A stretch of 64,000 nucleotides of DNA, taken from the NCBI GenBank assembly GCA_028718745.1, contig JAQULF010000001.1, forward strand, positions 31,666-95,665, in the 5' to 3' direction. The notes below the pieces were generated by a model that had not been told where the DNA came from, made no database searches, and was given only the letters and a program-made list of their open reading frames with translations. Shown here in pieces: positions 1 through 64,000 of this stretch (the stretch's first letter is position 1; each line of letters opens with the position of its first letter). Source of the stretch: Patescibacteria group bacterium (lineage in GTDB: Bacteria > Patescibacteriota > JACPGU01). A program made the translations under genes and the position numbers.

Positions 1-1280
1 GTGGCATGACTTCGCACGCGGCAGTAGTGGCTCGTGGAATGGGCAAATGTTGTGTTTCCGGCTGCGGCGATTTGAAGATTAATGAAGAAGAAAAATATTT
101 CCAAGATGCGGAAGGCAAGAAATATAAAGAAGGGGATTTCATCTCATTAGATGGATCTACCGGAAATGTCTATGGCAAAGAAATCGCGACAGTTGAAGCT
201 ATCGTTACCGGTGATTTTGCGACTCTTATGGAATGGGCTGATAAAGCTAGAAAATTAAAAGTCAGAGCTAATGCTGATACGCCAAAAGACGCCAAGAAAG
301 CCCGCGAATTTGGCGCCGAAGGAATCGGACTTTGCCGAACAGAACATATGTTCTTCGCTGAAGATCGCATCAAGGCTGTAAGAGAGATGATTGTGGCTAA
401 AAGTGAAGAGGAAAGACGCAAAGCATTGGATAAATTATTGCCGATGCAAAGAGAAGATTTTGAAGGATTATACAAAGAAATGGCCGGCTTCCCGGTAACT
501 ATCCGTTACTTGGACCCACCATTGCATGAATTTTTGCCTCATGAAGAGGATGATGTCAGATTAATCGCGGCAGAGATAGGTATTTCCTATGATGAACTAC
601 AAGCTAGAATAGATTCTCTGAAAGAATTTAATCCGATGATGGGACACCGCGGCGCGAGATTGGCTGTTACCTATCCTGAAATTGCCGAGATGCAAACTCG
701 CGCAGTGATTGAAGCGGCGATCAATGTTAACAAAGAAGGCATGGATGTCATTCCGGAAATAATGATTCCGTTAATTGGCGATGTCAAAGAGTTGAAATAT
801 GTCAAAGACATCGTAGTTGCTACAGCTGATGAGGTGATTAAGAAGGCAAAAGTGAAATTGGATTACAAAGTCGGCACAATGATTGAAATTCCTCGAGCAG
901 CTTTAACGGCTGACGAAATCGCTAAGGAAGCTGAATTTTTCTCATTCGGAACCAATGACCTAACTCAAATGACCTACGGATTTTCTCGCGATGACGCCGG
1001 CAATTTCTTGGGCGAATACTACGCAAGAAAGATTTTTGAACAAGATCCTTTTGCCAAAGTTGATCAAATCGGAGTTGGCAAACTGATGAAGATGGCTGCC
1101 GAACTCGGCAAATCAGTTCGGAAAGATATCAAGCTTGGAATCTGCGGAGAACACGGCGGCGATCCATCCTCTGTAGAATTCTGCCACCGAATCGGTTTAA
1201 ATTATGTTTCCTGCTCGCCATATCGGGTCCCAATCGCGCGACTAGCCGCAGCCCAAGCAGCAATTAAAGAGAAGAAATAA
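1..1280 (+). CDS. ppdK: Pyruvate phosphate dikinase, C-terminal part (5-prime truncated by window edge)
   Basis: C-terminal PEP-utilising/TIM-barrel region with motifs [43 protein letters not shown] typical of PPDK; ORF runs off the window start. Confidence 0.85.
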
Positions 1281-1295
1281 ATTGAAGTGTTATTT

Positions 1296-1326
1296 AAAAA
1301 ACCCGGCTTTCGCCGGGTTTTTTATT
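1296..1326 (+). terminator. Rho-independent terminator after ppdK
   Basis: hairpin cccggc-tttcg-ccggg followed by T-run. Confidence 0.7.
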
Positions 1327-1400
1327 TGACAAAACCGCTTCAATGAGCTAAAATTAAAGGAAAAAAGGGAGAAAGGGTAAAATCCCAAAAGGAGACTGTC

Positions 1401-1703
1401 GTGACAAAAGAAGAATTTGTCGAACTACACGGAGAAGAGGCATGGGGAAAATTCGTTGAACCTTTACAAAAAGACAGAAAGCTTGGGATAAACGCTATCA
1501 AAATCGCGGACGGGATCATCTCCTCGATACTCTGCGATGCCGCCAAAGCGGGGGTGTACCGAATGCAAAGTCCGGAGCAGTTCTCTCTGATTGAGTTTGA
1601 GGAAAAACTTGACCGTCATTACCCCATTTTACAGTCTACCGCGCTTAAATGCGCCTTTCGAAACATCATCGAATCACGGGTGTCCATCATCATCCTGTCG
1701 TAA
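1401..1703 (+). CDS. hypothetical protein (GC-rich ORF)
   Basis: 100-aa ORF, visibly GC-richer than flanks; no recognisable motif. Confidence 0.35.
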   Translation: MTKEEFVELHGEEAWGKFVEPLQKDRKLGINAIKIADGIISSILCDAAKAGVYRMQSPEQFSLIEFEEKLDRHYPILQSTALKCAFRNIIESRVSIIILS

Positions 1704-1738
1704 TCACAACGACAACAACAGAAAGAAGGTGACAAAAT

Positions 1739-2020
1739 ATGTTTCAAGAACTCGCCATGAAATTCGGACCACTCACTGTTGTTGCCGACCTGATTTTTCT
1801 CGCCGCATTCATCATATCCGGTGCGATTCTGGCAAGCCATTACCTTTTCGAGGGATTGGTTTCCGCGTTAGCCGGCGAAGACGAAGATGATCTTTGCCAA
1901 TGCGACATAGTGAAAAAACACCTGCCTTGGGTGTTCCGCCTTTCGACTCTGGGATTCATAATTCTCACCCTCATAATGGCATATCCCCAGTATTTCATCT
2001 ACCCCTTCGTACCCCGCTAA
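1739..2020 (+). CDS. hypothetical small membrane protein (GC-rich ORF)
   Basis: 93-aa ORF with two hydrophobic segments; followed by hairpin+T-run at 2055-2100. Confidence 0.35.
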   Translation: MFQELAMKFGPLTVVADLIFLAAFIISGAILASHYLFEGLVSALAGEDEDDLCQCDIVKKHLPWVFRLSTLGFIILTLIMAYPQYFIYPFVPR

Positions 2021-2189
2021 CACCCCGCATTACCGCTTCCCGACGATAGCAAGTACTCTTGGTGCTATCGTTATACCGCCTAGCCAGCGGTTTTTTATTT
2101 GTCTGAACCACTGATTACACTGACATCACTGATAACACTGAAAGTTCAGTGTATTCATGTGTGGTCATGTGATTTTCAGTGGTTCAAAA

Positions 2190-4028
2190 TTATTTTTTCA
2201 TCAGATCCAAAAACACGTTCGACGGCACATTCACTCTCCCCAATGCCTTCATCTTTTTTTTGCCTTCTTTTTGCTTATTAATCAATTTATCTTTGCGAGT
2301 TCGATCACCTCCATAAAGGTATCCGGCGACATCTTTTTTCATCGCCGACATATTTTCGCGAGCCAATATCCGTGAGCCGATCGCCGCTTGAATAGAAACC
2401 TCAAACATCTGCCTTGGAATTAATTTTTTCAATTTGCTCACTATTTCATTGCCGGCTTTTTGCGCCTCATCCTTATCGACAATTTGGCTCAATGACTCAA
2501 TTTTATCTCCCGCCAAAAGCACATCCATTTTAGCCAAATTTCCTTCTCTTAGCCCTATATGCTCATAATTAAGCGACGCATAACCGGACGAAACCGATTT
2601 GAGATCATCATAAAAATCCTTGATCATTACAGCTAGCGGAACTTCATAAATAATCAAAGCCTTGCTCTCGTCAATATATTTTACTTCACGATAAATCCCG
2701 CGATACCTTCCTAGCATATCCAGAACTGATCCGACGAATGTCTTGGGCAATAATATCTCGGTAGTAACCCAAGGTTCGGAAATTGACTTGGTTCTTTCCA
2801 GCCCCGGAAATTCAGCCGGATTACTTGTCGCAATCTTCTCGCCATTAGTCAGCTCTATTTCATAACCAACAGTCGGATGAGTAATAATTAATTCCAAGTT
2901 AAATTCGCGCTCTAATCTTTCTTTGATAATATCAAGATGTAGCATGCCGAGAAACCCAACGCGAAAACCCAATCCCAAAACAGGGGAGTTTTCACCGGTA
3001 AATTCCAGCGCTGCATCATTCATTTTTAGTTTTGATAATCCTTCACGAAGCTTGTTTAAATCATTGCTGTCAGCCGGATAAATTCCCGCGAATACGGTTG
3101 GTTTTACTTTTTTATAACCCGGTAGGGGACTGATGTCTTCCTTAAATTTTTCAAGAGTAATCGTATCGCCCACTCCAACTAAAGAAATATCTTTGAGCGA
3201 AGTTACAATATAACCGATCTCACCAGCTAAAAGTTTCCCCGATTCCAGCATCCCCGGTTTGAAATAGCCAATCTCAAGCGCTTCTGCTCCCTTTTTTGCT
3301 GATACTAAAAATATTTTTTCGCCGCTTTTTACTTCTCCATCAAAAACGCGAACAAAGGCGATAACTCCGCGGTAAGAATCGTATTTTGAATCAAAAACCA
3401 AAGCGCGCAGTTTATCTGGTTTATCTGCCCGGACAACCCGGACATCCAATGTCGGGGAATTCCCCGACATTGGATGTCCGGGCGCTGGAATTCGCTCAAC
3501 TATCGCTTCCAAAACTTTTTCAACACCTTCGCCTGTCTTGGCCGAAACATAAATCATTTCTTCTTTTTTGAAACCGAAAGTGTTAATTAATTCTCCTGCT
3601 ACTTTTTCTCGATCAGCCGCCGGTAGATCGATTTTATTTATAATCGGGATTAAAGTTAATCCCTGCTCTTGCGCTTGATAGGCATTCGCCAGTGTCTGCG
3701 CTTGAATCCCCTGCGTCGCATCAACGATTAATAACGCCCCCTCAACCGCAGCCAGCGAGCGACTAACTTCATAAGCAAAATCTACATGACCGGGAGTATC
3801 AATCAAATTCAAAATATATTCCTTATAATTCATCCGTGCCGGCTGCAGTTTAATCGTTATGCCGCGTTCGCGTTCCAAATCCATCGTGTCAAGAAGCTGG
3901 TCTTTCATTTCTCTTTTGCTAACCGTTCCGGTCAACTCCAAAAGCCGATCCGCGAGAGTGCTTTTCCCGTGATCAATGTGTGCAATTATACAAAAGTTGC
4001 GTATATTTTTCATAAGTTTAGTGATCAA
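2190..4028 (-). CDS. lepA: Elongation factor 4 (LepA), with in-frame 15-aa palindrome-encoded insertion
   Basis: N-terminal GTPase motifs AHIDHGKST, DTPGHVDF; LepA-specific C-terminal domain; 612 aa. Confidence 0.95.
   Translation of the reverse strand: MITKLMKNIRNFCIIAHIDHGKSTLADRLLELTGTVSKREMKDQLLDTMDLERERGITIKLQPARMNYKEYILNLIDTPGHVDFAYEVSRSLAAVEGALLIVDATQGIQAQTLANAYQAQEQGLTLIPIINKIDLPAADREKVAGELINTFGFKKEEMIYVSAKTGEGVEKVLEAIVERIPAPGHPMSGNSPTLDVRVVRADKPDKLRALVFDSKYDSYRGVIAFVRVFDGEVKSGEKIFLVSAKKGAEALEIGYFKPGMLESGKLLAGEIGYIVTSLKDISLVGVGDTITLEKFKEDISPLPGYKKVKPTVFAGIYPADSNDLNKLREGLSKLKMNDAALEFTGENSPVLGLGFRVGFLGMLHLDIIKERLEREFNLELIITHPTVGYEIELTNGEKIATSNPAEFPGLERTKSISEPWVTTEILLPKTFVGSVLDMLGRYRGIYREVKYIDESKALIIYEVPLAVMIKDFYDDLKSVSSGYASLNYEHIGLREGNLAKMDVLLAGDKIESLSQIVDKDEAQKAGNEIVSKLKKLIPRQMFEVSIQAAIGSRILARENMSAMKKDVAGYLYGGDRTRKDKLINKQKEGKKKMKALGRVNVPSNVFLDLMKK
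3436..3481. repeat. 46-bp perfect GC-rich palindrome (centre GAATTC) inside lepA coding sequence
   Basis: cccggacatccaatgtcggggaattccccgacattggatgtccggg reads identically on both strands; encodes PGHPMSGNSPTLDVR in lepA and the same peptide in the opposite-strand ORF 3386..3571. Confidence 0.9.
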
Positions 4029-4135
4029 TGCCTGCCCCTCGAAGTTCGCATTGGCAATAACAGAATGTAATTCGTTTTGCCAGTAAGAACGAAGTGGGGT
4101 GAGCTATAATACAAAAATTTCGAATGTTTTTCATT

Positions 4136-4402
4136 TTAACCGGTTCCCAAATAATTATGTGTTCCCGCATATCTTATGTAAAAAGTATCATTTTCTATAT
4201 AAAAAAATATCCGATAATCTTTATCTATTAATATCTCTTTATAAATTTTGTAATCCCCTCGCAATGATTTTATATCAAAAGGAAAATCCTCCAAACTATC
4301 ACTTTCTAAAACAAAAGAAACCAATATCTCGGCTTTCTTTTTTATCTTTGGAGAGGACTTGGAAAGTTGTTTTTGGGCATCTCTATGAATTTCTATTCTC
4401 AT
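4136..4402 (-). CDS. Type II toxin, RelE/ParE family
   Basis: 88 aa; C-terminal pattern LRGDYKIYKEILIDKDYRIFFYIENDTFYIRYAGTH typical of RelE/ParE toxins; 4-nt overlap with upstream antitoxin. Confidence 0.7.
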   Translation of the reverse strand: MRIEIHRDAQKQLSKSSPKIKKKAEILVSFVLESDSLEDFPFDIKSLRGDYKIYKEILIDKDYRIFFYIENDTFYIRYAGTHNYLGTG

Positions 4403-4641
4403 TTAGAACCGATTAGCTTTCTAAAATGATTAATGTCTTTTATCTCGGTATATTCCTCTTTATTATCATTCTTTAATAATCTCAATTCCATTTTTGCATC
4501 TTTATCTTTTACAATTTGATTCAGATTCAATTCTATAAATTGAGTCAATGAAATACCAAGATCATCCAAAACCTTAGTGGCCATCTCTTTTAAGAGAGGA
4601 TTGATTCTCGCGTGAATATTGCTTGTTTTTGTTGTACTCAT
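4399..4641 (-). CDS. Type II antitoxin, RelB/DinJ-like (ribbon-helix-helix)
   Basis: start chosen at internal Met MSTTKTSNIHARINPLLKEMATKVLDDLGISLTQFIELNLNQIV, resembling DinJ/RelB N-terminus; overlaps toxin start. Confidence 0.6.
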   Translation of the reverse strand: MSTTKTSNIHARINPLLKEMATKVLDDLGISLTQFIELNLNQIVKDKDAKMELRLLKNDNKEEYTEIKDINHFRKLIGSK

Positions 4642-4751
4642 ATTTTTTACTTTATTAATATTATATCCATTATACATCATTGCAGCACAATTGCAACACA
4701 AAAAAAGCAGTTTTATGCACCCGCTTTATACTTAATACATCATACTTAATA

Positions 4752-6332
4752 CTACCTTAGAACTTTCCTAAATATCCCCGTCACCCCATCGAGAAGTTTC
4801 TGGGCTTCGGGAACTTTGAATATCGTAGAGAGAACGAGATAAATAAAGCAACCTACAAAACCGGCAATACAAGTTTGGCCAAGCAGACCGATTGTAGATA
4901 ATGTATTAAAATAATTCGCCGCGTAATACAGAGTGAAATAGGAAAAAACACCGGCAGAAATACTGAAAATCAGATATTTTCCTGAAGTCAAAAAGATCGC
5001 GTTCATATCAATCTTCTTGAATCTTTCTTTAAGTAAAACCAGCAGGAAGAAAAGATTTACAAAAGAGGCGATGACTCCGGCTAGAGCCAAGCCAACAACA
5101 TGAAATGGGATCACTTTTGTAAAAACAATGCTGCCGATAGCATTGACGATAAATGCGACCACAACTACTTTGACCGGGGTCTTCGTATCTCCGGTGGCGT
5201 AAAAAGCGCGCGCCAAAAATGGGACTAGTCCTTGCGCAACAAGCCCCAAAGCAAGATAGCCGAAAGTACGAGCCGTCCAGATAGTATTACTGACATCAAA
5301 AAGTCCGGCGCCTAAAATCAAACGAACGATATGGGCGCGAAAAACCAGCATCAAAACCATCGCCGGCATTAATAAATACAACATCATTTTAAATGTTTCG
5401 GTAAAATTCAGCACAAAAACATCATCTTTTTTCTGAGCGTGAGCGTACGAGAGAATTGGAAAAACTGACACCGCAAAAGATATTCCAATTAATCCCACCG
5501 GCAAACTAACCAGATTGGTTGCCAGATTTATAATGGCAATACTGCCATTTTCCAGTGTGGAACCGATAAGATTATCTACCAATAAATTAATTTGAACTAG
5601 GGCTAAACCAATCGTTACCGGCACCATCAGCCTCATTATTTTTACAAAATGCTCGTCCTTCCAATCAAAAACTTTTTGAAAGCGAAAGCCGACTTTGAAA
5701 AATGTGGGGACTTGCACCATCATGTGCGCGAAAGCTCCAATAACTACTCCCCAAGCCAATCCGGCCGTTCCTAAAACCGGAACAAGATATAGCGCGCCGA
5801 GAATTATTCCGATGTTGTAAAGAATGGGAGCTAGCGAATAAACGAAAAATTTTCCGAAACTATTAAGCACACCTCCGATAACAGATGAGATCGAGAAGAA
5901 AAGCGGCGAAAGCAGCATGATGCGGGTTAGAAGCGTTACTTCTTCCAATTGAACGGTATTAAATCCGGGAGTAGCGATTTTCATTATCCATGGACAGAAA
6001 ATAAAAATAACCAGCATAGCAGCAATTAAAACCACCAAGATAATATTGAGAAAGTTGCTAACCATTCTCCAGGCTTTTTTCTCATTTTTGAAAATAAGAT
6101 CGGAAAAAACCGGAATGAAAGCTGAAGACAAAGCGCCTAAAATTAACAAATTGAAAATCAAATCCGGAATTCGAAAGGCCGCGTAATAAGTATCCAGCGT
6201 CGCCCCGGCGCCAAATTCAGAAGCCAAAACACGATCTCGGAAAATACCAAGCAAGCGAGAGGCCAATGACGCCACCGCGATAATAATCGCATTTTGAGAA
6301 ACTAATGAAATTTTATCTAAAATATTTTTCAT
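4752..6332 (-). CDS. murJ: Lipid II flippase MurJ (MviN)
   Basis: 526 aa, about 14 TM segments, N-terminal RLLGIFRDRVLASEFGAGATLDTYYAAFRIPDL signature of MurJ. Confidence 0.9.
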   Translation of the reverse strand: MKNILDKISLVSQNAIIIAVASLASRLLGIFRDRVLASEFGAGATLDTYYAAFRIPDLIFNLLILGALSSAFIPVFSDLIFKNEKKAWRMVSNFLNIILVVLIAAMLVIFIFCPWIMKIATPGFNTVQLEEVTLLTRIMLLSPLFFSISSVIGGVLNSFGKFFVYSLAPILYNIGIILGALYLVPVLGTAGLAWGVVIGAFAHMMVQVPTFFKVGFRFQKVFDWKDEHFVKIMRLMVPVTIGLALVQINLLVDNLIGSTLENGSIAIINLATNLVSLPVGLIGISFAVSVFPILSYAHAQKKDDVFVLNFTETFKMMLYLLMPAMVLMLVFRAHIVRLILGAGLFDVSNTIWTARTFGYLALGLVAQGLVPFLARAFYATGDTKTPVKVVVVAFIVNAIGSIVFTKVIPFHVVGLALAGVIASFVNLFFLLVLLKERFKKIDMNAIFLTSGKYLIFSISAGVFSYFTLYYAANYFNTLSTIGLLGQTCIAGFVGCFIYLVLSTIFKVPEAQKLLDGVTGIFRKVLR

Positions 6333-6382
6333 GAGTTACAAATAGTTACAAATTCACACAAATATAATTATAGCAGATTCCC

Positions 6383-6414
6383 TTACTGCTTACTACCTAC
6401 TACTTACTACTTAA
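6383..6414. repeat. TACTACT-type heptamer tandem array abutting the stop codon of the ABC transporter gene
   Basis: cttactgcttactacctactacttactactta; a near-identical array at 57251-57285 abuts the efp stop. Confidence 0.8.
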
Positions 6415-6417
6415 TGC

Positions 6418-8205
6418 CTAGAGCTTCTGTAACTCGTAGAATTTTCGATAAGCCCCGCCTCGTTTTTTGATTAGATCTTTATGCTTGCCTTCTTCAACCA
6501 CTCTCCCCTTATCCAAAACCAAGATTCGATCCGCCTTGCGAACTGTGGAAAGGCGATGCGCGATGATGAATGTTGTTCTTCCTGTCATTAATTCCTCAAG
6601 CGCCGCCACTACTTCTCTTTCACTTTTCGCATCCAGCGCCGAAGTCGGCTCGTCTAGAATTAAAATGCGAGGATCTTTCAAAATCGCTCGAGCAATCGCA
6701 ATTCTTTGTTTTTGTCCTCCGGAAAGTTTTACTCCGCGATCGCCAACCAACTGATTGTACTTGTTTCTGAATTTTTGAATAAAGTCATGCGCAAAAGCTT
6801 TTTTGGAAGCTACTAACATTTCTTTGTCGCTGGCTCCAAAACAACCATATTTGATGTTTGCCTTAACCGTATCATTAAAAAGCAAAATCTCTTGCGGCAC
6901 TATAGCAATTTTTCTTCTCAAAAACTCCAGGTCAATTTTCGAATTTTCCACTCCATCAATATATATTTTCCCTTTTTGCGGCTGGTAATAATTGGAAATA
7001 AGATCGGCCAAGGTGGTTTTACCTACACCCGATTCGCCAACTAGTGCGATGATTTCTCCCGGCTTAACGCTAAAGCTGATATCATTCAAAACATCCTGAT
7101 TCTTTTTTTCATATTTGAAAGATACATTTTCAAATTTTACCGATCCCGCGATATCATTCATTTTTACCGCATCTTTTGGGGTATAATTTTCCGGCTTAAC
7201 ATTGATGATATTTTCCGCTCTTTCAACACTGATCAAAATGTTTTGCATATTCTGCCATTTATTAACCATACTGGAAAATGGCGAGAAAAGCATGGCGATA
7301 TAAGTGTTGTACATCATTAGCTGACCAATGGTAATTTGGCCATTCCAGATCAGAATTATGGAATAGGAAAAAACAAATATCTGTACAGCCAATACCATTC
7401 CGCGATAAAAAAGCTGATTTCTCTGCCAAATCTTAAGGTAGTGCAATAGAAAATTAAGTCCTTTTTCTATAAAGATATTTTTTACTTTCTTTGACTCATA
7501 TTCTTCTGCGACATATTGTTTTACATTTTGAATGTTTATCACCACATCATAACTATGGCCATAAGCCTTGTTATAACCCTTATTCATTTTACGGCGCAAT
7601 CCGGCCAAATCAGGAGTAATTTTGAATAGAAGATAGACATAGATAGCCAAAGCTATCACCACAACTGTCGTCAAAAACCAGCTGACAAAGAACATGAAGA
7701 TAAGCGCGAAAATGACTCCCAAAAATTGAGGGAGGAGATCGGCCACTATACCGCTAAAAACATTGTAGATGTTACCGCTGGCTCTATTTAATTTATCCAT
7801 CACATCCCCAAGTTTGTGGTTTTTTGTAAAAGACAAGGGTAATCTCAAAATAGCCGCCACCCCATCATACATATAAGCTACTTCGGCGCTTTCCGCTAAT
7901 AAACTTACCATGCGATCCAGTCTCCAACTAATCAGATCCGCAATTGCTTTTGCCACCGCCCATAAAACGAGGTAAACAAAAACTGCCTTCAATACATAGC
8001 TAAGAAGGTGAATATCGCTAGGTGTCACTATGCCATCAATAACTTTTCCGGAGAGATAGGGAACTACAGTATTAAAAACAGCCACCAATACACTGGCGAC
8101 CGATATCCCGATCAGTTCTTTTTTGTAGCGAATAAAATGTCTTTTCAAATAGCCGCTTTTGGCAACCATCTGCCGAAATGTCAGCTTATTCTTTTTCTTT
8201 TGCAT
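6418..8205 (-). CDS. ABC transporter, fused permease/ATP-binding (type I exporter, MsbA-like)
   Basis: 595 aa; 6 TM N-terminal domain; Walker A GESGVGKTT, signature LSGGQKQRIAIARA, Walker B ILILDEPTSALD. Confidence 0.9.
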   Translation of the reverse strand: MQKKKNKLTFRQMVAKSGYLKRHFIRYKKELIGISVASVLVAVFNTVVPYLSGKVIDGIVTPSDIHLLSYVLKAVFVYLVLWAVAKAIADLISWRLDRMVSLLAESAEVAYMYDGVAAILRLPLSFTKNHKLGDVMDKLNRASGNIYNVFSGIVADLLPQFLGVIFALIFMFFVSWFLTTVVVIALAIYVYLLFKITPDLAGLRRKMNKGYNKAYGHSYDVVINIQNVKQYVAEEYESKKVKNIFIEKGLNFLLHYLKIWQRNQLFYRGMVLAVQIFVFSYSIILIWNGQITIGQLMMYNTYIAMLFSPFSSMVNKWQNMQNILISVERAENIINVKPENYTPKDAVKMNDIAGSVKFENVSFKYEKKNQDVLNDISFSVKPGEIIALVGESGVGKTTLADLISNYYQPQKGKIYIDGVENSKIDLEFLRRKIAIVPQEILLFNDTVKANIKYGCFGASDKEMLVASKKAFAHDFIQKFRNKYNQLVGDRGVKLSGGQKQRIAIARAILKDPRILILDEPTSALDAKSEREVVAALEELMTGRTTFIIAHRLSTVRKADRILVLDKGRVVEEGKHKDLIKKRGGAYRKFYELQKL

Positions 8206-8328
8206 AAAAAGTTTTCCACTGCGAAGTGGAAATATTTATTTTTGTTTGAAATCATTATAACATATTTTGTAAATAAAAAAACCGGGCAGTACACACCGGT
8301 TTAATTTCGAGACCATATCCCACATTCT

Positions 8329-8646
8329 TTATGGCCTCAATGTTACTGTGGAACCAGCGGGCTTGAACGCCGCCAGCGGGACATACTCAATTTCATATTC
8401 TTCAAGCCTCCACATTATCTTCTCGATCGCATTAAGTTCTGAATTTGTCAGAAAAAACACTCGGATGTAGGGCTTCACACCAGAAGTCGTCCCGACAAGC
8501 TCCATCTTAAATTGATCACGAAGATCTGCCAGATACGGGAACTCGTCCATGACATCGCACATCGCCTTGGTCACAAGATCGCATATCACATTTGCGGCAG
8601 CTAGTTCAGCAGGAAGCAAAAACGAGCAATGGGTCTCAACTCTCAT
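8329..8646 (-). CDS. hypothetical protein (GC-rich cluster gene 3)
   Basis: 105-aa ORF; GC-richer than genome background; terminator hairpin downstream at about 8275-8305. Confidence 0.4.
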   Translation of the reverse strand: MRVETHCSFLLPAELAAANVICDLVTKAMCDVMDEFPYLADLRDQFKMELVGTTSGVKPYIRVFFLTNSELNAIEKIMWRLEEYEIEYVPLAAFKPAGSTVTLRP

Positions 8647-8681
8647 TCATTTCACCTCCCCCCGTTTCTTTTTTTCATACT

Positions 8682-9068
8682 TCACCGGTAAACATGATGA
8701 CGGAAATCTTTTGAGCCAGCGGACTTGAAGAAATCCATGGCAACAATCCCGACATCGTAGTCAACAAGATGCTTCGAAATTACTTTTTGCAACTTCTCAT
8801 TCCACGCGTCGTTCAGCCCATAAATAAATATCTGGGTGGCGGTTTTATTTCCGGAGATTTCAGCCTCCACAATCATGAGAGTAATCTTCTCCCGTATCTT
8901 AAGGGGGAGCTTTTTCTTTACTCTCTCAATCGCTGCCCTGACATCCGCTTTTGTCTTCAAAACATTTCCCTCATCGGGGGTAAACACGACAATGTGCGGC
9001 AACTCTTTCACCTCCTCACTTTCTTTTCGACCGAAGTCGTGGAATTTATGCTTTTTTGTAAAAATCAC
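8682..9068 (-). CDS. hypothetical protein (GC-rich cluster gene 2)
   Basis: 128-aa ORF, no recognisable motif. Confidence 0.4.
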   Translation of the reverse strand: MIFTKKHKFHDFGRKESEEVKELPHIVVFTPDEGNVLKTKADVRAAIERVKKKLPLKIREKITLMIVEAEISGNKTATQIFIYGLNDAWNEKLQKVISKHLVDYDVGIVAMDFFKSAGSKDFRHHVYR

Positions 9069-9288
9069 ACATGGTCACGGGACAAGGTCTGGCCATGTTG
9101 AAGGCTTTGTATTTACCCGTTTTCCAGTTGATGGGATAAGGGCAATCGCCGCCTTTCGTTTTTGCCCTTGCGCACGAAAGACATATCGAGATTCTGGTTT
9201 GGTCTGAAGAAAAGGTTATAGTAGGAAGCTTTGATTTCCCTTCCTTTTTCATGTCCGAATACCTCGCACTTTGTATTTTTTGGTTCAT
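9046..9288 (-). CDS. hypothetical Cys-rich small protein (GC-rich cluster gene 1)
   Basis: 80 aa with CxxC...C...C pattern; overlaps next ORF by 23 nt. Confidence 0.35.
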   Translation of the reverse strand: MNQKIQSARYSDMKKEGKSKLPTITFSSDQTRISICLSCARAKTKGGDCPYPINWKTGKYKAFNMARPCPVTMCDFYKKA

Positions 9289-9313
9289 TAATTCTTAATG
9301 TCCGATCTTGGGT

Positions 9314-9441
9314 GGGGAAACTCCGCCCCTACAATGCGTTGGCTCCATGCTCCTGCGTGGAGCCAGTTTGTTCATTGATGTATTAAAAAATCCTTTTAAA
9401 TGCTTTATGTACATTAAGGTTCCATGCGGGAGCATGGAACC
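9314..9441. repeat. Intergenic nest of GC-rich palindromic elements related to the in-frame elements in tsaE and tlyA
   Basis: ggggaaactccgcccctacaatgcg (shares cgcccctacaa-tgc with tsaE element), gcgttggctccatgctcctgcgtggagcc (29/29 identical to tlyA element at 55384-55412), and palindrome ggttccatgcgggagcatggaacc. Confidence 0.8.
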
Positions 9442-9449
9442 AACTACAT

Positions 9450-11279
9450 TTATGAAATAATTATTGCTTCAAATTCCTCGCGTTCAATTACTTCTTTCTC
9501 AAGAAGCACCGACGCGATTTTATCTAAAATATCCTTGTGATTGGTTACGATGCCGTTCGCAACTGTTTCGGCTTTGGTCATAATAATTTGAACTTCATCG
9601 TCAATCGCTTGCGCGGTTTTTTCCGAATAATTTTTGGCTTCAGCAATATCGCGACCCAAAAAAACCATTTCGTCTTTATCATGAAAACTGATCGGCCCAA
9701 GTCGATCGCTCATACCATATTCTTTCACCATTTTACGCGCCATAGAAGTTGCTTGCGTTAAATCATTTTGCGCTCCAGTGGTTAGCTCGCCAAAAATTAA
9801 AATTTCGGATTCGCGACCAGCAAGATAAACTGCGATATCATCTTCAAAAGCGGTTTTTGATTTTAGAACGCGATCAAATTCCGGCGGATTCCAAGTGTAG
9901 CCCAAAGCTCTTCCGCGAGAGACAATGGAAATTTTTTGCACCGGATCAGCATTTGGCAAAAAGTGTGCAACCAGAGCATGGCCGGCTTCATGATAAGCCG
10001 TGATTTTTCTTTCTTCTTCGGTAATAACTTTGCTTTTTCGCTCCGGACCCATGAGGGTTTTTTCAATTGCTTCACCAATATATTCCATGCTGATTGTGGT
10101 TTTGTTATCGCGCGCGGATAATATCGCCGCTTCGTTCAAAAGATTGCGCAGATCAGCGCCGGAAAATCCCGGGGTTTTTTGCGCTATTTTAAATAAATCA
10201 ACATTGCCTTCCAAGGGTTTTGTTTTCACATGAACTTTCAAAATCGCTTCTCTTTCTTTAATATCCGGCAAATCAATCAAAACTCTTCGATCAAATCTTC
10301 CCGGACGAAGTAGTGCCGGATCCAAAACATCGGGACGGTTCGTTGCCGCCATGACAATCACACCGGAGTCGGTATCAAATCCGTCGAGTTCTACTAAAAT
10401 TTGATTCAAAGTTTGTTCTCTTTCATCATGCGATCCGCCAAGTCCTGCTCCTCTTTGACGGCCCACTGCATCTATTTCGTCTATAAAAATAATACAAGGC
10501 GCGTTTCTTTTTGCCTTGGCGAAGAGATCGCGAACGCGTGAAGCTCCGACCCCCACAAACATTTCCACAAATTCCGAACCGGAAATTGAGAAAAATGGAA
10601 CACCGGCTTCTCCGGAAACCGCTTTGGCTAACAAAGTTTTGCCCGTTCCCGGAGGTCCAAGAAGAAGTACCCCCTTGGGAATTTCGGCACCCATATCTTT
10701 ATATTTCTTCGGATTTTTCAAAAAGTCTACAATTTCAACTAGATCTTTTTTGGCTTCTTCAGATCCGGCCACATCTTTAAAAGTGACGCGGGAATCCTGC
10801 AGATTTACTCGAGCGCGAGATTTACCAAAAGACAATGCCTGCTGATTGGCGCCTTGAGCCGATCTCAACATCATCCAAACAAATCCGGCCATCAGTAAAA
10901 ATAGAAGCGCTGTCGGAAGTATATCTAACCAAATGGAACCGGTATCGCTATTTTTAATCTCGATATTGGTTTTATCCGGAGTAATTCCATAAGCGGTCAA
11001 AGAAATAGCCGCTTCCTTGTAGGCAATTTGTTCATTCTTGCCGTCTTTTGCTTCTTTAAGGAAAATATCCAGTTTGTCGCCATCAACCAAAATGCGATCG
11101 ACTTGACCTTGTTTAACCTCTTCAACAACTTGGGAGATATTAACTTGCGTAGTTTTAGTACTAGTCGTTTCAGTTGCTTTGGAATAAGCAAAACTAGCCC
11201 CTATCACCAGGATTAAAATTAGGATTAACCAATTGTTTTTTAGAATCTTTCCAAACCCGTTTTTCTTTTCGTTTGCCAT
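9450..11279 (-). CDS. ftsH: ATP-dependent zinc metalloprotease FtsH
   Basis: AAA+ Walker A GPPGTGKT, second region of homology, HEAGHAL zinc site; start placed at MANEKKNG before N-terminal TM helix (ORF track starts 62 codons upstream). Confidence 0.92.
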
Positions 11280-11430
11280 AATAGATCGATTATAGTATAT
11301 TTTGCCTTTCCTGTCAATTTTTGGCTTGAAAACGGGAAAAAAGTATAAAAACAAAGAGCGGCGACTTTCTGCGAAAGTCGCCGCCATGGGTTTGCTCTGG
11401 ATGATCCGAGAATTGAGCGGGAGGTATTCA

Positions 11431-11625
11431 TTATGGGGTAGCCACGGAGAATTTTTTGGTATCAAACCGTCTTACCAGCACACCACCTCTTGGACCTTTG
11501 AAACGGACAACCGTGATGTCCTTGCCCCTTCTGCCTTTCTCATGGCCAACCTCTACAATACCCGGAATGGTTCTGATCTCGCCATTTCCCAGATTAGTTA
11601 CCTCAAGCTTTTTTGGTAATGTCAT
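11431..11625 (-). CDS. small conserved hypothetical protein
   Basis: 64-aa basic protein MTLPKKLEVTNLGNGEIRTIPGIVEVGHEKGRRG...; not recognised. Confidence 0.35.
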   Translation of the reverse strand: MTLPKKLEVTNLGNGEIRTIPGIVEVGHEKGRRGKDITVVRFKGPRGGVLVRRFDTKKFSVATP

Positions 11626-11867
11626 GATCGTTTCCCCCTATTTGGAGTAAATTTTGTTCGCTTGGTTGGTAAGATACGACAGGCGCCTTTTGGCGCAAAC
11701 AAAAAACTGACCTTTACGATCAGCCTTCTATTTACAATAAATCCAGAAATAAAATTAGCTGATCGTATGGTCAGTAGTAAAGAAAAAATACCAGCTATTT
11801 TGAATCAGGATTTTATTCATTGTAGAAACATTATAGCATGTCTAAAAAATATGTAAAGTGAATTGAA

Positions 11868-12188
11868 TTATCTTATCAAGCCGGTACGAGCGATAACAAG
11901 AATGATGATTGTAAATAGAGCCAGCCAGCCAATGGTAAAATAAAGCATTTTTAGCGCTTCCTTCTTCTTATTTTCTAGAAAGAGTATAACCGGTTTGCCA
12001 AAAACCAGAAATCCGCAAATAGCTGCGGAAACAACAAGAAGCATTAAAACAGCTACTCCGACTAAAGCGCCGTCAGTCTGATCAAGAGTCTTAGTGCCGC
12101 TATTCATAATCACAACTACAATCATTACATAAATAAGTGTACCGATAGCCTGTAAAAAACTGGTTAAAACAATGCTGGTCTTTTTCAT
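11868..12188 (-). CDS. hypothetical membrane protein
   Basis: 106 aa, three hydrophobic helices. Confidence 0.5.
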   Translation of the reverse strand: MKKTSIVLTSFLQAIGTLIYVMIVVVIMNSGTKTLDQTDGALVGVAVLMLLVVSAAICGFLVFGKPVILFLENKKKEALKMLYFTIGWLALFTIIILVIARTGLIR

Positions 12189-12342
12189 ACTTTTAAAATT
12201 ATTATTATTCCCTGCATTATAACCCCGCCAATCATTCTTGGCAAATGGACAAAAAAAGAAGGCTAAGAAATTTCTCGCCTCCTCTCCACGGAAATGATGA
12301 GTGTTTTTGAATCTTTGCCAAAAAGCTGTTCGCTCATTAGCA

Positions 12343-12540
12343 TTATCTACCGCCCCAAACTGCCCTACCGGTTTTACTCCCGGATGATGAGGGGCATTTT
12401 GGGCAATGATGGGTAATGGTGGCTACCCCGGAAGACGCAAAGCCTACATCCTTTTTTTCGGTGCGCTCCATCACAGACCCGCATGTCAGACATCTTTTCT
12501 TCTGCTCTTCCGGCTGTTTTCTTGCTCTCGTTTTTGCCAT
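12343..12540 (-). CDS. small zinc-ribbon protein (GC-rich)
   Basis: 65 aa with CLTCG...CPKC; RBS aaagggg upstream on minus strand. Confidence 0.4.
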   Translation of the reverse strand: MAKTRARKQPEEQKKRCLTCGSVMERTEKKDVGFASSGVATITHHCPKCPSSSGSKTGRAVWGGR

Positions 12541-12634
12541 TTTCAGCCCCTTTCAGAATAAATTCATTCCAGGTCGATTTCAATTACGGAAATTGCCCGA
12601 TGTTCGCAAATCAAATTAATAAAGGTGCTTTGAC

Positions 12635-13381
12635 TTAGGCTTCTATTTTCGAAAACAGATAACTGCCGATAAACATTAACGCTAAAGTTACCAAGCTTAA
12701 AACTAATAAATCCGTAGCTAGCGGAAAGCTATGAATGCCATCAAAACAATAGCGCAACCCATCCACTCCATAAGCCAAGGGATTCGCTTTAACAACTACA
12801 GTCAAAATTTTAGACAAACCATTTAGCGGAAATAAAGCTCCGGAAAGGAAAAAGATCGGCATAACCAGAAAATTCATGATCAATTGGAAACCTTGCATAT
12901 CCTGCAGCATTGAAGCGATAGCAGTACCGAGAGCTGTGAAAAGGAGAGCAATTAGAAATACAAAGACGAGAGCTAGCGGAAGCAAGGTAAGAGTGGTTGG
13001 CCGAAATCCTGCAATCAAAGAAATGAGAAAAACGATTATGCCTTGAAAAGTAGCTACGGTCGCTCCGCCCAAAGTTCTACCTAACATAATCTGAATTCTA
13101 GGAACCGGCGCTACCAGCGTTTCTTTCAAAAATCCAAACTGCCTGTCCCAGATGATTTCTATTCCAGAAAAAAGAGCGGTGAAAAGAATACTCATAGCGA
13201 TAATCCCGGGAGCCAAGAAATTGAGATAATTACCTCCGCCGGCCTTGGCATAAATCGGACCGAAACCAAATCCTAAGGCTACTAAGAACAGCAAAGGCTG
13301 ACCCAATGATCCGATAATTCGGGATCGGGATCGGAAGTATCTTTTTAATTGTCTCAACCAAAGTATGTATATTGTACTCAT
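12635..13381 (-). CDS. ABC-2 type transporter permease
   Basis: 248 aa, 6 TM, typical ABC-2 permease; ATPase gene immediately upstream. Confidence 0.8.
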   Translation of the reverse strand: MSTIYILWLRQLKRYFRSRSRIIGSLGQPLLFLVALGFGFGPIYAKAGGGNYLNFLAPGIIAMSILFTALFSGIEIIWDRQFGFLKETLVAPVPRIQIMLGRTLGGATVATFQGIIVFLISLIAGFRPTTLTLLPLALVFVFLIALLFTALGTAIASMLQDMQGFQLIMNFLVMPIFFLSGALFPLNGLSKILTVVVKANPLAYGVDGLRYCFDGIHSFPLATDLLVLSLVTLALMFIGSYLFSKIEA

Positions 13382-13384
13382 ATT

Positions 13385-14179
13385 TTAATGTCTCCACATT
13401 TTTCGATGCATGCGCATGTCCGCTTGCGTACTTTGCGCTTCCTCGCGAATATCTCTGCCGGTTAAAGCCAAAAAAGCTTCTTCCAAAGAATTGGTTTCGG
13501 TTTTTTTCTTCAATTCCGCAGGTGAACCGGCTGCAACGATTTTGCCGTGATCGATAACATTGACCTCATCGGCCACCCTTTCCGCTTCATCCATATAGTG
13601 AGTGGTAAAAAATACCGTGATGCCCTCTCGCTTATTTAAATTTTTTATATAACTCCAAATATGGTTTCTAGTTTGCGGATCAAGCCCCAAGGTCGGTTCG
13701 TCCAAAAAGAGTATTTTAGGATGATGCAGTAACCCTCGAGCAATTTCCAATCTTCTTTTCATTCCTCCGGAAAAATTTTTGGTCGGTTCATTTCTGCGAT
13801 CCCAAAGTTCTACTATATTTAATAATTCTTCAATTCTTTTTTTACGGACTTTTTTGGGAACGGAATACAAAACACCGTGCAATTCCATATTTTCCAAAGC
13901 GGTCAATTCTTCGTCGAGCGATGGATCTTGAAAAACAATTCCAAAGGAACGCCTGACTCCATCCTCATCTTTTACCGAATCATATCCCGCTAAAGAAATT
14001 TTTCCTTCGGTTGGATCAAGCAAGGTCGTCAACATTCTAATCGTAGTTGTTTTTCCGGCGCCATTAGGACCCAAAAATGCAAAAACGATTCCCTTCGATA
14101 CTACAAAGGAGATACTGTCAACAGCCGTAAACTCGCCGTACTTTTTAGTCAGATTTTTGACTTCAATGATATTTTCCAT
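13385..14179 (-). CDS. ABC transporter ATP-binding protein
   Basis: Walker A GPNGAGKTT, signature FSGGMKRRLEIARG, Walker B LFLDEPTLGLD; start placed at MENIIEVKNL. Confidence 0.9.
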   Translation of the reverse strand: MENIIEVKNLTKKYGEFTAVDSISFVVSKGIVFAFLGPNGAGKTTTIRMLTTLLDPTEGKISLAGYDSVKDEDGVRRSFGIVFQDPSLDEELTALENMELHGVLYSVPKKVRKKRIEELLNIVELWDRRNEPTKNFSGGMKRRLEIARGLLHHPKILFLDEPTLGLDPQTRNHIWSYIKNLNKREGITVFFTTHYMDEAERVADEVNVIDHGKIVAAGSPAELKKKTETNSLEEAFLALTGRDIREEAQSTQADMRMHRKMWRH

Positions 14180-14265
14180 AAAAAACATTGTAGCACAAAA
14201 ACTGTTTTTTGAAAAGCAAAATCCCAAGTGGAGTCACCACCTGGGATTTATTTGTTACATGATGA

Positions 14266-15000
14266 TTACTCAAAATCGCTGCCCCAGACCCGGTCGGCCA
14301 CGCGCTCAAGGCGACACAGCGGAAACATGGACCAGAATTTTTTCTCCTGACCAGGGAAAGTGTAGTGCGGCGCGTAACTTGTTACCTGCAGTTCCTTGAA
14401 ACGAGAATGCAGGTGAGGAGTTAGTACCGCCAGCATTTTCCCGAAAGAAGAGGTCATCGTCTTGGCGTCAAGGAGATCTTTTGAGTTGCCATTCGGCTGA
14501 ACCACCTGTTCGAAGTAGCAATTATGTCCGCACGCGCTACCCCAGCGGAAGACTTCTGGGTCGAGACATTTGCTGACTTCTTCTTCGATTGAGCGAGGAT
14601 CATCCGAGATCATCTGACCATGCGCGAGTCTCCACTCAATTTCGGCTTCGCACCAACTCTGCCGGTTGTAGGAATATTCTATGAAGCCATTCCAGTAGCA
14701 GTGCTTGTAATTCTCGTCCCAGCGGCCGTTTTCGTCCGGTCCGTTACCGAATTGTTCGGTCAGAGCCAACATCACAATGAAGGCCTTGCCAGGCACATTG
14801 AAAAACAGACGCGACTCCTGGGCGAATCGGAACATGTCCACATGGTAATGGCTTGTTTTGCTGTTCATCGTGACCCATGCCATGTATCTGAATCCTTTCC
14901 TTATCATTTCATCCATCAATCGCTGGAAATACGCTTTTTCTGCTGTTTTGTAAGGAGCCATTGGTATCCCTCCGAATTGGATTTGAGGGCTGGGCATCAA
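14266..15000 (-). CDS. hypothetical protein, Trp/Cys/His-rich (GC-rich island)
   Basis: 244-aa ORF with much higher GC than flanking genes; hairpin terminator at 14228-14262; no recognisable domain. Confidence 0.4.
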   Translation of the reverse strand: MMPSPQIQFGGIPMAPYKTAEKAYFQRLMDEMIRKGFRYMAWVTMNSKTSHYHVDMFRFAQESRLFFNVPGKAFIVMLALTEQFGNGPDENGRWDENYKHCYWNGFIEYSYNRQSWCEAEIEWRLAHGQMISDDPRSIEEEVSKCLDPEVFRWGSACGHNCYFEQVVQPNGNSKDLLDAKTMTSSFGKMLAVLTPHLHSRFKELQVTSYAPHYTFPGQEKKFWSMFPLCRLERVADRVWGSDFE

Positions 15001-15260
15001 AAAACAGATGCCTAAACCGCATCTAAATTATATAGCAAAAAATAAATTTGTCAATATCTTTCCGGCCTATTTAAGCCAATAATCTTCAAATAAGCTTCCC
15101 GTTTTTACAAACAGCGGGGAGGGATTCCTGCTCGCTCCGACTCGCGGCCGGGGCGCTACACACAGAAGCCTTCGCTATGGCTCGGCTTCTATTCGCGCCC
15201 TTCGAATCCTTTCCAACATGATACTAAAAAATGACTCCTTAGAGTCATTTTTTAGTATAA

Positions 15261-15347
15261 CGGAGAGGGTGGGATTCGAACCCACGAGGAGCTTGCGCCC
15301 CTGACTGTTTTCAAGACAGTTCCATTCGACCACTCTGGCACCTCTCC
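15261..15347 (-). tRNA. tRNA-Ser (anticodon UGA), type II with long variable arm
   Basis: minus-strand read GGAGAGGTGCCAGAGTGGTCGAATGGAACTGTCTTGAAAACAGTC...GGTTCGAATCCCACCCTCTCCG; anticodon loop CTTGAAA; long variable arm; no encoded CCA. Confidence 0.85.
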
Positions 15348-15489
15348 ATATCGCTTCTTAAATATACCAAATAAAGAATGTTTTTTCAATTGAAAATAAT
15401 GGGGGAAGACAAATGTCTCCCATAAAACATCATCCATACAAAAACAACAGTTGATTTAACTGTTGTTTTTATCTATAGTGAAATAGAGC

Positions 15490-16395
15490 TTGTGGCTTCT
15501 GTCACAGAACCAAAACATTAATCAAAAGACCATGTCAGCTTACGATGACTTTCAAAATAGATTCAAACTATTAGCCAGCAAGAATCCACATCTGGTTATA
15601 AATACTTTGTCTAACATTTTTACTATGAGGCTAATCGGCAATAAAACCCATGGTGATTTAGCCGAAATTGGAATGGCCGAATTTATCAATCAGTTTATGT
15701 ATGACTTTAAGAGTATCCATGTCGGCAAGGATTTATTTCGAGCCAAAGAACACGAAGAAGACATTATTATTATCAATGAAATTACAAAAACCGAATTCCC
15801 ATTAAGCTTAAAAGCGTACGGCGACGGTCCTCTCCAGCTTTCGACCGATAGTGATCAAAAAATGTTTCCATTCTTGGAAAAACAGGGAAGAAACATTACG
15901 GATAGAGACAAGATCAAAAAAATCTTTCAGTCAAAAGAATTTGCGGATTTTGATGCGATTAATGTTATGCCTCTTATCTATGATGAGAAAAAACAACGGT
16001 GCAACATAATGATTTTCGATCATAAAAAAGCTATGAGTAAAACAGAAAGAATTATCTTTATTGATAAAAATCAAAGATTTGATTCAGAAACGAGAAGGGT
16101 AATTCCAGGCAAGGGTAGATCGCATCCTATTTTTATGTTTGTTGATAAAAAAAGCAACTACATTTGTGAAGTTCGGTACGGTGGCGCATCCGCCAATGCT
16201 TTACAGAGAGGCTTGTGGACGCATACAAAAAACGCCGTTTCCTATTTTGATTCTTTGACAAACGGCTGGATTGATTATTCTCACAATCACGCTCTTGTAA
16301 CATTATTTAGTCTGGCACTTAACAGTTCGGAATATGGTCATAAATTGGCCAATGAAATATTGCAAAAAGACATTGATAGACTCAAAACGCTATGA
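15490..16395 (+). CDS. putative type II restriction endonuclease (cognate to downstream Dam-like methyltransferase)
   Basis: 301-aa ORF with no homology recognised; stop overlaps MTase start (ATGA); very AT-rich; alternative start MSAYDD at 15532. Confidence 0.4.
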   Translation: MWLLSQNQNINQKTMSAYDDFQNRFKLLASKNPHLVINTLSNIFTMRLIGNKTHGDLAEIGMAEFINQFMYDFKSIHVGKDLFRAKEHEEDIIIINEITKTEFPLSLKAYGDGPLQLSTDSDQKMFPFLEKQGRNITDRDKIKKIFQSKEFADFDAINVMPLIYDEKKQRCNIMIFDHKKAMSKTERIIFIDKNQRFDSETRRVIPGKGRSHPIFMFVDKKSNYICEVRYGGASANALQRGLWTHTKNAVSYFDSLTNGWIDYSHNHALVTLFSLALNSSEYGHKLANEILQKDIDRLKTL

Positions 16396-17582
16396 GCAAT
16401 CAACAAGATATATTTGGGAAAATAATGGTCTCAACGCCAAAAACACAGGGAATAAAATATGCCGGATCCAAACTGAAAATTTTACCCTATATTATTGATA
16501 TTGTCTCGGAATTAAAAGGAGTTAAAAAAGTGCTCGATGGTTTTACAGGAACAACTCGTGTCGCGCAAGCGCTCGCCCAGCTTGGTTATGATGTGACTGC
16601 CAGCGATATTTCCACTTGGTCGGAGGTTTTTGCCAATTGTTATTTGAAATCAAAAAAACCGGATGAGTTTTATCAAGATATTATCAACCATCTCAATGAT
16701 CTCAAGGGTTATGATGGCTGGTACACGAAGTATTACGGCGGAAAATTAACAGGGGATGATAAAAGGCCGTTTCAAGTAAAAAATACGCGCAAATTAGATG
16801 CCATAAGAGATGAAATAGAAAAATTGAATCTGGAGTGGGTTGATAAATGCGTGATTTTAACCAGTTTAATTTATGCGCTCGACTCTGTCGATAGCACTCT
16901 CGGGCATTATGTAGCCTATCTTTCTGAATGGTCGCCGAGATCACATAATGATCTGGTATTAAAACTGCCAAAAAGGTTTGAAGGCGAAGGTAAGCACAAA
17001 GTAATCCGGAGCGATATTTTTGAGACTATTGCAAATGATGAATATGATCTAGCTTATTTTGATCCGCCCTATGGCTCCAACAATGAAAAAATGCCACCTA
17101 GTCGAGTTCGCTACGCATCTTATTATCACATTTGGACAACTATTATAAAGCATGACAAGCCGGTTGTTTTTGGAAAAGTAAATCGCCGAGAAGACAGTCG
17201 GGATTTGGTAGCTGGTTCGGTATTTGAAGAATTTAGAAAGGATAAAAATGGTTCTTTTGTCGCTATGCAGGCGTTGCGCAAATTGGTAAGAGAAACAAAG
17301 GCGCGCTATATATTGTTGTCATATAGCTCCGGTGGTAGAGCCACAAAACAGGAACTCAACGACATAATAAATGAATCGGGTAAATTATTAAAGGCTGTTG
17401 AAATTGACTACAAGAAAAATGTGATGGCTAATATGCGCTGGACGCACGAATGGATCAATAGTGATGAAAAATATCATGAATATCTTTTTCTAATGGAAAA
17501 GAATCCTGTAAAAAGTAGCTATTTAGATCAAGAGCGAATATTTATGAATAAAAAAGTTCTGGTTTGCAATCCGATTGGTTAA
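16392..17582 (+). CDS. N6-adenine DNA methyltransferase, Dam/D12 class
   Basis: N-terminal IKYAGSKLKILPYI (Dam KWAGGK-like motif), LDGFTGTT, catalytic YFDPPYG (DPPY). Confidence 0.8.
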   Translation: MSNQQDIFGKIMVSTPKTQGIKYAGSKLKILPYIIDIVSELKGVKKVLDGFTGTTRVAQALAQLGYDVTASDISTWSEVFANCYLKSKKPDEFYQDIINHLNDLKGYDGWYTKYYGGKLTGDDKRPFQVKNTRKLDAIRDEIEKLNLEWVDKCVILTSLIYALDSVDSTLGHYVAYLSEWSPRSHNDLVLKLPKRFEGEGKHKVIRSDIFETIANDEYDLAYFDPPYGSNNEKMPPSRVRYASYYHIWTTIIKHDKPVVFGKVNRREDSRDLVAGSVFEEFRKDKNGSFVAMQALRKLVRETKARYILLSYSSGGRATKQELNDIINESGKLLKAVEIDYKKNVMANMRWTHEWINSDEKYHEYLFLMEKNPVKSSYLDQERIFMNKKVLVCNPIG

Positions 17583-17793
17583 GCAAACATACATCCTACT
17601 GCAATGGCTAATTTGACAAACTTCCCAAAACTACTATACTAAAACCAAGAGAATGATAAACGAAAAAATTTATACCAAAATATATAGTAGAATTTTTTCG
17701 TAAGAGGAGGGATAGCCGAATGTGAGAAAGAAAATCGTTCGCGATTTTCTTGCGAAAATGAAGCTCATCCTGACGAGAGAGGGGGTGATATAA

Positions 17794-18063
17794 ATGAAAG
17801 GAAAAGCAAACAATAATACCTGGGGTCTTATTTGCGGTATATTTCTAGGAGGATTCCACCTGGTCTGGGCTTTGTTAATCGCTGCCGGAGTAGCGCAAGC
17901 TTTAATTGATTGGATTTTCAAACTGCACATGATTCGTCCGCCTTATGTAATCGCTCCATTTGATGCTTTATTGGCGTTAATGCTAGTCGTAGTAACATTC
18001 GTTATCGGATACATAATGGGTTGGGTTTTGGCGGCTATCTGCAACGCTTTTTGCAAGAAATAA
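17794..18063 (+). CDS. small hypothetical membrane protein
   Basis: 89 aa, two to three TM helices; RBS gagggggtg upstream. Confidence 0.45.
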   Translation: MKGKANNNTWGLICGIFLGGFHLVWALLIAAGVAQALIDWIFKLHMIRPPYVIAPFDALLALMLVVVTFVIGYIMGWVLAAICNAFCKK

Positions 18064-18101
18064 TAAAATAAGCGCTGATAATTGTTAAGCATTCACAATA
18101 C

Positions 18102-18168
18102 TACGAATTACGAATCCGTACGAATATACCAATAATTCGTATATTCGTAAAAAATTTGTAATTCGTAG
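18102..18168. promoter_or_regulatory. Array of 3x TACGAAT followed by 3x ATTCGTA (nested inverted heptamers) upstream of ORF 18208
   Basis: tacgaattacgaatccgtacgaat ... aattcgtatattcgta ... aattcgta; candidate operator or large hairpin. Confidence 0.6.
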
Positions 18169-18207
18169 TAATGTTAGTGTCTTAGAATAGGAAATACTAT
18201 TTTAGCT

Positions 18208-18903
18208 ATGCAAAAACAAAAAATTTCACCCCGCCCATCTCGGGCGGGGCAAGAATTAACTAAAAAAGAATTATTGCAGGAAGAAAAAGATAAGGATATC
18301 TGGTGGCAGGATTCCAGAAGAAATGGCCGGAAAGCTATCGCCATCATAGTGGTGTTGGTATTTATTTTAATAGCCGTAGGATTAGTGTCGGTTCTTTTTA
18401 ATCAAAGAGAGAAATTAAGCCAAAAAGAAATTGACAAAATAAGGGCGGAGATGGAATTGGTCAAGAAAGATAACCAGGCGGAATTGGATATTTTGCAAAC
18501 GAAATTGGATGCGGCACAGAAAAAATTAGATCAGGCTGAAGAAGAAAAAAACCGGAAAGTAGTCATTGAAGGATCTTTGAGCTATCCGGGTAGTGTTGTA
18601 CCAGCAGATATGACTGTTTGCGCTCAAGATTTGAAAGACGCTAAAAATCTGGTTTGCACCAAAGAGCATATTACCGATAAAAAATATACTTATGGGGTTG
18701 GTTATAAATTGGAAGTGATACCCGGAAGTTACAATGTTTATGCTACTGTCTCCGGCTGGCAGGGCTATCAAGCTTATTACGATGAATTCGTTTCGTGCGG
18801 TATGAAATATGGCTGCACTTCTCATACTCCAATTGAGGTAAAAGCCGAAAGAGGTAAAAATCTTGACGGCATCGATCCGATTGACTGGTATAAACAATCA
18901 TAA
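18208..18903 (+). CDS. hypothetical membrane-anchored coiled-coil protein
   Basis: 231 aa; one TM then KEIDKIRAEMELVKKDNQAELDILQTKLDAAQKKLDQAEEE coiled coil. Confidence 0.5.
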   Translation: MQKQKISPRPSRAGQELTKKELLQEEKDKDIWWQDSRRNGRKAIAIIVVLVFILIAVGLVSVLFNQREKLSQKEIDKIRAEMELVKKDNQAELDILQTKLDAAQKKLDQAEEEKNRKVVIEGSLSYPGSVVPADMTVCAQDLKDAKNLVCTKEHITDKKYTYGVGYKLEVIPGSYNVYATVSGWQGYQAYYDEFVSCGMKYGCTSHTPIEVKAERGKNLDGIDPIDWYKQS

Positions 18904-18920
18904 GTGCTATAATAAATAAA

Positions 18921-19400
18921 ATGGCAAACACAAATACAAAAGAAAATCGCATCTTGCTCCAATGGAGAGCCGGTGATGAAAAAAAAGATCCCAATACTAT
19001 TGTTTGGATGGTGATTTTATTCGCTCTTACCAGCGCCTCTCTAGTTTATAACTTTGTCCTTCACGAATGGATGGTGGGAATAGTTTTTGCTTTTATGATT
19101 GTTATTCTGATTTGGTATTTTTTCGGTTCTGCCAAATCGGTTGATATTGCCCTAACCACTAATGGAATTCAATTAAATAAACAGTTTTATGATTTTGAGA
19201 ATATCAAAGGATATTGGTTTTCGGAAAGAAGCGGAACTTTTTACATTGAACCGAAAAAAAGAAGTGGCATGGTCATATCTTTTCCGATTGGCAACAAGAA
19301 AATTGAAGAAATTCAGAAAAATCTGCCTGATTATCTGACTGAAATTGAAGGTCGCGGCGAAGATATCCTTGACCGCATCACCCATCTGCTACACATGTAA
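18921..19400 (+). CDS. hypothetical membrane protein
   Basis: 159 aa, two N-terminal TM helices. Confidence 0.5.
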   Translation: MANTNTKENRILLQWRAGDEKKDPNTIVWMVILFALTSASLVYNFVLHEWMVGIVFAFMIVILIWYFFGSAKSVDIALTTNGIQLNKQFYDFENIKGYWFSERSGTFYIEPKKRSGMVISFPIGNKKIEEIQKNLPDYLTEIEGRGEDILDRITHLLHM

Positions 19401-19471
19401 TCTTCCAAAAAATTAAGAAAAATGATACAATAATCCGGTGTTGGTTGGATTATTTTTTTATTTAAATGTAG

Positions 19472-19543
19472 GTCCTCGTAGTTTAATGGATAGAATGCGG
19501 CCCTGCGAAGGCTGCGATCCAGGTTCGATTCCTGGCGAGGATA
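19472..19543 (+). tRNA. tRNA-Arg (anticodon GCG), G1-U72 acceptor pair
   Basis: cloverleaf: acceptor GTCCTCG/CGAGGAT, D-arm with GG, anticodon stem CGGCC/GGCTG with loop CTGCGAA, T-arm CCAGGTTCGATTCCTGG; discriminator A. Confidence 0.6.
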
Positions 19544-19559
19544 TTTAATTGTAGCAAAG

Positions 19560-19625
19560 GGTTCGCCCAGTCATCCGACTGGGCGACCGATCGAATGATC
19601 GGTCGATTCCTAGTGGGGATATTTT
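19560..19625 (+). other. tRNA 3-prime-end-like remnant: two GC-rich hairpins plus degenerate T-loop/acceptor copy
   Basis: gcccagt-catccg-actgggc and gaccgatc-gaat-gatcggtc hairpins then ggtcgattcctagtggggata, resembling the tRNA 3-prime end ggttcgattcctggcgaggata. Confidence 0.4.
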
Positions 19626-19628
19626 TCT

Positions 19629-19640
19629 TGTCATCCTCGA
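19629..19640. repeat. Solo copy of 12-mer terminal repeat TGTCATCCTCGA of the MITE-like family
   Basis: identical to left terminal repeat at 46312-46323. Confidence 0.5.
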
Positions 19641-19832
19641 GCTTCTGCTCCGTACTCGGACAGAAAATCGGGGATCCAATACAACAAGAATATATAGTTC
19701 CTGATTGATTTTTATATTTTTTAATGATAAGATTTTATTTAAGAGGGCGCTGTTTGCCCTTTTTGTGTTTTATGTATCTTAAGAACTTGACGATTTCAAT
19801 AATTGAAAAAATAAAAAAACGGGGGTGTCACT

Positions 19833-20960
19833 GTGGCAAAAAAATCAGGAAATGAGTATGCGGATGCAGGAGTGGACTACACAAAGCTGGAAGCTTTCAA
19901 AGACATGATGATCGAAGTCGGCAAGCGCACCACGGGATTCCCGAACATTCGCAATGTATGCGTCGTTACTGACGCAATCCATGCGCACGGCGCGGTTTTC
20001 GAGTACACCGGCGATCAGCCTCATATCTGGTGTAAGACTCAGGAGGGGCTCGGAAACCTGAACTGGATCGCCGAGTGGATGCTTCAATTCGACGGCACGA
20101 AACGCAGCCGTTATGATATCCTCGGTCGCGCAGCAGCGCTTCTCATCGCGATTGATGTCATCGCGCAGGGAGCAATGCCGGTAATCTGGACGGATGAAAT
20201 CGCCGCGGGAGACAGTGACTGGTTCACCAACAAACAGAGGGCGGCCGACTATGCACAGGGATGCTTCGATGTCTGCAAGGAAATCGGCATGGCTCTGCCG
20301 GCCGGCGAATCACCCGCGCTCAAGTATCTCATCAAAGCGGAGCCGCCTGTTACAAGTGCTCCGTCATTGAGCGGATCCATAACCGGCATAATCGCTCCGA
20401 AAAGCCGGCTTATCACGGGCGCAAAATTGCGAGCAGGAGATGTGATTCTGGGCGCTCCCTCATCAGGGCTTCATTCTAACGGAATATCGCTCGTGATCAA
20501 GGAGGTCATGAAACTCTCGGATCAGTTCCTTACCAAGCTCAACGGCCAGACAGTGGGCGAGGAATGTCTCATTCCGATTCCATCGTATGTCAAATTGGTC
20601 GAAGCCCTACTCGAAAACGAAATCGAAATCCACGCCATATTGCCGGCAACCGGAGACGGCGTCGGCAAAATCGCGTTCGACAAACGCCCGTTCACCTACC
20701 GGGTCCACACATGGTGGCCAAAGATACCGCCGCTGTTCCTTTTCATGAAAGAACTGGGCGTGACCCTCGAAGGATGCCTCAAAACCTTCAACTGGGGCGC
20801 CGGAATCTACTTCTATGTGCCACGCTCAAGCGTTGACTCGGCAGTGGAAGTCGCCGCGCACGCCGGGTATGATCTGCTCGAACTCGGCCGGGTTGAAGAA
20901 GGAGAACGAAAAACCATCTTCGAGCCGGAAAGCGTCACGCTTCCCCCGCCGGGAGAATAA
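19833..20960 (+). CDS. AIR synthase-related (PurM superfamily) protein, GC-rich, GTG start
   Basis: N-terminal YADAGVDYTKLEAFK like PurM YKDAGVDI; conserved APSSGLHSNGISLV (PurM GxHSNGxSL motif); ORF much GC-richer than surroundings; RBS aaacggggg before GTG. Confidence 0.6.
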   Translation: MAKKSGNEYADAGVDYTKLEAFKDMMIEVGKRTTGFPNIRNVCVVTDAIHAHGAVFEYTGDQPHIWCKTQEGLGNLNWIAEWMLQFDGTKRSRYDILGRAAALLIAIDVIAQGAMPVIWTDEIAAGDSDWFTNKQRAADYAQGCFDVCKEIGMALPAGESPALKYLIKAEPPVTSAPSLSGSITGIIAPKSRLITGAKLRAGDVILGAPSSGLHSNGISLVIKEVMKLSDQFLTKLNGQTVGEECLIPIPSYVKLVEALLENEIEIHAILPATGDGVGKIAFDKRPFTYRVHTWWPKIPPLFLFMKELGVTLEGCLKTFNWGAGIYFYVPRSSVDSAVEVAAHAGYDLLELGRVEEGERKTIFEPESVTLPPPGE

Positions 20961-20994
20961 GAAACCCAACGAAAGTTTTCACGAGGATTCACAT

Positions 20995-21030
20995 CGCCGC
21001 CGGCCTTTGGCCGGCGGCGATTTTCTTTTC
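20995..21030 (+). terminator. Rho-independent terminator
   Basis: perfect hairpin cgccgccggcc-tttg-gccggcggcg then T-run. Confidence 0.75.
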
Positions 21031-21057
21031 CTTGATTTTCTTTCCCAATCTGCTATA

Positions 21058-21459
21058 ATGTATAGAATAATAGAAGGAGGAATTTTGGAACATCCTGATT
21101 TTTTAAATCCCAGAGACATTTTACAAAATATATTAGATGTCCTGCATTGCCCTTTTTGCGGATGCGATTATTCGGAAGAAAATGCCAGACTGAAAGCCCA
21201 ATTTGAAAAAGATTATGTGGCGCACCTGACCTGTCCCGAATGCCAAAATAGCATTATTGCCAGTTTTTCCTATAAAAATAATAGGGGGATTTTTGAACAA
21301 AGATCTCCCAATCAGAAAATGGATATGGCTATGACGGAAATGGTAAAATTCGTCGCCAAAGGAACCATTAGCGATAATGATGTTATGAATTTATATAAAG
21401 AAATGGGGGACTTTGACGGAGATTTTCAAAGAATATTCAAAATAAAATATAAAAAATAA
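21058..21459 (+). CDS. hypothetical zinc-ribbon protein
   Basis: 133 aa with CPFCGC...CPECQ; ORF track extends upstream into previous gene, start placed at first Met after terminator. Confidence 0.45.
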   Translation: MYRIIEGGILEHPDFLNPRDILQNILDVLHCPFCGCDYSEENARLKAQFEKDYVAHLTCPECQNSIIASFSYKNNRGIFEQRSPNQKMDMAMTEMVKFVAKGTISDNDVMNLYKEMGDFDGDFQRIFKIKYKK

Positions 21460-21561
21460 AAAACACAAATTAAAAACTTAAAAACATCTTTGTTTTTATA
21501 TATTTAAGTATTTGTTTTTTATCTTTTATTTTTAATATTTTATATTAACTAACAAAAAAAC

Positions 21562-22257
21562 ATGTCTGACTACAAACTAAAAGCTGAAAAGCGAGATATC
21601 ACCGGTAGTGGTGTTGAAGAATTGAGAGTGGCCGGAAACATTCCTGCTGTTGTTTATGGCAAAGGAAAAGAAAACCAAAATTTAACCGTTAATAAAATTG
21701 AATTCAATAAGATTTTTTCCAAAGCCGGAGAAAACTCTTTGATTGATCTTGAAATTGAAGGCGCTGGGATGCACAATGTTTTGGCTAAAGAAGTTCAATT
21801 CAATGCGGTAACCGATGAGCCGATTCATATTGATTTTTATGAAGTTAAAATGGATGAAGAAATTGAAACTGAAGTGCCTTTGAAATTCATTGGCGAATCA
21901 TTGGCCGTTAAAGATCTGGAAGGAACTTTAATTACCAATAAGACCGAAGTCACAGTAAAATGTTTGCCGGCAAATATCCCTCATGAAATTGAAATCGACC
22001 TTGGCAAACTGGCAACCTTTGAAGATTCTATTCAAGCCAAAGATATCAAATTACCGGCAAAAGTTGAATTGCTGACCGATTTGGAAGAAACTATCGCATT
22101 GGTAAATCCTCCACGATCTGAAGAAGAATTAAAGGAACTAGAATCTGAAGTAGTTGAAAATGTGGAAGCGGTGGAAGCAACTGCGGAGAAGAAGGAGGAA
22201 GGTGAGGCTGAAGGTGAACAACCGGCCGAAGCAGAAAAGAAGGAAGAGAAAGAATAA
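21562..22257 (+). CDS. rplY: 50S ribosomal protein L25 (general stress protein Ctc form) with acidic C-terminal tail
   Basis: N-terminal KAEKRDITGSGVEELRVAGNIPAVVYGKG typical of L25/Ctc; C-terminal EKKEEGEAEGEQPAEAEKKEEKE. Confidence 0.85.
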   Translation: MSDYKLKAEKRDITGSGVEELRVAGNIPAVVYGKGKENQNLTVNKIEFNKIFSKAGENSLIDLEIEGAGMHNVLAKEVQFNAVTDEPIHIDFYEVKMDEEIETEVPLKFIGESLAVKDLEGTLITNKTEVTVKCLPANIPHEIEIDLGKLATFEDSIQAKDIKLPAKVELLTDLEETIALVNPPRSEEELKELESEVVENVEAVEATAEKKEEGEAEGEQPAEAEKKEEKE

Positions 22258-22265
22258 TAAGTTAG

Positions 22266-22333
22266 GATTAAATGATTAAATGAATAAAGGATTGTATTTT
22301 CTAATCATTTAGTCTTTTATTCCTTTATTCATT
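22266..22333. repeat. AT-rich inverted-repeat element (AAATGATTAAATGAATAAAGGA family), copy 1
   Basis: gattaaatgattaaatgaataaagga ... taatcatttag ... tcctttattcatt; related copy at 53490-53578. Confidence 0.7.
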
Positions 22334-22373
22334 GAAATCTAAATGCTATAATAAACAAAAATAAAACAAATCT

Positions 22374-23402
22374 ATGTTGGAAGATTCTACTAAAAAAACT
22401 GTTCTCTTTGAAATTTCGTGGCTAAGTATTATTAAAGTTGTCGCCATTATTCTGGGCGTCTATTTGCTTTTCTATCTGGCAGACATTTTTCTGATCTTGT
22501 TTGTTGTTTTTATTCTAGCCTCCGCCCTTTCTCCTCTGGTAGACACGATGAAAAGCAAACTCAAAATACCTCGGATTATGTCGATCCTTCTAATCTACAT
22601 CGGACTTTTGTTAATTGTTGCCTTGACCATTTATGCCATCATTCCTCCTGCAATAGAGCAGCTGCAAAATCTATCGCAAAATCTACCTGATTATGCTAAA
22701 AAAATAACTTCGCTTTTCAGTTCGCTAAGTGAATCTCCCGTATCAACCACCAATTCTATTCAGTCGGCTTCTTCCACTTTGGGAAATGTAGCCGGAACTT
22801 TCGTTCAATCGGCCGGGACTTTCTTCGGCGGGTTAACTACTGTTTTCTATATTCTAATTTTAACCTTATTTCTGCTTTTGGAAGAAGATGGCATTCGCAA
22901 ATTTTTTATTTCCTTGCTACCCATCAGCCAGAAATCTTATGTTATCGAAGTTAGCAAGAAAGTCGCCGACAAAATGGGAGCTTGGCTTATCGGACAGGTT
23001 TCCTTGATGGGTATAATAGGTTTCGTTACTGCTCTAGGATTGTGGATTATCGGCGTACCTTATGCTTTGACTCTTGGCATTATCGCTTTCTTCCTAGAAG
23101 CAGTACCTACTGTCGGGCCCATCATCGCCGCTATTCCGGCCGTAATTATTGCCTATATGGATGCTCCCTGGAAAGCGGTGGTTGTCCTAATCTTTGCGAC
23201 TTTAATTCAACAATTAGAAAATCAATTTCTTGTTCCAAAAATAATGCAAAAAGCTCTTGGGATTTCTCCGTTTGTAACGCTCGTAGCGCTTCTTGTCGGC
23301 GGTAAACTAGCAGGGGTAATGGGCGTGCTTCTCGCCGTCCCAACCGTCGCTGCTCTCTCTGTTCTATCTAAGGAGTGGCCGAATATCAGGAAAAGGATCT
23401 AG
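22374..23402 (+). CDS. AI-2E family transporter (PerM/YhhT-like)
   Basis: 342 aa, 8 TM, typical AI-2E family architecture; paralog at 27991..28998. Confidence 0.85.
   Translation: MLEDSTKKTVLFEISWLSIIKVVAIILGVYLLFYLADIFLILFVVFILASALSPLVDTMKSKLKIPRIMSILLIYIGLLLIVALTIYAIIPPAIEQLQNLSQNLPDYAKKITSLFSSLSESPVSTTNSIQSASSTLGNVAGTFVQSAGTFFGGLTTVFYILILTLFLLLEEDGIRKFFISLLPISQKSYVIEVSKKVADKMGAWLIGQVSLMGIIGFVTALGLWIIGVPYALTLGIIAFFLEAVPTVGPIIAAIPAVIIAYMDAPWKAVVVLIFATLIQQLENQFLVPKIMQKALGISPFVTLVALLVGGKLAGVMGVLLAVPTVAALSVLSKEWPNIRKRI
23331..23402. repeat. Direct repeat copy 1 (3-prime end of AI-2E transporter gene)
   Basis: about 70 bp, about 85 percent identical to 26690-26761. Confidence 0.75.
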
Positions 23403-23482
23403 ACTAACTGTCTTTAAAATGAGAAGGGTTAAAAAGTTCGAAAAACATTGTTTTTATTTTTTAGTAATGATATTATGAGTGT

Positions 23483-23743
23483 ATGAATACAAAAACTGTC
23501 AAAAAAAGAGTAAAGGTGCTGGATATCGCGATGATACAAATTCCATTGTCCTCTTTGCGTTGCATCCTTTCTTATCCAAAAGAGAACAAAATTATTTGCG
23601 AGATTGATGTAAAAAGCATAGAGAGAGTGAATAAATCCAAAGATTTAGATGAAATAATCAATGAATCTCGCCTTGATTATGCGCTCGGAAATTACAAATC
23701 CTTTGCTTCCGCCAAAGATCTTATTGCTGAATTAAGATCGTAA
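23483..23743 (+). CDS. putative antitoxin (partner of downstream RelE/ParE toxin)
   Basis: 86-aa ORF 6 nt upstream of toxin gene; no strong motif. Confidence 0.4.
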   Translation: MNTKTVKKRVKVLDIAMIQIPLSSLRCILSYPKENKIICEIDVKSIERVNKSKDLDEIINESRLDYALGNYKSFASAKDLIAELRS

Positions 23744-23749
23744 ATAAAA

Positions 23750-24031
23750 ATGAAAATAAATCTCTCGCACAGATTTAAGAGATCATATAAAAAGCTACCC
23801 TCAAATATCAAGGATGATTTTGATAAAAGGATAGCTCTTTTTATTGATAATCCCAAAAATCCAAAATTGAAAGTGCATAAACTAAAAGGAAGACTGCAAA
23901 CTTGTTTGTCTTTTTATGTGCAAGATGGCTATAGGGTTCTTTTTGATTTTTCAGAAAATAATACCGAAGATAAGGTTGTTAATCTGCTCGATATCGGTTC
24001 GCATGATAAATATCGGAATTGGGAAAAATAA
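23750..24031 (+). CDS. Type II toxin, RelE/ParE family
   Basis: 93 aa; KLKGRLQTCLSFYVQDGYRVLFDFSENNTEDKVVNLLDIGSHDKY pattern of RelE/ParE/YoeB-like toxins. Confidence 0.65.
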   Translation: MKINLSHRFKRSYKKLPSNIKDDFDKRIALFIDNPKNPKLKVHKLKGRLQTCLSFYVQDGYRVLFDFSENNTEDKVVNLLDIGSHDKYRNWEK

Positions 24032-24149
24032 ATTCGCTAAAAAACATAATACACTATGTCCGTATTTCTAATTGAATTTTTTTATATCTTAGGGGAGATA
24101 AGGTGAAAATACTGTATTTTACAGTTCAAATTTTTGTTAAAATACTTTT

Positions 24150-24665
24150 ATGGATACTACTGTCTTTGAACAAATTAAAAGAATTAATGAACATGGACAA
24201 GAGTATTGGCGTGCTCGAGATTTGATGGTTACTCTCGGATATGTTGAATGGCGTAAATTTGAAGGTGCAATAGAAAGAGCAAAAGAAGCATGTACAAACA
24301 GTGGTCAGTCGACAAAGGATCATTTCGCCGGCGCCGCCAAAATGATAAAAATCGCTACAGGAACCCCAAAAGAAGCGATGAGAGAAGTTGATGACTATTA
24401 TTTATCTCGCTATGCTTGTTATCTCATCGCTCAAAATGGTGATCCGAGGAAGAAAGAAATTGCTCTCGCCCAAACATATTTTGCGGTACAAACCAGAAAA
24501 CAAGAAACGCAAGAATTTTTACACGAACTTTTTGAAGAAGATCGTGCGAGATTGGCTTTTAGAGAAGATATAAAAGAAAAAAACCGCAAACTTTTTGGAA
24601 CAGCAAAATCCGTGGGCGTGTCTGACTATGCGAATTTTCAAAGCCGACATTTTTATATAAAATAA
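24150..24665 (+). CDS. DNA-damage-inducible protein D (DinD)-like, Bro-N/KilA-N domain protein
   Basis: N-terminal FEQIKRINEHGQEYWRARDLMVTLGYVEWRKFEGAIERAKEAC resembles DinD/Bro-N family. Confidence 0.5.
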   Translation: MDTTVFEQIKRINEHGQEYWRARDLMVTLGYVEWRKFEGAIERAKEACTNSGQSTKDHFAGAAKMIKIATGTPKEAMREVDDYYLSRYACYLIAQNGDPRKKEIALAQTYFAVQTRKQETQEFLHELFEEDRARLAFREDIKEKNRKLFGTAKSVGVSDYANFQSRHFYIK

Positions 24666-24681
24666 GAACTTCCTTACCACT

Positions 24682-25131
24682 ATGAAAATAAAAACCCCAG
24701 GCAGGATTATCAACATCAGAAACTCATCATGGGATGATTACCGATATTGTTATGAGCTAACAAAAAGGAATATGCGACCTTTTTATATAAAGCATAAGCT
24801 TGAGTGGAAACCAAAAAGTTACCGGAGAAACTTCGATCCGAAATTTGTAAAGATTCTTGAGATTAACAATAGACGAATTGGCTTTTACAAGCTTTCATTT
24901 AAAGAAAATCATTGGCACTTGGGAGATTTACAAATTTCGGGTTTATTTAGGGGCAAAGGTATTGGCACCGAAATAATGAAACTAATTGAAAAAACTGTAA
25001 AAATGAAAGGTCGCAATTCTATAAAACTAAGAGTTTTTGTTGATAATCCTGCCCTGTCTTTATACAAAAAGACTGGCTATAAGATGATTGAACAACAAGG
25101 AAGTTCTTATTTGATGCACAAAAAGTTGTAA
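24682..25131 (+). CDS. GNAT family N-acetyltransferase
   Basis: LQISGLFRGKGIGTEIMKLIEKTVKMKGRNSIKLRVFVDNPALSLYKKTGY (acetyl-CoA binding motif A R/QxxGxG/A). Confidence 0.75.
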   Translation: MKIKTPGRIINIRNSSWDDYRYCYELTKRNMRPFYIKHKLEWKPKSYRRNFDPKFVKILEINNRRIGFYKLSFKENHWHLGDLQISGLFRGKGIGTEIMKLIEKTVKMKGRNSIKLRVFVDNPALSLYKKTGYKMIEQQGSSYLMHKKL

Positions 25132-25265
25132 TGTCGGTATCTGCGTCATATGTCGCCTAACACGGGATATCTGGCTACAGAAATTTGACACATTTAAAGA
25201 TTAAGCATTATGCAAAATAATTATTAGCGACTTTTATTAAATATAAAAAAGGCAAATTCATTTCT

Positions 25266-25871
25266 ATGTCAAAAATTGCAATTGATGTTGTCCTACTTCC
25301 TTCTGAATTAATGATAAAGAACGCAATTGAAGTTAATCAGAAACTATTGCGACAATATCCCAACAAAATTATCTTAAATGAGGAAGATTGTTTTCCTCAT
25401 ATTTCATTGTGTATGGGCGTTATAGATGAAAACGATATTCCTGCTATTTCCAAAATAATTGCAGAAATCGGAAAACAATTTTCTGTATTAAACCTGACCG
25501 CTACAGACTTATCAGCCGAAACTATTCCTGCAGGCGATAAAGTCGCTGATTTTACGATCCAACCTACAGAAAAACTTCAATTGCTTCATGAATTAATAAT
25601 GAAAGGGCTGTCGCAATTTTTGATATATAATCCTGCGGCCGATATGCTATTTACACCACCTGCTATAGAAGAGGTTACTTTCTATTGGATAAAAAATTAC
25701 CCCCATAAATCAAGTTTTGATAAATATAAACCGCACATTACATTAGGTTTTGGCGAAATAGCTTATACAGAATTGCCAATCCAATTTACATCATCAAAAC
25801 TCGCTTTATGTCAGCTTGGCAACTATTGTACCTGCAGAAAAATACTCGCTTCCACGGAATTAAAAAATTGA
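25266..25871 (+). CDS. 2H phosphoesterase superfamily protein (LigT/ThpR-like)
   Basis: two H-x-T/S-x motifs: PHISLCMG and PHITLGFG at the expected spacing. Confidence 0.55.
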   Translation: MSKIAIDVVLLPSELMIKNAIEVNQKLLRQYPNKIILNEEDCFPHISLCMGVIDENDIPAISKIIAEIGKQFSVLNLTATDLSAETIPAGDKVADFTIQPTEKLQLLHELIMKGLSQFLIYNPAADMLFTPPAIEEVTFYWIKNYPHKSSFDKYKPHITLGFGEIAYTELPIQFTSSKLALCQLGNYCTCRKILASTELKN

Positions 25872-25997
25872 ATTTGCCCTTTTAATTAAGGATTAATTAA
25901 TCCTGAACATTTGTCCCGTAAAACAATCAGAAAATTTTGCTTTTTTATTTGATATATTTAGAGGGGCGCAGCGGAGCTGCGAAGTTGAAGGACTATT

Positions 25998-26040
25998 TAG
26001 GGGGAAAACAAAAAGACGATCTATTAAGATCGTCTTTTTA
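25998..26040. terminator. Hairpin terminator, bidirectional
   Basis: aaaaagacgatc-tatta-agatcgtcttttt. Confidence 0.6.
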
Positions 26041-26275
26041 AAATCCAAGATGTTTTTGGTTATTTTGTGAAATTAATTGCGTCAATAAAATGCTGAAATC
26101 CATTATCGAATTCCTTATCAATACCACTACTTTGTTTTGATATTATTATGGTTTCATTATTATCGGGCGAGGTTAAATAATATTGTCTACAATTCATCAT
26201 ATTATAAAACATATTTTTAAATTATACAACAAAAAGATCCTTACAAAACAATGATCTCTGCGGTACAATAAAACT

Positions 26276-26680
26276 ATGAAACAACCAAAGAAATTAAATA
26301 ATGAAATTACTTTTTACCAAACACCCGACGGAGGAGTAAATATTGAGGTATTATATGCTGATGAAAACATCTGGCTAACCCAAAAACTGATGGCGGAACT
26401 TTTTGGATGTTCTGCAGATAATATATCTCTTCACTTAAAAAATATTTACAAAGAAAAAGAATTGGATGAAAGTTCAACTACCAAGGATTCCTCGGTAGTT
26501 CAAAAAGAAGGTAATAGAGCGATAAAAAGAAAATTCAACTACCAAGGATTTCTCGGTAGTCCAAACTTTGATAGAGAAAGAATATGAAGTTTATAGAAAA
26601 AAACAAGACAAGTTTTTTGAAAGTGATTTTGATAAAGAGGTAAAAAAACTAATTCAAGAATCCAAAAAGAAAAAGATACG
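26276..26680 (+). pseudogene. RhuM-family protein remnant (internal deletion plus frameshift)
   Basis: 26276-26587 encodes RhuM N-terminus (ITFYQTPDGGVNIEVLYADENIWLTQKLMAELFG...VQKEGNRAIKRK); RhuM-like C-terminus EVYRKKQDKFFESDFDKEVKKLIQESKKKKIRG is in another frame at 26585-26680; full-length RhuM is about 340 aa. Confidence 0.55.
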
Positions 26681-26689
26681 CGGCTAATC

Positions 26690-26761
26690 TGCATGCCGTC
26701 CCAACCGTCGCGGCTCTCTCTGTTCTATCTAAAGAATGGCCAAATATTAGGAAAAGAATTT
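26690..26761. repeat. Direct repeat copy 2 (diverged duplicate of AI-2E gene 3-prime end)
   Basis: gccgtcccaaccgtcgcggctctctctgttctatctaaagaatggccaaatattaggaaaagaatttaa vs gene end at 23331-23402. Confidence 0.75.
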
Positions 26762-26799
26762 AATTGCACTCTCATTTTTTGGCTTATCTAACTTAACTG

Positions 26800-26834
26800 T
26801 TGACAAAAAGTCGGCTTTTGTAGTATAATGCAGG
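26800..26834 (+). promoter_or_regulatory. Sigma70-like promoter (TTGACA-18-TATAAT)
   Basis: ttgacaaaaagtcggcttttgtagtataatg immediately upstream of ORF 26879. Confidence 0.6.
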
Positions 26835-26878
26835 GGTCTAAAAAGACAAATCTGATCGTTGAAAAGAGGTGTTTGCAC

Positions 26879-27346
26879 ATGAAAATTGTCAGCGCGCCTA
26901 AATCCCCCGAGATTATCGAGGGTCTGCGCAAGAAGCAGGAAGAATACCGGCGTCGATTCAAAGTTGAAAAATCCACCATCGCCTTCGCACTCGCACTCGT
27001 CATCATCGGTACAGCTCTGTTCATGATCACCGGCATCTACGGGTTCATGCTCCTCGTCTTTTCCGGAATCTGGCTCCTTGTTAGGTCCGGCGAAGGCTAT
27101 GTTGATACCCTCTACAAACGCTGGGTCATCAAGGAAAGGTTGAACCCCAAATTCATCGACACGGAAATCTATCTGTACATCGATGAAGCCCCCGAGTCCA
27201 TCATCGCCAGAATGATCGGGGCGGAAAAATGCGGGGAGATTTTCAATCGCGCAATGAGAGTCATAAATGATTATAGCAAGACGGGAGGAAAAAACACCTT
27301 CAAGGATATAGGCGACCAGAGAGTTCCTTCTGCTCTTCTGATGTAA
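26879..27346 (+). CDS. hypothetical membrane protein (GC-rich ORF)
   Basis: start at MKIVSAPKSP after promoter; two TM helices; opposite-strand ORF 26747..27355 judged spurious. Confidence 0.45.
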   Translation: MKIVSAPKSPEIIEGLRKKQEEYRRRFKVEKSTIAFALALVIIGTALFMITGIYGFMLLVFSGIWLLVRSGEGYVDTLYKRWVIKERLNPKFIDTEIYLYIDEAPESIIARMIGAEKCGEIFNRAMRVINDYSKTGGKNTFKDIGDQRVPSALLM

Positions 27347-27393
27347 CCCCGTCATTCACAATGACAACAAAAGGCAAACCTGCGGGTTGCCTT

Positions 27394-27888
27394 TTACTTT
27401 GCCAACAAATAAATCGAAACTATTACAAAAGGAATCTGGGTGACAATGCCCCAAAAGATTCTTTTTTTTGTGTAGATATTCATATCCTCGGCTGTTTCCC
27501 AAATATCCTTTGGCTTTTCATCAAACCAGTGTACATTGCGATGAAATTTTAAAAAGAAGGAAAGTGGTTTGATTTTTAAAATTCTGATAATAAGCTCAAT
27601 CAAGTCCGGCAAAGCGCAAGCTGCTCCTCCAAGAAATGCAGCAATCCAAGTTGCGGAATTATATCCTCGCAAAATGCCAATCGTAACAAAAAGCGCAAAA
27701 GCCAAAAACGGATCCAGTAGAACTAAAATAAGTGTTTTAATTTTCTTTAAATGTTTGTATCCGTAATTCCAATGCGGAACCAAATCCATGATAAAATGAA
27801 GAGCGAATCCAAAAACAACCGCCAAAATAGGATTGCCGGTAGCTTTGCCGATAGCGGCGCCAGCTAGAAAATGAGAAGAAATAACCAT
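27394..27888 (-). CDS. hypothetical polytopic membrane protein (possibly DUF457-like membrane-bound hydrolase)
   Basis: 164 aa, 4 TM, conserved His residues (HFIMDLVPHWNYGYKH). Confidence 0.45.
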   Translation of the reverse strand: MVISSHFLAGAAIGKATGNPILAVVFGFALHFIMDLVPHWNYGYKHLKKIKTLILVLLDPFLAFALFVTIGILRGYNSATWIAAFLGGAACALPDLIELIIRILKIKPLSFFLKFHRNVHWFDEKPKDIWETAEDMNIYTKKRIFWGIVTQIPFVIVSIYLLAK

Positions 27889-27936
27889 AGAACAATTTTA
27901 AAAATTAAATTTTGAATTTTAAATTTATTTCTTAAC

Positions 27937-27965
27937 TTTACAATTTACAATTTAAAATTTACAAT
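27937..27965. promoter_or_regulatory. Three direct TTTACAAT repeats in divergent promoter region
   Basis: tttacaatttacaatttaaaatttacaat between minus gene start 27888 and AI-2E paralog start 27991. Confidence 0.45.
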
Positions 27966-27990
27966 GTGAGTATTCTTATTATAATTCATT

Positions 27991-28998
27991 ATGCCTCAAT
28001 CCACAAATTCAAATGTCAGTTACGAAATTTCCTGGTCCAGCATCTTAAAAGTGTTGGTTGTTATTGCGTTTATTTATCTGCTCTTTTACTTATCCGGCGT
28101 GATTTTGATGCTTTTTACCGTTATTATCTTGGCTGTTTCCCTCTCTCCAATTGTTGAAAAATTAAAAAACAAGCTCCACATACCCCGAATCTTGGCGATT
28201 ACCATAATTTATATTTTAATTCTGGCTTTTGTCTTTTTAACCGTTTACACTATTGTGCCACCGGTGATGGAACAGGTAAAAAACCTTTATCAGATCTTGC
28301 CGGATTACGCCAAAAATATAGTTCCCTTTTTAAAATCGGTAAATAGTTATAGTCCGGCCAGTAGCGCAACGACAGGTGGGATCGCCCAAACATTAAGCGG
28401 ATTTTTTGGCAGTATTTTAAATTTCTTCCTGATCTTGGTTCTAACATTTTTCTTATTAATTGAGGAAGGTGGTTTTGTTAAATACATCGTTTCGCTTTTT
28501 CCGGTCTCTGATAAAGCTTATGCAATCACCATCGGCAAAAAAATATCCAACAAAATCGGCTCCTGGTTTGCCGGACAGATTTTAATTATGGTAATTATCG
28601 GAGTAGTGAATGCCTTAGCTATGTGGGCCGTCGGAATTCCTTATGCTCTGGTTCTGGGACTACTAGCCTTTATTTTTGAATCGGTACCCAATATCGGGCC
28701 CATTGCCGCTGCTGCCCCAGCCTTGGTTTTGGCCTACATCGATGCCCCATGGAAAGCGGTCTATGTCTTGGTTTTCACTCTCGTTTTACACCAGCTTTCC
28801 AATCAATTTCTAGTACCAAAAGTTATGGGGAAAATTTTGAATATCTCCGCCTTTGTGATAATTTTAGGTTTAATTATAGGAGGGGAGTTAGCCGGAATAA
28901 CCGGTATGATTCTAGCTCTACCCGTAGTAGCTGCCATTCAGGTAATGGCGCAAGAATGGCCGAATATTAAAACGAGAATTCCAAATAATGAAAAATAG
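27991..28998 (+). CDS. AI-2E family transporter, paralog 2
   Basis: 335 aa, collinear with 22374..23402 (ISWSSILKVLVVIAFIYLLFYLS...; C-terminal EWPNIK). Confidence 0.85.
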   Translation: MPQSTNSNVSYEISWSSILKVLVVIAFIYLLFYLSGVILMLFTVIILAVSLSPIVEKLKNKLHIPRILAITIIYILILAFVFLTVYTIVPPVMEQVKNLYQILPDYAKNIVPFLKSVNSYSPASSATTGGIAQTLSGFFGSILNFFLILVLTFFLLIEEGGFVKYIVSLFPVSDKAYAITIGKKISNKIGSWFAGQILIMVIIGVVNALAMWAVGIPYALVLGLLAFIFESVPNIGPIAAAAPALVLAYIDAPWKAVYVLVFTLVLHQLSNQFLVPKVMGKILNISAFVIILGLIIGGELAGITGMILALPVVAAIQVMAQEWPNIKTRIPNNEK

Positions 28999-29431
28999 TG
29001 CTTCTGCCTCCAATAAAAAAGCGTTTCATGATTATACAATATCAGACACGCTTGAAGTAGGAATAAAACTAACCGGACCGGAAGTGAAATCAGTAAAAAG
29101 CGGTTCGTTATCGCTGAAAGAAAGTTTTGTCACGATTGAAAATGGAGAATTATGGATAAAAAACCTGCATATTTCACCCTACAAATTTGCGAATAATGTT
29201 GATTATAAGCCAACCAGAGATCGGAAATTATTAGCCAACAAAAAAGAAATCGCCTCCCTTTATGGAGCGACCAAAGAAAAAGGAATGACGATAGTTCCCA
29301 CAAAAACTTATCTCAAAAACGGTATAATTAAACTTGAGATCGGATTGGCAAAAAGCAAAAAGAAATGGGATAAGCGCGAGGATATAAAAAAGAGGGATTT
29401 AAACAAAGAATCCAAGAGAGGAATGATGTAA
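28988..29431 (+). CDS. smpB: SsrA-binding protein SmpB
   Basis: KKAFHDYTISDTLEVGIKLTGPEVKSVKSGSLSLKESFV...KLLANKKEI typical SmpB. Confidence 0.9.
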   Translation: MKNSASASNKKAFHDYTISDTLEVGIKLTGPEVKSVKSGSLSLKESFVTIENGELWIKNLHISPYKFANNVDYKPTRDRKLLANKKEIASLYGATKEKGMTIVPTKTYLKNGIIKLEIGLAKSKKKWDKREDIKKRDLNKESKRGMM

Positions 29432-30246
29432 TCAAAAGGTGAATTCGGCAAAACCCAAAGACCCAAAAGAACCAAAACTATACCGGCAATAAGGTGTAGT
29501 TTTCTTATATTTCTCTGCTTCCAATGTTCGGTTTTGTCTACTCTCAAAAATCCTAAATATACACCTAACATAATTACTATCAATGGTAGAGAAAAGAGAA
29601 TATTGTAATACGCCAGAATCGGAAGAATCAAAAGCTTGCTGGTACTTTGGGATAAAACACCTAAGACAAAAACATAAGGTCCGCCGGTACAAGGTAGTTC
29701 AAAAGCGGTAACTAAAACACCGGTCAAAAACGCAACCGGAACAGTCGTAGCTTTGGCTAAAAGAAGCGACATTTTTGGTCTCCATTTTCTCGGAATTTCT
29801 ACAAGAAATCCGCCGCCGCCATACCAGAAATAATCCTTGATATTGAGTAATCCCATCACAGTTCCGAAGATACCCATTATCCAGTGAAATATGGTTGGGT
29901 TGATCCATGTATTGATTTTTAAAGCATAAAAAATACCTGCTCCGAAAAGGAAGTAAGTAATGTAAAGTCCGATGATAAAAGCCGATCCGACTTTCAAAAT
30001 CTTTTTTCGGTCGCCAAAAAACACGAGCGCGGATAAAACAAATAGGAGTACTGCAATAGCGCAAGGATTGATTGAGTCAACAAAAGCTGATGAGGTTATC
30101 AGCCAAAAAGTCGGTACCTTGGGCGCAAGACAATCTGTATTTTGAATCGTGCAAGTTCCCGCAGCCCAGGTAGCCGCTGGCGCGGCCAAAGAAAACAAAA
30201 AAACAAAAAAACAAAAAAACAAATTTTTCCAATTTATTTTCTTCAT
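29308..30246 (-). CDS. DsbD/CcdA-like thiol-disulfide transmembrane protein
   Basis: 312 aa, signal peptide, multiple TM, paired Cys motifs INPCAIAV and ELPCTGGPY; 3-prime end overlaps smpB by about 120 nt. Confidence 0.45.
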   Translation of the reverse strand: MKKINWKNLFFCFFVFLFSLAAPAATWAAGTCTIQNTDCLAPKVPTFWLITSSAFVDSINPCAIAVLLFVLSALVFFGDRKKILKVGSAFIIGLYITYFLFGAGIFYALKINTWINPTIFHWIMGIFGTVMGLLNIKDYFWYGGGGFLVEIPRKWRPKMSLLLAKATTVPVAFLTGVLVTAFELPCTGGPYVFVLGVLSQSTSKLLILPILAYYNILFSLPLIVIMLGVYLGFLRVDKTEHWKQRNIRKLHLIAGIVLVLLGLWVLPNSPFDYIIPLLDSLFKSLFFISSRLSHFFLLFANPISSLIIPFLR

Positions 30247-30374
30247 AAACAGATTTTATCATAAATAGCCAGATTTTCCAAGAACAAAAAGAAATCTCGG
30301 CTTGCCGAGATTTCTTTAAAATTGTTTTCTTACTTTCTTGTTTTCTTGCTTTATTGCTTTCTTGTTTTTTTGTC

Positions 30375-30932
30375 CTAAAACTGTACCTTTACCGCTTCTC
30401 TCTCCGCTGCTGCCGCTTCAAACATCAACTTGGGAGTTTTGAATCCTAGAATGCCGGCAACCAACATGGTTGGAAACACAGCAATTTTGATGTTAAATTC
30501 TCGAACATTGGCATTGTAGTATCTTCGAGAAACCTCAATCTTATCCTCGGTTTCGGTCAATTGAGTCTGAAGATCCAAGAAATTTTGATTCGCTTTCAAA
30601 TCAGGATAAGCTTCAGCTACGGCAAAAAGAGATTTCAAGGTGTTGGTTAGCATATTTTCCGCTTCCGCTCTATCAGCCGGAGTCTTGGCATTCATGGCTG
30701 CCGTTCTGGCCTTAGTAACTTCTTCAAAAACTCCTTTTTCATGAGCTGCATAGCCCTTGACTGTTTCAACCAAGTTTGGAATCAGGTCATATCTCCTTTT
30801 TGTCTGCACATCAATGTCGGCAAAAGCCTCATTGCAGCGGACATTTAAATTAACCAATCCGTTAAAAATAGCAATTATCCATAAAAGAATAATGGATCCA
30901 ACTACGATTAATCCAATTACTAGTGATGACAT
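30375..30932 (-). CDS. lemA: LemA family protein
   Basis: N-terminal TM then NGLVNLNVRCNEAFADIDVQTKRRYDLIPNLVETVKGYAAHEKGVFEEVTKAR typical LemA. Confidence 0.85.
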   Translation of the reverse strand: MSSLVIGLIVVGSIILLWIIAIFNGLVNLNVRCNEAFADIDVQTKRRYDLIPNLVETVKGYAAHEKGVFEEVTKARTAAMNAKTPADRAEAENMLTNTLKSLFAVAEAYPDLKANQNFLDLQTQLTETEDKIEVSRRYYNANVREFNIKIAVFPTMLVAGILGFKTPKLMFEAAAAEREAVKVQF

Positions 30933-31073
30933 TTTTTCCCTTTCTAACCCGGCGAATGCCGGGTAAAAAATTTTAGATTATTTATATGACTTAATTTTCT
31001 CCATTCTAGCATAGTTTCATTTTTCTAGCTACTATTTTTGTTTAGAAAGTGATAAAATGAAAAACACCACGCA

Positions 31074-31174
31074 TTGTCATTCCGGTGCTTCTGATGTAAT
31101 CATCAGAAAAACCGGAATCCAGGCCTGGATCCTTGATTTACTGTTGAGTACAACAGTGCTCAAGGATGACAACT
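31074..31174. repeat. MITE-like repeat element copy A (imperfect TGTCATYC ... AGGATGACAAC termini)
   Basis: shares gatccttgattt, ctgttgagtacaacag / ctgatgagtacatcag and aggatgacaac with copy at 46312-46472. Confidence 0.65.
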
Positions 31175-31212
31175 CGGAAGATAATCGCAAAAAAATATTT
31201 TAATTTAAAACT

Positions 31213-32964
31213 ATGAAAAAAATCCTTTCCTCAATCTTCTTGCTTTCTTGCTTTCTTGCTTTCTTGCTTTCTTGTCCCCCCGCTTCCGCCCGAACCCCCG
31301 ATCAAATTTACGATGATTATGTCCAAGATCTAACAACCGATATTATTGTAAACCAAGACTCTTCCTTAGATATTACCGAAAATATAACCTGGGACTTTGC
31401 CGATATTCCTGATAAACACGGTATTTTTCGAATGTTGCCTACTTTTTATCAGAAAACGAACAGTGAAAAGGTAAAAATACCCATCGAAAATATTAGCGTT
31501 ACCGACCTTAATAATAATCCCATACCATATAGTGAATCGACCAGTTCCGGTATCTTGAGCTTGAAAATCGGCGATGCAGACAAGACTGTCAGTGGGATTG
31601 TGAACTATGTTATTAAGTATAGATATAAGAATACTATCCGTTTCGACAATCAAAATTTTGATGAATTTTACTGGAATCTTAATGGTAATTTTTGGGAAAA
31701 GGAAATTGATAAATTTACCGCCAACATCACTTTTCCATCAGGAATCACAAAAAATAATGTAATTGAAATTAATAAATATGACGGTAGTTTTGGGTCTAAA
31801 AGTAATGTTTTATCAGACTATAAGTGGATCGCTGACAATACTATTCAGGTGACCAGCCAAAAAACTCTGTTGCCAAAAGAGGGCATTACTCTCTCGGTTA
31901 CTTTTCCAAAAAATATCATTTCTCCACCTGTTTTATCGTTTTGGGAAAAATACGGCGATCTGATTCTCGGGCTACTTCTTTTGGCACTGCCTATTCTAGT
32001 CTTTTTAATCTGCTTCACACTGTGGTGGAAATACGGCCGTGATATTGGCCCGGGCCGTGCCGTCGCACCTGAATTTGAAATTCCGGACGATATGAATCCG
32101 ATGGAAATGAGTGTTTTTTTAAGTAACGGCAGTCTTAAGTCCAGCGCTATCTCGGCTGCCATTGTGAACTTAGCAGTTAGGGGGTATTTGAAAATTGAAG
32201 CTGTACCAAAACAGGGAATATTTTCATCTGCTGATACCAAATTGATAAAATTGAACAAAGCGACCGAGAAATTGACTGATGCGGAAAAAAATCTATTAAA
32301 TTATCTCTTGGGAAGTAGCAATGAAGTAAAAATTTCAGACCTAAAAAATCAATTCTATAAATATATTCCAAAACTTAAGGAGACTTGTTTTAATAAACTA
32401 TCCGATCAAAAGATGTTCGAAAAGAAAGGGTTTGGCATTCAGTCAACTATGCTTGTCATCGGCGCTCTCGGGATAGGAGGATTATTTTTCGCCCCAGCCA
32501 TAATCTCTACTCCGATTTTTTATGTGATTTCCATAGTTTCAATTGCCATTATCTTTATCTTTGCCGCTTTGATGCCTAAAAGAAGTCCTGAAGGTGAAGA
32601 CCTGCTGTGGAGAATCAAAGGGTTTAAGATGTACATGATGACAGCCGAAAAATACCGCCAGAAATTTATTGAAAAGGAAGGTCTTTTTGAAAAGTTTCTG
32701 CCTTATGCTATGCTCTTTGGCATTACCGGTCTTTGGATTAGCAAGATGAAAGAAATTTACGGAGAAGAGTATTTTAATACTTATCATCCGATCTGGTATA
32801 CAGGATATATTGGGAATTTTAATATCGATAATTTCAGCAGTCAGCTTTCGGCCGTATCAAGCTCTATGTCCTCAACCATGAGCTCATCTCCTTCTTCTTC
32901 CGGTTCCGGAGGGGGAGGCTTTTCCGGTGGTGGTGGTGGCGGTGGCGGTGGCGGAAGCTGGTAA
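31213..32964 (+). CDS. DUF2207-type membrane protein with C-terminal Gly/Ser-rich tail
   Basis: 583 aa; signal peptide, large extracytoplasmic domain, TM segments, C-terminal SGSGGGGFSGGGGGGGGGGSW; genomic pairing with lemA is typical. Confidence 0.7.
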   Translation: MKKILSSIFLLSCFLAFLLSCPPASARTPDQIYDDYVQDLTTDIIVNQDSSLDITENITWDFADIPDKHGIFRMLPTFYQKTNSEKVKIPIENISVTDLNNNPIPYSESTSSGILSLKIGDADKTVSGIVNYVIKYRYKNTIRFDNQNFDEFYWNLNGNFWEKEIDKFTANITFPSGITKNNVIEINKYDGSFGSKSNVLSDYKWIADNTIQVTSQKTLLPKEGITLSVTFPKNIISPPVLSFWEKYGDLILGLLLLALPILVFLICFTLWWKYGRDIGPGRAVAPEFEIPDDMNPMEMSVFLSNGSLKSSAISAAIVNLAVRGYLKIEAVPKQGIFSSADTKLIKLNKATEKLTDAEKNLLNYLLGSSNEVKISDLKNQFYKYIPKLKETCFNKLSDQKMFEKKGFGIQSTMLVIGALGIGGLFFAPAIISTPIFYVISIVSIAIIFIFAALMPKRSPEGEDLLWRIKGFKMYMMTAEKYRQKFIEKEGLFEKFLPYAMLFGITGLWISKMKEIYGEEYFNTYHPIWYTGYIGNFNIDNFSSQLSAVSSSMSSTMSSSPSSSGSGGGGFSGGGGGGGGGGSW

Positions 32965-32992
32965 TTTACACTGTCAAACAATAAAAACAAAA

Positions 32993-33730
32993 ATGCTATT
33001 TCTCAAAGATCCCTCGAGAATACTCGGGACAAACAAAACCAAACTCTATTGTTTCAGTCCGGCCGTTATGCTGGCGACTTTTGTTATCGAAATGCTTCTG
33101 GCTGTCTATACATATTTTCGCTATAAATCGACTTTTTTCAGCCATTTAACCGTAGTTTTGATTATTCTGCTCTCCGGTTTTCAATTGGCTGAATATCAAA
33201 TCTGTGGGGGAAGGGATGCTTTGCTTTGGGCTAGAATCGGTTTTGTTATTGTTACTCTCCTACCAGTATTAGGACTGCATTTAATTTCTTTAATTACCAA
33301 TAAACTAAGCTATTTGAAACTCGGCTATATTGCTATGGCGCTTTTTGTTTTTATTTTCGCGCTAATCCCGGGTTCGCTAACGAATGCTACTTGCGGAGGA
33401 AATTATATAATTTTTAACAGCCAATCCAATCTAATGTGGCTTTATGGTTTTTATTATTTCGGATTCTTGTTCTTGGGTCTCTGGGAGGCCTTTGACTATT
33501 TGCAAAAAAAGAAGAGCGAAGCTCTAGAATGGATTATGATCGGCTACATTTCTTTTATGCTGCCAATGGGATTGGTCTATATTATTTCCCCATCTGTCCG
33601 TTCGGCCGTTCCATCGGTAATGTGTGGATTTGCTATAATTTTAGCTTTAATTTTAGCTCTAAAAGTAGTGCCGGAATATAATAAGGAAAATAAAAAATTA
33701 AAGATAAAAAATAAAAAACCAAGAGAATAA
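32993..33730 (+). CDS. hypothetical polytopic membrane protein
   Basis: about 245 aa, 7 or more TM; start placed at MLFLKDPS after upstream stop. Confidence 0.5.
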   Translation: MLFLKDPSRILGTNKTKLYCFSPAVMLATFVIEMLLAVYTYFRYKSTFFSHLTVVLIILLSGFQLAEYQICGGRDALLWARIGFVIVTLLPVLGLHLISLITNKLSYLKLGYIAMALFVFIFALIPGSLTNATCGGNYIIFNSQSNLMWLYGFYYFGFLFLGLWEAFDYLQKKKSEALEWIMIGYISFMLPMGLVYIISPSVRSAVPSVMCGFAIILALILALKVVPEYNKENKKLKIKNKKPRE

Positions 33731-33954
33731 ATGTGTTTCTAATATCTCTTTTAAATATTTCTGTAATTTTTATACTCTTCTCTATAAATTTTCTTTAATT
33801 TTCCCTGAATAGAGCAGGTTCTGGCATGCGAACAAATTCCCATATAAGACATTATTGTCTGATGAAAGGTTTTGAGGCACGCCCGTAAGCGCGCCTTCAT
33901 TAGCCAAAATAATTATCGCATAAAAAACTTGATTAGCAAGAAAAAACATTGAAA

Positions 33955-33990
33955 AGGCGGCCCCGAAGGGCCGCCGAAAAGTTTCAAAGA
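33955..33990. terminator. Bidirectional hairpin terminator
   Basis: aaaaggcggccc-cgaa-gggccgccgaaaag. Confidence 0.6.
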
Positions 33991-34006
33991 AACGAATTTC
34001 AAAGTT

Positions 34007-35015
34007 TCATGCTGCTGTAGCAGCGGGAAACCAGCGGAAGGAGAAACGCTGCGTACCTTCCGCGGAATGGCTAGGACGAGCTCCGCCGACACGGATTCCG
34101 CTGGCATCGGAGCCACCGAAAAAGATCGGGTTGCCATCACGAGAAAGCGCGCGCGTCCAGCTCCAGAGATTTTCGAAGATGTTTTGACCTATCTGTTCGC
34201 GAGTGGCTGCGGAAAAGAGCAACCCTACGGCGGGAGAGGGCGAGCAGAACATCTGGTTTATTTTAAGGCCTGCCAGAATTATGGCGCCTTCTTGCCACTC
34301 GTTCCCTTCGATGAGAAAATTAATTCTGTTGTATTTCGCCTTGTTGAATTCCCGAACCGCTTCTTTGACTTCCATCGGCAGCACTGTCTCTTTATAAATC
34401 TGATTGCAGATGAAATCGCGGTGCATCTGAGTGTGCCGAAGAAAATTTTCTCCACCTGTGTTGGGGATGGGTTGAAGAGAATGCATCATCCAACCGGATT
34501 GTATGGGATCGGTAAAGAAGCTTTCTTTGCCTCCTCCATACCGGTCGGTATCGTAGAGCACCTTGCCCCAGCGTCTTCCTCCATACCGGAGTATGAGCTT
34601 TTCGTAAATCTCCTTCATTGACATGCCGCCCGGCCAGTAAATGAAGAAGTGCGGAAACACCGAATCGACATATCTCTGGAACTCCCATCTTCGGATCATA
34701 ATCGGCGGGAATTTATTGATCCCAATGCCGAAAAGATCACTGATGGTTTCCTTCGTCGCGATGAGCTGATAGCGCCTTTTCCCTGCGATTTCCAGCATCT
34801 CCTTGTAAGGAATCGCAATGGGCGGATCATAGTCAACTATGATTGGCGGCTTCGTTTTTATTGAACCAACTGCCGGATGACCAAACGCTTTCAGAACCTT
34901 CCGCCCGGCCACTATGTCATTAAAATCCTTGCGTGACAACTGGTCCCCTACCATCGCCACGAAATCCGAGAGCTTTTTGTACAGTACCTCCGATATCCAA
35001 TCTTTCTTTTCAGAC
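34007..35015 (-). CDS. hypothetical protein (GC-rich island)
   Basis: about 336-aa ORF starting MSEKKDWISEV; GC much higher than flanks; no recognised domain. Confidence 0.4.
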
Positions 35016-35258
35016 ATAACAACTCCTCTCCCGCTTTCGGCGAGTAGCCCTATCATGTCCGGGCTTTGGACACATTTGCCGCCTTTCGGGCGGTTGACCT
35101 TAGCTTTCAGATTTCAAGGTGCAATTTTATTCTATATTATTCTGGCTTATTTTTCAACATTTCTTGTTATAGCTAAAAAAAATAAATCCCTTGACGATTT
35201 TTTTATAAGATATATAATTAAAACTATACTGAATATATTACCAATAACCGTACGCTAT

Positions 35259-35540
35259 ATGTTACCAAATATAGTAACCACCTCCCAACTTCGCCAGAAT
35301 CTTTCCGCCTTTCTAACGCTGGCCGGAAACAACCTTGTGATTGTTAAAAGCAAAGAGTCAAACAAAGTGATCATGGATGAAAAAGAATATAATCGCCTTT
35401 CGTCTCTAGCCAATCAATTTATAAATGAAGATCCCGAAGGAAAATACCGTCCTTCATTTGAAAAAGAAATTCTAAAAAGATCTCGTGATGGTGATATTGA
35501 TAAAAGAGTCAAATCTCTTAAAGCTCTATGCACAAAGTAA
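35259..35540 (+). CDS. Type II antitoxin, Phd/YefM-like
   Basis: MLPNIVTTSQLRQNLSAFLTLAGNNLVIVKSKESNKVIMDEKEYNRL resembles Phd/YefM; overlaps toxin start; inverted repeat gttaccaaatatagtaac at its start. Confidence 0.6.
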   Translation: MLPNIVTTSQLRQNLSAFLTLAGNNLVIVKSKESNKVIMDEKEYNRLSSLANQFINEDPEGKYRPSFEKEILKRSRDGDIDKRVKSLKALCTK

Positions 35541-35797
35541 CCATTCAATATCATAAAAAGTTTGTAAAAGAGTTTCAAAAACTGCCAAAAGAAATTCAAG
35601 AAAAAGCGGTTTTGTTGGAAAATATTTTTTGCGCCAATCCATATCATCCGGAGCTAAAAACAAAAAAGCTGCAAGGTAAATTGCAGTTATTTTATTCTTT
35701 TCGCATCACAAGGGACTATCGAATTATTTTTGAATTTATAGATCCGGCAACAACGCTCTTTCTCGCCGCCAAACATAGAAAAGACATCTATAAATGA
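35528..35797 (+). CDS. Type II toxin, RelE/ParE (YoeB/YafQ-like) family
   Basis: KLQGKLQLFYSFRITRDYRIIFEFIDPATTLFLAAKHRKDIYK. Confidence 0.7.
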   Translation: MHKVTIQYHKKFVKEFQKLPKEIQEKAVLLENIFCANPYHPELKTKKLQGKLQLFYSFRITRDYRIIFEFIDPATTLFLAAKHRKDIYK

Positions 35798-35803
35798 GAA
35801 AAA

Positions 35804-36529
35804 TTAAGTTAGTCGCGTTACAATAAATATAAAAATCATTCCAAGCATTGTTAGTCCGATTAGTTTGTAGGAACTGTGTTTGCTGTGAGCCTCGGGCAGC
35901 AGATCGGCTGCTCCTATATATAGAAGGAATCCGGCAAAAAAGCCTAGATAAAGCGTTAAAATACTATTCGGAATAACAAACAGAAATGTTAGAGCGACTC
36001 CTACAATGGGGGTAACCGCATCCAATAAAAGCATCCAAAAGGCCTTTCTTTTGGTATTTTTATGCACTAGCATTAAACTAACTGTGTTTAGTCCATCGGA
36101 AAAATCATGAGCGAGAACCGCCAGAGTAACTAACAATCCGATGCGGTAATCAACATGGAAAGCCAGACCGATTCCAATGCCGTCGAGCAGACTGTGAAAA
36201 GCCAGCCCCAAAGCGCTGATTAATCCAACCGTCGGATGCTTGTGCTCGGCGTATTCCTCTTCGTGAGAATGGTGAATCAAAGCGTATTTTTCCAAAATAT
36301 GAATGGCCAGAAATCCTAATACCAAGGCGATCATGGGCAAAGTAATGCTCAATCCATTGACAGTCGTTAAATTAAAAATCTCGGGAATAATATCAAAGAA
36401 AACCACCGCCACTAAAACCCCGGCCGTAAAACTGATAATATAGTGCAATTTATCATGATAGCGAATGCCAAAAAGCCCTCCCAAGAGGGTTGAAAAAAAC
36501 GCGCAAATTGCAAAAATAAGAGCGGACAT
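35804..36529 (-). CDS. zupT: ZIP family zinc transporter (ZupT-like)
   Basis: 241 aa, 8 TM, His-rich loop HHSHEEEYAEHKH and HSLLDGIGIG motif. Confidence 0.8.
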   Translation of the reverse strand: MSALIFAICAFFSTLLGGLFGIRYHDKLHYIISFTAGVLVAVVFFDIIPEIFNLTTVNGLSITLPMIALVLGFLAIHILEKYALIHHSHEEEYAEHKHPTVGLISALGLAFHSLLDGIGIGLAFHVDYRIGLLVTLAVLAHDFSDGLNTVSLMLVHKNTKRKAFWMLLLDAVTPIVGVALTFLFVIPNSILTLYLGFFAGFLLYIGAADLLPEAHSKHSSYKLIGLTMLGMIFIFIVTRLT

Positions 36530-36637
36530 AAATGTTTTGTTAATACTAACATTAATTATAACACAACTTAATTGGATGTAAAAAGTTCAAGCTCCCTTCC
36601 GGGAGCTTGGTGTAATGTGACATGGCGCAGATATAAC

Positions 36638-37024
36638 TTATGACGCCGTGGCCGGTTGGGGAGCGTTGATCAGCTCGATGAGCTGTGCAATCCCTTCCTG
36701 TGTTTCAGGGAGGATGGTTACTCCGTCAGAGGAGGTGACATCCTCCGGACGGGAAGCGAAAATCACTGCTTCCATGCCCCTAAAGTGCCCGACGATGTCC
36801 TTTGCTTCTTTCAGCATGCTGGCCGAGAAGTAGATGACGAAGTTGCGCTGCAAGTCCTGGCCTCTGGAGCAGGCATCCCTCGCAGACCTCATGGAGTCCG
36901 TAACGAAAGTTCCGTGACCCGCCTGCTTGAGAGCTTGATCCACAAACTTCCAGAACGGTTGAGACATGGAGGTGGGACTCAAAATCCCAACACCATCATG
37001 ACAGATAACCACATTTTCTTTCAT
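36638..37024 (-). CDS. hypothetical protein (GC-rich island)
   Basis: 128-aa ORF, GC-rich, no motif recognised. Confidence 0.35.
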   Translation of the reverse strand: MKENVVICHDGVGILSPTSMSQPFWKFVDQALKQAGHGTFVTDSMRSARDACSRGQDLQRNFVIYFSASMLKEAKDIVGHFRGMEAVIFASRPEDVTSSDGVTILPETQEGIAQLIELINAPQPATAS

Positions 37025-37105
37025 ACATGGAATCTCCTTCGCTTTTTGTGAAAACTATTCTTGCGGTACACAAATAATAGCCTAGATAAGATATTTTATC
37101 AAGAG

Positions 37106-37348
37106 TTATTTAGTGATCAATTCTTCTTTGACCTTCTTGCTCATCTTCTTTATCTCAATCTCCCGTTTCAACGCTCCTGATCTTGTTTTAAATTTTTCTT
37201 GATAGACAATTTTTATCGGCTTATTTCTCTGCGTATATTTGGCGCCTTTCCCCTCGCAGTGCAGCAAAAATCGCTTCTCAACATCAACAGCAATACCCGT
37301 ATAGAGCTTATTGTTTTTGCAAAGAAGAATGTAGAGAGAGTAGGACAT
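37106..37348 (-). CDS. GIY-YIG nuclease family protein (UPF0213/YhbQ-like)
   Basis: YSLYILLCKNNKLYTGIAVDVEKRFLLH (GIY...YIG) 80 aa. Confidence 0.8.
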   Translation of the reverse strand: MSYSLYILLCKNNKLYTGIAVDVEKRFLLHCEGKGAKYTQRNKPIKIVYQEKFKTRSGALKREIEIKKMSKKVKEELITK

Positions 37349-37370
37349 TTAATAATTCTAATACATTTAA

Positions 37371-37753
37371 TGGACCTGGAGGGAATCGGACCCTCGTGCA
37401 AAAAGTTAAAAAAGCAGCCTCTACAAGTTTAGTTCCGGTTGGTATTTTGGACAGAAGTAACTTGTCCCGCCAAAGGCGGGAAACCGAAACAAAATAATTC
37501 TATCCTATCCTTAATAGTCTTAACCCCGCCTACCAAGGAATACCTGGGCGGGGAGCAGCCCAATAAGTTGACACCGCATTCATATCCTTGGGCGAAATAT
37601 GGTGCGATGCCTGCTTGTCGTTTTTTAGGCGAAAGCAGGGGCAAAATTTGTTTTGCCTTGTGTTGTTGTTTGATTAGTTTTAAGAGTTTACAAACATCAC
37701 TCTACTTGCATCCGCTTTTTTAAGGATCTTTTTGGCGATACCAATGCAGGCCC
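37371..37753 (-). ncRNA. ssrA: tmRNA (SsrA)
   Basis: minus-strand 5-prime GGGCCUG pairs with 3-prime CAGGUCC-A giving G3-U70; T-arm GAGGGTCCGATTCCCTC; internal tag frame GGC AAA ACA AAT TTT GCC CCT GCT TTC GCC TAA (GKTNFAPAFA) about 96 nt from 5-prime end; TATAAT just upstream. Confidence 0.8.
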
Positions 37754-37937
37754 CTATAAATATTATAGCATATTTTAGAGAAAAAGTAAGCAGTTTTGTT
37801 ATGTTTATTTATGATATGAAATATAAATTTGACTTTATCTCGATTTATTGTATATTATAGTCATACTGATTAATATTAGTAACTTTAATGATATTAATAA
37901 AATTAAAAGGAGGCTCGCCGAAGAGGCGAGATAAAAA

Positions 37938-38144
37938 ATGAAAAAAATGAATGTGGTAGATTGGGTAGCTTTTGTGCTAGTGATCATCGGCGCTCTTAAC
38001 TGGGGATTGGTTGGATTTTTCCAATACAACCTGGTTGATTCCATTTTTGGTATGAGCGGAATGGTCGTAAGAATTATTTATGCCCTTGTTGGCTTGGCAG
38101 CGATTTGGATGATCGGTTCTGCCGCTATGATGAAAAAGGAGTAA
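37938..38144 (+). CDS. DUF378 family small membrane protein
   Basis: VAFVLVIIGALNWGLVGFFQYNLVDSIFG signature. Confidence 0.65.
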   Translation: MKKMNVVDWVAFVLVIIGALNWGLVGFFQYNLVDSIFGMSGMVVRIIYALVGLAAIWMIGSAAMMKKE

Positions 38145-38217
38145 TTGAAAATGTTTTAATAAAAAAATAGTTCTCCAATGGAGGACTATTTTTTATTAAA
38201 ACAAATGTTCATAATTT

Positions 38218-38784
38218 TTATAAGGGAGTATCTGCATTTCTCATCTCCTGAACTTCGTTAACAATTTTTTCTAGACCCAATGCTTTGGTGATCGCCCCTG
38301 CTTTCGCATGGCCAAAAGCGCAGGATAACACTGTCGCGGCTACTGCAAGAAAGATAGCTAAAACAACAATTAATACATAAGAAATGTATTTTTTTGAGAT
38401 TTTTACCAGTTTTTTTTGCAACTCAATATCGTTACAAGTATGCGCTTTATAAATTACCAGAATATCAATAAAAATAACCAGATTAATAAAGCTAACCAAC
38501 ATAATCAGCTGCGTAGTAAGCTGAAAAGGAATAAATATGATGGGAAGTGCCAGGGAAAATGCCAAAAAATAAAGACCCCAACGGGTTAATCTGATTATTC
38601 CGATCATTCCAATAATAATAAACAGAGCGCTGATACCACTTAAAATACCGCGAAAATCAAGTACCAGAATATTGGGCAGATTCAAAAGTAGTGTCGACAT
38701 CCCCAGCAAAAACAAGACCAATGAACAAACTGTAATCGGATATTTAATCTCTTTTTTAATATCAATCTCTTTTTTGTTTTTCAA
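38218..38784 (-). CDS. hypothetical membrane protein
   Basis: 188 aa, 5 TM. Confidence 0.5.
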   Translation of the reverse strand: MKNKKEIDIKKEIKYPITVCSLVLFLLGMSTLLLNLPNILVLDFRGILSGISALFIIIGMIGIIRLTRWGLYFLAFSLALPIIFIPFQLTTQLIMLVSFINLVIFIDILVIYKAHTCNDIELQKKLVKISKKYISYVLIVVLAIFLAVAATVLSCAFGHAKAGAITKALGLEKIVNEVQEMRNADTPL

Positions 38785-38915
38785 TTTTTCTTTTTGTAGT
38801 ACTTTGGCTCAAGGCCTATATGAAAGGGATTTTATCTAAATTCTATAACTTTTGATATTTTTGTCAAATCATTATTTTTTTGATATAATAAGAAAAATAT
38901 TAGTAAACTAAATCT

Positions 38916-39674
38916 ATGGAAAACATTCTTTGGTATGTAGGAGGATTTTTGTTCGTTCTGATTTGCGCATCGATCAAAGTCGTTCAGCAGTATGAAAAAG
39001 GCGTCGTTTTTCTTTTCGGAAAAGTAACCGGAGAAAAAGCCCCGGGATTGCGTTGGGTCTGGCCAATTGTTGAGAGTATGCGAAAAGTACCCCTAAGAAT
39101 TGTAACTATGCCGATTCCTTCGCAAAAAATTATTACCAAAGATAATGTGTCCATTGATGTAGCGGCAGTGGCCTATTTTAAGGTGGTGGACGCGACTAAA
39201 TCAATTGTGGCAATCCAAGATGTTTATAGCGCCGTCAACCAGATCGCGCAAACAACTGTCAGAAATATCGTAGGACAATTTCGACTGGATGAAATATTGT
39301 CCGATACCGCCAAAATTAACGAGCAAATCAGCGGTATCATCGATACCCACACGGAACCTTGGGGTATATTGGTTACTACCGTAGAGATCAAAGATATTCA
39401 ATTGCCCGAAGGAATGCAAAGAGCGATGGCGAAAGAGGCCGAAGCGGAAAGAGAAAAAAGAGCTAAAATTATCTCCGCTGAAGGAGAACTTTTGGCAGCC
39501 GACAAACTTGGCCAAGCCTCTGATATTATTGCCAAGCATCCGATCGCTTTGCAACTTCGTAATCTCCAAGTTCTCTCCGAAATCGCCGTTGAGAAAAATT
39601 CAACTATAATATTTCCGAACCAATTTATGAATACAGTTAGCGAGATTAAAAAGTTTTTTGGAGGAGAGAAATAA
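38916..39674 (+). CDS. SPFH/band 7 (stomatin-like) protein
   Basis: N-terminal TM then [31 protein letters not shown] and [16 protein letters not shown] coiled coil. Confidence 0.85.
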
Positions 39675-40383
39675 AGAAATCCACATTAAGCAATTAAATT
39701 TTATGAAACTAAAAACACTTGGCGACTTAAAATCAAGACCTTGGTATAGATTATTGCAAGTTTTTTATACGATTGCTTTCGTTTTGGCGATTGTTTTGAC
39801 TATCGGCATAACGATTGCTGAGAGTATCACAGAAGGTTCAAGAAAGGAAGCTGAACACACCATGGTTAATTGTAATAACGGAAATAAGTATTTATTAAAA
39901 GATATATTAAACAATGTAAATACTTATAGCGATTATATTAATATCTACGAAATAAAGGCTACTTGTATAAGAGGACTCGGCGCGGATTTGTATGATTATC
40001 CAATTACCACACACGCAAAACCTAAGGCTAATAGCTTATTATATCCAAGTCTTCGCAGCACCATAACCACTCCGACTGAATATGTAACTGAACCAACCCA
40101 AACAAAAAATAGCGAGATTGATAAAATGCCTCAAAATTACATGATTGAATGGAGCTATCACAGTTGGGCGCTTATAGTTTTGCTGGGTTTTCTGATATTA
40201 TTGGCCGTAATAATCGTTTTTGAATTTATAAAAAGATGCTTCTACTACATTATTTTGGGTAAGATATTCCCACCAAAAGGACATCTAAAGGAATTTGATG
40301 ACGAGTTGGTATGCCCTACCTGCAACAATGCCATATCTCAAGATGATAAATTCTGCGAGAAATGCGGCAAGAAAACAAGATAA
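39658..40383 (+). CDS. hypothetical membrane protein with C-terminal zinc ribbon
   Basis: [21 protein letters not shown]; two TM helices. Confidence 0.45.
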
Positions 40384-40401
40384 TATCATAATTATCAAAA
40401 T

Positions 40402-41259
40402 ATGTTCTGCAAACAATGCGGTACAAAAATAGGCGAAGATGCGATTTTTTGTTCTAAATGCGGAGTGAAGACAGGTAGTGCAACTGATATTCCCCGAAAA
40501 GAAAAAACACAACCAATTACTGTGGTACCTGCAAGCAATAAATATTCTCACTTTTTGCATGATAGCAAAAAGGCAACCGAAGATAAGGTCATATTCGATC
40601 TTGATGGAAAAGAAGTAATAGTTTTTATTGAGAAATTGGGAATAAAAAATTCCGCTTTTGTCGTATCCGTCAACAGCAAAGAGTCTTACCGATGCGATTG
40701 GGAATCATTTGAGAAAAGCGGCAAAAAATTGAATGTAAGCGGTCATGTCGTTGAAGTAAAATATAAAAAAGTGAGCAACAGCTTTTCACTTTGGAATATA
40801 GTGCCGAAAGAAAAAGGTCTCATAGTAAAAATAGATGGAAAGTCTTTAAGGGGAACTGTTGGCGATCCAATCAAAAAGATTGAAGAAGCGGGAGGAGCTC
40901 TCGCGTTTTACATAATCAGTATTATACTGACATGGATATTTATGATTTCATCAACTTCGGATCCTGCTTTGCTCTCTCTTGTCTCATTCTTTTCGCTAGT
41001 TTTAGTTTTGTTCATAATGTACCTGATAATATACAGAAAATCTTTGGTGGGTTTATTGTTGGGTACCGTTCTCGCTATGATAGAATTAATTACATGGTTT
41101 GACAGTACTGCAAGTAGCAGTAAAACCTCATCAGGAGCCATGGTAGTCTGGGCGATACTTCGAATAGGAATAATTTATTATTTGATTAATGGCATTATCG
41201 CTGCTATAAAGGTTATGAAATATAATAGAAAAAATAGATCTTTGGTCGGAGAAAAATAA
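40402..41259 (+). CDS. hypothetical membrane protein with N-terminal zinc ribbon
   Basis: MFCKQCGTKIGEDAIFCSKCG; C-terminal TM helices. Confidence 0.5.
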   Translation: MFCKQCGTKIGEDAIFCSKCGVKTGSATDIPRKEKTQPITVVPASNKYSHFLHDSKKATEDKVIFDLDGKEVIVFIEKLGIKNSAFVVSVNSKESYRCDWESFEKSGKKLNVSGHVVEVKYKKVSNSFSLWNIVPKEKGLIVKIDGKSLRGTVGDPIKKIEEAGGALAFYIISIILTWIFMISSTSDPALLSLVSFFSLVLVLFIMYLIIYRKSLVGLLLGTVLAMIELITWFDSTASSSKTSSGAMVVWAILRIGIIYYLINGIIAAIKVMKYNRKNRSLVGEK

Positions 41260-41268
41260 ACAAAAACT

Positions 41269-41610
41269 ATGCCAAACATTTTACAGCCAATTGTTATCAT
41301 TTTAGCGGGCGTATCAATCGGCGTTGCTGATTTTTTGATTAAAAAAATAGCTCTGAAAGGAGGTTTTCTACTTGCGTTGAAGGATCCATGGATGATCGCT
41401 ATAATTGTTCTCTATTTTATTCAAATAGCTTTTCTCTTTTATGTCTTTAGAAATCAAGGAAAGATCGGTATCGTTGGAAATTTGCAAATGGTATTTTATT
41501 CTCTAACAGTTGTTATTCTGGGATTAGTCGTCTTCGGTGAAAAAATTTCGATTGTCCAAGGAGTGGGAATACTTCTAGCAGTAATTGGCGCGATATTAAT
41601 GAGTGTTTAA
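41269..41610 (+). CDS. small EamA/SMR-like 4-TM membrane protein
   Basis: 113 aa, four TM helices, DMT-superfamily-like. Confidence 0.5.
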   Translation: MPNILQPIVIILAGVSIGVADFLIKKIALKGGFLLALKDPWMIAIIVLYFIQIAFLFYVFRNQGKIGIVGNLQMVFYSLTVVILGLVVFGEKISIVQGVGILLAVIGAILMSV

Positions 41611-41624
41611 TTAACTTTATTTTT

Positions 41625-42272
41625 ATGAAAAAAATCATCGCAATTATTGTTTTAATTTTAATTATCATTGGTGGCATTTTGGTTTGGAGTTCTTATTCTA
41701 ATAAACCAAAAGGCCAACCGGTTAGTCCGGCTGTTTGCACACAAGAGGCAAAACAATGTCCGGATGGATCTTTCGTTGGCAGAAGCGGTCCGAATTGCGA
41801 ATTTCAAGCGTGTCCAACAGCAACTCAACCGCAAACCAATGCCGGTTGGAAAATTTCTACCGACAAAACCACCGGAATTAGCTTCCAATATCCCGAAACT
41901 TTGGGAACAAAATATATTTCTACTCAAGAATGGCCACCAAAAATAACAATAAGGGATGATCTCTCTTATAGCTGCGCAGTGGGTACTTCAACAGTTGAAT
42001 CCTTTCCGCCAATCGCAACCTCATCCGCAACAGTTAATGGCAGATCTTATTGCATTACTGTTTTCAACGAAGGAGCAGCTGGCTCAATCTACAAAAAATA
42101 TAGTTACTATACCGATTATAATGGCGGAATAATCTATGCTGATTTTGTTCTTCAATATCCTCAATGCGCAAACTACCCCTATCCGCAAATGACAGAATGC
42201 AATAATGAGAGAACATCTTTTGATCTCAATAGTCTAATAGACCAAATTGTAAAAAGCGTGAATGTTAACTAA
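41625..42272 (+). CDS. hypothetical secreted protein
   Basis: N-terminal signal/anchor, Cys pairs CTQEAKQCPDGSFVGRSGPNCEFQAC. Confidence 0.5.
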   Translation: MKKIIAIIVLILIIIGGILVWSSYSNKPKGQPVSPAVCTQEAKQCPDGSFVGRSGPNCEFQACPTATQPQTNAGWKISTDKTTGISFQYPETLGTKYISTQEWPPKITIRDDLSYSCAVGTSTVESFPPIATSSATVNGRSYCITVFNEGAAGSIYKKYSYYTDYNGGIIYADFVLQYPQCANYPYPQMTECNNERTSFDLNSLIDQIVKSVNVN

Positions 42273-42455
42273 AATTATTATCTTTTCTCCACTAGAAACG
42301 CGATATAGTTTTTCCGATAAAAATTGACTTATGTAAGCAAATAATATATAATACTATGTATATTAGATATGTCCTTTAATAGACAATTTTTAAAGATTTT
42401 TTATTTTGATGATAATAAATTGAAATAAAAAAAATGAAAACAAGGAGATGGGGCC

Positions 42456-44450
42456 ATGAAGAAGAACAAGGCGGGTTCGGCTGTTCCGGTGTTGGAATAC
42501 CCGGAGATCGATCTGTGGAAGAGGAAATCGTCTCCAGAAGATTCCCTCCAGATCATCAACAAGGAAGATTTCCCATTCGATCAGATCATGGAAAATCTGG
42601 GGCTTGAATGCCGAAGATCGCTGGCAGGAAGCTTCGGTATTCGCGACATCACCGAGATCGTGAGGCGTCAGGAACTCATGAAGCTCATCATGTATGAAAG
42701 AAAGCTTTGTGAATTCCTGATCAAGGAGAAGAATCTGGCTACAGATTTCCCCCAAGATCACAACAGCTTCATCCAGTACCACAATCCGGACAGGGTTCAT
42801 AACCCCTTCTGGACAAGGATTCATGAACTGCTGGAAATGCTGGATAGGATGCCAGTTCGCGATGCGGAGCTCGTAAAGCTTCGCACCTTCCTGAAGTCAT
42901 CGCTCAAGTTCGAGGAAATCGAGCGGGTAATGGCGCGGCGCATCATTGAAAAAATGGATGCGATGGCCGTCATTGAGGGAAGTATCACCTTCAAACTGGG
43001 TAAAGCATTAAATACAGATAAGGTGATAAGGAAGCAGGTCTACGGATATCGCATCTACTCGCTTTCACTAAGCAACGCCGGTAAACAGCCATACCCGGCG
43101 TGGACGAAGCAAGCGGGCTGTATGAAAACGATCAAGATTACCCGTATCGGCGAAATCTATACCGACTGGCGTAACGATCAGGAGCTTGCGACGGCGCTCA
43201 AAGGCAGAGAAATCACGGATCTGAGCGAAGAAATGATCCGGGATATAAGCGATGCAACCAATCTGTTACTCCAGAATTGGGATGACAATCGCATCAAAGA
43301 CACAGAATTAGGGAGAGAAATCCGGAACAGGTTCAATGGCGGTATAGTTAGTGTGAGCTTCGCGTACAGCATCGAAGGGCTGAAGCTCCATATTTACAAT
43401 CTCGAACCGACGCCGGAAATCCGCTCCTTTTCCTATGAGTACCCCGTGTGTATTCCGCGCAGGGAGGGCAAGAAAATCATCACTATGCGTGCACGGATTG
43501 CGACGAAAACGGAACAGTTCATTCGGCAGATGAACGCGGGTGCGGTGGCATATTTTCTGAAGGACGGAAATATCGAGTTCTTCGATAAAGAGCACCGCGT
43601 CAGCTCATCCAGATTCGACGAAGAGCACAAGCACTTTGCTCTCCCGAATATCTTCAAAGATCCCGAGATCAAGCCGATCGCGGATGCATTGCTGAAGTTG
43701 CGCAGGTTCTGCGCTGACCAGTTTGAAATCCTGGGACAGCTCGCGGAGCTTGTCAGCAATTGCAAGGCGCTCGCGGACAGAATCGGATCGCCCATAACCT
43801 TCCCGGAAATCTTGCCGGATTCACAAAACATCGTCGCATTTGAGGAACTATTTCCCGTTCATCTGGCATTGCAAAATCGGGGCGCAGACAGTGGAAAGAT
43901 TGTGCCGATCAGGCGACTCCCGCCTGTGAACGGATCGATGTTGGCACTGACAGGTGCGCACGGCGGCGGCAAAACCGTGACCGAGCTGACGCTCGCCATC
44001 AATCTTTGGCTGGCACAGAGCGGTCTGCCGGTATTCGGCAAGGGTTTCAAATTCAACATCAAAGATACAATCGGGCTGGTCTTCATCAATCGCGGAGAAG
44101 GATCCACCTGTGAGCAGCTCGTGACGAAAATCATGGAAATCCTGGTTGTGCTCAAAGTATCCGACCACAAGAAAATTCTCGTCATCATCGACGAGTTGGG
44201 TACGGGTACACAGGAGGAGAGCGGACTCGAGCTGGGCAGGGATCTGCTCAAAAAGCTCCATGCCGAACACACCAGTGTGCTTTTCAGCACGCAGATTACA
44301 CTACTAGCGCAGTTTGCAGTGGACAATCTCGGCGCGCAGAGCTTCATGTTCGCGCCCGACCACAGCATTCTACCTGGCATCGGAAAGGGAGGCATGGAAG
44401 ATCTTCGATCGAGACTGGGAGTGGATAAACTGCTCTTGGTCGAAAATTGA
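42456..44450 (+). CDS. Large GC-rich protein with C-terminal MutS-domain-V-like ABC ATPase
   Basis: Walker A LTGAHGGGKTVT, Walker B/D-loop VIIDELGTGTQEESGLELG resembling MutS/MutS2 nucleotide-binding domain (GPNMGGKS ... DEIGRGTSTYDG); about 450-aa N-terminal region unrecognised; strong GC3 bias unlike host. Confidence 0.55.
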   Translation: MKKNKAGSAVPVLEYPEIDLWKRKSSPEDSLQIINKEDFPFDQIMENLGLECRRSLAGSFGIRDITEIVRRQELMKLIMYERKLCEFLIKEKNLATDFPQDHNSFIQYHNPDRVHNPFWTRIHELLEMLDRMPVRDAELVKLRTFLKSSLKFEEIERVMARRIIEKMDAMAVIEGSITFKLGKALNTDKVIRKQVYGYRIYSLSLSNAGKQPYPAWTKQAGCMKTIKITRIGEIYTDWRNDQELATALKGREITDLSEEMIRDISDATNLLLQNWDDNRIKDTELGREIRNRFNGGIVSVSFAYSIEGLKLHIYNLEPTPEIRSFSYEYPVCIPRREGKKIITMRARIATKTEQFIRQMNAGAVAYFLKDGNIEFFDKEHRVSSSRFDEEHKHFALPNIFKDPEIKPIADALLKLRRFCADQFEILGQLAELVSNCKALADRIGSPITFPEILPDSQNIVAFEELFPVHLALQNRGADSGKIVPIRRLPPVNGSMLALTGAHGGGKTVTELTLAINLWLAQSGLPVFGKGFKFNIKDTIGLVFINRGEGSTCEQLVTKIMEILVVLKVSDHKKILVIIDELGTGTQEESGLELGRDLLKKLHAEHTSVLFSTQITLLAQFAVDNLGAQSFMFAPDHSILPGIGKGGMEDLRSRLGVDKLLLVEN

Positions 44451-44491
44451 TTTCCGAGCCATACCTATTCAATCACTTCAAGTTCACAGTT

Positions 44492-44525
44492 CCGCCGCGG
44501 ATAAATCCCGCGGCGGATTTTTTTA
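44492..44525. terminator. Bidirectional terminator between MutS-like gene and typA
   Basis: ccgccgcgg-ataaat-cccgcggcgg then T-run. Confidence 0.7.
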
Positions 44526-46304
44526 TGTTCTCCTTGCTCTATTCCGATCATTCTCTGTGAGATACTTTTTTCTCAACCGAATACTTTTCGGAGTTATTTC
44601 GAGATATTCGTCGTCGCTCATTGTTTCCATTCCTCTTTCGATGTTAAGTTTAACCGGTGGAACCAGTTTGATCGCTTCATCATTTCCCGCGGCGCGGGTA
44701 TTGGTTAGCTGTTTTCCTTTGGTCGGATTAACCGCCATATCATTTCCTTTAGCGCAGTTGCCAATTACCATACCCTCGTAAACTTCAGTGTTGGCGTCAA
44801 TATATAATTGTCCACGATCTTGTAGATTCCAAAGCGCAAAGCCGAGAGCCTTGCCGGTCGCCATAGAAATCATTGAACCTAATTCATTTTTCTCGATCTC
44901 GCCAACGAATTCTTTGAATCCAATTACGCGCGAATAAAGAATTCCTTCGCCTTTAGTGTCTATGATAAATTCTCCGCGATAGCCCAAAAGCCCGCGGGTT
45001 GGTATCTCATAAATAATGCGAGTGTGTCCACCTTCAGGTGTCATTTCCAGCAATTTGCCCTTTCTCTTGTTTAACTTTGCAATTACCGTTCCTGACAATT
45101 CATCCGGAACACTGATGGTTACTTCTTCAAACGGTTCCAGTTTAACTCCACTCTCTTCTTTTATAATCACTTGCGGTTGAGAAATTTGAACCTCAAAACC
45201 TTCCCTTCTCATATTTTCAAGTAATATTGAAATGTGAAGCTCGCCCCTACCAAAAACTTTGTAGGAATCATTAGAGGAAAAATCAATTTTTAGCCCCACA
45301 TTCACTTCCAACTCTTTTTTCAATCTTTCTTTAATTTGACGATTAGTCACAAATTTTCCTTCGCGACCGGCAAATGGAGAGTTATTTACTAAAAAGCTTA
45401 GACAAATTGTCGGTTCATCAATTTTTATTTCCGGCAATGCCTCTTGGTCTTTGTCTAGACATATAGTTTCTCCGATAAAAATATCGGGGATTCCGGCGAT
45501 CATGACTATATCGCCTCCGTAAGCTTCGGAAACTTCTTGGCGCTCTATGCCGTTGAAATTAAAAAGCTTGGTAATCTTGCCATTGCGAACTGAACCGTCA
45601 GTTTTTTTAACGATCACATTGGAAGGCGCTTTGATGGTGCCCTCGTAAATTCTACCAACAGCAAGCCTACCCAAAAAATTATCATAGGCCAGATTGAATG
45701 GCTGAAAACGAAGTGGAAGATCCGGTTCTGATCGAGCCGGTGGAACCACACGAAGGATTGTGTCGAGCAATGGTGTTAGGTCAGAAGAATTGTCTTCCAG
45801 TTTTAATTTGGCTATGCCGTCTCGTCCGACAGCATAGACAGTTTCAAAGTCTAATTGCTCGTCGGTCGCGCCAAGATCGTAAAATAATTCAAAAACCAGT
45901 TCCTGGACAATTTCGGGACGGGCTGCCGGCTTGTCTATTTTGTTGATTATAACAATAGGCTTGAGACCAAGCTCAAGCGATTTTTTCAAAACGAACTTGG
46001 TTTGAGGCATCGGCCCTTCCTGCGCGTCTACGACGAGCAATACTGAATCAATGGAGCGTAAAACTCGCTCAACTTCCGATCCGAAATCGGCGTGTCCGGG
46101 AGTATCTACGATATTGATCTTGGTATCTTTGTAGAAAATTGAAGTATTTTTTGAGTAAATAGTAATACCGCGCTCTTTTTCCAGAGCGTTATTGTCCATG
46201 CTTACTCCTTCAGCCACAACGCCAGTCTGGCGCATCAAGGCATCCGTAAGCAAAGTTTTTCCATGATCTACATGGGCGATAATAGCTATATTCCTAATAT
46301 CCAT
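44523..46304 (-). CDS. typA: Translational GTPase TypA/BipA
   Basis: [27 protein letters not shown]; BipA C-terminal domain. Confidence 0.95.
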
Positions 46305-46311
46305 TTTTTTC

Positions 46312-46472
46312 TGTCATCCTCGAACTCTATTTCAACTTAACCAAAAATATATATAAAAAAGTTGAAGAGAATATCAAGGATCTGCTATTTTATTGTGCTA
46401 AATTACTTTTTTTATTCCTGTCAGAGATCCTTGATTTCCTGATGAGTACATCAGGAGCTCGAGGATGACAAC
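46312..46472. repeat. MITE-like repeat element copy B with perfect 12-bp terminal inverted repeats TGTCATCCTCGA / TCGAGGATGACA
   Basis: left TIR 46312-46323, right TIR 46459-46470; internal hairpin cctgatg-agta-catcagg; in divergent typA/DUF456 intergenic region. Confidence 0.7.
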
Positions 46473-46607
46473 CAAGAAACAAAAAATCGCGACATTGTTC
46501 TCGGCACACTTAGCGTCGCGAAGTAACTTAATTAGTATACACAAAACCGCCTTTTTAGTCAATAGTTTTTGATTTGCGTAAAAATTTCTTTGTGTTAGAA
46601 TGTCGTT

Positions 46608-47090
46608 ATGAACAATGCCTTGCTTGTGATTATCTTTTTTGTACTTATGCTTCCCGGAATTGCCGGCGCATTTTTGCCTTTGCCGGGGTTGCTTTATATG
46701 TTTATAATTTCCCTAATCTACGGATTCGTAGATAAATTCGCGCATTTGCAACTTTGGGAACTGGGAGTCTTGGCGGGAATTATGATTCTTTCTACGGTTA
46801 ACGATTATCTGTCGGGCATGCTCGGCGCCAAATATGGCGGGGCAGCGCAAAAATCAATGCTTTATGGAATTATCGGAATGATTATAGGATTAATAATTTT
46901 TCCTCCATTTGGAGGACTAGTCGGAGTATTTGTCGGAATTTTAATCGCCGAATTGATTCGTGGAACTAATCAAGAAAAAGCTGTCCGCGCCGCCACCGGA
47001 GGATTGGTCGGATCCATTGTTGGAATGATCGTAACACTAGTTCTGGCAATTATATTTCTATTCCTTTTCACTATATTTGCAGTAAAATAA
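46608..47090 (+). CDS. DUF456 family membrane protein
   Basis: 160 aa, 4 TM, Gly-rich helices (GAFLPLPGLL). Confidence 0.6.
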   Translation: MNNALLVIIFFVLMLPGIAGAFLPLPGLLYMFIISLIYGFVDKFAHLQLWELGVLAGIMILSTVNDYLSGMLGAKYGGAAQKSMLYGIIGMIIGLIIFPPFGGLVGVFVGILIAELIRGTNQEKAVRAATGGLVGSIVGMIVTLVLAIIFLFLFTIFAVK

Positions 47091-47094
47091 ATTT

Positions 47095-47892
47095 ATGAAT
47101 GAGATACCAGAAGATATATATTTTCCTCCTTTTGAAAGACCTCCTTTTAAAAAGTTGGAAAGTAGCGGGATTCACAGAGTATTAAAGACTCCAAAGGGAA
47201 ATGATAATCTGCTAGTAAAAGAGATACCACTTTTTCATCAAAACCCCGAAGAGGTCACAATTGAATATAATAAAAAACGACAGCTCTTTAAGGATTTTTC
47301 AAAAAGATATGACATTAATGCGCCTGATGTAAATTATGTCATAGGTCCTATTTCGGAACTATCATATAAAAGAGGTGAATATGGTTCATCTTTATATCAG
47401 GTAAAGGACAAGATTCATGGGATAGAATTTAATGAGAACGAAAAAATACCCGGGAATATACCAATCAAGAAAGAAGAGTTGCCAAAATTTAAAGAGGATA
47501 CAGAAAATTTATTAGCCTCTTTATCTCGCTACTTTTTAGACACTTACAAAGAAGATGGTTTATATATGGATGATATATTTCGTCCAAGACAATATGTTTA
47601 TGGTAAAAGAAATGGGGAAACCAAAAATGAAATGTACCTGGTTGATGTTGACGACTTTAAGAGCTTTCCAGAGAATAATGTAGAAAAAAGGCACTGCATG
47701 GAGGATGGATTGATAGACCTAGCCAAAATGATCGTCTACTTTGAGGAGTATCTGGGCAGAATAAAACTTGGGAAGGCTCGTGATGAGTTATCAAAAACGA
47801 CAGAATCAATTTTAGATCAAGAACCATATAGTAAAGAAATATTGTATATGGTAGCAAATATTCTTAACCCAAAGAATAATTATAAAAAATAA
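47095..47892 (+). CDS. hypothetical protein
   Basis: 265-aa AT-rich ORF, no motif recognised. Confidence 0.45.
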   Translation: MNEIPEDIYFPPFERPPFKKLESSGIHRVLKTPKGNDNLLVKEIPLFHQNPEEVTIEYNKKRQLFKDFSKRYDINAPDVNYVIGPISELSYKRGEYGSSLYQVKDKIHGIEFNENEKIPGNIPIKKEELPKFKEDTENLLASLSRYFLDTYKEDGLYMDDIFRPRQYVYGKRNGETKNEMYLVDVDDFKSFPENNVEKRHCMEDGLIDLAKMIVYFEEYLGRIKLGKARDELSKTTESILDQEPYSKEILYMVANILNPKNNYKK

Positions 47893-47901
47893 AGTAATTT
47901 T

Positions 47902-48366
47902 ATGAAAAAGAACATTTTGATCACCATTCTCGCAATTCTTGCTCTTGGCCTTGCCGGCTACACAGCTTTCTTGTCATACCAAGAAAAAAATAAGCCGGCA
48001 GTACCGGTGATTACCCAAACACCAGTGCAAAATAATAAACTAAATAACGACAGTCTAAATTCCAGCAACATTCACATTACCGCTCCAATTCAAGGTGATA
48101 CCATCAGCTCACCGGTAAAAATCACCGGGGAGGTTCGTGTTTTTGAAAATCAGTTTGCTATCCGAGTTAAAGATGGAAATGGCAAGGTATTGGTGGAAGA
48201 ACCGGCCATGGGCGAGAATGGCGATGCTGGACAATTTAATTCATTTGAAAAAGAAATTGACTATCCTAAATCAACCACGGATAGCGGGACAATTGAAGTT
48301 TTTGATTATTCCGCCAAAGACGGTTCTGAAATTGACAAAGTAACTATTCCGGTAAAATTTAAATAA
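47902..48366 (+). CDS. hypothetical secreted protein
   Basis: signal peptide/anchor MKKNILITILAILALGLAGYTAF. Confidence 0.5.
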   Translation: MKKNILITILAILALGLAGYTAFLSYQEKNKPAVPVITQTPVQNNKLNNDSLNSSNIHITAPIQGDTISSPVKITGEVRVFENQFAIRVKDGNGKVLVEEPAMGENGDAGQFNSFEKEIDYPKSTTDSGTIEVFDYSAKDGSEIDKVTIPVKFK

Positions 48367-48431
48367 TTTAGTCATAACCCCAGTCAAATTAAAGTCTATT
48401 TGACGGGGTAAATATAAACTAAAATAAAAAT

Positions 48432-49193
48432 ATGGAACAAAATCGTTTTGACTTATCAAACCGCCTCTACTTTCTGGTATTGGCCGTGGGAATTTTACTA
48501 TTAATTCTGCTGGGCGTTTCCGCTTATTCGATTCAAAAGGCTGCTTCGGGCAATGCGCCTCGTGAAATCTCGTTTGACGGAGAAGGCAAAGTTTATGCCA
48601 AGCCGGATTTGGCAATTTTGCAGCTGGGCGTAACCAGTGAGGCTACCACATCCGAAGAAGTGGTAACGGCAAATAATAACAAGATGAATGGCATTACCGC
48701 GGCAATTAAGGCTTTGGGAGTAGTCGATACCGATATCGAAACGACTAATTATAATCTTTCGCCCAAATATAATTATACCGATAACAGGGGCAGTTTTATC
48801 GACGGCTATACTCTCAATCAAGATGTTCAGGTAAAAATCAGAGATTTTGATAAAATCAGCGCGGTTATTCAAAAAGCAACCTCTCTGGGAGCTAATACTA
48901 TCAATCAACTGCAATTTACCATTGATAATCCGGAGAAATTAAAAGCTCAAGCCGCCGATATTGCGATTGGTAAGGCTAAAGAGAAAGCTGCGAGCATTGC
49001 CAGCGCTTCCGGTTTAAAACTGGGAAAGATAGTTAATGTCTATGAAAGCGGCGGTTTAGTTAGCCCAACCCCGATGTACGGCGCAGCCGATAAAGCTACC
49101 GGTATGGGCGGAGGAAGCATACCTGCCCCGGATATCCAAACCGGCCAACAGGAAATTACAGTAACGATGAGTCTGACTTATCAGGTGAATTAA
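48432..49193 (+). CDS. SIMPL domain (DUF541) protein
   Basis: N-terminal TM; architecture PREISFDGEGKVYAKPDLAILQLGV...TITVTMSLTYQV typical of SIMPL/DUF541. Confidence 0.55.
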   Translation: MEQNRFDLSNRLYFLVLAVGILLLILLGVSAYSIQKAASGNAPREISFDGEGKVYAKPDLAILQLGVTSEATTSEEVVTANNNKMNGITAAIKALGVVDTDIETTNYNLSPKYNYTDNRGSFIDGYTLNQDVQVKIRDFDKISAVIQKATSLGANTINQLQFTIDNPEKLKAQAADIAIGKAKEKAASIASASGLKLGKIVNVYESGGLVSPTPMYGAADKATGMGGGSIPAPDIQTGQQEITVTMSLTYQVN

Positions 49194-49257
49194 AAGCGAA
49201 AAATAATTTTTTAAGGGCGCGATTCTATTGCGCCCTTTTTTGTGGTAAAATATCTTT

Positions 49258-49761
49258 ATGCAGGACTTTATCTCCAAATCCCGTGAACAAACTCAAAAAA
49301 TCGCCACTGATTTTGCGAAAAAATTGAAAGGTGGCGAGGTTTTGTGTTTTTACGGAAATCTGGGAAGCGGAAAAACCACCTTTATTCAAGCACTAGCCAA
49401 AGCGCTGGGAGTGAAAGAAAATGTGACTAGCCCTACATTTGTTTTGATGAAACGGTATTCTCGTAGGGGCGGGGTCACCCCGCCCGAATGGAAAACAGGG
49501 CGCGGGAACCGCGCCCCTACAAATGCAAAAACATTTTTCTATCACATGGACGCCTATCGCCTCAACAGTTCCCAAGAAGCTCTCGATCTTGGCCTCGAAG
49601 AAATCTGGGGTGATAAAAATAACATCATCGCGATCGAATGGGCGGATAAAATTGTTGATATTTTACCAGAAAAAAAGATTGATTTGTGTTTTGCCTGTCC
49701 CGAGCAAAGTCGAGGGGAAAACTTAAGTGAAAATGAGAGAAAAATAAATATTTTTAATTAA
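49258..49761 (+). CDS. tsaE: tRNA threonylcarbamoyladenosine biosynthesis protein TsaE, with about 20-aa in-frame insertion
   Basis: GNLGSGKTTF P-loop, SPTF, HMDAYRL motifs of TsaE/YjeE; extra segment SRRGGVTPPEWKTGRGNRAP between SPTF and HxDxYRL. Confidence 0.8.
   Translation: MQDFISKSREQTQKIATDFAKKLKGGEVLCFYGNLGSGKTTFIQALAKALGVKENVTSPTFVLMKRYSRRGGVTPPEWKTGRGNRAPTNAKTFFYHMDAYRLNSSQEALDLGLEEIWGDKNNIIAIEWADKIVDILPEKKIDLCFACPEQSRGENLSENERKINIFN
49463..49520. repeat. GC-rich cloverleaf-like palindromic element inside tsaE
   Basis: outer inverted repeat gtaggggcg ... cgcccctac enclosing hairpins gggcggggtcaccccgccc and gggcgcgggaaccgcgccc. Confidence 0.85.
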
Positions 49762-49765
49762 ACAT

Positions 49766-50653
49766 ATGAAATTTGGAGAAAGAAAATCTATCGAAAACCC
49801 AATAAGTCCCGAAAAAGAAAAGGGGCTTTTGAAAGAAACCACTGTTTATATCAATGCAGGAGGGAGAGGAACGCGTCTCGAATCCATTTTGGAACATGAT
49901 CCTGAAACTGGTATAGCTAAAGCATTGATTGAGATCAAAGGTGTTCCGATTATTAAATTACTTTCTGACAATTTAGTTCATCAAGGGTTTGGGAGTGTGT
50001 TAATCGGAGCTGGCGATCATAAAAAAATCGCCGATCTTTATAAGAATAAAGAAGATGAAGAAAAAGAAAGTAGTAAGGCAAATGTAGATGTGGTAAATTT
50101 TAATGACGAACTGGGTACGGGGGGTGATCTTTTAAGAACAATTAGGCGAGAAAATAATAATATAAAAGAAAATATTCTGGTTCAAAATGTCGATACAGCT
50201 GTTGTTTTTAACGCGGAAAAGCTTTTAGAGCAACACAAAAAAACAGGTGCAAGTGCAACGATTGTTTTAACCAGAAGACAAGGTGTACCGAATAAAGATG
50301 CCTTTCTCATCGGTCACGATAATAAGATATTATTTTCGAAAGAAACCAAGGATCCAAAATATATAATCAAAGAACCGGACCAAGAGATGATTAAATATAA
50401 GGCGAGTAGCACAGGGGTTATCATATTTGATAAAAAAGCCCTGCTAGATTTTGATTGGAGCGAAACCGATGGACCAATTTCAATTTATAATCAGATATTA
50501 GGAAAGTTGATAAAGGATGGCAAGATCTATGCCTATGATAACGGTGAAAACTTCTTTATGGATATAGGTACGCCGGAGAACTATATGAAAGCGGTACAAA
50601 AGCACCCGATTCTTTTTGGGTATATGTATGGTTCAGACTTAAGCAAAAAATAA
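49766..50653 (+). CDS. Sugar-phosphate nucleotidyltransferase (NTP_transferase family)
   Basis: N-terminal VYINAGGRGTRLESI (GxGxR nucleotide-binding loop). Confidence 0.7.
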   Translation: MKFGERKSIENPISPEKEKGLLKETTVYINAGGRGTRLESILEHDPETGIAKALIEIKGVPIIKLLSDNLVHQGFGSVLIGAGDHKKIADLYKNKEDEEKESSKANVDVVNFNDELGTGGDLLRTIRRENNNIKENILVQNVDTAVVFNAEKLLEQHKKTGASATIVLTRRQGVPNKDAFLIGHDNKILFSKETKDPKYIIKEPDQEMIKYKASSTGVIIFDKKALLDFDWSETDGPISIYNQILGKLIKDGKIYAYDNGENFFMDIGTPENYMKAVQKHPILFGYMYGSDLSKK

Positions 50654-50673
50654 TTATTATTAACTATGAATAT

Positions 50674-51210
50674 ATGAATAAAAAAATTGAAAAATGGGAA
50701 GAACTTTCTCGCGAGATTGCCTTCCAGAAGTACAGCAGGAAAATTGAAAAAGTTATTTTTCATTTACCTGACGGGAAAGAAAGTGATTTTTATCTAAAAA
50801 AAGAAGGCCCTGCCGTAGGAATACTGGCACTAACCAAGGATAATCAGGTTATTTTGGTAAGACAATTCCGTCCAGGACCAAACGAAGTTTTGGATGAATT
50901 GCCGGGCGGATATGTAGATGAGAAAGAAACTCCGGAGGAAGCGGCGGAAAGAGAGCTTTTGGAGGAAACCGGATATAAAGGAAAGGCTAGGTTAGTTACA
51001 CAGGCTTACGACTGCGCTTATTCAACTATGAACCGCTATTGCGTTGTAATAACTGACTGCGAGAAGATTGCGGAACAAAAGTTAGAAGAAACAGAGTTTG
51101 CAGAAGTGATACTAACTTCACTAGAAGAATTTAAAAAAATATTACGAAGTGGAAAAAATACAGATATCGAAGTTGGCTATTTGGGACTGGATTACTTAAA
51201 ATTATTATAA
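50674..51210 (+). CDS. NUDIX hydrolase
   Basis: Nudix box GGYVDEKETPEEAAERELLEETG. Confidence 0.8.
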   Translation: MNKKIEKWEELSREIAFQKYSRKIEKVIFHLPDGKESDFYLKKEGPAVGILALTKDNQVILVRQFRPGPNEVLDELPGGYVDEKETPEEAAERELLEETGYKGKARLVTQAYDCAYSTMNRYCVVITDCEKIAEQKLEETEFAEVILTSLEEFKKILRSGKNTDIEVGYLGLDYLKLL

Positions 51211-51217
51211 ATTTAAC

Positions 51218-51979
51218 ATGATATTGTTAATTGATACTACAACCAATCCAACTGCAATCGGACTTTATAATTATAAATTTACCCCGCAAAATGCGGGGGA
51301 TCTTAAGATTAAGATTGTCGAATCAACACCCGAGAATAACCGAAAACTGGTTGGTATTATAAAAAAATTTATAGAAAAAGAATCCGGAGTGACGCACGAT
51401 AGTGCGTCTGGTAAAAATGACAGACTGTCGTCTGTCACTCCGGAATACAACATCGAAGCTGTTGGTGTCATCAACGGCCCCGGAACCTTTACTGGAGTCA
51501 GAACCGGCGTTACAATCGCAAATGCTATGGCTTATGCGCTAAAAGCTCCTTTGTACGCCACAGACACGCTCACAGCCCAAATATCGCCAATGATAAGCGA
51601 CATGGTCTCATTAGTTTCTGCTTCAAATAGCGAGGTTTATTTTGCGCGATTTAAGAAGGGAAAAATGCAAAAAGGAATTTACCCCGTCCCGAATGGGCGG
51701 GGAATCGAACTGGTTGAAACAATGAATTTACCAAATCGATTAAATGATAGCGATATTATCGTTGGCGATTTGCAAGAAAAACATTGCGGATTGATCACAA
51801 AACAGGAGTTTGCCACAAAAAATTCCGCCGATCGAATTAAAATCCTGCTCGATCTGATTTTATGCAAAAAAATAAATCCCAAAGGGACCCCTTCGGGGCC
51901 CGCAAAACAGGTTTTACCCCTTTATATCAAAAAACCGAATATCACCCACCCTCGCTCAATCTCTTCAAGAAATAGGTGA
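51218..51979 (+). CDS. tsaB: tRNA threonylcarbamoyladenosine biosynthesis protein TsaB (YeaZ-like), with about 17-aa in-frame insertion
   Basis: MILLIDTTT, GVINGPGTFTGVRTGVTIANAMAYAL; extra VTHDSASGKNDRLSSVT relative to E. coli TsaB. Confidence 0.75.
   Translation: MILLIDTTTNPTAIGLYNYKFTPQNAGDLKIKIVESTPENNRKLVGIIKKFIEKESGVTHDSASGKNDRLSSVTPEYNIEAVGVINGPGTFTGVRTGVTIANAMAYALKAPLYATDTLTAQISPMISDMVSLVSASNSEVYFARFKKGKMQKGIYPVPNGRGIELVETMNLPNRLNDSDIIVGDLQEKHCGLITKQEFATKNSADRIKILLDLILCKKINPKGTPSGPAKQVLPLYIKKPNITHPRSISSRNR
51383..51445. repeat. GC-rich cloverleaf-like palindromic element inside tsaB
   Basis: outer IR tccggagtgac ... gtcactccgga (11/11) enclosing hairpins gacgcac-gata-gtgcgtc and gacagac-tgtc-gtctgtc. 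Confidence 0.85.
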
Positions 51980-52036
51980 TTATTCCTCTTCTTGAACTAG
52001 ATTTCGCTCTTGGCGGGCAGGCTACAAAAAAAATGA

Positions 52037-52510
52037 TTAAGCCGCTTTTTCTCTGCGCAATTTTTCAAAATCTATATTGCTTCGATCTAATCCATATTTA
52101 TCCAAGATCTCATCTTGTTCTTTAAAATCATCTATACCGCTAGCATGAGCAAATTGCTCCATTTTTGCTTGTTTATCTTTTGCTGCTTGTATCTGCCAGT
52201 CCAGCAATCCATTATTCTTTTTTGCTAAATCTTCTAATTTTATTTTTAAAAGGGCGGGCAACAAATAAAGATGTTCTTGAGATAATAAATTTATTTCATT
52301 TTTTAAACTCCATTCCATAGCATCGTAAGCCCTTATCTGTAAATCTCTTTTTTCGTTCTCAAAATCATCGGGCGATTTTTCCTCTTCTGTTGACAAACTA
52401 AATCCTTTTTTTTCTTTCCTTACCGCAACAAAGTTTTCCAAACTGCTCAAGGCTTTTTTTGGATCTGGTTTATGGGTTTCAACCCCCTCAATGTTTTCGT
52501 TATAGCTCAT
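52037..52510 (-). CDS. hypothetical protein
   Basis: 157-aa acidic/coiled-coil-like ORF. Confidence 0.45.
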   Translation of the reverse strand: MSYNENIEGVETHKPDPKKALSSLENFVAVRKEKKGFSLSTEEEKSPDDFENEKRDLQIRAYDAMEWSLKNEINLLSQEHLYLLPALLKIKLEDLAKKNNGLLDWQIQAAKDKQAKMEQFAHASGIDDFKEQDEILDKYGLDRSNIDFEKLRREKAA

Positions 52511-52537
52511 TTTATTTTTCTTATTTTTTATACCTGC

Positions 52538-53482
52538 TTATTTTAATCCGACTTTTTTTCTCACCTCAATCATTTTTTTACTCGCAATCGCTCGCGCTTT
52601 TTCTGCGCCTTTTGCTAAAATTTTCTCAATTTCTTTGTCTTTTTTCAACCATTCTTTTCTCTTTGCGCGAAAATCAGCGAAATGATCGGCGATTGCGGTA
52701 GCTAAATCAGTTTTCAACTTTAAATTGTTATCTTTATAATTCGCTTTATTAAATTCGGAAATGAAAATCTCTCCAAGCTTGTATAGATTTTCTAAGCCTA
52801 CCTTATCGGCCACGGCCTTTTTAATCTTTTCCATTATCTCTTCCGGTTCATCGGAAAGAAAAATACAAGATTTCTCACCATCCGACTTGCTCATTTTTTT
52901 ATCCGGATGAGTTAGCGACATCACTTTGGGAATATTGGTTAGTTTCGGCTGTGGCTCTTTGAAGGTTTTGCCAAACTTGTTATTAAAAAAGCGCGCTATA
53001 TCACGAGATAATTCAACATGTTGGACTTGATCCACACCAACCGGCACAAAATCCGCATCATAAAGCAAAATATCAGCAGCCTGAAGAACGGGATAATCCA
53101 TCAAGCCCATATTTATATTTTTAACATTTTTAGCAGCCTTATCTTTGTATTGAGTCATCCTTTCAAGAAAAGAAACCGGGGTGATACAATTGAAAATCCA
53201 GGCTAACTCACTGTGTTCCGAAATATCAGATTGAGTAAAAAACACGCATTTCTCCGGATCAACACCTAGGCAAATAGCATCCACTGTCATTTCAAAAATT
53301 TCTTTCCTTTTGTTTTCAGCGCTATAATCATCGCGCAATTCGGTAAGGGAATGAAGATCGGCAATGAATATATGAGCATCATAATCTTCAATATAGCCCT
53401 TCAATCCTTGGAGCAAACCTAAAAAATGGCCGATATGCAGTTTCCCTGATGGCTTTAATCCTGTTAAAATAGTCTTTTTCAT
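52538..53482 (-). CDS. trpS: Tryptophan--tRNA ligase
   Basis: class I HIGH-like KPSGKLHIGHFLG and KMSKS; 314 aa size typical of TrpS. Confidence 0.85.
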   Translation of the reverse strand: MKKTILTGLKPSGKLHIGHFLGLLQGLKGYIEDYDAHIFIADLHSLTELRDDYSAENKRKEIFEMTVDAICLGVDPEKCVFFTQSDISEHSELAWIFNCITPVSFLERMTQYKDKAAKNVKNINMGLMDYPVLQAADILLYDADFVPVGVDQVQHVELSRDIARFFNNKFGKTFKEPQPKLTNIPKVMSLTHPDKKMSKSDGEKSCIFLSDEPEEIMEKIKKAVADKVGLENLYKLGEIFISEFNKANYKDNNLKLKTDLATAIADHFADFRAKRKEWLKKDKEIEKILAKGAEKARAIASKKMIEVRKKVGLK

Positions 53483-53489
53483 AAAAAAA

Positions 53490-53578
53490 TGATAAATAAT
53501 TATGAATAAATGACTAAAAGATTAAATGATTGAAAAAACTGAAATTATAGTCCTTTATTCATTTAATCATTTATTCAT
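53490..53578. repeat. AT-rich inverted-repeat element (AAATGATTAAATGAATAAAGGA family), copy 2
   Basis: atgaataaatgac ... gattaaatgattg ... tcctttattcatttaatcatttattcat. Confidence 0.7.
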
Positions 53579-53673
53579 GACGATCTTTTCTAATTCTATT
53601 CTAAATCCCCTAAAACATCAACTCTTTGTAAAAAAACTAGCATTCTTACCATTTTTTTGCTATAATACTTCTT

Positions 53674-54600
53674 ATGAAAATAAAGAATTTAGAGGAATCC
53701 ATTCTTTTTACTATTTCCTATTTTGATGTTTTTGAATACCCCTTAACCTCTTTTGAGATTTGGCGCTATCTTTTTAATTTCAACGCCGAATTGGAAGAAG
53801 TGATTTTGAAAATGGACGAACTAATCCGACACGGAAAAATTGAAATGAAAAATGGTTTTTATTTTTTACCTGAAAGAAGTGACTTAGTTGAAAAGAGACA
53901 GGACAAATATGACATTTCCGAAAAGTTTTGGGATAGAGCAGTTTTAGCTGCAAAAATTTTATCCTATCTGCCTTTTATAAAAATGATTTCGGTCGTCAAT
54001 TCATTAGCGTTTTTTAACTGCGATAAAAATAGCGATATCGATTTTTTTATCATCACCGAGAAAAATAAAATTTGGACGGCCCGAGCGCTGTCCAGCATCT
54101 TATTGCACATTCTAGGACTTCGACGACACGGTCGGAAAGTAGCTAAAAGAATCTGCTTGAGCTTTTATATCTCGGAAGAAAAAATGAATCTAAAATATAT
54201 TGCCAATGATAGTCTGGGATTTTTTGTGGCTTATTGGATCGGGCAGTGTACACCGATTGTAAATGTCGGAAAAACTTATCAAACATACAGATCTCAAAAT
54301 TCTTGGATTTACCAATATCTGCCCAATGTCGGGGGCAATATAACCAACTATTATATAAATTTCAGGAAGCCTCTGCTGGCTGATTTTACGAAAAAAGTAC
54401 TAGCTTCTATTTTGCAGTCAGATTTTTTTGAGAGAACAGCCCGATCCATTCAAATTAAAAAGATAGAAAAGAGCCAAGAAAAAAGAGGAAGCCCTAATTC
54501 TGTGATTTTCAACGATTTGATGCTGAAATTCCATCCGGTTGATTTGAGAATTGAATATAAGAAAAAATTAGTCGAGAAATTAAAGAAGGTATTAAAATAA
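53674..54600 (+). CDS. hypothetical protein
   Basis: 308 aa, no motif recognised with confidence. Confidence 0.45.
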   Translation: MKIKNLEESILFTISYFDVFEYPLTSFEIWRYLFNFNAELEEVILKMDELIRHGKIEMKNGFYFLPERSDLVEKRQDKYDISEKFWDRAVLAAKILSYLPFIKMISVVNSLAFFNCDKNSDIDFFIITEKNKIWTARALSSILLHILGLRRHGRKVAKRICLSFYISEEKMNLKYIANDSLGFFVAYWIGQCTPIVNVGKTYQTYRSQNSWIYQYLPNVGGNITNYYINFRKPLLADFTKKVLASILQSDFFERTARSIQIKKIEKSQEKRGSPNSVIFNDLMLKFHPVDLRIEYKKKLVEKLKKVLK

Positions 54601-54615
54601 GTTTGAATAAAAAAA

Positions 54616-55155
54616 TTATAAAGGATTTGCAGTATTTAGGAGACGATTTAAAACTCCTATTTTTCTTTGCAAACTTGCTTTAATAATGGCATCTCGAATA
54701 ATTATTTTTCCCGGAAGGATAGAAAGAATTCGTTCTGAACTGATTATTCTTCTTTCGGAGTAAAATCTTTTTTTAACTACCAAAGTCAAAATATTTTGAA
54801 ATTGCGTATCAAAAAGAAAGTCCTCCAAAATTCCCAGTTTTTGACCATTTTGAGTCAAAACTTGGCTTCCCAGCAACGGCACTTTTTTATCCAAAATGTC
54901 TTTTATTTTGAATACTTCTAGGACTTCAACGATGCTGTCGCGATCTTTTACCAGCACTCCATCAGCATAAAATTCGACAATATCTTTGAATGTAACGACA
55001 CGGTTCCTCCCCCAAAAAAACTGCTTTTTAATTAAAAGCGCTAATACTTTGCCATTTTCCGGATCAACTATAATATCCTTGATGGCATCCAATTTCTTGC
55101 CAGCAATTGATTCAATTATAGGCAATCCGATTATTTTTCTAGCATGTAGTAACAT
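54616..55155 (-). CDS. PRC-barrel domain protein
   Basis: two PRC-barrel-like repeats (IIGLPIIESIAGKKLDAIKDIIVD...). Confidence 0.55.
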   Translation of the reverse strand: MLLHARKIIGLPIIESIAGKKLDAIKDIIVDPENGKVLALLIKKQFFWGRNRVVTFKDIVEFYADGVLVKDRDSIVEVLEVFKIKDILDKKVPLLGSQVLTQNGQKLGILEDFLFDTQFQNILTLVVKKRFYSERRIISSERILSILPGKIIIRDAIIKASLQRKIGVLNRLLNTANPL

Positions 55156-55928
55156 GGTAACATTTTAAATTTTAAATTAAAAAGAAATTCTTTATTTCCT
55201 TTCGCCCCCAAAATAGGTGACTCAACCTCTCCTAAAACTTCGAATCCATTTTCCTCGCACCATTTCCTAAAATCTTCTAATAACTTCTGATGAATCTTCG
55301 GATCCTTAATCACTCCCTTTATCTTGTCGACAATACTTTTCCCGGCTTCAAATTGTGGTTTGAAAAGAATGACAATTTCAGGAGCGTTGGCTCCATGCTC
55401 CTGCGTGGAGCCTGAATGTACAATATTCTTAATCACCGGCAAAATCTTTTTTAAAGAAATAAATGACACATCAATTACAAATAGATCTATTTTTTCCGGC
55501 AAGCTTTCTAAATATCTAAAATTTACTCCTTCCATCACCACTACTCTTGGATCATTTCTTAAGCGCCAATCTAATTGTCCTTTGCCCACATCGATAGCAT
55601 AAACTTTTTCAGCTCCGTTTTGCAAGGCAAAATCCGTAAACCCGCCGGTAGAAGAACCGATGTCGGCCACTATTTTGTTTTTGAAATTTAATTTGAAAGC
55701 TTTCGCCGCCGCTTCTAATTTTTCGGCGCCTCTGCCCACATATTTTGAGGTTTCCAAAATACCAATTTTAGCATCTTCGTCGAACTTTGATCCCGGCTTG
55801 GTTTCTTTTTTATCATCAACTAAAACCTGCCCGGCCATAATTAAGGCTTGAGCCTTTTCGCGAGAATCCGTTAATTTCCTTTCAAAGAGAAGTAGATCGA
55901 GGCGTTTTTTAAAAGCTTTTTTCATCAT
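55131..55928 (-). CDS. tlyA: TlyA family rRNA 2-prime-O-methyltransferase (S4 + FtsJ domains), with about 10-aa in-frame insertion
   Basis: RLDLLLFERKLTDSREKAQALIMAGQV (S4), ADIGSSTGGFTDFALQNGAEKVYAIDVG, DVSFISL; extra HSGSTQEHGANAP before KPQFEAGK. Confidence 0.85.
   Translation of the reverse strand: MMKKAFKKRLDLLLFERKLTDSREKAQALIMAGQVLVDDKKETKPGSKFDEDAKIGILETSKYVGRGAEKLEAAAKAFKLNFKNKIVADIGSSTGGFTDFALQNGAEKVYAIDVGKGQLDWRLRNDPRVVVMEGVNFRYLESLPEKIDLFVIDVSFISLKKILPVIKNIVHSGSTQEHGANAPEIVILFKPQFEAGKSIVDKIKGVIKDPKIHQKLLEDFRKWCEENGFEVLGEVESPILGAKGNKEFLFNLKFKMLPCYYMLEK
55379..55412. repeat. GC-rich palindromic element inside tlyA
   Basis: caggagc-gttggctccat-gctcctg overlapping ggctcca-tgctcctgcg-tggagcc; 29-bp identical to intergenic copy at 9336-9364. 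Confidence 0.85.
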
Positions 55929-55955
55929 TATCTATTATATAGCCACCGGTAAACT

Positions 55956-57146
55956 TTATTTTTCTAATTTAGTTTTTTGTAAAATAAAATCCGATATTAT
56001 CTTTATACACCAGCCTAAAATTATAAATACGACTAGATATAAAGCTGTTGCAAGCCAGGCCGGAAGATTTTTATAGAAAATATCATAGTGATACATCAAT
56101 GGCCAATGAATAAGGTAGGCTTCGTAGCTATATAGTCCAAATAAGCTGAATAATCGAAATTCGACCCGCTTTACTATAAATAAAGCCACTATCGCCGACA
56201 TCGTTATCGCGCTAATAATCCAGACTTTATCCATATTTTCATATCCGGAATAATAAGAAAAATACAATACTATCAACCCCAGAATAGCCATAAAGAAATA
56301 TCGCAGCGTGCGTTTCAGGTGCTTTGATAGGGTTCTAAAAAAACTGGTTTTCTTTATCGTTTTAAGAGATCTTCTTACTTGAGCAAAATGCAATTTATCC
56401 AGTCGCTTGTTGGCGACTTCCAAAAAAGCTCTCCACATAATATGCCGTTTTTCCAAAAGCCAGCCCATAAAAACACCAAAAGGAAAGGCAAATATATGGA
56501 CATAGTAAAGATTTATAACCCCGGAGAGTATTTCCGGTCTCCACATCCTAGTTACCGCATAGCCGACACCGTAAAGCGCGACCATGGCTATCCAGGGTTG
56601 TTTTTTGGAAAATACCAGCGGAAATAGTAGGTAGTAGGCAAAGATAATCGTAAAATACCAGAGAGGGGAATCCAGGTCTTTGTAGATATCGGCGCTTGGG
56701 AAAAATCCTACGAAAGAATGCCAGATGTATTGCCAAGAATAAGTTTCTTTCAAAACTAAAAAGCTCACCAAGAAAAGTAGTGCTAAAACAATCCAAAAAG
56801 GCGCTAATAATTTTGGCAACCTCTTATGGTAAAATCCCAATATTGAAGTGCTTTTTTTGATATAAACGCTGGTAGTAATACCATATCCCGATAAGAAGAA
56901 AAACATGTCTACCGCCACACCGGCCAGGATAGATAGGGGAAAAAGGAAGCGAGTATCGGTAGCTAAAAAATAACCAATATGAGAAAAGACAATTGCCAAA
57001 ACAGCAAATCCTTTCAGCTCTTGCGTTAATGATACCGGAAATAAGTGTTTGGGATTTTTCCGTCTAATAGAAACAATTAAAGCAACCAGAAATATAGTTG
57101 CAAAAATCCAGGTAGATTGAATCGGATCATGAATAAAAACTTTCAT
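55956..57146 (-). CDS. Acyltransferase family 3 membrane protein (OafA/YrhL-like)
   Basis: 396 aa, about 10 TM, LKGFAVLAIVFSHIGYF motif. Confidence 0.75.
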   Translation of the reverse strand: MKVFIHDPIQSTWIFATIFLVALIVSIRRKNPKHLFPVSLTQELKGFAVLAIVFSHIGYFLATDTRFLFPLSILAGVAVDMFFFLSGYGITTSVYIKKSTSILGFYHKRLPKLLAPFWIVLALLFLVSFLVLKETYSWQYIWHSFVGFFPSADIYKDLDSPLWYFTIIFAYYLLFPLVFSKKQPWIAMVALYGVGYAVTRMWRPEILSGVINLYYVHIFAFPFGVFMGWLLEKRHIMWRAFLEVANKRLDKLHFAQVRRSLKTIKKTSFFRTLSKHLKRTLRYFFMAILGLIVLYFSYYSGYENMDKVWIISAITMSAIVALFIVKRVEFRLFSLFGLYSYEAYLIHWPLMYHYDIFYKNLPAWLATALYLVVFIILGWCIKIISDFILQKTKLEK

Positions 57147-57250
57147 AAATATATTATATCCGAATCGCTACAAATTTAAAATCCAAATTTTTATCAGGCT
57201 CCGCCTGATCACGCGTAGCGTAACAAAAAAGATGCGACAAATCGCATCCC

Positions 57251-57285
57251 TACCTACTACTTACTTGCTTACTACTTACTACTTA
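57251..57285. repeat. TACTACT-type heptamer tandem array abutting efp stop codon
   Basis: tacctactacttacttgcttactacttactactta. Confidence 0.8.
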
Positions 57286-57287
57286 TT

Positions 57288-57851
57288 CTATGCGCGCTCT
57301 ACATATTCTCCGGTACTGGTATTTATTTTAATCACATCTCCTTCATTTATAAATGCCGGAACATTAAGCTTATAGCCGGTTTCAAGAACAGCCGGCTTTT
57401 TCACATCACTCGCGGTAGCTGACTTAATGCTTGGTTCCGTATCAGTAACTTTGAGAGCTACTTTTGCCGGCAGGTCTACTGTCAAAGGAACTTCTTTGTA
57501 AAGCATTATTTCCACTTCCATACCTTCTTTGAGAAATCCTCCCTTATCACCGAGAATGTTTTCCTTAATTTCAAATTGTTCAAAGGTCGCATTATCCATA
57601 AAAGTATATTGATCGCCTTGCTTGAAAAGAAACTGGGTCTTTCTTTTTTCCAAGTCGATGCCGTTAATTGTGTCCCGATCGCGAAAGACAACTTCAAAAA
57701 CATTGCCGACTGCAAGATTACGCAATCGAGTCGTCATAAATCCTTTCGATTGACTGGAACGGGAAAAATTAGCAGAGATCACTTCATGAGGAGCTCCGTT
57801 ATAGTCAATTTTAACACCGGGTTTTAGGTCGGTCATTTGCATATCGTTCAT
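57288..57851 (-). CDS. efp: Elongation factor P
   Basis: 187 aa, KPG-loop region TDLKPGVKIDYNGAPHEVISANFSRSSQSKGFMTTRLRNL. Confidence 0.9.
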   Translation of the reverse strand: MNDMQMTDLKPGVKIDYNGAPHEVISANFSRSSQSKGFMTTRLRNLAVGNVFEVVFRDRDTINGIDLEKRKTQFLFKQGDQYTFMDNATFEQFEIKENILGDKGGFLKEGMEVEIMLYKEVPLTVDLPAKVALKVTDTEPSIKSATASDVKKPAVLETGYKLNVPAFINEGDVIKINTSTGEYVERA

Positions 57852-57937
57852 TCTCCCTAATTATCCCTAATTACTCCCAAATTTTCCGAATCCTCTTCGG
57901 GATATTCGGGTTTTATTTGGGATCATTCGTGATTTAT

Positions 57938-58144
57938 TTATTTGTTCACAAATGGCAACAAAGCCAAATGTCTCGCTCGCTTAATCGCTTGAGCTAATCT
58001 TCTTTGGTGGAAAGCGCAAGCGCCGGTGCGTCGGCGAGTCTCAATTTTTCCAAAAAAAGACAGGTGGCGTTTCAATGAATCCACTTGCTTGTAATCAATT
58101 TCTTTTATGCCTTTTGAGCAATAAACACAGATTTTATTTTTCAT
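57938..58144 (-). CDS. rpsR: 30S ribosomal protein S18
   Basis: CVYCSKGIKEIDYKQVDSLKRHLSFFGKIETRRRTGACAFHQRRLAQAIKRARHLALLPF. Confidence 0.9.
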   Translation of the reverse strand: MKNKICVYCSKGIKEIDYKQVDSLKRHLSFFGKIETRRRTGACAFHQRRLAQAIKRARHLALLPFVNK

Positions 58145-58167
58145 GCGTCCAAATTTAATTTCTAAAT

Positions 58168-58647
58168 CTAAAATGGTATATCATCTAAACTTATTTCTCC
58201 TTCACCTGCTATCTCATTACTAATCGGTGGTGCCATATCCGATGAAACGGGAGCCGAGCCCATTCCCATGCCACCAGATGAAGGGGCTGCAGAACCGCCT
58301 CCCTGACTCCATTCTTTTGGTTTGTCCAATACCAATACATTTTCCGCTACAATCTCTGTTTTCTGTCTCTTTACCCCATCTTGACCTTCCCAAGTCCTGG
58401 TTTGAATACGGCCTTCAACATAAGCCTTTCTTCCTTTGGATAGTATCTGACTGCAGATTTCAGCTAATTTGCCCCAAGTGACTATTTCATGATATTCTAC
58501 CGCATCCTTTTTTTCTCCGGTATTGTCCACCCAAGATCTGTTGGTCGCCACCGCAAAAGATGCTACGGCTTGACCATTTGGAGTATAACGAAGCTCCGGA
58601 TCACGAGTTAGGTTCCCAATAATTGTTGCGCGATTTAAGCTTAACAT
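58168..58647 (-). CDS. ssb: Single-stranded DNA-binding protein
   Basis: OB-fold N-terminus MLSLNRATIIGNLTRDPELRYTPNGQAVASF, Gly-rich linker, acidic tail DDIPF. Confidence 0.9.
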   Translation of the reverse strand: MLSLNRATIIGNLTRDPELRYTPNGQAVASFAVATNRSWVDNTGEKKDAVEYHEIVTWGKLAEICSQILSKGRKAYVEGRIQTRTWEGQDGVKRQKTEIVAENVLVLDKPKEWSQGGGSAAPSSGGMGMGSAPVSSDMAPPISNEIAGEGEISLDDIPF

Positions 58648-58712
58648 AATGGCCCCTTTCTAAAAAATTATTTTTATATTAATTGGATTGTTGCTTTCTT
58701 GTTTCCTTGTCT

Positions 58713-59480
58713 TTAAAGTTCTTCGTCTTTCAATAATTCCGCCAATTTCTTCTCCAGCTGTTCTTTTCTTTCCGCTTCGGTCATTTGCTTCCTAACCGGT
58801 TTTCTCTCTTCCATTTCAGCTTCTTTGGCCGGTTTTTCCTTGTCCGCATCACTTTGTGAATCAATGTGGGCGGGTTCAACAATCTCTTCCTTAGCAATTT
58901 CTCTCTCCTTTTTATTTGTTTCAACCTCTCCCTGCTCGGGCGCAATATATTGCGCCCCTACGGGTTCGTCTGATTCTTCTTCTTGATTCTTGATTCCTAA
59001 TTCTTGATTCTCTTCTTTAATTTTCTCAACCGGAGCTTCAACCGCTTCTACACCAACTGGCGGATTTTCTTCTTTGACTTCCTCAACTTCTTTCTTTTTA
59101 GCAAACTTTCTTGGTCTTCTCGTTTCTTCTTCGTTCTTTTCCTCAAAACCTCTCTTCGGTTTATCTAGTGCTCCTTCTTCAAAGAAAGGGGATCCTTCTA
59201 TAAAATCGACGATCAAATAGCGGAGAATTTTTTCATTAAGGTTTAATTCTTTGTTTAATTTATTGGTTTCTTCAGGTTTAATATCAAAAATGAAGACATA
59301 ATAATAGCCAAAACTATTTTTGGCAATTTTATAGATCAATTTTCGCTTACCCCAAAAGACCTCTTTTTCAACCTTGCCGCCTTTGGATTCAATCAGTTTT
59401 TTGACATCTTTCGCAATATCCGCCGCTCTGTCTTCGGTGTAATTTTCACTAACAATAAACGAGATTTCGTATTTTTTCAT
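58713..59480 (-). CDS. rpsF: 30S ribosomal protein S6 with about 150-aa Glu/Lys-rich C-terminal extension
   Basis: MKKYEISFIVSENYTEDRAADIAKDVKKLIESKGGKV...WGKRKLIYKI; rpsF-ssb-rpsR order. Confidence 0.85.
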   Translation of the reverse strand: MKKYEISFIVSENYTEDRAADIAKDVKKLIESKGGKVEKEVFWGKRKLIYKIAKNSFGYYYVFIFDIKPEETNKLNKELNLNEKILRYLIVDFIEGSPFFEEGALDKPKRGFEEKNEEETRRPRKFAKKKEVEEVKEENPPVGVEAVEAPVEKIKEENQELGIKNQEEESDEPVGAQYIAPEQGEVETNKKEREIAKEEIVEPAHIDSQSDADKEKPAKEAEMEERKPVRKQMTEAERKEQLEKKLAELLKDEEL

Positions 59481-59674
59481 TAAGTCTCCTTATGGTCTAT
59501 GCCTTACCTTTTAATTAAAGCAAGGAAGGATTATTCATATTTATTCCATTTTAACACAAAAAAGATTCCGATTCAACTACTATCTTGGCAAATAAAAACC
59601 CTCACGCTTTTTGATTTCTAAAAATTGCGTAAGGGCTCGTATTCGTGTTGAGTGAGTTGGGTATTTTTGCTGTG

Positions 59675-60247
59675 TCAGGCAGCTTGGGAGACAATGGCAA
59701 CCCGATATTCGGGGCCAACCACTCCGTGTTCAGAGTCATTGACAACTTGCATCCAATGACCATCTTCGCGGAGAGCAAGCTGCCAAGAAAGGCCCCATCT
59801 TGTAGAAATTGATGAGTCCAATTGTTCGTACGGGTACTGCGCGGCCAGTGCAAGAAGTAACAGGGGGTGAACAAGCCTTTCTCCCTTATTCAGGCAGGAA
59901 TATACTTTCGCTCTTTCCGTATCCTCCTTTAGTTTGCGTAGAATGACTTCCGCATCACATATACCGGTAAAATCGAGTGGTGGCAAAGCTTTTGCAACAT
60001 CAATATGCTCAATGGGATGATACCAACGATGCTTGTTGGGAACATATACAGTATCGAAGTTGCACCGTCTTACCGCATCATCCCATGACACACTGGCGTC
60101 AAACCGAACAAGCAGAGTACCGGACAGTTGTTTGTGTACCCGCAATACTTGCTTGACCGACATACTGCCATCGCGAACTCGCCGAAAAACCTCGTGCTGT
60201 TGTCGAGCAATCTTTCCCAATTCTTCGTCGCCTGCGGCTCTCGCCAT
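59675..60247 (-). CDS. hypothetical protein (GC-rich island)
   Basis: 190-aa ORF, GC-rich, no motif recognised. Confidence 0.4.
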   Translation of the reverse strand: MARAAGDEELGKIARQQHEVFRRVRDGSMSVKQVLRVHKQLSGTLLVRFDASVSWDDAVRRCNFDTVYVPNKHRWYHPIEHIDVAKALPPLDFTGICDAEVILRKLKEDTERAKVYSCLNKGERLVHPLLLLALAAQYPYEQLDSSISTRWGLSWQLALREDGHWMQVVNDSEHGVVGPEYRVAIVSQAA

Positions 60248-60431
60248 GACGACACCTCCATATAAGATTTTAAGGCGCGGTCTTCAGCCTTAATTAGTTA
60301 AATTATAGCACAATATAGCAAAAAAACAAATTAAATTTGTTTTTTTGATTTCTTGCTTTTTTGTTTTCTTATCCTATTTCCCCAAATTCCTCAACGCTTC
60401 TTTGAGTTTTTTTCGGAGTCTTTGACATTGC

Positions 60432-60689
60432 TTACTTATACAACTGGCTGTGAGTTCCGATGGCGATAAAGATAATATCGTCTGACTTTTCTTCAAAAAT
60501 AGCTCTGTAATTGCCAGAAACATTAATGCTTCTTAAACCATTTAATTTACCAGAAAGAGAATGGTTTTTTAGTATAGGATCATATTTGTCTGACTTAAAT
60601 ATTTCTAGTCTTTCTATAAACCTATCTTTAATTTCTTGAGGACATTTCTTAAACGCCTTATCAAATTTTTTAGAGGAGCCAACGATCAT
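60432..60689 (-). CDS. Type II toxin, RelE/ParE (YafQ-like) family
   Basis: LSGKLNGLRSINVSGNYRAIFEEKSDDIIFIAIGTHSQLYK. Confidence 0.7.
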   Translation of the reverse strand: MIVGSSKKFDKAFKKCPQEIKDRFIERLEIFKSDKYDPILKNHSLSGKLNGLRSINVSGNYRAIFEEKSDDIIFIAIGTHSQLYK

Positions 60690-60698
60690 AAAATATTT

Positions 60699-60977
60699 TT
60701 ATATTTGTTTTAGATGAGCTATAAAACTATCCATATTTTTAAAACTTTTCATCTTACCACTCTTATACTCTTCTTTGGCTTCTTTTATTGCTTCGAGTAA
60801 TTCATCCGAAGGATTGGACTCATCCTCATTTAAACTGATATGTAATTCTTTTTTAACTACAAATCTTCTTAAATAGATATTTAGAACATCACTCAAATTA
60901 AGTCCCATCTCCTCTGCAATTTTTTGAGCTTGGGTTTTGATTTTTTTGTCAGTTTTGAAATTGATAACAGTGGTCAT
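60699..60977 (-). CDS. Type II antitoxin, RelB/DinJ family
   Basis: MTTVINFKTDKKIKTQAQKIAEEMGLNLSDVLNIYLRRFV. Confidence 0.65.
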   Translation of the reverse strand: MTTVINFKTDKKIKTQAQKIAEEMGLNLSDVLNIYLRRFVVKKELHISLNEDESNPSDELLEAIKEAKEEYKSGKMKSFKNMDSFIAHLKQI

Positions 60978-61088
60978 ATTTTTGAGTTAATTATATTGTA
61001 TATACATTATATATATACTGTAAATTCTGTCAATAATTGTCTTTCTTTCCCTAAATTTAAAATTTAATTTTTAATATTTAAAATCCCC

Positions 61089-61679
61089 CTATCCCTTCCC
61101 CAAATTTCTCAAAGCTTCTTTGAGTTTCTTTTCGGGATCTTTAATAGTGGCAGGAACCATTTTAATCGCGGCGCGAGCTTCGACACCGTTATAGCCAAGG
61201 CGAAGGAGAGCTTCATAGACATCCATGTTGGCTGAAGAACCGACATCAATAGATTTAGTGCCGATCGGACGAATGTCCCCGACTTTAATTTTATTTTTCA
61301 ATTCCATTACAATTCTTTGCGCGGTTTTGGTGCCGATACCGGAGATGTTGGTCAGAATTTCCGGGTTATCCGCGATCACCGCTTCGCGAATATCTTCAAG
61401 AGATGCGGCATTCAAAACGCTCAAAGCCACTTTCGGACCAATTCCTGAAATAGACAAAAGAAGTTCAAAAAATTCCTGCTCGTCATAAGTGTGAAAACCA
61501 TAAAGCGCTTGAGAGCTTTCGGTAATATGATGATAAATGTAAAAGGCAACCGCTTCGCCAACATTAGACAAATTTAAAACGGAATTGGGCACGAAAACCT
61601 TGTAGCCAACCCCATTGGTTTCTACAATTAACCAATTTTCTTTTGAGATTAAAACTTGACCTTTTATGCTTGCTATCAT
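61089..61679 (-). CDS. ruvA: Holliday junction branch migration protein RuvA
   Basis: MIASIKGQVL, helix-hairpin-helix SISGIGPKVALSVLN and ISGIGTKTAQRIVMELK, C-terminal domain EALLRLGY. Confidence 0.85.
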   Translation of the reverse strand: MIASIKGQVLISKENWLIVETNGVGYKVFVPNSVLNLSNVGEAVAFYIYHHITESSQALYGFHTYDEQEFFELLLSISGIGPKVALSVLNAASLEDIREAVIADNPEILTNISGIGTKTAQRIVMELKNKIKVGDIRPIGTKSIDVGSSANMDVYEALLRLGYNGVEARAAIKMVPATIKDPEKKLKEALRNLGKG

Positions 61680-61721
61680 GATAGTAGTATAGCATAATAA
61701 AAATAATACGAAAGTTTTAAA

Positions 61722-63374
61722 TTGTTTTATATGCAGAAAACTAAACATCCTCTCGCTTTAATCATCCTCGATGGTTTTGGGACAAAAAAAGATCAGTTAG
61801 GCAACGCGATTGCATTGGCCCGCAAGCCTAACTTTGATTTCTTTTGCCAGTATTTTCCCAAAACTACCTTGGCTCACTCCGGATTGGCCGTGGGATTGCC
61901 CAGCGGAATTGTAGGAAATAGTGAAGTGGGACACAAAAGTATCGGCTGTGGCAGAGTTACTGTTCAAACTATGTTCGCCATTCAAAAATCCATGTTCTAT
62001 GGACAATTTTTTGATAATCCCGCTCTCAAAAAATCGATCGAACATGCTAGAGCTAATAATTCCAAACTGCATATCATCGGTCTTCTGTCTGATGGAGGAG
62101 GACATTCGCATATAGATCATCTTTTTGGTATATTCCGGCTTTTGATTGCTAATAATTTCAAGGAAAATGTCTATTTGCATTTTTTTAGCGATGGCCGAGA
62201 TGTCCCACCAAAATCCTTTTCAGAATATTTTCATTTGGTCAAAGAAACTCTGACTGATTCGGGTATTCACGCAAAAATAGCTTCTGTCGGCGGAAGATAT
62301 TGGGGAATGGACAGGGCGGAAAACTGGGATCGAATTGAGAAAAGCTATAACACTATGGTGGGAATTTCGGAAAATAAATTGGAAGAGAATAAGGTCTTGG
62401 ATTATTTCCAGAAATCCTATGAAAAAAATATAACCGATGAATTTATCGAACCGGCAACAATAGTGGATGAATCCGGTAAACCGGTCGGACCGGTCCAGGA
62501 TAATGATGCGGTTATCTTTTTTAATTTCCGCCCCGACAGAATGAGGCAGATTTTGCGTTGCTTTTTTGATGAGGACTTTCCTTATTTTGAAAGAAAAAAG
62601 CTCGACCATTTTCAAACTACTTATCTTAAAGAAATTCAAATAACCTCATTGACCGATTACGAAATCGATACGGACAAAAAAAGTATTTCGATTGCCTTTG
62701 CGGAAACAAAATTGGATGGCACTTTGGCCGAAGTATTGGCAAGACAAGGCTTAAGTCAATTGCATATCGCCGAAACGGAAAAACAAGCTCACATTACCTA
62801 TTTCTTGAATGGCGGAAATGAATCCAAAGAACCGGGTGAGGAACATCTGATTATCCCGTCAAAAAAAGTCAGAACTTATGATCTGGCCCCGGAAATGTCT
62901 ACGATAGAGATCGCCGATGCCTTGATTAAAAATCTAGCTCAAAAAAATTATGATTTTTACGCGGTCAATATCGCTAGTTCCGACATGGTGGGGCATACCG
63001 GAAATTTGGAAGCTGGGGTTAAGGCGATTGAAGCTATCGACGAGCAGTTGGGTAGAATTTATAAAGAGATAGAAAACCAAAATGGTTTTATGATGATTGT
63101 TTCCGATCATGGCAATGTTGAGGAGATGATCAATCCAACAACCGGCGAAATGGATACGGAACATAATGTTTATCCATCCCCATTTTTGCTGGTCTCGCCA
63201 AAATTAAAAAGAGAGACCCCGTCTTTCATGTCTCTGGAAGATATGGCCGTCAATCCTTCCGGAACCCTGGCCGATGTTATGCCAACTATTTTAGAGCTCT
63301 ATGATATACCTATGCCCGAGGTGAAAGTCTCACCGGAGCAGAAGGGAATTTCGTTAATTGGAAGATTAAGGTAG
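61722..63374 (+). CDS. gpmI: 2,3-bisphosphoglycerate-independent phosphoglycerate mutase
   Basis: LIILDGFG N-terminus, GNSEVGH, 550 aa iPGM architecture. Confidence 0.9.
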   Translation: MFYMQKTKHPLALIILDGFGTKKDQLGNAIALARKPNFDFFCQYFPKTTLAHSGLAVGLPSGIVGNSEVGHKSIGCGRVTVQTMFAIQKSMFYGQFFDNPALKKSIEHARANNSKLHIIGLLSDGGGHSHIDHLFGIFRLLIANNFKENVYLHFFSDGRDVPPKSFSEYFHLVKETLTDSGIHAKIASVGGRYWGMDRAENWDRIEKSYNTMVGISENKLEENKVLDYFQKSYEKNITDEFIEPATIVDESGKPVGPVQDNDAVIFFNFRPDRMRQILRCFFDEDFPYFERKKLDHFQTTYLKEIQITSLTDYEIDTDKKSISIAFAETKLDGTLAEVLARQGLSQLHIAETEKQAHITYFLNGGNESKEPGEEHLIIPSKKVRTYDLAPEMSTIEIADALIKNLAQKNYDFYAVNIASSDMVGHTGNLEAGVKAIEAIDEQLGRIYKEIENQNGFMMIVSDHGNVEEMINPTTGEMDTEHNVYPSPFLLVSPKLKRETPSFMSLEDMAVNPSGTLADVMPTILELYDIPMPEVKVSPEQKGISLIGRLR

Positions 63375-63974
63375 TTATCTATAATCTCTATCAGCAAATA
63401 CCACTAGCCGATTAGAATACTGATTGGTATATATATCCCATGCGCCAGCACAAGTAATAAGGTTGAGATGAGGTTTTCCGTCATTTGAAATAAAAATATC
63501 AGTCGCATTGTCTGTTGCGCCATAAGTTCGAATTTCGCGAATTATGAAGGGAATGGTTTTGCCGGTGTCATCCTCTACTATAATTACATAACCCGGCTTT
63601 ACTTCTTTGAGACCGGCGAATACCGCCGTAGCTCCATACCACCAGTCAACATGTCCGTCCATGACCGCACTTCCTAATTCTCCCGGTCGAGGTCCTGGCT
63701 CATACCAACCGGTGTTCATAGGATCTTTGGGCACATCCATCGATCCGTCATTTTTTAAGCCCACTCTTTCAACCGCGGCATCAACATTGATACTCGGAAT
63801 TTTTATCCGTACTGGCACCCCAATACTTTCCTGCGCAGGCATATTCGTAGCAACTTTAGAAATAACAGTGGATACAGGTATGCTAACACTCTTCTGGGCA
63901 GAAGCATTATATTGGGCAATATGACAAAACAGAAAAACTGATGCTATTGAAATAATAACGAATAATGCTAGCAA
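63375..63974 (-). CDS. Sortase family transpeptidase
   Basis: N-terminal TM, catalytic His in MDGHVDW and Cys in LNLITCAG (TLxTC motif). Confidence 0.65.
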   Translation of the reverse strand: MLALFVIISIASVFLFCHIAQYNASAQKSVSIPVSTVISKVATNMPAQESIGVPVRIKIPSINVDAAVERVGLKNDGSMDVPKDPMNTGWYEPGPRPGELGSAVMDGHVDWWYGATAVFAGLKEVKPGYVIIVEDDTGKTIPFIIREIRTYGATDNATDIFISNDGKPHLNLITCAGAWDIYTNQYSNRLVVFADRDYR

Positions 63975-64000
63975 AACAATCAGGAACAGTTCTAGCGCCT

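Follow-up and report, generated by a model that had tools for sequence, protein, structure and literature searches.

A perfect palindrome inserted in frame in lepA of a Patescibacteria genome, a candidate inverted dimer of a REP-like hairpin

The lepA locus and its palindrome

The window, by which we mean the whole 64-kb stretch of DNA that was analysed, carries a lepA (EF4) gene with a perfect 46-bp palindrome inside it (Table 1). The lepA product has 612 residues when read from a TTG start and 607 residues from the ATG at 4013, the latter being the NCBI form. The 46-mer is its own reverse complement and occurs once in the window, and the symmetry stops at 3437/3482. A sequence-only reading of the same DNA had correctly recognised a perfect palindrome centred on GAATTC and lying wholly within the lepA ORF, but had placed it one base too far to the left, at 3436-3481. 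Given the window's own base composition, the chance of 23 consecutive complementary pairs is 3.9e-14 per position and 2.5e-9 per window, and the runner-up among the spacer-free perfect palindromes of the window has arms of only 10 nt. The palindrome is also richer in G+C (0.61) than the host gene (0.42), as had been claimed, and than the window (0.39).

Each arm is itself a 21-nt hairpin with a 9-bp stem, one G.G mismatch and the 3-nt loop CCA, and AATT lies at the centre of the palindrome. The whole palindrome is therefore an inverted dimer with a REPIN-like architecture. The 9-nt near-direct repeat of its first nine nucleotides adjoins it directly, and removal of this repeat yields a 48-nt perfect palindrome, GCCCGGAC...GTCCGGGC. 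The RNA form of the palindrome has a folding energy of -49.4 kcal/mol, with z = -7.9 relative to 200 shuffles. A terminator is ruled out by the lack of a T-run downstream on either strand. The palindrome is open in all three reading frames, and the plus-strand ORF at 3386-3571 encodes the same peptide as the lepA frame does; the earlier remark that both strands specify one peptide thus holds, as a trivial outcome of the symmetry.

Table 1. Coordinates of lepA, its insert and the other hairpin inserts in the window
Feature	Position	Strand	Remarks
lepA (EF4), host gene of the palindrome	2190..4028	-	all domains intact
48 nt lacking a counterpart in relatives	3432..3479	-	residues 184-199, GHPMSGNSPTLDVRVV; from protein alignment
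Peptide in the lepA insert region			GHPMSGNSPTLDVR
Predicted insert-free lepA junction			GCGCCC joined directly to CGGGCAGAT
Perfect palindrome, 46 bp	3437..3482	-	centre GAATTC; lepA-frame translation PGHPMSGNSPTLDVR
Arm 1	3437..3459	.	own hairpin CCCGGACAT-CCA-ATGTCGGGG; core GACATCCAATGTC at 3441-3453
Arm 2	3460..3482	.	exact reverse complement of arm 1; core GACATTGGATGTC at 3466-3478
9-nt near-direct repeat CCCGGACAA	3428..3436	.	of the palindrome's first 9 nt (CCCGGACAT); adjoins the palindrome
tsaE insert, 58-nt imperfect palindrome, +20 aa	49463..49520	+	GTAG-tagged head-to-head REP dimer; GTAG+GGGCGGGG-TCA-CCCCGCCC, 12-nt spacer, GGGCGCGG-GAA-CCGCGCCC+CTAC
tsaB insert, 62-nt imperfect palindrome, roughly +20 aa	51383..51444	+	
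tlyA insert, 39-nt dispersed hairpin repeat, +9 aa	55384..55422	-	
Other copies of the tlyA repeat	9336-9374 and 9418-9441		

The palindrome coincides with a stretch of 16 residues (48 nt, with edges that are ambiguous by a few bases) that is absent from all of the 20 nearest LepA relatives (58-89% identity, the closest being only 86-89% identical). These relatives read IPAP-KGDxxGxLRAL, and the linker at this site has 7 residues in all of them. The DNA of two of them contains neither the palindrome nor an arm at the site, which reads CCC AAA GGA GAC GAA AAG GGC GAT in L001 and CCA AAA GGC AGT GAA AAC GGC TCT in L002. Solved EF4 structures also lack the 16 residues (alignment to Thermus thermophilus EF4, 5imq). 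An ancestral loop is rejected because both the relatives and the structures are free of the stretch, and the lepA palindrome is a real, lineage-specific insertion. The alignment bears out the extra stretch proposed earlier, although not its size, which had been put at about 15 residues or 45 nt.

Within the protein, the insert lies between GTP_EFTU, which ends at residue 181, and domain II, which starts at residue 207, and thus occupies the interdomain linker. In the AF2 model, residues 186-199 have pLDDT values below 50 and residues 180-207 are predicted as coil, in agreement with the surface-loop placement that had been expected. Since the net gain is 48 nt, no stop codon is introduced and the site is a flexible surface linker, lepA stays open across the palindrome, and the view that the element entered without breaking the frame is confirmed.

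Further hairpin inserts and relatives of the arm

Three other genes of the window, tsaE, tsaB and tlyA, carry hairpin inserts in frame (Table 1). All three are of the same class as the lepA insert, the one in tsaE with a different sequence, and the inserts in lepA, tsaE and tsaB form the three most stable 70-nt folds within the ORFs of the window. In the tsaB insert (fold z of -8.2), the outer stem TCCGGAGT/ACTCCGGA is accompanied by two inner hairpins, and the tlyA repeat is present in three copies in the window that show compensatory changes in their stems. The tsaE and tsaB inserts are identical in a second assembly. Since no orthologous loci were found, the inserts in tsaE, tsaB and tlyA were defined against solved structures and distant homologues; the 295-aa nucleotidyltransferase encoded between tsaE and tsaB matches its relatives at only 23-28%, and a combined TsaE+TsaB+TlyA query for close relatives returned no scoring match.

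Hairpins with the GTAG tag are over-represented in the window, where GTAGGGGC occurs 5 times against 0.7 expected. The occurrence at 45243-45250 is not a repeat; by eye, it is the conserved GRGELH motif of a BipA-like GTPase. GTAG hairpins are also found in the relatives L156 and L157, apparently including the inside of a radical-SAM ORF. In addition, hairpin DNA is located in variable loops of two TsaE genes from other CPR-like genomes and of one LepA gene from a relative of the window. The GTAG-tagged dimer in tsaE and the repeat copy in tlyA show that repeat-type hairpins do enter genes of this genome in frame.

The lepA arm has close counterparts elsewhere. Each arm is identical at 20 of 21 positions to CCCCGACAT-NNN-ATGTCGGGG, a dispersed repeat in Verrucomicrobiota, and arm 1 matches the CCA-loop variant CCCCGACATCCAATGTCGGGG of other genomes to the same extent (20/21). 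The pattern CCCSGACATYSRATGTCSGGG was found at no fewer than 119 loci in one-genome-per-species contigs, compared with about 10 expected by chance on our own estimate; most of these loci are in Verrucomicrobiota MAGs, on many contigs per genome, a link that was reached through a pattern made from the lepA element itself. The exact arm of the window is in none of the fetched pattern loci. In Verrucomicrobiota, the arm-type hairpin sits inserted in the loop of a GTAG REP, implying that it inserts independently. The sequence similarity thus speaks in favour of the lepA arm belonging to a real repeat family; a shared origin with the Verrucomicrobial repeat is not proven, because in several phyla the arm-type hairpin also acts as the stem of ordinary terminators. 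In Lewinella (L118), this hairpin forms a palindromic dimer of 37 bp, which was discarded as a parallel, as it lies just downstream of a gene and is terminator-like rather than intragenic. When compared by BLAST with the 119 fetched loci, the tsaE and tsaB inserts showed chance-level matches only, and one composite Verrucomicrobial repeat as the source of all three inserts was rejected on this ground.

Searches for further copies gave little. With up to 3 mismatches, the only arms in the 64-kb window, part of a contig of roughly 209 kb, are the two of the palindrome (0 in 100 shuffles), and the exact arm (as a 20-mer) had 0 matches in JGI metagenome contigs. The 46-mer found nothing significant in phage and plasmid collections (E >= 3 or no match), while the degenerate hairpin pattern matched 1 locus in IMG/VR. 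A protein search with the peptides of the three reading frames yielded no candidates but was uninformative, as it missed even the window's own LepA. Rfam 15 has no match at 3437-3482, 49463-49520 or 51383-51444, even with E up to 5.

To the sequence-only reading, the lepA insert had looked like a selfish palindromic element. The in-frame insertion stands; as to selfishness or mobility, the 46-mer is single-copy in the window, no Y1_Tnp, other transposase domain or IS was seen among the approximately 55 ORFs of the window, and no target-site duplication is recognisable at the insert. The sole direct repeat there, CCCGGACAA / CCCGGACAT, is one-sided. A MITE is defined by terminal inverted repeats with a target-site duplication; the lepA element is an inverted repeat over its full length, but its flanks are not direct repeats of each other.

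Origin of the lepA insert

What is observed is the insertion with its anatomy and its place in LepA, together with the parallel inserts and the repeat families of the genome. On balance, we think it somewhat more likely than not that these reflect one process, the lepA palindrome being a dimer of short REP-like hairpins in inverted orientation that inserted in the linker as one case of a recurrent event. Small G+C-rich hairpin repeats, as single units or inverted dimers, would land in the gene-dense genomes of this organism and its CPR relatives, and only those copies that are in frame, free of stop codons and located in tolerant loops would survive. In this lineage, a REP-like hairpin dimer would have entered the linker that joins the G domain to domain II, leaving LepA with a 16-residue, putatively disordered loop that is tolerated and has presumably no function for LepA. 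We infer that the lepA copy came by the same route as the parallel inserts, which may be a REP/REPIN-type transposition of single-stranded hairpins, with a Y1 (HUH) transposase acting in trans. Instability is what one expects of a perfect homodimer (PMC3733652), which leaves either a very recent insertion or some other factor that keeps the symmetry intact.

The main competitor, which we rate as rather unlikely, is a de novo origin of the palindrome in replication or repair: at a stalled fork or a break, a template switch or fold-back (snap-back) synthesis would have copied adjacent sequence as its reverse complement, and a mobile element would have had no part in it. It is documented that template switching can generate perfect hairpins in one event (10.1101/2023.04.19.537475), and the 46/46 symmetry is what a single copying event predicts. 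Moreover, the 9-nt near-direct repeat adjoins the palindrome and the host flanks GCCCGGAC and GTCCGGGC are mutually complementary, which suggests slippage or microhomology at the junction, and a second copy was found neither in the window nor in the JGI metagenome contigs. However, this origin requires one arm to pre-exist locally, whereas neither arm is present in any relative (the nearest being only 86-89% identical, so that an intermediate may have existed), including the L001 and L002 DNA, and the insert with its 61% G+C is unlike the local sequence of a gene with 42%. Random local copying would also not yield arms that have an internal hairpin and match an outside repeat family at 20 of 21 positions, and the inserts in tsaE, tsaB and tlyA are imperfect palindromes of the repeat type.

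We regard it as improbable that no resident family is involved and that a break in lepA trapped foreign DNA instead, for example a hairpin repeat which the cell had taken up from a neighbour, Verrucomicrobial or other. Such a capture would fit the near-identity of the arm, which is single-copy here, to a hairpin with multiple copies in Verrucomicrobiota, but the exact arm is in no fetched locus, the tsaE and tsaB inserts match those loci at chance level only, and this genome has resident hairpin repeat families of its own. Furthermore, a simple fragment would not predict an inverted dimer.

Selection of the palindrome as a regulatory structure appears more improbable still. The 23-bp RNA helix, which is very stable and spans about two helical turns, could be an RNase III site or a ribosome pause that tunes LepA, or the loop could be functional at the protein level. 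RNase III recognises helices of about two turns, and symmetry without decay would be in line with such a role. On the other hand, the element is unconserved, being absent in 20/20 relatives, its loop is a low-confidence coil in the model, and the missing T-run on both strands leaves no terminator. The unrelated hairpin inserts in unrelated genes also favour a mutational process over a lepA-specific function.

An assembly or library artefact, i.e. a chimeric or fold-back read structure in the contig, is the least probable account: the insert is known from one assembly (the LepA cluster has one member, from one contig) and LepA, as the full-length product of 607 or 612 aa or as a guessed 424-aa partial form, is not on record in the Logan assembly of run SRR22315506, which contains neighbouring genes of the window with 0 mismatches, but the gene continues in the same frame with no stop across both flanks, fold-backs duplicate native sequence whereas neither arm is native, the second assembler gave exactly the same sequence for the comparable, imperfect inserts of tsaE and tsaB, and a de Bruijn assembler with k <46 would be expected to break at a perfect palindrome, which would by itself account for the missing LepA product.

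Two further candidates were rejected. Ligation into a cut CCCGGG site would add 49 or 40 nt, neither being a multiple of 3, and translational bypass of the T4 gene 60 type finds no matching in-frame take-off and landing codons and is unnecessary, as the insert is open.

Significance and comparison with known repeats

More broadly, it is conceivable, although we would not expect it, that Patescibacteria (CPR) genomes host active REP/REPIN-like hairpin repeats that time and again enter, in frame, loops of essential genes (lepA, tsaE, tsaB, tlyA) and are a major source of lineage-specific protein insertions in CPR, with the module CCCCGACAT-NNN-ATGTCGGGG shared with Verrucomicrobiota. If so, small hairpin repeats would shape proteins even in the smallest and most gene-dense bacterial genomes, and some puzzling insertions in conserved CPR proteins would be repeat DNA that selection merely tolerates. 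A module shared with Verrucomicrobiota would mean that a mobile hairpin of 21 nt, or the enzyme moving it, has spread horizontally. In practice, hairpin inserts make proteins look more divergent than they are, can disrupt de Bruijn assemblies and may pass for functional loops. The perfect 46-bp palindrome also offers a natural test of how long such a structure lasts where repair capacity is reduced.

The closest known systems include the intragenic dimers of REPs that carry a GTAG or CGTC tag (Di Nocera et al. 2013, PMC3733652). A REP unit is a stem-loop of 20-40 bp with a stem of 5-13 bp, a short loop and, at one end, the tag as an unpaired tetranucleotide; intragenic REPs are mostly dimers encoding 20-30 residues and are most abundant in Opitutus terrae and Rickettsia conorii (PMC3733652). 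Two inverted hairpins make up the layout of the REPIN or head-to-head REP dimer (PMC3733652, PMC3337134). The lepA element agrees with this description in several respects: it has two short, inverted, G+C-rich stem-loops within a housekeeping gene, each arm has the dimensions of a REP unit (9-bp stem with one mismatch, 3-nt loop), its loop CCA fits the common loop consensus CMA, and it is read in frame, such inserts adding approximately 16-30 residues in a linker or loop. The tsaE insert corresponds to the GTAG head-to-head definition itself (GTAG...CTAC). Unlike REP dimers, however, the lepA arms have no GTAG/CTAC or CGTC/GACG at their ends or centre, the units are identical (a perfect homodimer) and at most 4 nt apart, the element has one copy in 64 kb, whereas other hairpin families are multi-copy in the window, and the host is a Patescibacteria MAG rather than a member of the Proteobacteria, Verrucomicrobia or Rickettsia.

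REPINs are mobilised by RAYT transposases (Bertels and Rainey; PMC3116915, PMC3337134). The lepA element resembles them in its pair of inverted REP hairpins, which together can form a single long hairpin, and its genome also has a related family with the GTAG tag. REPINs differ in being extragenic, with tens to hundreds of copies and a single-copy RAYT gene, while the lepA element is intragenic with one copy in the window.

Short G+C-rich hairpins are also known from A+T-rich mitochondria, as the GC clusters of yeast (PMC4478555) and as double-hairpin and repetitive hairpin-forming elements (PMC2800124). In both settings, short palindromic or double-hairpin inserts rich in G+C occur in an A+T-rich, gene-dense genome. 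Some of the mitochondrial elements lie within coding regions, and some are skipped by translational bypass. They are organellar and unrelated in sequence, and the lepA insert, in contrast, is an ordinary open stretch of 16 codons.

The Rickettsia palindromic elements (RPEs) are alike in being palindromic repeat DNA, in frame, within an intact, conserved and functional gene, with the encoded peptide in tolerant parts of the protein, and the same reading as selfish DNA filtered by selection applies. RPEs are recognisable multi-copy sequence families, RPE-1 having about 100-150 bp. The lepA element differs in its 46 bp and shows no similarity to them in sequence; the available data contain a single copy, with no other in the window and the arm absent from the metagenome contigs. 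We found no earlier description of intragenic REP- or RPE-like repeats in this lineage; knowledge of in-frame palindromic repeats as such goes back to the RPEs of Rickettsia and the REPs within Opitutus terrae genes. The lepA element is, in these terms, an intragenic REP- or RPE-like palindromic repeat and not a new kind of system.

The palindrome and its place in lepA

In agreement with the sequence-only reading, the 46-mer, centred on GAATTC, is its own reverse complement; it extends no further on either side. That reading placed it at 3436-3481, whereas its single occurrence in the window spans 3437-3482, one base further to the right. At the composition of the window, a perfect 23+23 palindrome is expected about 2.5e-9 times per 64 kb, and the runner-up among spacer-free perfect palindromes reaches only 10 nt per arm. 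Its G+C content (0.61) exceeds that of lepA (0.42), as had been claimed, and that of the window (0.39), and it is open in all three frames. The plus-strand ORF 3386-3571 does carry the same peptide, which is a trivial outcome of palindrome symmetry.

Each arm forms a hairpin of its own, CCCGGACAT-CCA-ATGTCGGGG (3-nt loop; 9-bp stem interrupted by one G.G mismatch), so the 46-mer consists of two identical inverted hairpins joined by AATT. The 9 nt adjoining the palindrome, CCCGGACAA at 3428-3436, are a near-repeat of its first 9 nt, and without them the perfect palindrome would be 48 nt. The palindrome region folds as RNA at -49.4 kcal/mol (z = -7.9). An intrinsic terminator was ruled out, since no T-run follows the palindrome on either strand.

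The host, a 612-codon minus-strand ORF (2190-4028), carries every elongation factor 4 (LepA) domain. Its product matches, residue for residue, an NCBI protein of a 'Patescibacteria group bacterium' MAG, and a relative with 77% identity bears the label candidate division CPR3. All 20 most similar LepA proteins in a large protein collection (58-89% identity, alignment A1) read IPAP-KGDxxGxLRAL, and none contains the 16 residues GHPMSGNSPTLDVRVV. Thermus thermophilus EF4 (5imq) aligns here with 16 residues missing, and two relatives (86% and 85% identity) have ordinary codons at this point of their DNA, not a palindrome. The extra residues are thus an insertion, as first proposed, rather than an ancestral loop common to relatives, and the net gain is 48 nt (the 46-nt palindrome and two bases), not 45 nt. 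This gain can also be split into 39 + 9 nt, with slippage perhaps adding to an earlier insertion. No target-site duplication was found at the insert. The seven linker residues after it are also unusually diverged (RADKPDK vs KGDEKGD).

The insert follows the GTP_EFTU domain, which ends at residue 181, and precedes domain II, which begins at residue 207. From a shallow alignment of 21 sequences, AlphaFold2 gave a model of low overall quality (mean pLDDT 60.6) in which the G domain and domain II are nevertheless confident; residues 180-207 are predicted as coil, with pLDDT below 50 at 186-199. A predicted low-confidence coil between domains agrees with the surface loop that had been expected, and is consistent with a tolerated surface linker. 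Tolerance of the insert presumably reflects a gain that is a multiple of three, contains no stop codon and lies in a flexible region.

Hairpin inserts in other genes and in relatives

In a sliding 70-nt fold (window mean -10.6 kcal/mol, sd 5.3), the three stablest in-ORF structures fall in lepA (-50.7), tsaE (-41.6) and tsaB (-37.7 kcal/mol). The tsaE insert, GTAG+GGGCGGGG-TCA-CCCCGCCC, a 12-nt spacer and GGGCGCGG-GAA-CCGCGCCC+CTAC, qualifies as a GTAG head-to-head heterodimer as defined in the literature. Compared with solved TsaE proteins, including that of Thermotoga, the window protein gains 20 residues from it, between SPTFVLMKRY and YHMDAYRL. The tsaB insert, directly 5' of the conserved GPGTFTG motif, has an outer stem (TCCGGAGT/ACTCCGGA) and two inner hairpins (RNA fold z = -8.2), and adds roughly 20 residues.

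Repeat features of the window, and hairpins in putative tRNA-like sequences elsewhere
Feature	Position	Strand	Description
tsaE insert	49463-49520	+	58-nt dimer of two G+C-rich hairpins, GTAG...CTAC tags, in frame
tsaB insert	51383-51444	+	62-nt imperfect palindrome, in frame
~39-nt hairpin repeat (GTTGGCTCCATGCTCCTGCGTGGAGCC...)	9336-9374, 9418-9441, 55384-55422		Three copies; compensatory stem changes in the second; the third inside tlyA, +9 residues vs solved homologues
Single GTAG-tagged hairpins	9310-9332 (GTAGGGGCGGAG...), 58938-58961 (GTAGGGGCGCAATATATTGCGCCC)		
Another dispersed hairpin repeat (GATCCTTGATTTNCTGNTGAGTACANCAG)	31128-31156, 46426-46454		90% identical, compensatory changes; both copies outside long ORFs
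Short 8-nt unit arrays (TTCTTGCT / TTCTTGTT)	30311-30383, 31229-31285, 58672-58728, 60334-60382		Complementary A-rich form of the unit at 30189-30226
A+T-rich inverted repeat pair, 73 nt	22261-22333, 53509-53581		77% complementary, 31 kb apart
Hairpin in putative tRNA-like sequences	L010 2208-2228, 2751-2771; L071 1129-1149; L083 3064-3084		

The GTAG-hairpin motif GTAGGGGC occurs 5 times in the window vs 0.7 expected, and four of the five occurrences are hairpins, namely the two tsaE units and the two single tagged hairpins. The second of the latter falls in the C-terminal extension, 160 residues long, of ribosomal protein S6 (ORF 58713-59480); Pfam matches this protein over residues 3-91 only. 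No Rfam family matched any of the inserts, and Pfam scans of about 55 window ORFs turned up neither an insertion sequence nor a Y1/HUH transposase.

Forty of 150 listed TsaE representatives were read (37-56% identity to the query), and many of the forty carry variable-length inserts in the same loop as the window protein. The insert DNA was read in two of them, from other CPR-like genomes: one has an outer stem with inner hairpins (L154), the other a long hairpin beginning CTGTCATCCCGAGCG (L155). Several LepA relatives have N-terminal loop inserts (A1 columns 76-110), e.g. MTNDKFQMSNQIQNPN or ...ISMPNQ...LVIGHSDL, which are absent from the window LepA and differ from its palindrome insert. At L156, the locus of LepA relative P0015, this loop insert (~1930-2010) is an imperfect palindrome of CCAATGACCAA-type repeats. 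L156 and L157 also contain GTAGGGGC hairpins, of which two fall inside the coordinates of a called radical-SAM ORF. Judged from their DNA, these relatives appear to show the same process with different sequences. By contrast, the two closest relatives (L001, L002) showed no strong in-ORF palindrome over 25 kb.

Elsewhere in the window, a tRNA-Arg (region 19472-19625) is directly followed by two adjacent G+C-rich hairpins (19563-19605) and then by an ORF (19833-20960) of 55% G+C vs 39% for the genome, with weak AIR-synthase-like domains; together they may be an island acquired at the tRNA. A 664-residue ORF (42456-44450, 51% G+C), unusual in composition for the window, has a weak MutS domain V match only. 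A D12-class N6-adenine DNA methyltransferase (16392-17582; region 15490-17582) is overlapped and preceded by a 301-residue ORF without a Pfam match, and the two may form a restriction-modification pair.

Repeats resembling the arm in other genomes

A degenerate pattern derived from the lepA arm itself, CCCSGACATYSRATGTCSGGG, matched at least 119 loci in a one-genome-per-species collection, against about ten that we estimate for chance. Verrucomicrobiota MAGs make up about two thirds of the loci listed, with many contigs per genome. The commonest form among these loci is a perfect hairpin, CCCCGACAT-CSG-ATGTCGGGG; the CCA/TGG-loop form, 20/21 identical to the window arm, appears 22 times, and the exact window arm at none of the loci.

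The base repeat in Verrucomicrobiota-type genomes is GGTAGGGCGCGTCAC-TCC-GTGCGCGCC. Several copies hold the 21-nt hairpin in their loop; the hairpin therefore acts as a module that inserts independently. This GTAG repeat is seen with and without the nested hairpin CCCCGACATCSGATGTCGGGG, a repeat inside a repeat, at L040, L048, L054, L058, L061, L091 and L110, in Verrucomicrobiota MAGs and the 'Bifidobacteriaceae' MAG CAYIOH01. The latter shares its repeats with the Verrucomicrobiota MAGs and may be mislabelled. In some genomes, those of Bacteroidota among them, the 21-nt hairpin is a terminator-like stem. It is also found at the anticodon-arm position of putative tRNA-like sequences with flanks resembling D and T arms, where it would form a 13-nt loop or an extended stem.

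Origin of the insert and known systems

The best-supported reading, towards which we lean, is that an inverted hairpin dimer resembling REPs (short GTAG- or CGTC-tagged hairpin repeats) was inserted in the lepA linker in this lineage. By analogy, it would have moved by single-strand hairpin transposition through a RAYT-type enzyme. Neither the window nor JGI metagenome contigs contain a second copy of the 46-mer or arm; a window-wide search allowing up to 3 mismatches found no third arm copy beyond the two arms (0 in 100 shuffles). The 46-mer had no significant match in phage and plasmid collections, and IMG/VR gave a single match to the degenerate arm pattern. Such perfect symmetry points to a very recent origin, and instability is expected of perfect homodimers (PMC3733652).

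A one-step template switch or fold-back event could also have made the palindrome, which we regard as unlikely. Capture of a foreign fragment in lepA seems very unlikely. A selected RNA or protein feature is, in our view, slightly less probable again.

The lepA palindrome itself is known from one assembly. Logan contigs from an independent assembler (run SRR22315506) equal window 4060-10311 and 48832-52364 with 0 mismatches; those reads at least thus reproduce the inserts in tsaE and tsaB as well as the 9.3-kb hairpins. These contigs are short, ending at window 4060, 10311, 48832 and 52364, and their run sequenced the same population. Neighbouring genes are on record in the Logan assembly and a full-length window LepA is absent; by inference, we attribute this to the break that a de Bruijn graph is expected to have at a perfect palindrome longer than k. 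An assembly artefact is the least probable explanation.

In our literature searches we came across no account of palindromic repeats lying in frame in genes of Patescibacteria. As a phenomenon they are already known. More interesting, and testable, is what share of CPR protein-loop variation is owed to such repeats, and why a hairpin module of Verrucomicrobial type is found in a CPR gene. Intragenic REPs have been described, mostly as dimers encoding 20-30 residues, with the greatest abundance in Rickettsia conorii and the verrucomicrobium Opitutus terrae (PMC3733652). The 46-mer has the same layout as the head-to-head REP dimer, or REPIN (PMC3733652; PMC3337134).

Follow-up and report, generated by a model that had tools for sequence, protein, structure and literature searches.

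The REP and REPIN sequences of E. coli and Pseudomonas are short, imperfect palindromes that occur in many dispersed copies, also form inverted doublets around a spacer, bracket the gene of a RAYT transposase with inverted copies and leave no target duplications (PMC3116915, PMC3337134, PMC3479197). It is this REP-RAYT-REP arrangement that defines REP/REPIN systems, according to Di Nocera and colleagues (PMC3733652) and other REP literature. REPs typically lie < 20 bp downstream of ORFs, their superfamilies are defined by a GTAG or CGTC tag, and intragenic, in-frame copies, both singletons and dimers, have been described from Opitutus terrae, Rickettsia conorii (RPE-4/6) and others (Di Nocera et al., 2013; PMC3733652). 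Other hairpin elements share some of these features. Rickettsia palindromic elements (RPEs), as summarized in PMC10969869 (after Ogata et al., 2000), are in-frame palindromes of ~100–150 bp that add a conserved peptide to unrelated essential genes of small, gene-dense genomes; they are Rickettsia-specific and RAYT is no part of their definition. IS200/IS605 elements combine a Y1 HUH transposase with subterminal hairpins at distinct ends and an absence of target duplication. SPRITE of Streptococcus pneumoniae, listed in PMC10969869, consists of a GC-rich stem-loop and, behind it, a T-rich tail, and the hairpin repeats of organelles can invade coding regions (PMC2800124, PMC6649704). In the literature searched, we found no paper on palindromic or REPIN elements in CPR/Patescibacteria.

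Here we describe a new REP cluster, in a setting where the REP/REPIN-RAYT systems themselves are already well described. It lies in the ftsH-downstream spacer of a 64-kb (64,000-nucleotide) stretch of Patescibacteria DNA, called the window below, and consists of one decayed GTAG-tagged REP (family 2) and one doublet, REPIN-like, whose family is associated with RAYT (family 1; Table 1). Family 1 resembles the REP/REPIN systems in its short dispersed palindromes, inverted doublets, bracketing of a RAYT gene and lack of target duplications and, at the locus described here, in a unit placed just past a stop codon. In contrast to them, it carries an invariant GTT(G) rather than GTAG, about two thirds of its copies are intragenic and in frame, its hosts are CPR bacteria, and its core is common to genomes whose LepA is only 53–54% identical to that of the window. 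It is like RPEs in its in-frame copies with a conserved peptide, but its units are 27–35 nt and its doublet here 107 bp, in Patescibacteria. Compared with IS200/IS605, the hairpin ends multiply and not the gene. The stem-loop with T-rich tail recalls SPRITE, and the invasion of coding regions recalls the organelle hairpins, although both are unrelated sequence families that have no known transposase association. We consider it probable that the nest 3' of ftsH is a REP cluster, a RAYT-less REPIN-like doublet beside a decayed GTAG singleton, which was mobilized by RAYT and whose intragenic relatives are survivors that kept the reading frame.

The spacer downstream of ftsH measures 161 bp (9289–9449). 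The nest is indeed intergenic, as an earlier note on this DNA had placed it, and all three sequences quoted there were found where they had been reported, with zero chance matches expected in shuffles for each pattern. The same note called the stretch AT-poor, which is true of three islands of 59–68% GC but not of the whole: overall it is 46% GC, against 39% for the window, and it includes a 53-nt segment of 21% GC. Nor are there three kinds of element, since the islands represent two families only, and the second and third elements are inverted copies of one unit.

Table 1. Features of the ftsH-downstream spacer and of related repeats elsewhere in the window (coordinates are window positions; a dot marks features without strand).
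Feature	Position	Strand	Description
lepA perfect palindrome	3437–3482	.	46 bp; doublet of two inverted hairpins
Small hypothetical ORF	9046–9288	-	Other side of the spacer from ftsH; Pfam: no match
Element 1	9310–9332	-	Decayed family-2 singleton; minus strand reads GTAGGGGCGGAGTTTCCCCACCC
REP doublet, REPIN-like	9338–9444	.	107 bp; inverted units, can pair as one long hairpin
Family-1 REP unit	9338–9364	+	GTT + hairpin GGCTCCATGC-TCCT-GCGTGGAGCC, T-G wobble in stem; carries main 24-nt core
AT-rich spacer between units	9365–9417	.	21% GC; consists of both unit tails
Family-1 REP unit, inverted	9418–9444	-	GTT + GGTTCCATGC-TCCC-GCATGGAACC; sense to ftsH transcript
ftsH	9450–11465	-	Upstream gene; Pfam Peptidase_M41, AAA, FtsH_ext; stop codon 9450–9452
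Family-2 REP doublet	49463–49523	+	GTAG-hairpin ... hairpin-CTAC; in frame in tsaE; ~20 extra residues (68–91) versus solved TsaE
Family-1 singleton in tlyA	55386–55422	+	Gene on minus strand, unit antisense; encodes GSTQEHGAN, residues 173–181
Family-2 REP singleton	58938–58961	-	GTAGGGGCGCAATATATTGCGCCC; within C-terminal extension of ribosomal protein S6

Five other GC-rich hairpins of the window (11358–11384, 19563–19605, 33956–33975, 36588–36609 and 44491–44517) were considered as REPs and rejected, as they are intergenic and resemble ordinary terminators. A CRISPR array was likewise discarded, the copies being solitary or in inverted pairs and scattered, with no regularly spaced direct repeats. 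A search of Rfam returned only matches far below threshold, to eukaryotic miRNA hairpin models, which reflects the long-hairpin shape.

The family-1 unit is built of a GTT followed by a 10-bp stem with a 4-nt loop, and the 24-nt core carried by the plus-strand unit is the commonest variant among related copies. The two units of the doublet differ by a compensatory stem change, C-G to T-A. A repeat search delimited the inverted-repeat arms as 9338–9388 and 9394–9444 (51 nt each, 71% complementary); the termini are a perfect 10-bp pair (GTTGGCTCCA...TGGAGCCAAC), and the doublet folds at -55.5 kcal/mol as RNA (z -5.8 relative to shuffled sequence; z -6.2 as DNA). It aligns end to end with a doublet at locus L018. 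Its left tail, AGTTTGTTCATTGATG..., corresponds to AAGTGTTCATTGAAG..., the inner flank of the RAYT gene at locus L015, and its right tail, ...GCTTTATGTACATTAA, to ...ATTTTATTGTACATCTG, the other inner flank of the same gene. As the doublet thus corresponds to the left and right flanks of a RAYT gene seen on related contigs, these alignments make it best read as a RAYT-less, REPIN-like derivative. In the inverted pairs of the window and of L018, L027, L028 and L032, only one of the two units is the T/A-stem variant (GGTTCC...GGAACC); with the exception of L028 the other is the C/G variant (GGCTCC...GGAGCC). This pairing of unlike units is reminiscent of IS200/IS605 elements, whose left end differs from the right. 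Similar inverted doublets occur at L002, L006, L007, L010, L018 and L028, and singletons of 27–35 nt far outnumber doublets in the loci examined. The earlier note had suggested that the nest may be a source or sink locus of the family. In the REPIN literature it is the doublet, abundant across the genome, that replicates and counts as the mobile form, and by analogy the doublet 3' of ftsH would be one too.

Within the window, family 1 is represented by only three copies, the two units of the doublet and the one in tlyA. The 29-mer that the earlier note reported as shared with tlyA does recur there (55387–55415, two mismatches), within a longer match of 39 nt (90% identity); the tlyA copy so delimited (55384–55422) is 90% identical to one arm of the doublet and 86% complementary to the other. 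Far from being unique to these loci and without family relationship, the exact 24-nt core was present in 15 copies at 13 loci of three CPR MAGs (one scan of GTDB representative genomes) and at 17 further sites on JGI/ENA metagenome contigs (one scan), for a non-redundant total of ~30 sites in four CPR genomes and in metagenome contigs, including groundwater, all with unrelated flanks. The GTT, which was outside the search pattern, was invariant in the 18 copies of the window and the three MAGs; in a relaxed search, which brought in more divergent copies whose loops and inner stems differ, GTT(G) was kept in 38 of 42. After the hairpin come tails of two types, ATYTTGTT or nnnATGTACAWTAAAG. When ten distinct variants are compared, pairing holds in 99% of stem cells and compensatory double changes are seen in four of the ten stem pairs, a level of pairing and covariation matched by none of 500 shuffles; judged by these substitutions, the family-1 hairpin has been maintained. 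The core had no matches among IMG/VR viral contigs and none in a plasmid collection.

Could the nest instead be an ordinary host signal that marks the 3' end of ftsH, whether as a terminator (intrinsic or bidirectional) or as a stabilizer of the mRNA, rather than mobile DNA? The inverted unit begins 5 nt past the ftsH stop codon, in the sense orientation, and such a distance is typical of REPs; the plus-strand unit was listed as terminator-like; and most copies bear a T-rich tail such as ATTTTGTT. Yet on the ftsH strand UUAAUGUA comes after the unit in place of a U-run, and that unit was absent from the terminator listing. Moreover, host signals of ftsH do not explain why the same 24 nt recur at ~30 unrelated sites, of which two thirds are intragenic and for the most part run antisense to the host gene, nor why the family-1 repeat brackets a transposase gene (see below). 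We therefore regard this explanation as improbable: any terminator role may be a side effect, added later, rather than the origin of the repeat. As such a side effect, the unit next to ftsH probably does double as a 3'-end hairpin, either a transcript stabilizer or a weak terminator. Liang, Rudd and Deutscher are said to have found in 2015 that, in E. coli, a REP near a stop codon can lower translation of the upstream gene.

The link between family 1 and a transposase comes from related contigs. At L015, a sequence also represented by L017, L029, L030 and L031 and derived from groundwater and other metagenomes, inverted exact cores at 1084–1107 and 1700–1723 flank an ORF of 181–193 aa. This ORF matches the NCBIfam model REP_Tyr_transpos (NF047646) with E = 6.7e-31, at 107.1 bits where the cutoff is 80, and also Pfam Y1_Tnp (PF01797) at 36 bits (cutoff 23). 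In contrast, the IS200 model scores only 27.5 bits, which sets this RAYT family apart from IS200/IS605. At L032, a RAYT 70% identical to the first has a GGTTCC...GGAACC hairpin upstream and a GGCTCC...GGAGCC hairpin downstream, so that adjacency to family-1 hairpins is seen at two independent loci (L015/L029 and L032). We retrieved 307 homologues of ~180 aa; where a host is named it is a Patescibacteria lineage, and RayT appears among the annotations. RAYT genes are typically present once per genome and passed on vertically. A single-sequence search of the PDB gave no match, and a profile was needed: built from 25 homologues, it matched one entry only, that of TnpA-REP from E. coli (4er8). The two align over the HUH motif and around the tyrosine of YIxxNPV, and H65, H67 and Y145 are invariant. 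Family 1 carries GTT(G) in place of the GTAG or CGTC by which Di Nocera and colleagues recognize REP superfamilies. It is a REP family because inverted copies bracket a RAYT gene on two independent contigs. The window itself contains no RAYT gene by tblastn, and we assume that the cognate RAYT is encoded elsewhere in this organism.

The earlier note had likened these repeats to RPEs, and this comparison survives for behaviour, namely in-frame insertion and a conserved peptide, but not for membership, as a Patescibacteria host and bracketing of RAYT place the repeats with REP/REPIN-RAYT systems. It should be noted that we set them apart from RPEs by host, unit size and RAYT adjacency. A broader version of the same idea holds that they are classical MITEs, or relatives of RPEs, moved by a DDE-type transposase through terminal inverted repeats, in keeping with the perfect termini and long-hairpin fold of the doublet and with the in-frame copies in ORFs. 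We consider this version improbable, too. A scan of all boundary offsets around family-1 copies gave no variable target-site duplication, as is expected of Y1/HUH elements, and the one repeat that it returned, GTT...GTT, is conserved and part of the unit; the excess of singletons over doublets also speaks against it, and the sole gene with a transposase signature between inverted copies is that of the Y1/HUH RAYT.

The remaining unit of the nest, element 1, belongs to family 2, in which GTAG directly precedes an 8-bp stem. Its similarity to the repeat in tsaE, proposed in the earlier note, is real and is clearest on the minus strand (GTAGGGGCGGAGTTTCCCCACCC versus GTAGGGGCGGGGTCACCCCGCCC in tsaE), with one substitution per arm relative to the left tsaE unit. 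The sequence GTAGGGGCG occurs five times in the window where 0.10 occurrences are expected, and four of the five sites directly precede a stem-loop of the form GGGC-nnnn-loop-nnnn-GCCC: both ends of the tsaE repeat, the one in S6 and element 1. Intact GTAG units fold at -12 to -18.5 kcal/mol and element 1 at -7.2. Further members were found at L015/L029, L017, L021 and L024. As in the GTAG-tagged REPs of Di Nocera and colleagues (PMC3733652), GTAG stands 5' of the stem and doublets have the form GTAG...CTAC; in contrast to those REPs, the inner four stem pairs vary from copy to copy while staying complementary, and no cognate RAYT was seen on the loci examined. The GTAG-GGGCGGGG hairpin also occurs on GC-rich, non-CPR viral contigs, and family 2 therefore belongs to a broad GTAG-REP superfamily rather than to one lineage. 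The five loci that had been grouped as one family (the ftsH nest, lepA, tsaE, tsaB and tlyA) thus fall into at least two: family 1 (GTT-GGCTCCATGC...) takes in the second and third elements of the nest and tlyA, whereas element 1, tsaE and S6, the first two of which had been tied to tlyA, form family 2 (GTAG-GGGC...GCCC). The lepA palindrome and the tsaB hairpins were linked to neither.

In-frame insertion into ORFs, in contrast to this grouping, held up well: compared with solved homologues, TlyA has nine extra residues, TsaE ~20 and LepA 16, the last corresponding to the palindrome. In TlyA the additional peptide, GSTQEHGAN, is an insertion relative to PDB 3hp7 and 3opn, at a loop position that is hypervariable in length among 38 homologues. 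In an AlphaFold model with a mean pLDDT of 91, the block that contains the insert (residues 171–180) has a mean of 62 and sits between a helix (159–172) and a strand (184–189). Overall, ~20 of the ~30 non-redundant exact family-1 copies lie within long ORFs and ~10 are intergenic; all three REP units of the ftsH spacer are extragenic. The genes concerned include lepA, tlyA, ligA, tgt, alaS, rsmD and those for a U32 peptidase and a glycosyltransferase, and are bona fide housekeeping genes. Genomes of the CPR type are compact, and coding sequence makes up their bulk. An intergenic share of one third therefore probably still amounts to an enrichment in spacers. In-frame singletons and dimers encoding ~8–21 aa in housekeeping genes are also what Di Nocera and colleagues described for intragenic REPs (PMC3733652).

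The intragenic copies are strongly biased in orientation and frame. In 15 of the 19–20 such copies the gene runs antisense to the unit and reads it in the GSTQEHGAN frame (binomial 4e-9 to 1.4e-8 against an expectation of one in six), with four copies in another frame or strand and one ambiguous; copies at the third lepA site of L009 and L010 are orthologous, which leaves the conclusion unchanged. The core contains no stop codon in any of its six frames. In the sense orientation the unit is terminator-like, with a stable stem, T-G wobble pairing in the RNA and a T-rich tail, whereas its opposite strand has a C-A mismatch at the wobble position and no U-run after it. GSTQEHGAN is hydrophilic and suited to loops, whereas the alternative frames give hydrophobic or cysteine-rich peptides (VGSMLLRGA, LAPCSCVEP, WLHAPAWS). 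We infer that the bias results from selection against premature termination and disruptive peptides; the transposase could add to it if it preferred one strand with respect to replication.

Does the recurrence then reflect selection for the peptide itself, and not a DNA element? That the large majority of intragenic copies encode an identical GSTQEHGAN would fit such selection. We consider it very unlikely, as some ten copies lie between genes and four of those within genes are in other frames or on the other strand, the stems covary in the manner of RNA or DNA, and the nucleotides, synonymous positions included, are identical across unrelated proteins and across genomes with 53–54% identical LepA. 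In TlyA, furthermore, the peptide is a low-confidence surface loop of the model.

Comparison of lepA orthologues illustrates how the presence of these REPs varies. Among orthologues 83–86% identical, one site is occupied by the unit in two genomes and empty in two more, and at another, three genomes have perfect copies and one a decayed copy. The net gain at two lepA sites is 4–7 aa, less than a 35-nt unit, and does not match a clean 35-nt insertion; these boundaries were sought in codon alignments of lepA from L007, L009 and L010, whose loops are too diverged. The 46-bp lepA palindrome of the window shares its loop with the family-1 doublets of L007 and L010. In the data examined, that perfect palindrome occurs once only, as might be expected if the palindromes arose by local template-switch errors of replication and their shared sequence were coincidence or an assembly artefact, an account we find scarcely credible given identical 24-mers in independent assemblies (GTDB MAGs from three SRA studies, and JGI, ENA and Logan contigs), a reading frame always preserved by copies in coding genes and a chance expectation of zero.

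For the reading we prefer, a RAYT-mobilized REP cluster, the following course of events can be proposed. A RAYT encoded elsewhere in the genome would bind the single-stranded hairpin, on the model of TnpA-REP in E. coli and of IS200/IS605 (PMC3479197, PMC6006769, PMC3116915), and would cut beside the invariant GTT(G) in family 1 and beside the GTAG in family 2. Units would then be copied or moved without making a target-site duplication, the doublet being the multiplying unit and singletons its remnants. Many copies would land in genes because these genomes are almost entirely coding, and the survivors would be those that keep the frame, add a harmless hydrophilic loop (GSTQEHGAN) and hold the terminator-like orientation out of the mRNA. 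The movement of the units, the place of the cut and any influence on the expression of ftsH are all presumed.

The cluster places a REP/RAYT system in Patescibacteria, whose tiny genomes seem unlikely to tolerate selfish or semi-domesticated repeats. It also explains puzzling short insertions in CPR housekeeping proteins, where GSTQEHGAN would otherwise be read as a lineage-specific feature, and it makes the bias in orientation and frame a natural experiment on which insertions protein and mRNA tolerate. More speculatively, the CPR REP-RAYT system may persist mainly in coding sequence, with a REP shaped to encode, in one orientation and frame, a benign loop peptide and repeatedly generating variation in loop length in essential proteins such as LepA, TlyA, LigA and AlaRS; we offer this as a tentative and rather doubtful extension. 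If it were true, a core shared at 53–54% LepA identity would imply either horizontal spread or an unusually long-kept recognition between RAYT and REP, and neither would fit the view of REPINs as extragenic and strictly vertical.

Finally, the identity of the host organisms deserves comment. The TlyA of the window is identical to a protein annotated from a 'Patescibacteria group bacterium' MAG, and its nearest relatives are from Patescibacteria and Microgenomates. The three public MAGs that contain the core are labelled 'uncultured Gammaproteobacteria'. However, Aquifex and Thermus score above E. coli against their LepA proteins, whose best database matches are from Patescibacteria, Kuenenbacteria, Komeilibacteria and Falkowbacteria. 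On the strength of these protein comparisons the gammaproteobacterial label looks wrong, and the three genomes appear to be those of CPR bacteria.

The perfect palindrome inside lepA (see table) has GAATTC at the centre of two inverted hairpins and makes LepA longer by 16 aa. The loop that contains it is the one that holds doublets of family-1 REPs (the GTT-tagged hairpin units) at L007 and L010, two loci from GTDB MAGs. The palindrome itself lacks a GTAG or GTT tag, and no further copies of it were matched in the data examined. Alignments of Patescibacteria (CPR) homologues (A1 for TlyA, A5 for LepA) showed that the insert-bearing loops of these two proteins hold other recurring peptide cassettes that differ between CPR genomes: YKVLSIK, ILDIKEKKDKKYPISNIQYP, ESRIMDGKNHNSKFMLHDS, FPISNFQF...NKSQITN, GGNLDPRVKPEDDSS / SFPRRRESL and ETRHAASL. 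These cassettes look like translated copies of additional palindromic repeat families, and this resemblance suggests that palindromic-repeat insertions of this sort are widespread in Patescibacteria. As well, two CPR LepA homologues of ~800 aa each (P0261, P0265) possess an additional PF13366 domain, pointing to an insertion of far greater size in lepA.

The core of family 2, the GTAG-tagged REPs (GTAGGGGCGGGGTnnCCCCGCCC), is present on GC-rich (53–65% GC) IMG/VR viral contigs (L033–L046), at no more than four copies in 10 kb, and GTAG...CTAC doublets also occur among these contigs. The family-2 REP type is therefore not limited to CPR hosts. Regarding family 1, the three GTDB records with its core (CAYNCE01, CAZAVD01 and CAZFWC01; loci L001–L013) are titled 'uncultured Gammaproteobacteria bacterium', have 25–35% GC and encode LepA proteins whose top matches are from Patescibacteria and Kuenenbacteria; the Gammaproteobacteria label looks wrong.

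On contig L032, the entire unit of REPs and REP-associated tyrosine transposase (REP-RAYT-REP) lies between 18-nt direct repeats (AAAAAATCTGGAGCTATC; 7893–7910 and 8650–8667), the second of which runs on to form a hairpin resembling a terminator. The arrangement looks as though a terminator had either received the unit or been duplicated by it. On contig L027 (135–720), a 180-aa ORF adjoining recX lies between a pair of family-1 units in inverted orientation; the single domain match of this ORF, to DUF6886, is weak and sub-threshold. This ORF may be REP-flanked cargo, or merely a gene between two REPs.

Repeats, palindromes and compositionally unusual genes in the window
Feature	Position	Strand	Location
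Perfect palindrome, 46 bp	3437-3482		inside lepA (2190-4028, minus strand)
Palindrome, 12-13-bp stem, then T-run	11385-11357	minus	within 5' end of mechanical ftsH ORF
Sigma-70 consensus promoter, 12/12 match	11317-11289	minus	within 5' end of mechanical ftsH ORF
Genes with 50-55% GC (genome 39%)	19833-20960, 42456-44450, 34007-35056		
AT-rich arrays, 8-nt period (GATTAAAT / GAATAAAG + complement)	22258-22340, 53481-53599		intergenic
Short tandem arrays, 8-nt unit (TTTCTTGC-like)	30311-30383, 31229-31285, 58672-58728, 60334-60382		
Hairpin-containing repeat GAAAGTTCAACTACCAAGGATTCCTCGGTAGTTCAAA, two 37-nt copies	26468-26504, 26529-26565		
Repeated segment, 68 nt, 90% identity, 3.4 kb apart	23334-23401, 26695-26762		

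At the 5' end of ftsH (11289–11385), the palindrome and its T-run come first on the minus strand and the promoter after them. The real ftsH start is probably downstream of that of the mechanical ORF. Rather than being an intragenic insert, the palindrome probably serves as terminator for the upstream gene. The GC-rich genes, the first of which (at 19833) is AIR-synthase-related, may be foreign DNA. The AT-rich arrays, which contain internal inverted repeats and are 76–77% complementary to each other, may represent protein-binding sites. The two 37-nt copies lie 61 nt apart with 92% identity. Finally, the copies of the 68-nt segment are probably conserved ends of paralogous genes; a third, partial copy occurs at 28952–28980.

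Follow-up and report, generated by a model that had tools for sequence, protein, structure and literature searches.

A tRNA-Arg(GCG) gene from Patescibacteria is followed by what is probably a decayed second tRNA unit with a double hairpin in its T-loop

Duplications of att sites arise where prophages or islands enter tRNA-Arg genes, as with Stx2 phages at argW, and the usual sublocation for tRNA-targeting integrases runs from the T-loop to the 3′ end of the gene. Large serine recombinases make no long direct repeats. In archaea, some tRNA genes are split and others have introns located at non-canonical positions. In the CPR, tRNA-Arg(ACG) appears to be lacking, and the anticodon GCG is used with UCG and CCG (Shulgina & Eddy 2021, eLife, PMC8629427). 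In the Mycoplasma pneumoniae group, tRNA-Arg(GCG) replaced ACG after the loss of tadA (Yokobori et al. 2013, NAR, PMC3711424).

The locus described here lies in a 64-kb stretch of DNA (the window) from a Patescibacteria group bacterium. An intact tRNA-Arg(GCG) gene is followed by a second, incomplete set of tRNA sequences, a palindromic repeat and a GC-rich gene. On balance, we regard the locus as probably a recombination relic, consisting of a decayed second tRNA unit in a hotspot together with a conserved hairpin module in its T-loop. The GC content of the window is 39%, and ARAGORN finds two tRNA genes in it. The structural RNA genes are as follows:

15260-15348 (-), tRNA-Ser(UGA), found with ARAGORN and Rfam
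19472-19543 (+), tRNA-Arg(GCG), intact and with G34, found with ARAGORN and Rfam
37368-37753, tmRNA, found with Rfam and marking the organism as a bacterium

The tRNA-Arg gene is placed by ARAGORN at 19472-19543 (+) with the anticodon gcg at position 34, in agreement with the anticodon claimed by the sequence-only reading. It is 72 nt long, does not encode CCA and has a G1-U72 pair. The match to Rfam RF00005 is full length (model positions 1-71) and reaches 62 bits, where the gathering score is 29. The anticodon loop is CUGCGAA, with G34-C35-G36 in a 7-nt loop with U33. The arginine identity elements from E. coli are A20, C35 and a purine at position 73, and their validity in the CPR is assumed here. 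Here A20 comes from the D-loop AAUGGAUA, position 35 is C and position 73, the discriminator, is A.

G34 had been taken as a telling sign for this genome. It is not one, since the same state is found clade-wide and has been published for the CPR. The syntenic relatives share the upstream DUF5673 gene at 61-80% identity (L010/L011, L012, L014, L015, L016 and L017-L019). In each of the seven that are distinct, tRNA-Arg(GCG) occupies the equivalent position, and positions 8-65 of the tRNA are identical in L012, L015 and L016. A scan of metagenome contigs for this tRNA backbone, which allowed A or G at position 34, gave GCG in 119 of 120 loci and ACG in the one other. Over 0.92 Mb of related loci, the arginine anticodons reported by ARAGORN are gcg (125), ccg (9), tct (9) and acg (1). 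CGY codons are in good use in the window, with 139 CGC and 61 CGU among 623 arginine codons. The window tRNA-Arg(GCG) decodes CGU and CGC, and G34 is the normal CPR state. No match to TadA was obtained by tblastn with the E. coli query (E ≤ 1) in the window and the loci, which amount to about one genome-equivalent scattered over many genomes and give the search little power. To conclude from G34 that the TadA route is missing is reasonable, but as a property of the lineage and not of this locus. G34 is known biology, and the data add nothing new beyond a clean confirmation in more than 120 environmental loci.

The sequences that surround the tRNA and make up the putative second copy are, in order:

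19460-19471 (+), leader repeat copy 1, ATTTAAATGTAG, with the -10-like motif TATTTAAAT inside, directly 5′ of the tRNA
19543-19554 (+), leader repeat copy 2, ATTTAATTGTAG, 11/12 against copy 1, start of the putative decayed unit
19559-19565 (+), GGGTTCG, in which the T-stem of the putative decayed copy ends and the first half of its T-loop follows, with the same junction in contig L083
19566-19605 (no strand assigned), 40-nt double-hairpin module (18 + 22 nt) in the T-loop of the putative decayed copy, which folds and has a homolog in L083
19606-19624 (+), ATTCCTAGTGGGGATA and TTT, from the second half of the T-loop to the trailer of the putative decayed copy, by way of the 3′ strands of T-stem and acceptor and the discriminator

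The 3′ repeat CGATTCCTAGTGGGGATATTT (19604-19624) resembles the tRNA 3′ end and trailer CGATTCCTGGCGAGGATATTT (19526-19546), with an expected number of 0 in shuffles of the window. In the best local alignment 19 of 22 nt are identical, a score reached by none of 2000 shuffles. The two copies of this block are 78 nt apart, and all three differences between them are transitions. The 12-nt leader ATTTAAATGTAG is likewise repeated, as ATTTAATTGTAG, at 11 of 12 positions (P ~2e-5 at fixed register). Both blocks are in register, and the divergence between copies is 8-14% for the leader and the 22-nt T-loop-to-trailer block. The degenerate copy of the tRNA 3′ end noticed earlier is therefore real (0/2000 shuffles), and the leader repeat (11/12) extends it. 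As both the leader and the T-loop-to-trailer block are repeated, the arrangement corresponds to a degraded second unit of leader and tRNA, placed head-to-tail behind the first. Unit 1 comprises the leader and the tRNA (19460-19543, 84 nt) and is followed by TTT. Unit 2 comprises the leader, CAAAGGGTTCG, 40 nt and ATTCCTAGTGGGGATA (19543-19621, 79 nt) and is also followed by TTT. Leader copy 2 keeps the -10-like motif.

From its two ends, we infer that unit 2 may once have been a full tRNA copy. Its tRNA body (positions 1 to ~50) is no longer tRNA-like. Global and local alignments of the interior with the tRNA body are no better than those of shuffles, and the idea that the spacer is a mutated tRNA body was dropped because the similarity is not significant. 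Even with E relaxed to ≤ 10, no further tRNA is matched between 19300 and 19900, and a permissive Rfam scan returns the tRNA-Arg and noise only. Within three mismatches, no third copy of the tRNA 3′ end is found in the window. Compared with 125 other tRNA-Arg loci, the spacer matches only L009, apart from a weak match to L083 that is real on inspection. A likeness to the spacer of L117 (gcaaagggt) was rejected as chance (E = 4.9). L009 is a Logan contig, independently assembled, that is identical across the region and may share its sample with the window.

It is extremely unlikely that these repeats reflect chance similarity or an artefact of assembly. In favour of an artefact, the window does come from a metagenome-assembled genome, and a number of related contigs end within the tRNA-Arg or shortly past it. 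The alignment score is nevertheless not reached in any of the 2000 shuffles, and the leader repeat is independent evidence. The separate assembly L009 has the identical sequence, and the copies differ from each other by substitutions, which a collapsed or duplicated assembly would not show.

The interior of unit 2 is mainly occupied by two hairpins, CGCCCAGTCATCCGACTGGGCG (19564-19585) and GACCGATCGAATGATCGGTC (19585-19604), each of which occurs once in the window. The two strong GC hairpins described ahead of the 3′ remnant are present and fold strongly; the 229-nt region as a whole has a folding z of -5.6 against shuffles. When the 40-nt module is excised, GGGTTCG is joined to ATTCCTAG, which restores a T-loop with its 3′ stem strand, the interruption lying after TTCG. 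L083 is a CPR-like metagenome contig unrelated to the window, found from a weak BLAST match. At 397-436 it contains a homologous 40-nt module that aligns ungapped, with 26 of 40 nt identical and the 18 + 22 nt partition in both. The loops are CATYCR and GAAT in both modules, and five stem pairs show compensatory changes. The L083 module is located between GGTTCG and AATC in a displaced tRNA-Arg copy that adjoins an intact tRNA-Arg(GCG). Beyond the T-loop, the flanks in the window and in L083 show no conservation. Read from the sequences, the T-stem halves that flank the module are mutually non-complementary in the window and in L083, as at a recombination joint.

A covariance model made from the two module sequences finds no third double hairpin in 0.9 Mb, so that the module is known in 2 of ~125 loci and its conservation is judged from two sequences. 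The model matches both sequences on the reverse strand too, and the module therefore consists of two inverted copies of one hairpin type, in which the strand is not distinguishable. The hairpin region has no match in Rfam. Viral contigs were scanned four times, with the tRNA, the MITE end, the double hairpin and the nest junction as targets; nothing relevant emerged, and the sole match, L141, was discarded as coding sequence without a tRNA. A conserved ncRNA unrelated to the tRNA had been named as the finding that would speak against a tRNA-derived scar. The hairpins do form a conserved module of 40 nt, but it sits in the T-loop of the decayed copy.

The compensated, perfect GC-rich stems in an AT-rich genome indicate that the module could be functional rather than a relic. 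Taken further, the second unit would be a functional small RNA gene derived from a tRNA, whose transcript retains the promoter/leader of the tRNA and a 3′ end resembling a T-loop/acceptor, with the double hairpin as its body. It might take part in processing or regulation, or serve as a decoy. We regard this as distinctly unlikely. Perfect GC-rich hairpins in a genome of 39% GC, five compensatory changes with identical loops in two distant contigs, the -10-like motif kept in the leader copy and a region that folds far better than shuffles are all features that a small RNA gene would explain. On the other hand, the unit is missing in the closest tRNA relatives, L012 and L015, and is therefore dispensable. 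It is present in only 2 of ~125 loci and lacks an Rfam match, and the sequence outside the T-loop differs between the window and L083. A module that is equally a pair of hairpins on either strand also fits a palindrome that matters at the DNA level.

Comparison of the locus across related genomes, which the sequence-only reading had proposed, did reveal presence and absence at the tRNA: the site is clean in L012 and L015, whereas L016 has restriction-modification genes and L017 a recombinase gene. In L012 and L015 the tRNA-Arg has no remnant behind it (empty site). In L014 two tRNA genes are nested. The resident tRNA-Arg(GCG) is cut after AATGGATA in the D-loop and is followed by a 16-nt arm, a second, complete tRNA-Arg(GCG), the complementary arm and then the remainder of the resident tRNA. 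After the insert is spliced out in silico, ARAGORN recognises the outer gene as tRNA-Arg(gcg). L118 contains the same cassette as L014, with homologous arms at the same offsets (-19 and +9). In L057 the tRNA is intact and is followed by the right arm and by positions 22-73 of the outer gene, the left part being missing. In L083 the inner tRNA is located in the anticodon loop and has a different, 10-bp inverted repeat. In the multiple alignment, the window remnant and the TGTCAT palindrome that follows it align with the 3′ end of the outer tRNA in L014 and the palindrome there. Between the window spacer and the cassette flanks of L014, L118 and L057 there is no significant similarity. By position and by analogy, the window remnant may be related to the nested cassettes. 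The loci could form a series from the intact nest through loss of the left part to erosion, with the window at the eroded end.

Repeats of the tRNA 3′ part are not confined to the window. A direct repeat of the 3′ third within 400 nt downstream occurs in 9 of 109 non-redundant loci; the corresponding figures are 0 of 98 upstream and 1 of 1090 in shuffles. Seven loci have an antisense copy of the 3′ third. In L117 the left junction has an 8-nt spacer enclosed by a 12-nt inverted repeat. The layout of the window locus had been likened to an att-site scar left by integration at a tRNA. The 3′ repeat and the empty sites in relatives agree with this, but only ~60 nt are enclosed by the repeats, no recombinase is present and the leader is duplicated as well.

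In the classical form of such a scar, an element with a tyrosine integrase would have entered the T-loop/3′ end, duplicated the core and then been deleted, leaving ~60 nt. We consider this unlikely, and equally so that the two hairpins are the remains of an attP arm. The repeat does run from the T-loop through the 3′ end, the sublocation usual for integrases that target tRNA genes, and like repeats are present in the 9 of 109 related loci. The L117 left junction resembles the core site of a recombinase in its 12-nt inverted repeat and 8-nt spacer. The double hairpin lies directly against the core in two genomes, and the non-complementary T-stem halves beside the module in both are again what a recombination joint would leave. 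However, duplication of an att core does not explain the duplicated 12-nt leader, and neither an integrase gene nor DNA of an element lies between the repeats or at their sides. The sole recombinase at this tRNA in the relatives is of the large serine type, which does not make long direct repeats.

The recombination relic that we favour would have arisen when recombination at the tRNA-Arg put a new functional copy ahead of the old one. Tandem duplication is one possible route, and replacement by an arriving segment that carried a tRNA is another; for the latter, the relatives with nested tRNAs offer an intact parallel. The old copy would then have lost its body, while the leader, the T-loop and the 3′ end persisted. 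The double hairpin might be a small palindromic insertion that survives only in redundant tRNA copies, or it might be part of a recombination site. The variable slot downstream received the GC-rich purM of this genome separately. No recombinase gene is found near the tRNA in the window, which we count against this explanation.

A wider reading is more doubtful. Tentatively, tRNA-Arg(GCG) genes in Patescibacteria may be a recurrent target of small non-coding insertions that move together with a replacement copy of the tRNA or are tolerated owing to it. Insertions of two kinds are seen, a complete tRNA-Arg(GCG) with a conserved 12-16-bp leader/trailer stem and the conserved 40-nt T-loop double hairpin. 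The nested tRNA is seen in the D-loop or anticodon loop in L014, L118 and L083 (in part in L057), and the double hairpin in the window and L083. It is conceivable, if somewhat unlikely, that this amounts to a new type of self-replacing tRNA cassette, mobile and repairing the gene it breaks, or to intron-like insertions in tRNA genes of bacteria, and that the window locus is an eroded product.

The sequence directly downstream of unit 2 belongs to a family of palindromic repeats, with the following copies in the window:

19629-19680 (no strand assigned), compact, degenerate TGTCATCC...GGATGACA palindromic MITE-like repeat, with a 20-nt version in L014
31075-31171 (no strand assigned), TGTCAT...ATGACA element of 97 nt
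46312-46470 (no strand assigned), TGTCAT...ATGACA element of 159 nt with perfect 12-bp terminal inverted repeats

The 12-mer TGTCATCCTCGA is found exactly at 19629, 46312 and 46459(-) and with one mismatch at 31160(-) and 63566, the last inside a possible coding region. These are five matches, against 0.24 expected. The stretch 19629-19680 aligns over ~50 nt, inverted, with the right ends of both the 97-nt and the 159-nt element. It has an inner hairpin with compensatory changes and a second arm, TCGGGGATCCAA, that matches the consensus right arm TCGAGGATGACA at 8 of 12 positions. In L014, a bare palindrome of 20 nt, TGTCATTCCCGAGGATGACA, occupies the position homologous to the 19629 repeat, which is therefore an old resident copy and not a solo end. 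The sequence-only reading was correct that the 12-mer is identical to the terminal repeat at 46312, but with its degenerate second arm the copy at 19629 is not a solo TIR. A copy resembling the 46312-46470 element adjoins purM in L140. The flanks of the three window copies show no consistent target-site duplication. A ribozyme reading was suggested by the hammerhead-like CUGAUGAG in the copy at 46426 and was rejected, as this sequence is not conserved in other copies.

Beyond this repeat lies a segment that varies between genomes. Its features in the window are:

19697-19790 (+), conserved intergenic block with a terminator-like hairpin at 19741-19763, common to L012 and L014
19833-20960 (+), PurM (AIR synthetase)-like gene of foreign composition (Pfam, GC3), the cargo of the slot
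20993-21021 (+), GC-rich terminator-like hairpin, end of the foreign segment; homology to the L015 backbone resumes at ~21033

The slot extends from the conserved terminator-like block to the promoter of the downstream zinc-ribbon/L25 operon, a promoter shared with L015. Its content is different in every relative:

L012, an unrelated 334-aa ORF
L014, an AIRS-family paralog, 21% identical
L015, empty
L016, restriction-modification genes
L017, a gene for a large serine recombinase, directly against the tRNA

The PurM-like gene (19833-20960) has the Pfam domains AIRS and AIRS_C, and its TIGR00878 purM score of 131 bits is under the cut-off. Homologs with 60-84% identity are widespread in the CPR and in some genomes are found beside purD, purL and purQ, which identifies the gene as a real purM. 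Homologs in phages are distant genes of the cyanophage type and were set aside as not relevant. The gene has a GC content of 0.55 and a GC3 of 0.63, compared with a GC of 0.31-0.41 in its neighbours; 50 of the 53 other long ORFs of the window have a GC3 of 0.27-0.45. The description of a GC-rich foreign gene is borne out by this composition. The closest purM is that of L140 (84% aa, 79.5% nt identity), which is in another gene context, and the homology stops within ~30 nt of the CDS. The L140 gene has a GC3 of 0.64 between flanks of 0.35-0.37, and the same contrast is seen in L001, L002 and L008. The purM segment consists of purM and the terminator only, with no mobility gene. No recombinase domain was found in the ORFs between 15.4 and 23.4 kb, and there are no recombinases in the other GC-rich patches of the window.

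As purM lies outside the repeats and beyond a block common to L012 and L014, which have other genes in the slot, it arrived separately. It is horizontally acquired foreign cargo, and its acquisition was separate from that of the tRNA repeats. The island-like layout noted earlier holds in that purM is foreign and the slot variable, but not in the placement of purM, which is outside the repeats and past the conserved block. That purM and the remnant form one tRNA-linked island, with the remnant marking its border, is accordingly very unlikely. A gene of foreign composition does adjoin a tRNA whose end is repeated, in a slot that varies among relatives, and by eye there is a weak TIR-like match, CACGAGGATTCACA, just after purM. 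The remnant is nevertheless between the tRNA and purM, and not on the far side of purM, and the window has no further copy of the tRNA end. The block between the remnant and purM is conserved in genomes with unrelated slot genes (L012 and L014), and the homology with the L140 gene ends within ~30 nt of its CDS.

The 3′ side of tRNA-Arg(GCG) in the CPR is a hotspot of gene exchange, and the genes exchanged include a purine-synthesis gene that is GC-rich in every host. Broken second tRNA copies accumulate at this side, with small structured modules in their loops. Mobile elements of the CPR are poorly known, and the useful results here concern genome dynamics. The nested tRNA genes and the T-loop module are the parts that deserve a dedicated survey. 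If they proved to be a defined mobile or intron-like system, they would represent a new way in which bacterial tRNA genes are turned over. They would also be a practical caveat for the annotation of tRNAs and for assembly, the latter because contigs break at this tRNA.

As regards the anticodon, the window tRNA is the CGU/CGC reader of the CPR decoding described by Shulgina & Eddy, with the lineage and the anticodon matching and the tRNA itself showing no difference; duplicated or nested tRNA-Arg genes are not described in that paper. The Mycoplasma pneumoniae group is similar in having a tRNA-Arg with G34 in a bacterium of reduced genome without need of inosine. It differs as an independent lineage in which A34 changed to G34 recently on an ACG backbone, whereas the G34 of the window is ancient and clade-wide. 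The TGTCATCC...GGATGACA family resembles MITEs and REP-type repeats in its 12-bp terminal inverted repeats and subterminal hairpin, and in having several copies between genes, 20-159 nt long and in either orientation. It is unlike them in that no target-site duplication, parent transposon or RAYT was identified (ORFs scanned) and in the degenerate second arm at 19629. With att duplications of the Stx2/argW type, the window shares a direct repeat of the tRNA 3′ part beside an intact tRNA; for a generic tRNA-Arg match, a phage database gives features of just this sort, annotated as 'attL' and 'duplication due to insertion'. It departs from these in that the second repeat follows the first at 78 nt, with neither element nor integrase in the interval, in that the leader is repeated, and in the 40-nt hairpin that splits the second copy. 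The interruption of tRNA-Arg in the D-loop or anticodon loop in L014, L118 and L083 recalls the intron-containing and split tRNA genes of archaea, and the insert is flanked by a complementary leader/trailer stem of 10-16 bp. These loci, of which the window would be at most a relic, differ from the archaeal genes in that they are bacterial and in that the insert is itself a complete tRNA-Arg(GCG).

The tRNA-Arg(GCG) site is used by mobile elements: a large serine recombinase gene terminates within the 3' end of this tRNA in L017, a syntenic relative with the same tRNA as the window; we regard this recombinase as direct evidence. The gene (L017 2835-4076, reverse strand) carries Recombinase and Zn_ribbon_recom domains, and a large serine recombinase gene is also present in the relative L018. 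Downstream of tRNA-Arg in three comparison loci (L068, L021 and L063), an antisense copy mirrors the tRNA 3' end (10-20 nt) and the terminator hairpin, giving perfect palindromes with arms of up to 36 nt and the terminator loop at the centre. In the comparison locus L117, the 8-nt acceptor strand is enclosed by a 12-nt inverted repeat.

Complete tRNA-Arg(GCG) genes are also housed inside other tRNA-Arg genes, in the D-loop in the relative L014 and in L118, and in the anticodon loop in L083. The nested tRNA-Arg loci are:

L014, 6583-6761
L118, about 7200-7480
L057, 1361-1508, partial
L083, 167-452

Complementary arms of 10-16 bp lie on both sides of the inserted genes. L014, L118 and L057 have homologous arms (CCTGCCYGCC... 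/ ...GGCAGGCRGG), placed at identical offsets of -19 and +9. When the insert is removed in silico, the outer gene of L014 is still called as tRNA-Arg(gcg). In both L118 and L083, the outer gene appears to hold extra small inserts in its loops. L083 also contains, at 386-452, the sole homolog found for the 40-nt double hairpin of the window; it occupies the matching T-loop position within a displaced tRNA-Arg copy, and the two double hairpins differ by five compensatory pair changes.

A palindromic, MITE-like family (TGTCATCC...GGATGACA) has copies spanning 20-159 nt:

Window, 31075-31171
Window, 46312-46470
L140, about 1480-1581, immediately 3' of purM
L014, 6770-6789

The family has a subterminal hairpin with the loop GAGUAC, the stem of which covaries among copies. 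The 8-nt-period arrays (TTCTTGCT / AAAAACAA) occur in both orientations at several intergenic or gene-start sites of the window (30189-30383, 31229-31285, 58672-58728 and 60306-60382).

An intergenic block at 19697-19790 (TTAATGATA..TATTTAAAGAAGGGCGCTGTTTGCCCTTTT..) is conserved in the relatives L012 and L014 and precedes three unrelated genes in the three sequences. The block, which has no Rfam match, may be the terminator of the tRNA or a shared promoter/leader. Rfam places a tmRNA in the window at 37368-37753 (reverse strand, 121 bits), unlike ARAGORN, which did not report it there.

Linkage of tRNA-Ser and tRNA-Arg(GCG), located in the window at 15260-15348 and 19472-19543, looks conserved: the two are near each other in many CPR-like contigs, with 80 tRNA-Ser calls over about 130 loci. 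In the window (15490-17582), a D12-class adenine methyltransferase and its partner ORF, likely a restriction-modification pair, are located upstream of the DUF5673 gene; in the relative L016 (2029-4717) the pair is downstream of tRNA-Arg and on the opposite strand.

Single foreign genes appear to be scattered over the genome of the window. Besides purM, three window genes have a GC3 of 0.57-0.64, the other genes of the genome lying at 0.27-0.45:

14266-15000, reverse strand, adjoining tRNA-Ser(UGA)
34007-35056, reverse strand
42456-44450, forward strand, weak match to MutS domain V

The purM homologs in L140 (the closest), L001, L002 and L008 have a GC of 0.55-0.56 and a GC3 of 0.59-0.64, in contigs with 0.35-0.45 GC in the rest of their sequence. 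Either the purM family moves frequently among CPR genomes or it maintains a composition of its own.

Follow-up and report, generated by a model that had tools for sequence, protein, structure and literature searches.

A duplicated AI-2E transporter gene end brackets accessory genes in a Patescibacteria genome and may mark a decayed integrative element

INTRODUCTION

A direct repeat of a gene end around accessory genes is the usual scar of an element that has inserted into that gene end. Islands and prophages at the 3′ ends of tRNA and tmRNA genes show this arrangement, with direct repeats produced by duplication of the target end, accessory cargo between them, and frequent decay to integrase-less, "grounded" islands. 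Protein-coding genes can be treated in a similar way. At icd of E. coli, the elements e14 and phage 21 supply a replacement 3′ end and leave the native end orphaned as icdC, and the two copies differ mostly at synonymous positions (PMC6379469, PMC13626634). Other protein-coding targets of phage integration have been tabulated (PMC12540744). Here, we describe a locus in a Patescibacteria metagenome-assembled genome in which an AI-2E family transporter gene is followed by accessory genes and then by a second copy of its own last codons. An initial annotation of this locus had presented its protein-coding target as a departure from the norm, a view that the behavior of e14 and phage 21 at icd overturns. 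Throughout, "the window" denotes the whole 64-kb stretch of DNA that was analyzed.

RESULTS

The end of an AI-2E transporter gene is present twice

The first of two AI-2E family transporter genes in the window (22374..23402, forward strand) is intact. Its 342-aa product matches Pfam PF01594 (E = 5e-68) over profile positions 5–326 of 327, and the gene is in frame and full length, equal in length to orthologs that are 88–95% identical. A second AI-2E paralog is found at 27991–28998, in tandem or nearly so with the first. The last 69 nt of the first gene, comprising 22 sense codons and a stop, occur again downstream on the same strand. The left (attL-like) copy, r1 (23334..23402), is the end of the transporter gene itself, with its last 22 codons and a TAG stop. 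The right (attR-like) copy, r2 (26695..26763), is an orphan consisting of the last 22 codons and a TAA stop, with no start codon. The initial annotation had reported a direct repeat of the transporter 3′ end of about 70 bp, and the repeat was recovered in essentially the same place. The copies agree at 61 of 69 bases (88%), or 90% over 68 nt in the repeat search, with a BLAST E value of 8e-19, and they form the longest direct repeat of the window that is not low in complexity. Similarity has sharp edges, starting at a codon boundary and ending with the stop codon, and the flanks of the two copies are 25–40% identical, which is the background level.

Both copies encode the peptide AVPTVAALSVLSKEWPNIRKRI followed by the stop. 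All eight differences between them, the stop codon counted in, are synonymous third-position changes, an outcome with a P of about 3e-5 (2–5e-5 in simulations of eight random substitutions), which shows that each of them evolved as a functional gene end. In the closest species (L003 and L010), the gene ends in the same peptide, and r1 and r2 each differ from these tails at 8–10 sites. Because the divergence of r1 from r2 equals that between separate species of the clade, one of the two arrived horizontally, from another lineage. Where Lys and Glu codons differ between the copies, r2 has AAA and GAA and r1 has AAG and GAG, and the body of the transporter gene shows r2-like usage (AAA to AAG, 16:1; GAA to GAG, 8:1). 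This favors r2 as the native end, which is our reading of it, though codon usage is a weak hint because orthologs vary at those same sites. Comparison with orthologs gave no answer as to the native copy, third codon positions being near saturation.

The initial annotation had also considered that the second copy might belong to another, diverged AI-2E pseudogene. Apart from r2, no further AI-2E homology was found in 23403–27400, including the sequence upstream of r2. The tail of the paralog at 27991–28998 has only 59% peptide identity to r2, so r2 was not derived from it. Chance similarity or an assembly artefact was a further consideration, as the source is a metagenome-assembled genome. Two independent Logan contigs (L001 and L046, both from SRR22315506) reproduce r1, r2, and their junctions at 99.96–100% identity. 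The repeat is thus not a product of assembly, and, together with the BLAST E value, these contigs effectively refute chance and artefact alike.

Accessory genes between the repeats are AT-rich and partly truncated

The 3.3 kb between r1 and r2 has a GC content of 31% (range 29–35%) vs ~37–46% in the flanking genes, and every gene assigned within it lies on the forward strand. An 86-aa ORF (23483..23743), with no family match in Pfam, PHROG, or NCBIfam, is a putative antitoxin by position alone, 7 nt upstream of a gene for a 93-aa ParE/RelE-like type II toxin (23750..24031; PF15781, E = 5e-8; TIGR02385, E = 7e-8; phrog_1213, E = 2e-10). This putative pair is intact. There follows a DinD-like (Bro-N) gene (24150..24665) of which the first ~164 of ~275 residues are left, matching NF008573 over positions 10–171 of 288 (E = 7e-61) and phrog_8036 over positions 23–176 of 290. 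It is cut at ~60% of its length, with homologs spanning 262–300 aa, and in DNA alignment its homology to a full-length counterpart in L049 stops at 24641. Next come a GNAT acetyltransferase of 149 aa (24682..25131; PF00583, E = 9e-11) and a probable 2H phosphoesterase-like protein of 201 aa (25266..25871), for which the PF13563 match (E = 1e-3) is below the cut-off and the translation holds two HxS/T motifs (PHISL and PHITL). Six-frame translation of the following 404-bp gap (25872..26275) gave no credible ORF, and no recombinase similarity was found there. The last gene (26276..26587) is a RhuM remnant that retains only the N-terminal ~90 residues. It was recognized by tblastn to annotated RhuM proteins (E = 3e-21), aligning to residues 4–91 of a 344-aa RhuM, and has no match in Pfam, NCBIfam, or PHROG. 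The remnant contains an internal 61-bp tandem duplication at 26468–26565, and its frame-shifted tail continues to a stop at 26685–26687. The cargo proposed by the initial annotation therefore stands for the RelE/ParE toxin, which has profile matches, the Bro-N/DinD protein, in partial form, the GNAT, and the RhuM remnant; the proposed antitoxin is without a family match, and Pfam gives the 2H assignment weak support.

Beyond r2, a perfect sigma-70-type promoter sequence (26800–26829, forward strand) lies 5′ of an ORFan membrane-protein gene (26828..27346, forward strand), which is a 172-aa ORF, or 155 aa from the NCBI start at 26879. This segment (26800..27346) has 48% GC and is outside the repeat pair. 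No homolog of the ORFan (26828/26879–27346) was found except itself, and it is absent in all relatives examined. At least two events have hence left their mark on the locus, and this ORFan probably came in separately. The first right-flank gene common to relatives is a conserved 164-aa gene (27394..27888, reverse strand), 68–73% identical in L005, L009, and L010. Compared with the relatives, the extra segment runs from 23403 to ~27393, ORFan included, so that the island extent of 3.3 kb given by the initial annotation fits the distance between the repeats but not the whole of the extra DNA. As a separate matter, an upstream tRNA-Arg was considered as the anchor of a similar island around a 55%-GC gene and was rejected, the only repeat being a degenerate copy ~60 nt downstream.

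The slot downstream of the transporter gene varies among relatives

Thirteen related loci (among L002–L020) keep the order L25, AI-2E, a variable slot, the 164-aa gene, and SmpB. None of the 13 has the island cargo, a second tail copy, or a related element at the same target. The initial annotation had named beforehand, as evidence against integration, relatives with the same gene order and no repeat; what relatives lack is the island and the repeat together, which leaves its reading standing. The 164-aa gene adjoins the transporter gene in L010, L011, L015, and L020, and in L010 the distance is 115 bp with no island between. The nearest relative has ≤81% DNA identity to the window, which limits the empty-site comparison, and with the ORFan right of r2 missing from all 13, none offers a true empty site. 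In every lineage sampled, the slot 3′ of the AI-2E gene is variable and without repeats. Some relatives hold other toxin-antitoxin pairs there, likewise with no repeat, showing that cargo can reach this slot by other routes. In L009 and L019, two AI-2E copies stand just 5–42 bp apart.

DinD-like genes adjoin recombinase genes in viral contigs

The initial annotation had seen no remaining integrase, and this was upheld: neither the island nor the set of ORFs of ≥150 aa across the 64 kb includes a tyrosine or serine recombinase gene. A tblastn search with eight recombinases taken from DinD-linked modules also found no remnant. Among viral contigs, DinD matches occurred at 25 loci, at least 12 of which have a recombinase. 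In these contigs, full-length DinD genes near contig ends are immediately followed by genes for tyrosine or serine recombinases, and the Streptococcus satellite phage Javan19 is annotated with the same DinD-recombinase arrangement. The DinD of the window is cut exactly where such a module would continue. Its closest homolog (79% identity), from a Microgenomates genome, has GNAT and NUDIX genes after it and no adjoining integrase. The 2H, RhuM, and GNAT genes of the island gave no loci in viral contigs, and the ParE toxin gave a single weak match (L048; 43% identity over 60 residues). Comparison of island DNA with phage and plasmid records returned nothing beyond short dinD and rhuM patches.

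DISCUSSION

We put at roughly 0.55 the probability that 23403–26694 is a decayed integrative element, inserted into the AI-2E gene at its 3′ end by site-specific recombination, that gave this gene a surrogate end. Such an element would be a genomic island or the relic of a prophage or satellite, and its attachment site would have included the last 23 codons of the gene in recoded form. Past the crossover point, r1 would be the element-derived end, and the gene would still end correctly because the attachment site brought these codons with it; the displaced native end would have become the orphan r2 at the far junction. An integrase, which presumably made both junctions, would later have been lost along with the C-terminal 40% of DinD and most of RhuM, fixing the island in place. 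As far as can be judged from its sequence, the element is inactive. Searches for an integrase, a remnant of one, a sister element, and a true empty site were all negative, and integrase-mediated insertion is therefore something we infer from the intact target, the orphan copy, and the AT-rich cargo with broken mobile genes. Those latter features fit the proposal of the initial annotation, in which an integrative element duplicates the end of its target and so restores it.

The main rival dispenses with an integrase. Through homology-facilitated illegitimate recombination with DNA from a related species, a donor AI-2E gene and its downstream accessory genes could have replaced the resident gene, with a homologous join on the left and an illegitimate join on the right at codon 320/321, and r2 would be the leftover last 69 nt of the resident gene. 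This accounts equally well for the synonymous-only, species-level divergence of r1 and r2, and it explains the absence of an integrase. The toxin-antitoxin pairs that relatives carry directly 3′ of the gene, as ordinary parts of the chromosome and with no repeat, make a donor order of gene then cargo plausible, and the slot has been rearranged in every lineage sampled. However, the illegitimate junction would have had to leave just the terminal 23 codons, at a codon boundary and 7 nt past the stop of the last island gene, and the presence of truncated mobile-element genes as cargo is left unexplained. A weaker point is that the r1 Lys and Glu codons at the differing sites depart from those of the gene body. 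Taken together, we consider this route rather unlikely, though one to be reckoned with.

Duplication within the locus could instead have given rise to a third AI-2E copy in tandem, of which r2 alone survives after the rest was deleted or overwritten by accessory genes. Two AI-2E paralogs are already present, and the closely spaced copies of L009 and L019 show that duplication has occurred in the family. Yet no relative has a third copy or a remnant of one, no AI-2E similarity is left upstream of r2, and the tail peptide of the second paralog is too different for that gene to be the source. Moreover, r1 and r2 have diverged like the tails of different species, so that an in-place duplication would predate the species splits, and there is no trace of one in L003 or L010. 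We regard a third copy as improbable. A broader reading of the decayed element would make the slot just 3′ of the AI-2E gene a clade-wide capture site, to which integrase-less miniature elements mobilized in trans repeatedly delivered small cargo such as toxin-antitoxin pairs, each with its own recoded version of the final 23 codons, and would make the window the sole surviving footprint; this we think very improbable.

Should the decayed-element reading be correct, the AI-2E transporter gene would join the list of protein-coding integration targets, and a Patescibacteria (CPR) genome would be shown to contain a fossil integrative element. The restriction of the r1 and r2 differences to synonymous positions also offers a simple, reusable test, by which a gene end acquired horizontally can be told apart from one duplicated in place.

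Among known systems, the DinD-integrase end module of Firmicutes prophages and satellites, such as that of Javan19, shares with the window a Bro-N DinD of the same family (~50% identity). In that module, DinD is immediately upstream of the integrase at the element end, whereas the DinD of the window is truncated at ~164 residues and no integrase follows. Islands at tRNA and tmRNA genes resemble the window in their target 3′-end repeats, accessory cargo, and integrase-less decay. Unlike those islands, the window has a protein gene as its target, with the surrogate conserved at the peptide level; its third codon positions were thus free to differ, which an RNA target would not allow. Closest are e14 and phage 21 at icd, where, as proposed for the window, the 3′ end of a protein gene houses the element, the gene is functional, and the native end is left orphaned at the opposite junction. 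In e14, the duplication spans 163 bp and includes two conservative amino-acid changes; in the window, it spans 69 bp with no amino-acid change. Whereas e14 keeps its integrase and still excises, the window has no integrase and gives no sign of activity. The host and target differ as well, being a Patescibacteria bacterium and an AI-2E transporter gene rather than E. coli and icd. Seen against these systems, the proposed element illustrates a well-known mechanism in worn-out form, and no new mechanism is implied.

RESULTS

A duplicated gene end brackets the island

The source of the window is a Patescibacteria (CPR3-like) metagenome-assembled genome carrying an intact AI-2E family transporter gene (22374–23402; 342 aa; Pfam PF01594, profile positions 5–326 of 327). 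The last 22 codons and stop of this gene (r1, 23334–23402) recur at 26695–26763 (r2), beyond an island of ~3.3 kb. The two copies are identical at 61 of 69 bases (BLAST E=8e-19, excluding chance similarity) and form the longest non-low-complexity direct repeat in the 64-kb window. Similarity sets in sharply on a codon boundary and extends no further than the stop codon, with the flanks at background identity. r2 has no start codon and lies 7 nt past the stop codon that closes the final reading frame of the island; no further AI-2E similarity was found in 23403–27400. A second AI-2E paralog (27991–28998) was ruled out as the origin of r2, its tail peptide being only 59% identical to that of r2.

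Both repeats, each with both junctions, were recovered in two independent Logan contigs of run SRR22315506, L001 (window 21507–24149) and L046 (window 24123–30034), and assembly error is therefore excluded. These contigs overlap by only 27 nt (24123–24149), between the toxin gene and DinD, so that this independent assembly breaks inside the island, which could be due to strain variation or low coverage. At its other end, L001 terminates within a large AT-rich inverted repeat (21434–21551; 54-nt arms, 78% complementary) upstream of the L25 gene.

All eight differences between r1 and r2 fall at third codon positions and are synonymous, TAG versus TAA included, so that both encode the peptide AVPTVAALSVLSKEWPNIRKRI*. 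In simulation, eight random substitutions preserved peptide and stop with P = 2–5e-5, even with a strong transition bias; the copies therefore diverged while each functioned as a gene end. An in-place duplicate that later decayed was rejected as the source of r2, given that every difference is synonymous. We then compared the same 69 nt with the closest sampled species, represented by loci L003 and L010. The r1 tail differs from these at 10 and 9 sites, respectively, and the r2 tail at 8 and 10, while L003 and L010 differ from each other at 8, as do r1 and r2; all four encode one identical peptide. By this measure, the divergence of r1 from r2 is roughly that between tails from separate species of the clade, so one of the two is of horizontal origin. 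Codon usage in the gene body (AAA 16 : AAG 1; GAA 8 : GAG 1) fits r2, not r1, a weak hint that the native copy is r2, though we place little weight on this because orthologs differ among themselves at the sites concerned.

Island cargo resembles that of mobile elements

The island interior (23403–26694) has 29–35% GC, versus ~37–46% in flanking genes. It contains an 86-aa ORF matching no family; a ParE/RelE-like toxin gene directly after it, starting 7 nt downstream; a DinD-like Bro-N gene matching only positions 10–171 of the 288-position DinD model; a GNAT acetyltransferase; a probable 2H phosphoesterase (weak Pfam match and two HxS/T motifs); a 404-bp stretch lacking any credible ORF; and a RhuM remnant (residues 4–91 of ~344) that contains a 61-bp tandem duplication. 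The duplication (26468–26565) includes two 37-nt copies, 92% identical, each with a hairpin. Between the GNAT and 2H genes, a non-coding motif of ~50 nt (25152–25203) is 85% identical to intergenic positions 5296–5346 of L049, from a Microgenomates genome, where an integrase N-terminal fragment of 49 aa lies ~700 bp away.

The initial annotation held that no integrase is left, and indeed no recombinase was found in the island or among ORFs of ≥150 aa across the 64-kb window, and eight recombinases of the tyrosine and serine types, used as tblastn queries, revealed no remnant. Full-length DinD homologs (262–300 aa) were found on 25 viral contigs, with the gene near the contig end, and a recombinase gene follows DinD in at least 12 of the 25. 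Tyrosine integrases (PF00589) were confirmed ~130–280 bp from DinD in L023, L027, L031, L037, and L041, and serine recombinases lie ~110–125 bp downstream in L021 and L022; weaker or more distant serine-recombinase matches occur 0.35–1.5 kb downstream in L025, L028–L030, and L032. In the annotated Streptococcus satellite phage Javan19, DinD is followed 46 nt on by the integrase, at the element's end. Nucleotide homology of the window DinD to its closest full-length homolog ends at 24641, and, judged against these arrangements, the gene is cut at the point where a DinD–recombinase module would continue. As a caveat, that closest homolog (79% identity, Microgenomates genome) has no integrase behind it, its downstream neighbors being GNAT and NUDIX genes, which are unrelated.

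The locus is a variable slot in relatives

Thirteen distinct related loci (AI-2E protein 66–95% identical, DNA ≤81% identical) share the order L25 – AI-2E copy 1 – variable segment – 164-aa gene (minus strand) – (AI-2E copy 2) – SmpB – SfLAP. None of the 13 has the island cargo or an integrase at the locus, or a second copy of the AI-2E gene tail. The simplest state is seen in L010 (92% protein identity), where the 164-aa gene follows the AI-2E gene after 115 bp. The slot downstream of the AI-2E gene is variable in all loci sampled, and its contents carry no repeats: a RelB/ParE pair in L005, a DUF7387 gene in L003 and L004, and a 73-aa ORF in L002. L019 has a repeat-free DUF7387/HicA pair downstream of the second AI-2E copy. 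At L005/L006 14548–15965 (77% AI-2E identity), reverse-transcriptase and bAvd genes, apparently a diversity-generating retroelement, adjoin the SfLAP gene; the corresponding window position has neither.

Sequence to the right of r2 also occurs in none of the 13 relatives. The segment 26800–27346 holds a perfect TTGACA-18-TATAAT promoter and, behind it, an ORFan membrane-protein gene (48% GC) with no homolog but itself among 5.8 billion proteins, called on the plus strand by NCBI and on the minus strand by the Logan caller. The extra segment relative to relatives therefore reaches from 23403 to ~27393 and is the record of several events, not of a single one. The island bounds proposed initially hold as far as the r1/r2 repeats go, but the right-hand edge has a more complex structure than first described.

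Other features of the window

An AIR-synthase-related (PurM-like) gene (19833–20960) has 52–57% GC in a ~37% GC genome; it occupies the syntenic position of the relatives' AIRS gene yet is only 21% identical to AIRS, and may be a foreign homolog replacing it. Directly downstream of tRNA-Arg (19472–19543), the hairpin-rich sequence 19544–19625 terminates in a degenerate copy of the tRNA-Arg T-arm and acceptor 3′ end (GGTCGATTCCTAGTGGGGATA versus GGTTCGATTCCTGGCGAGGATA), which may be the scar of an old attachment site or else a fragment of a tRNA. A tmRNA gene (37368–37753, minus strand) was identified with Rfam (120.8 bits, full-length model match) and is absent from ARAGORN output. A 39-nt GC-rich, hairpin-containing sequence occurs at 9336–9374 and 55384–55422, 90% identical and 46 kb apart, and arrays of an 8-nt unit (TTTCTTGC-like) lie in intergenic or gene-start positions at 30311–30381, 31229–31283, 58672–58726, and 60334–60372.

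DISCUSSION

We favor, at a probability of roughly 0.55, the reading that the island is a decayed integrative element in the 3′ end of the AI-2E gene. Such an element would have entered by site-specific recombination, its attachment site carrying a recoded copy of the terminal AI-2E codons; r1 would then be the hybrid tail now ending the gene and r2 the displaced native tail, and loss of the integrase would have come later, as part of the decay by which DinD and RhuM were truncated. Recombination with related-species DNA and no integrase, by homology on the left and an illegitimate joint at codon 320/321 on the right, is the main rival; it would account equally well for the lack of an integrase and for the synonymous differences between the copies, and is consistent with the repeat-free cargo of relatives; it requires a fortuitous junction, however, and leaves the mobile-element character of the cargo unexplained, and we regard it as possible but distinctly less probable. 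That r2 is the remnant of a third tandem AI-2E paralog seems very unlikely, since the duplication would have to be older than the species splits, and none of the relatives shows any trace of such a copy.

The initial annotation had set two findings against its own reading, the same gene order without a repeat and an r2 belonging to an AI-2E pseudogene; on both, the results favor that reading. Its proposal that the gene end was duplicated and restored as by an element is borne out by the repeat architecture, whereas the role of an integrase is something we infer, not observe. Overall, the initial reading holds in part. We found neither an integrase nor a sister element or an empty site, and the element seems to be inert.

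Elements that integrate at the 3′ end of a protein-coding gene and restore that end are textbook, icd being one example of a target, and the earlier view of a protein-coding target as unusual was not warranted. The host phylum and the target gene are what set the present case apart; a full-text literature search found no paper on an AI-2E transporter as an integration site with an integrase. Further phage integration targets inside protein-coding genes have been tabulated (PMC12540744). At Escherichia coli icd, e14 and phage 21 duplicate a 163-bp 3′ segment, the prophage provides the gene end, and most of the differences in the orphan icdC are synonymous (PMC6379469; PMC13626634). This is exactly the behavior proposed for the window element, with the target 3′ end replaced and the native end orphaned.
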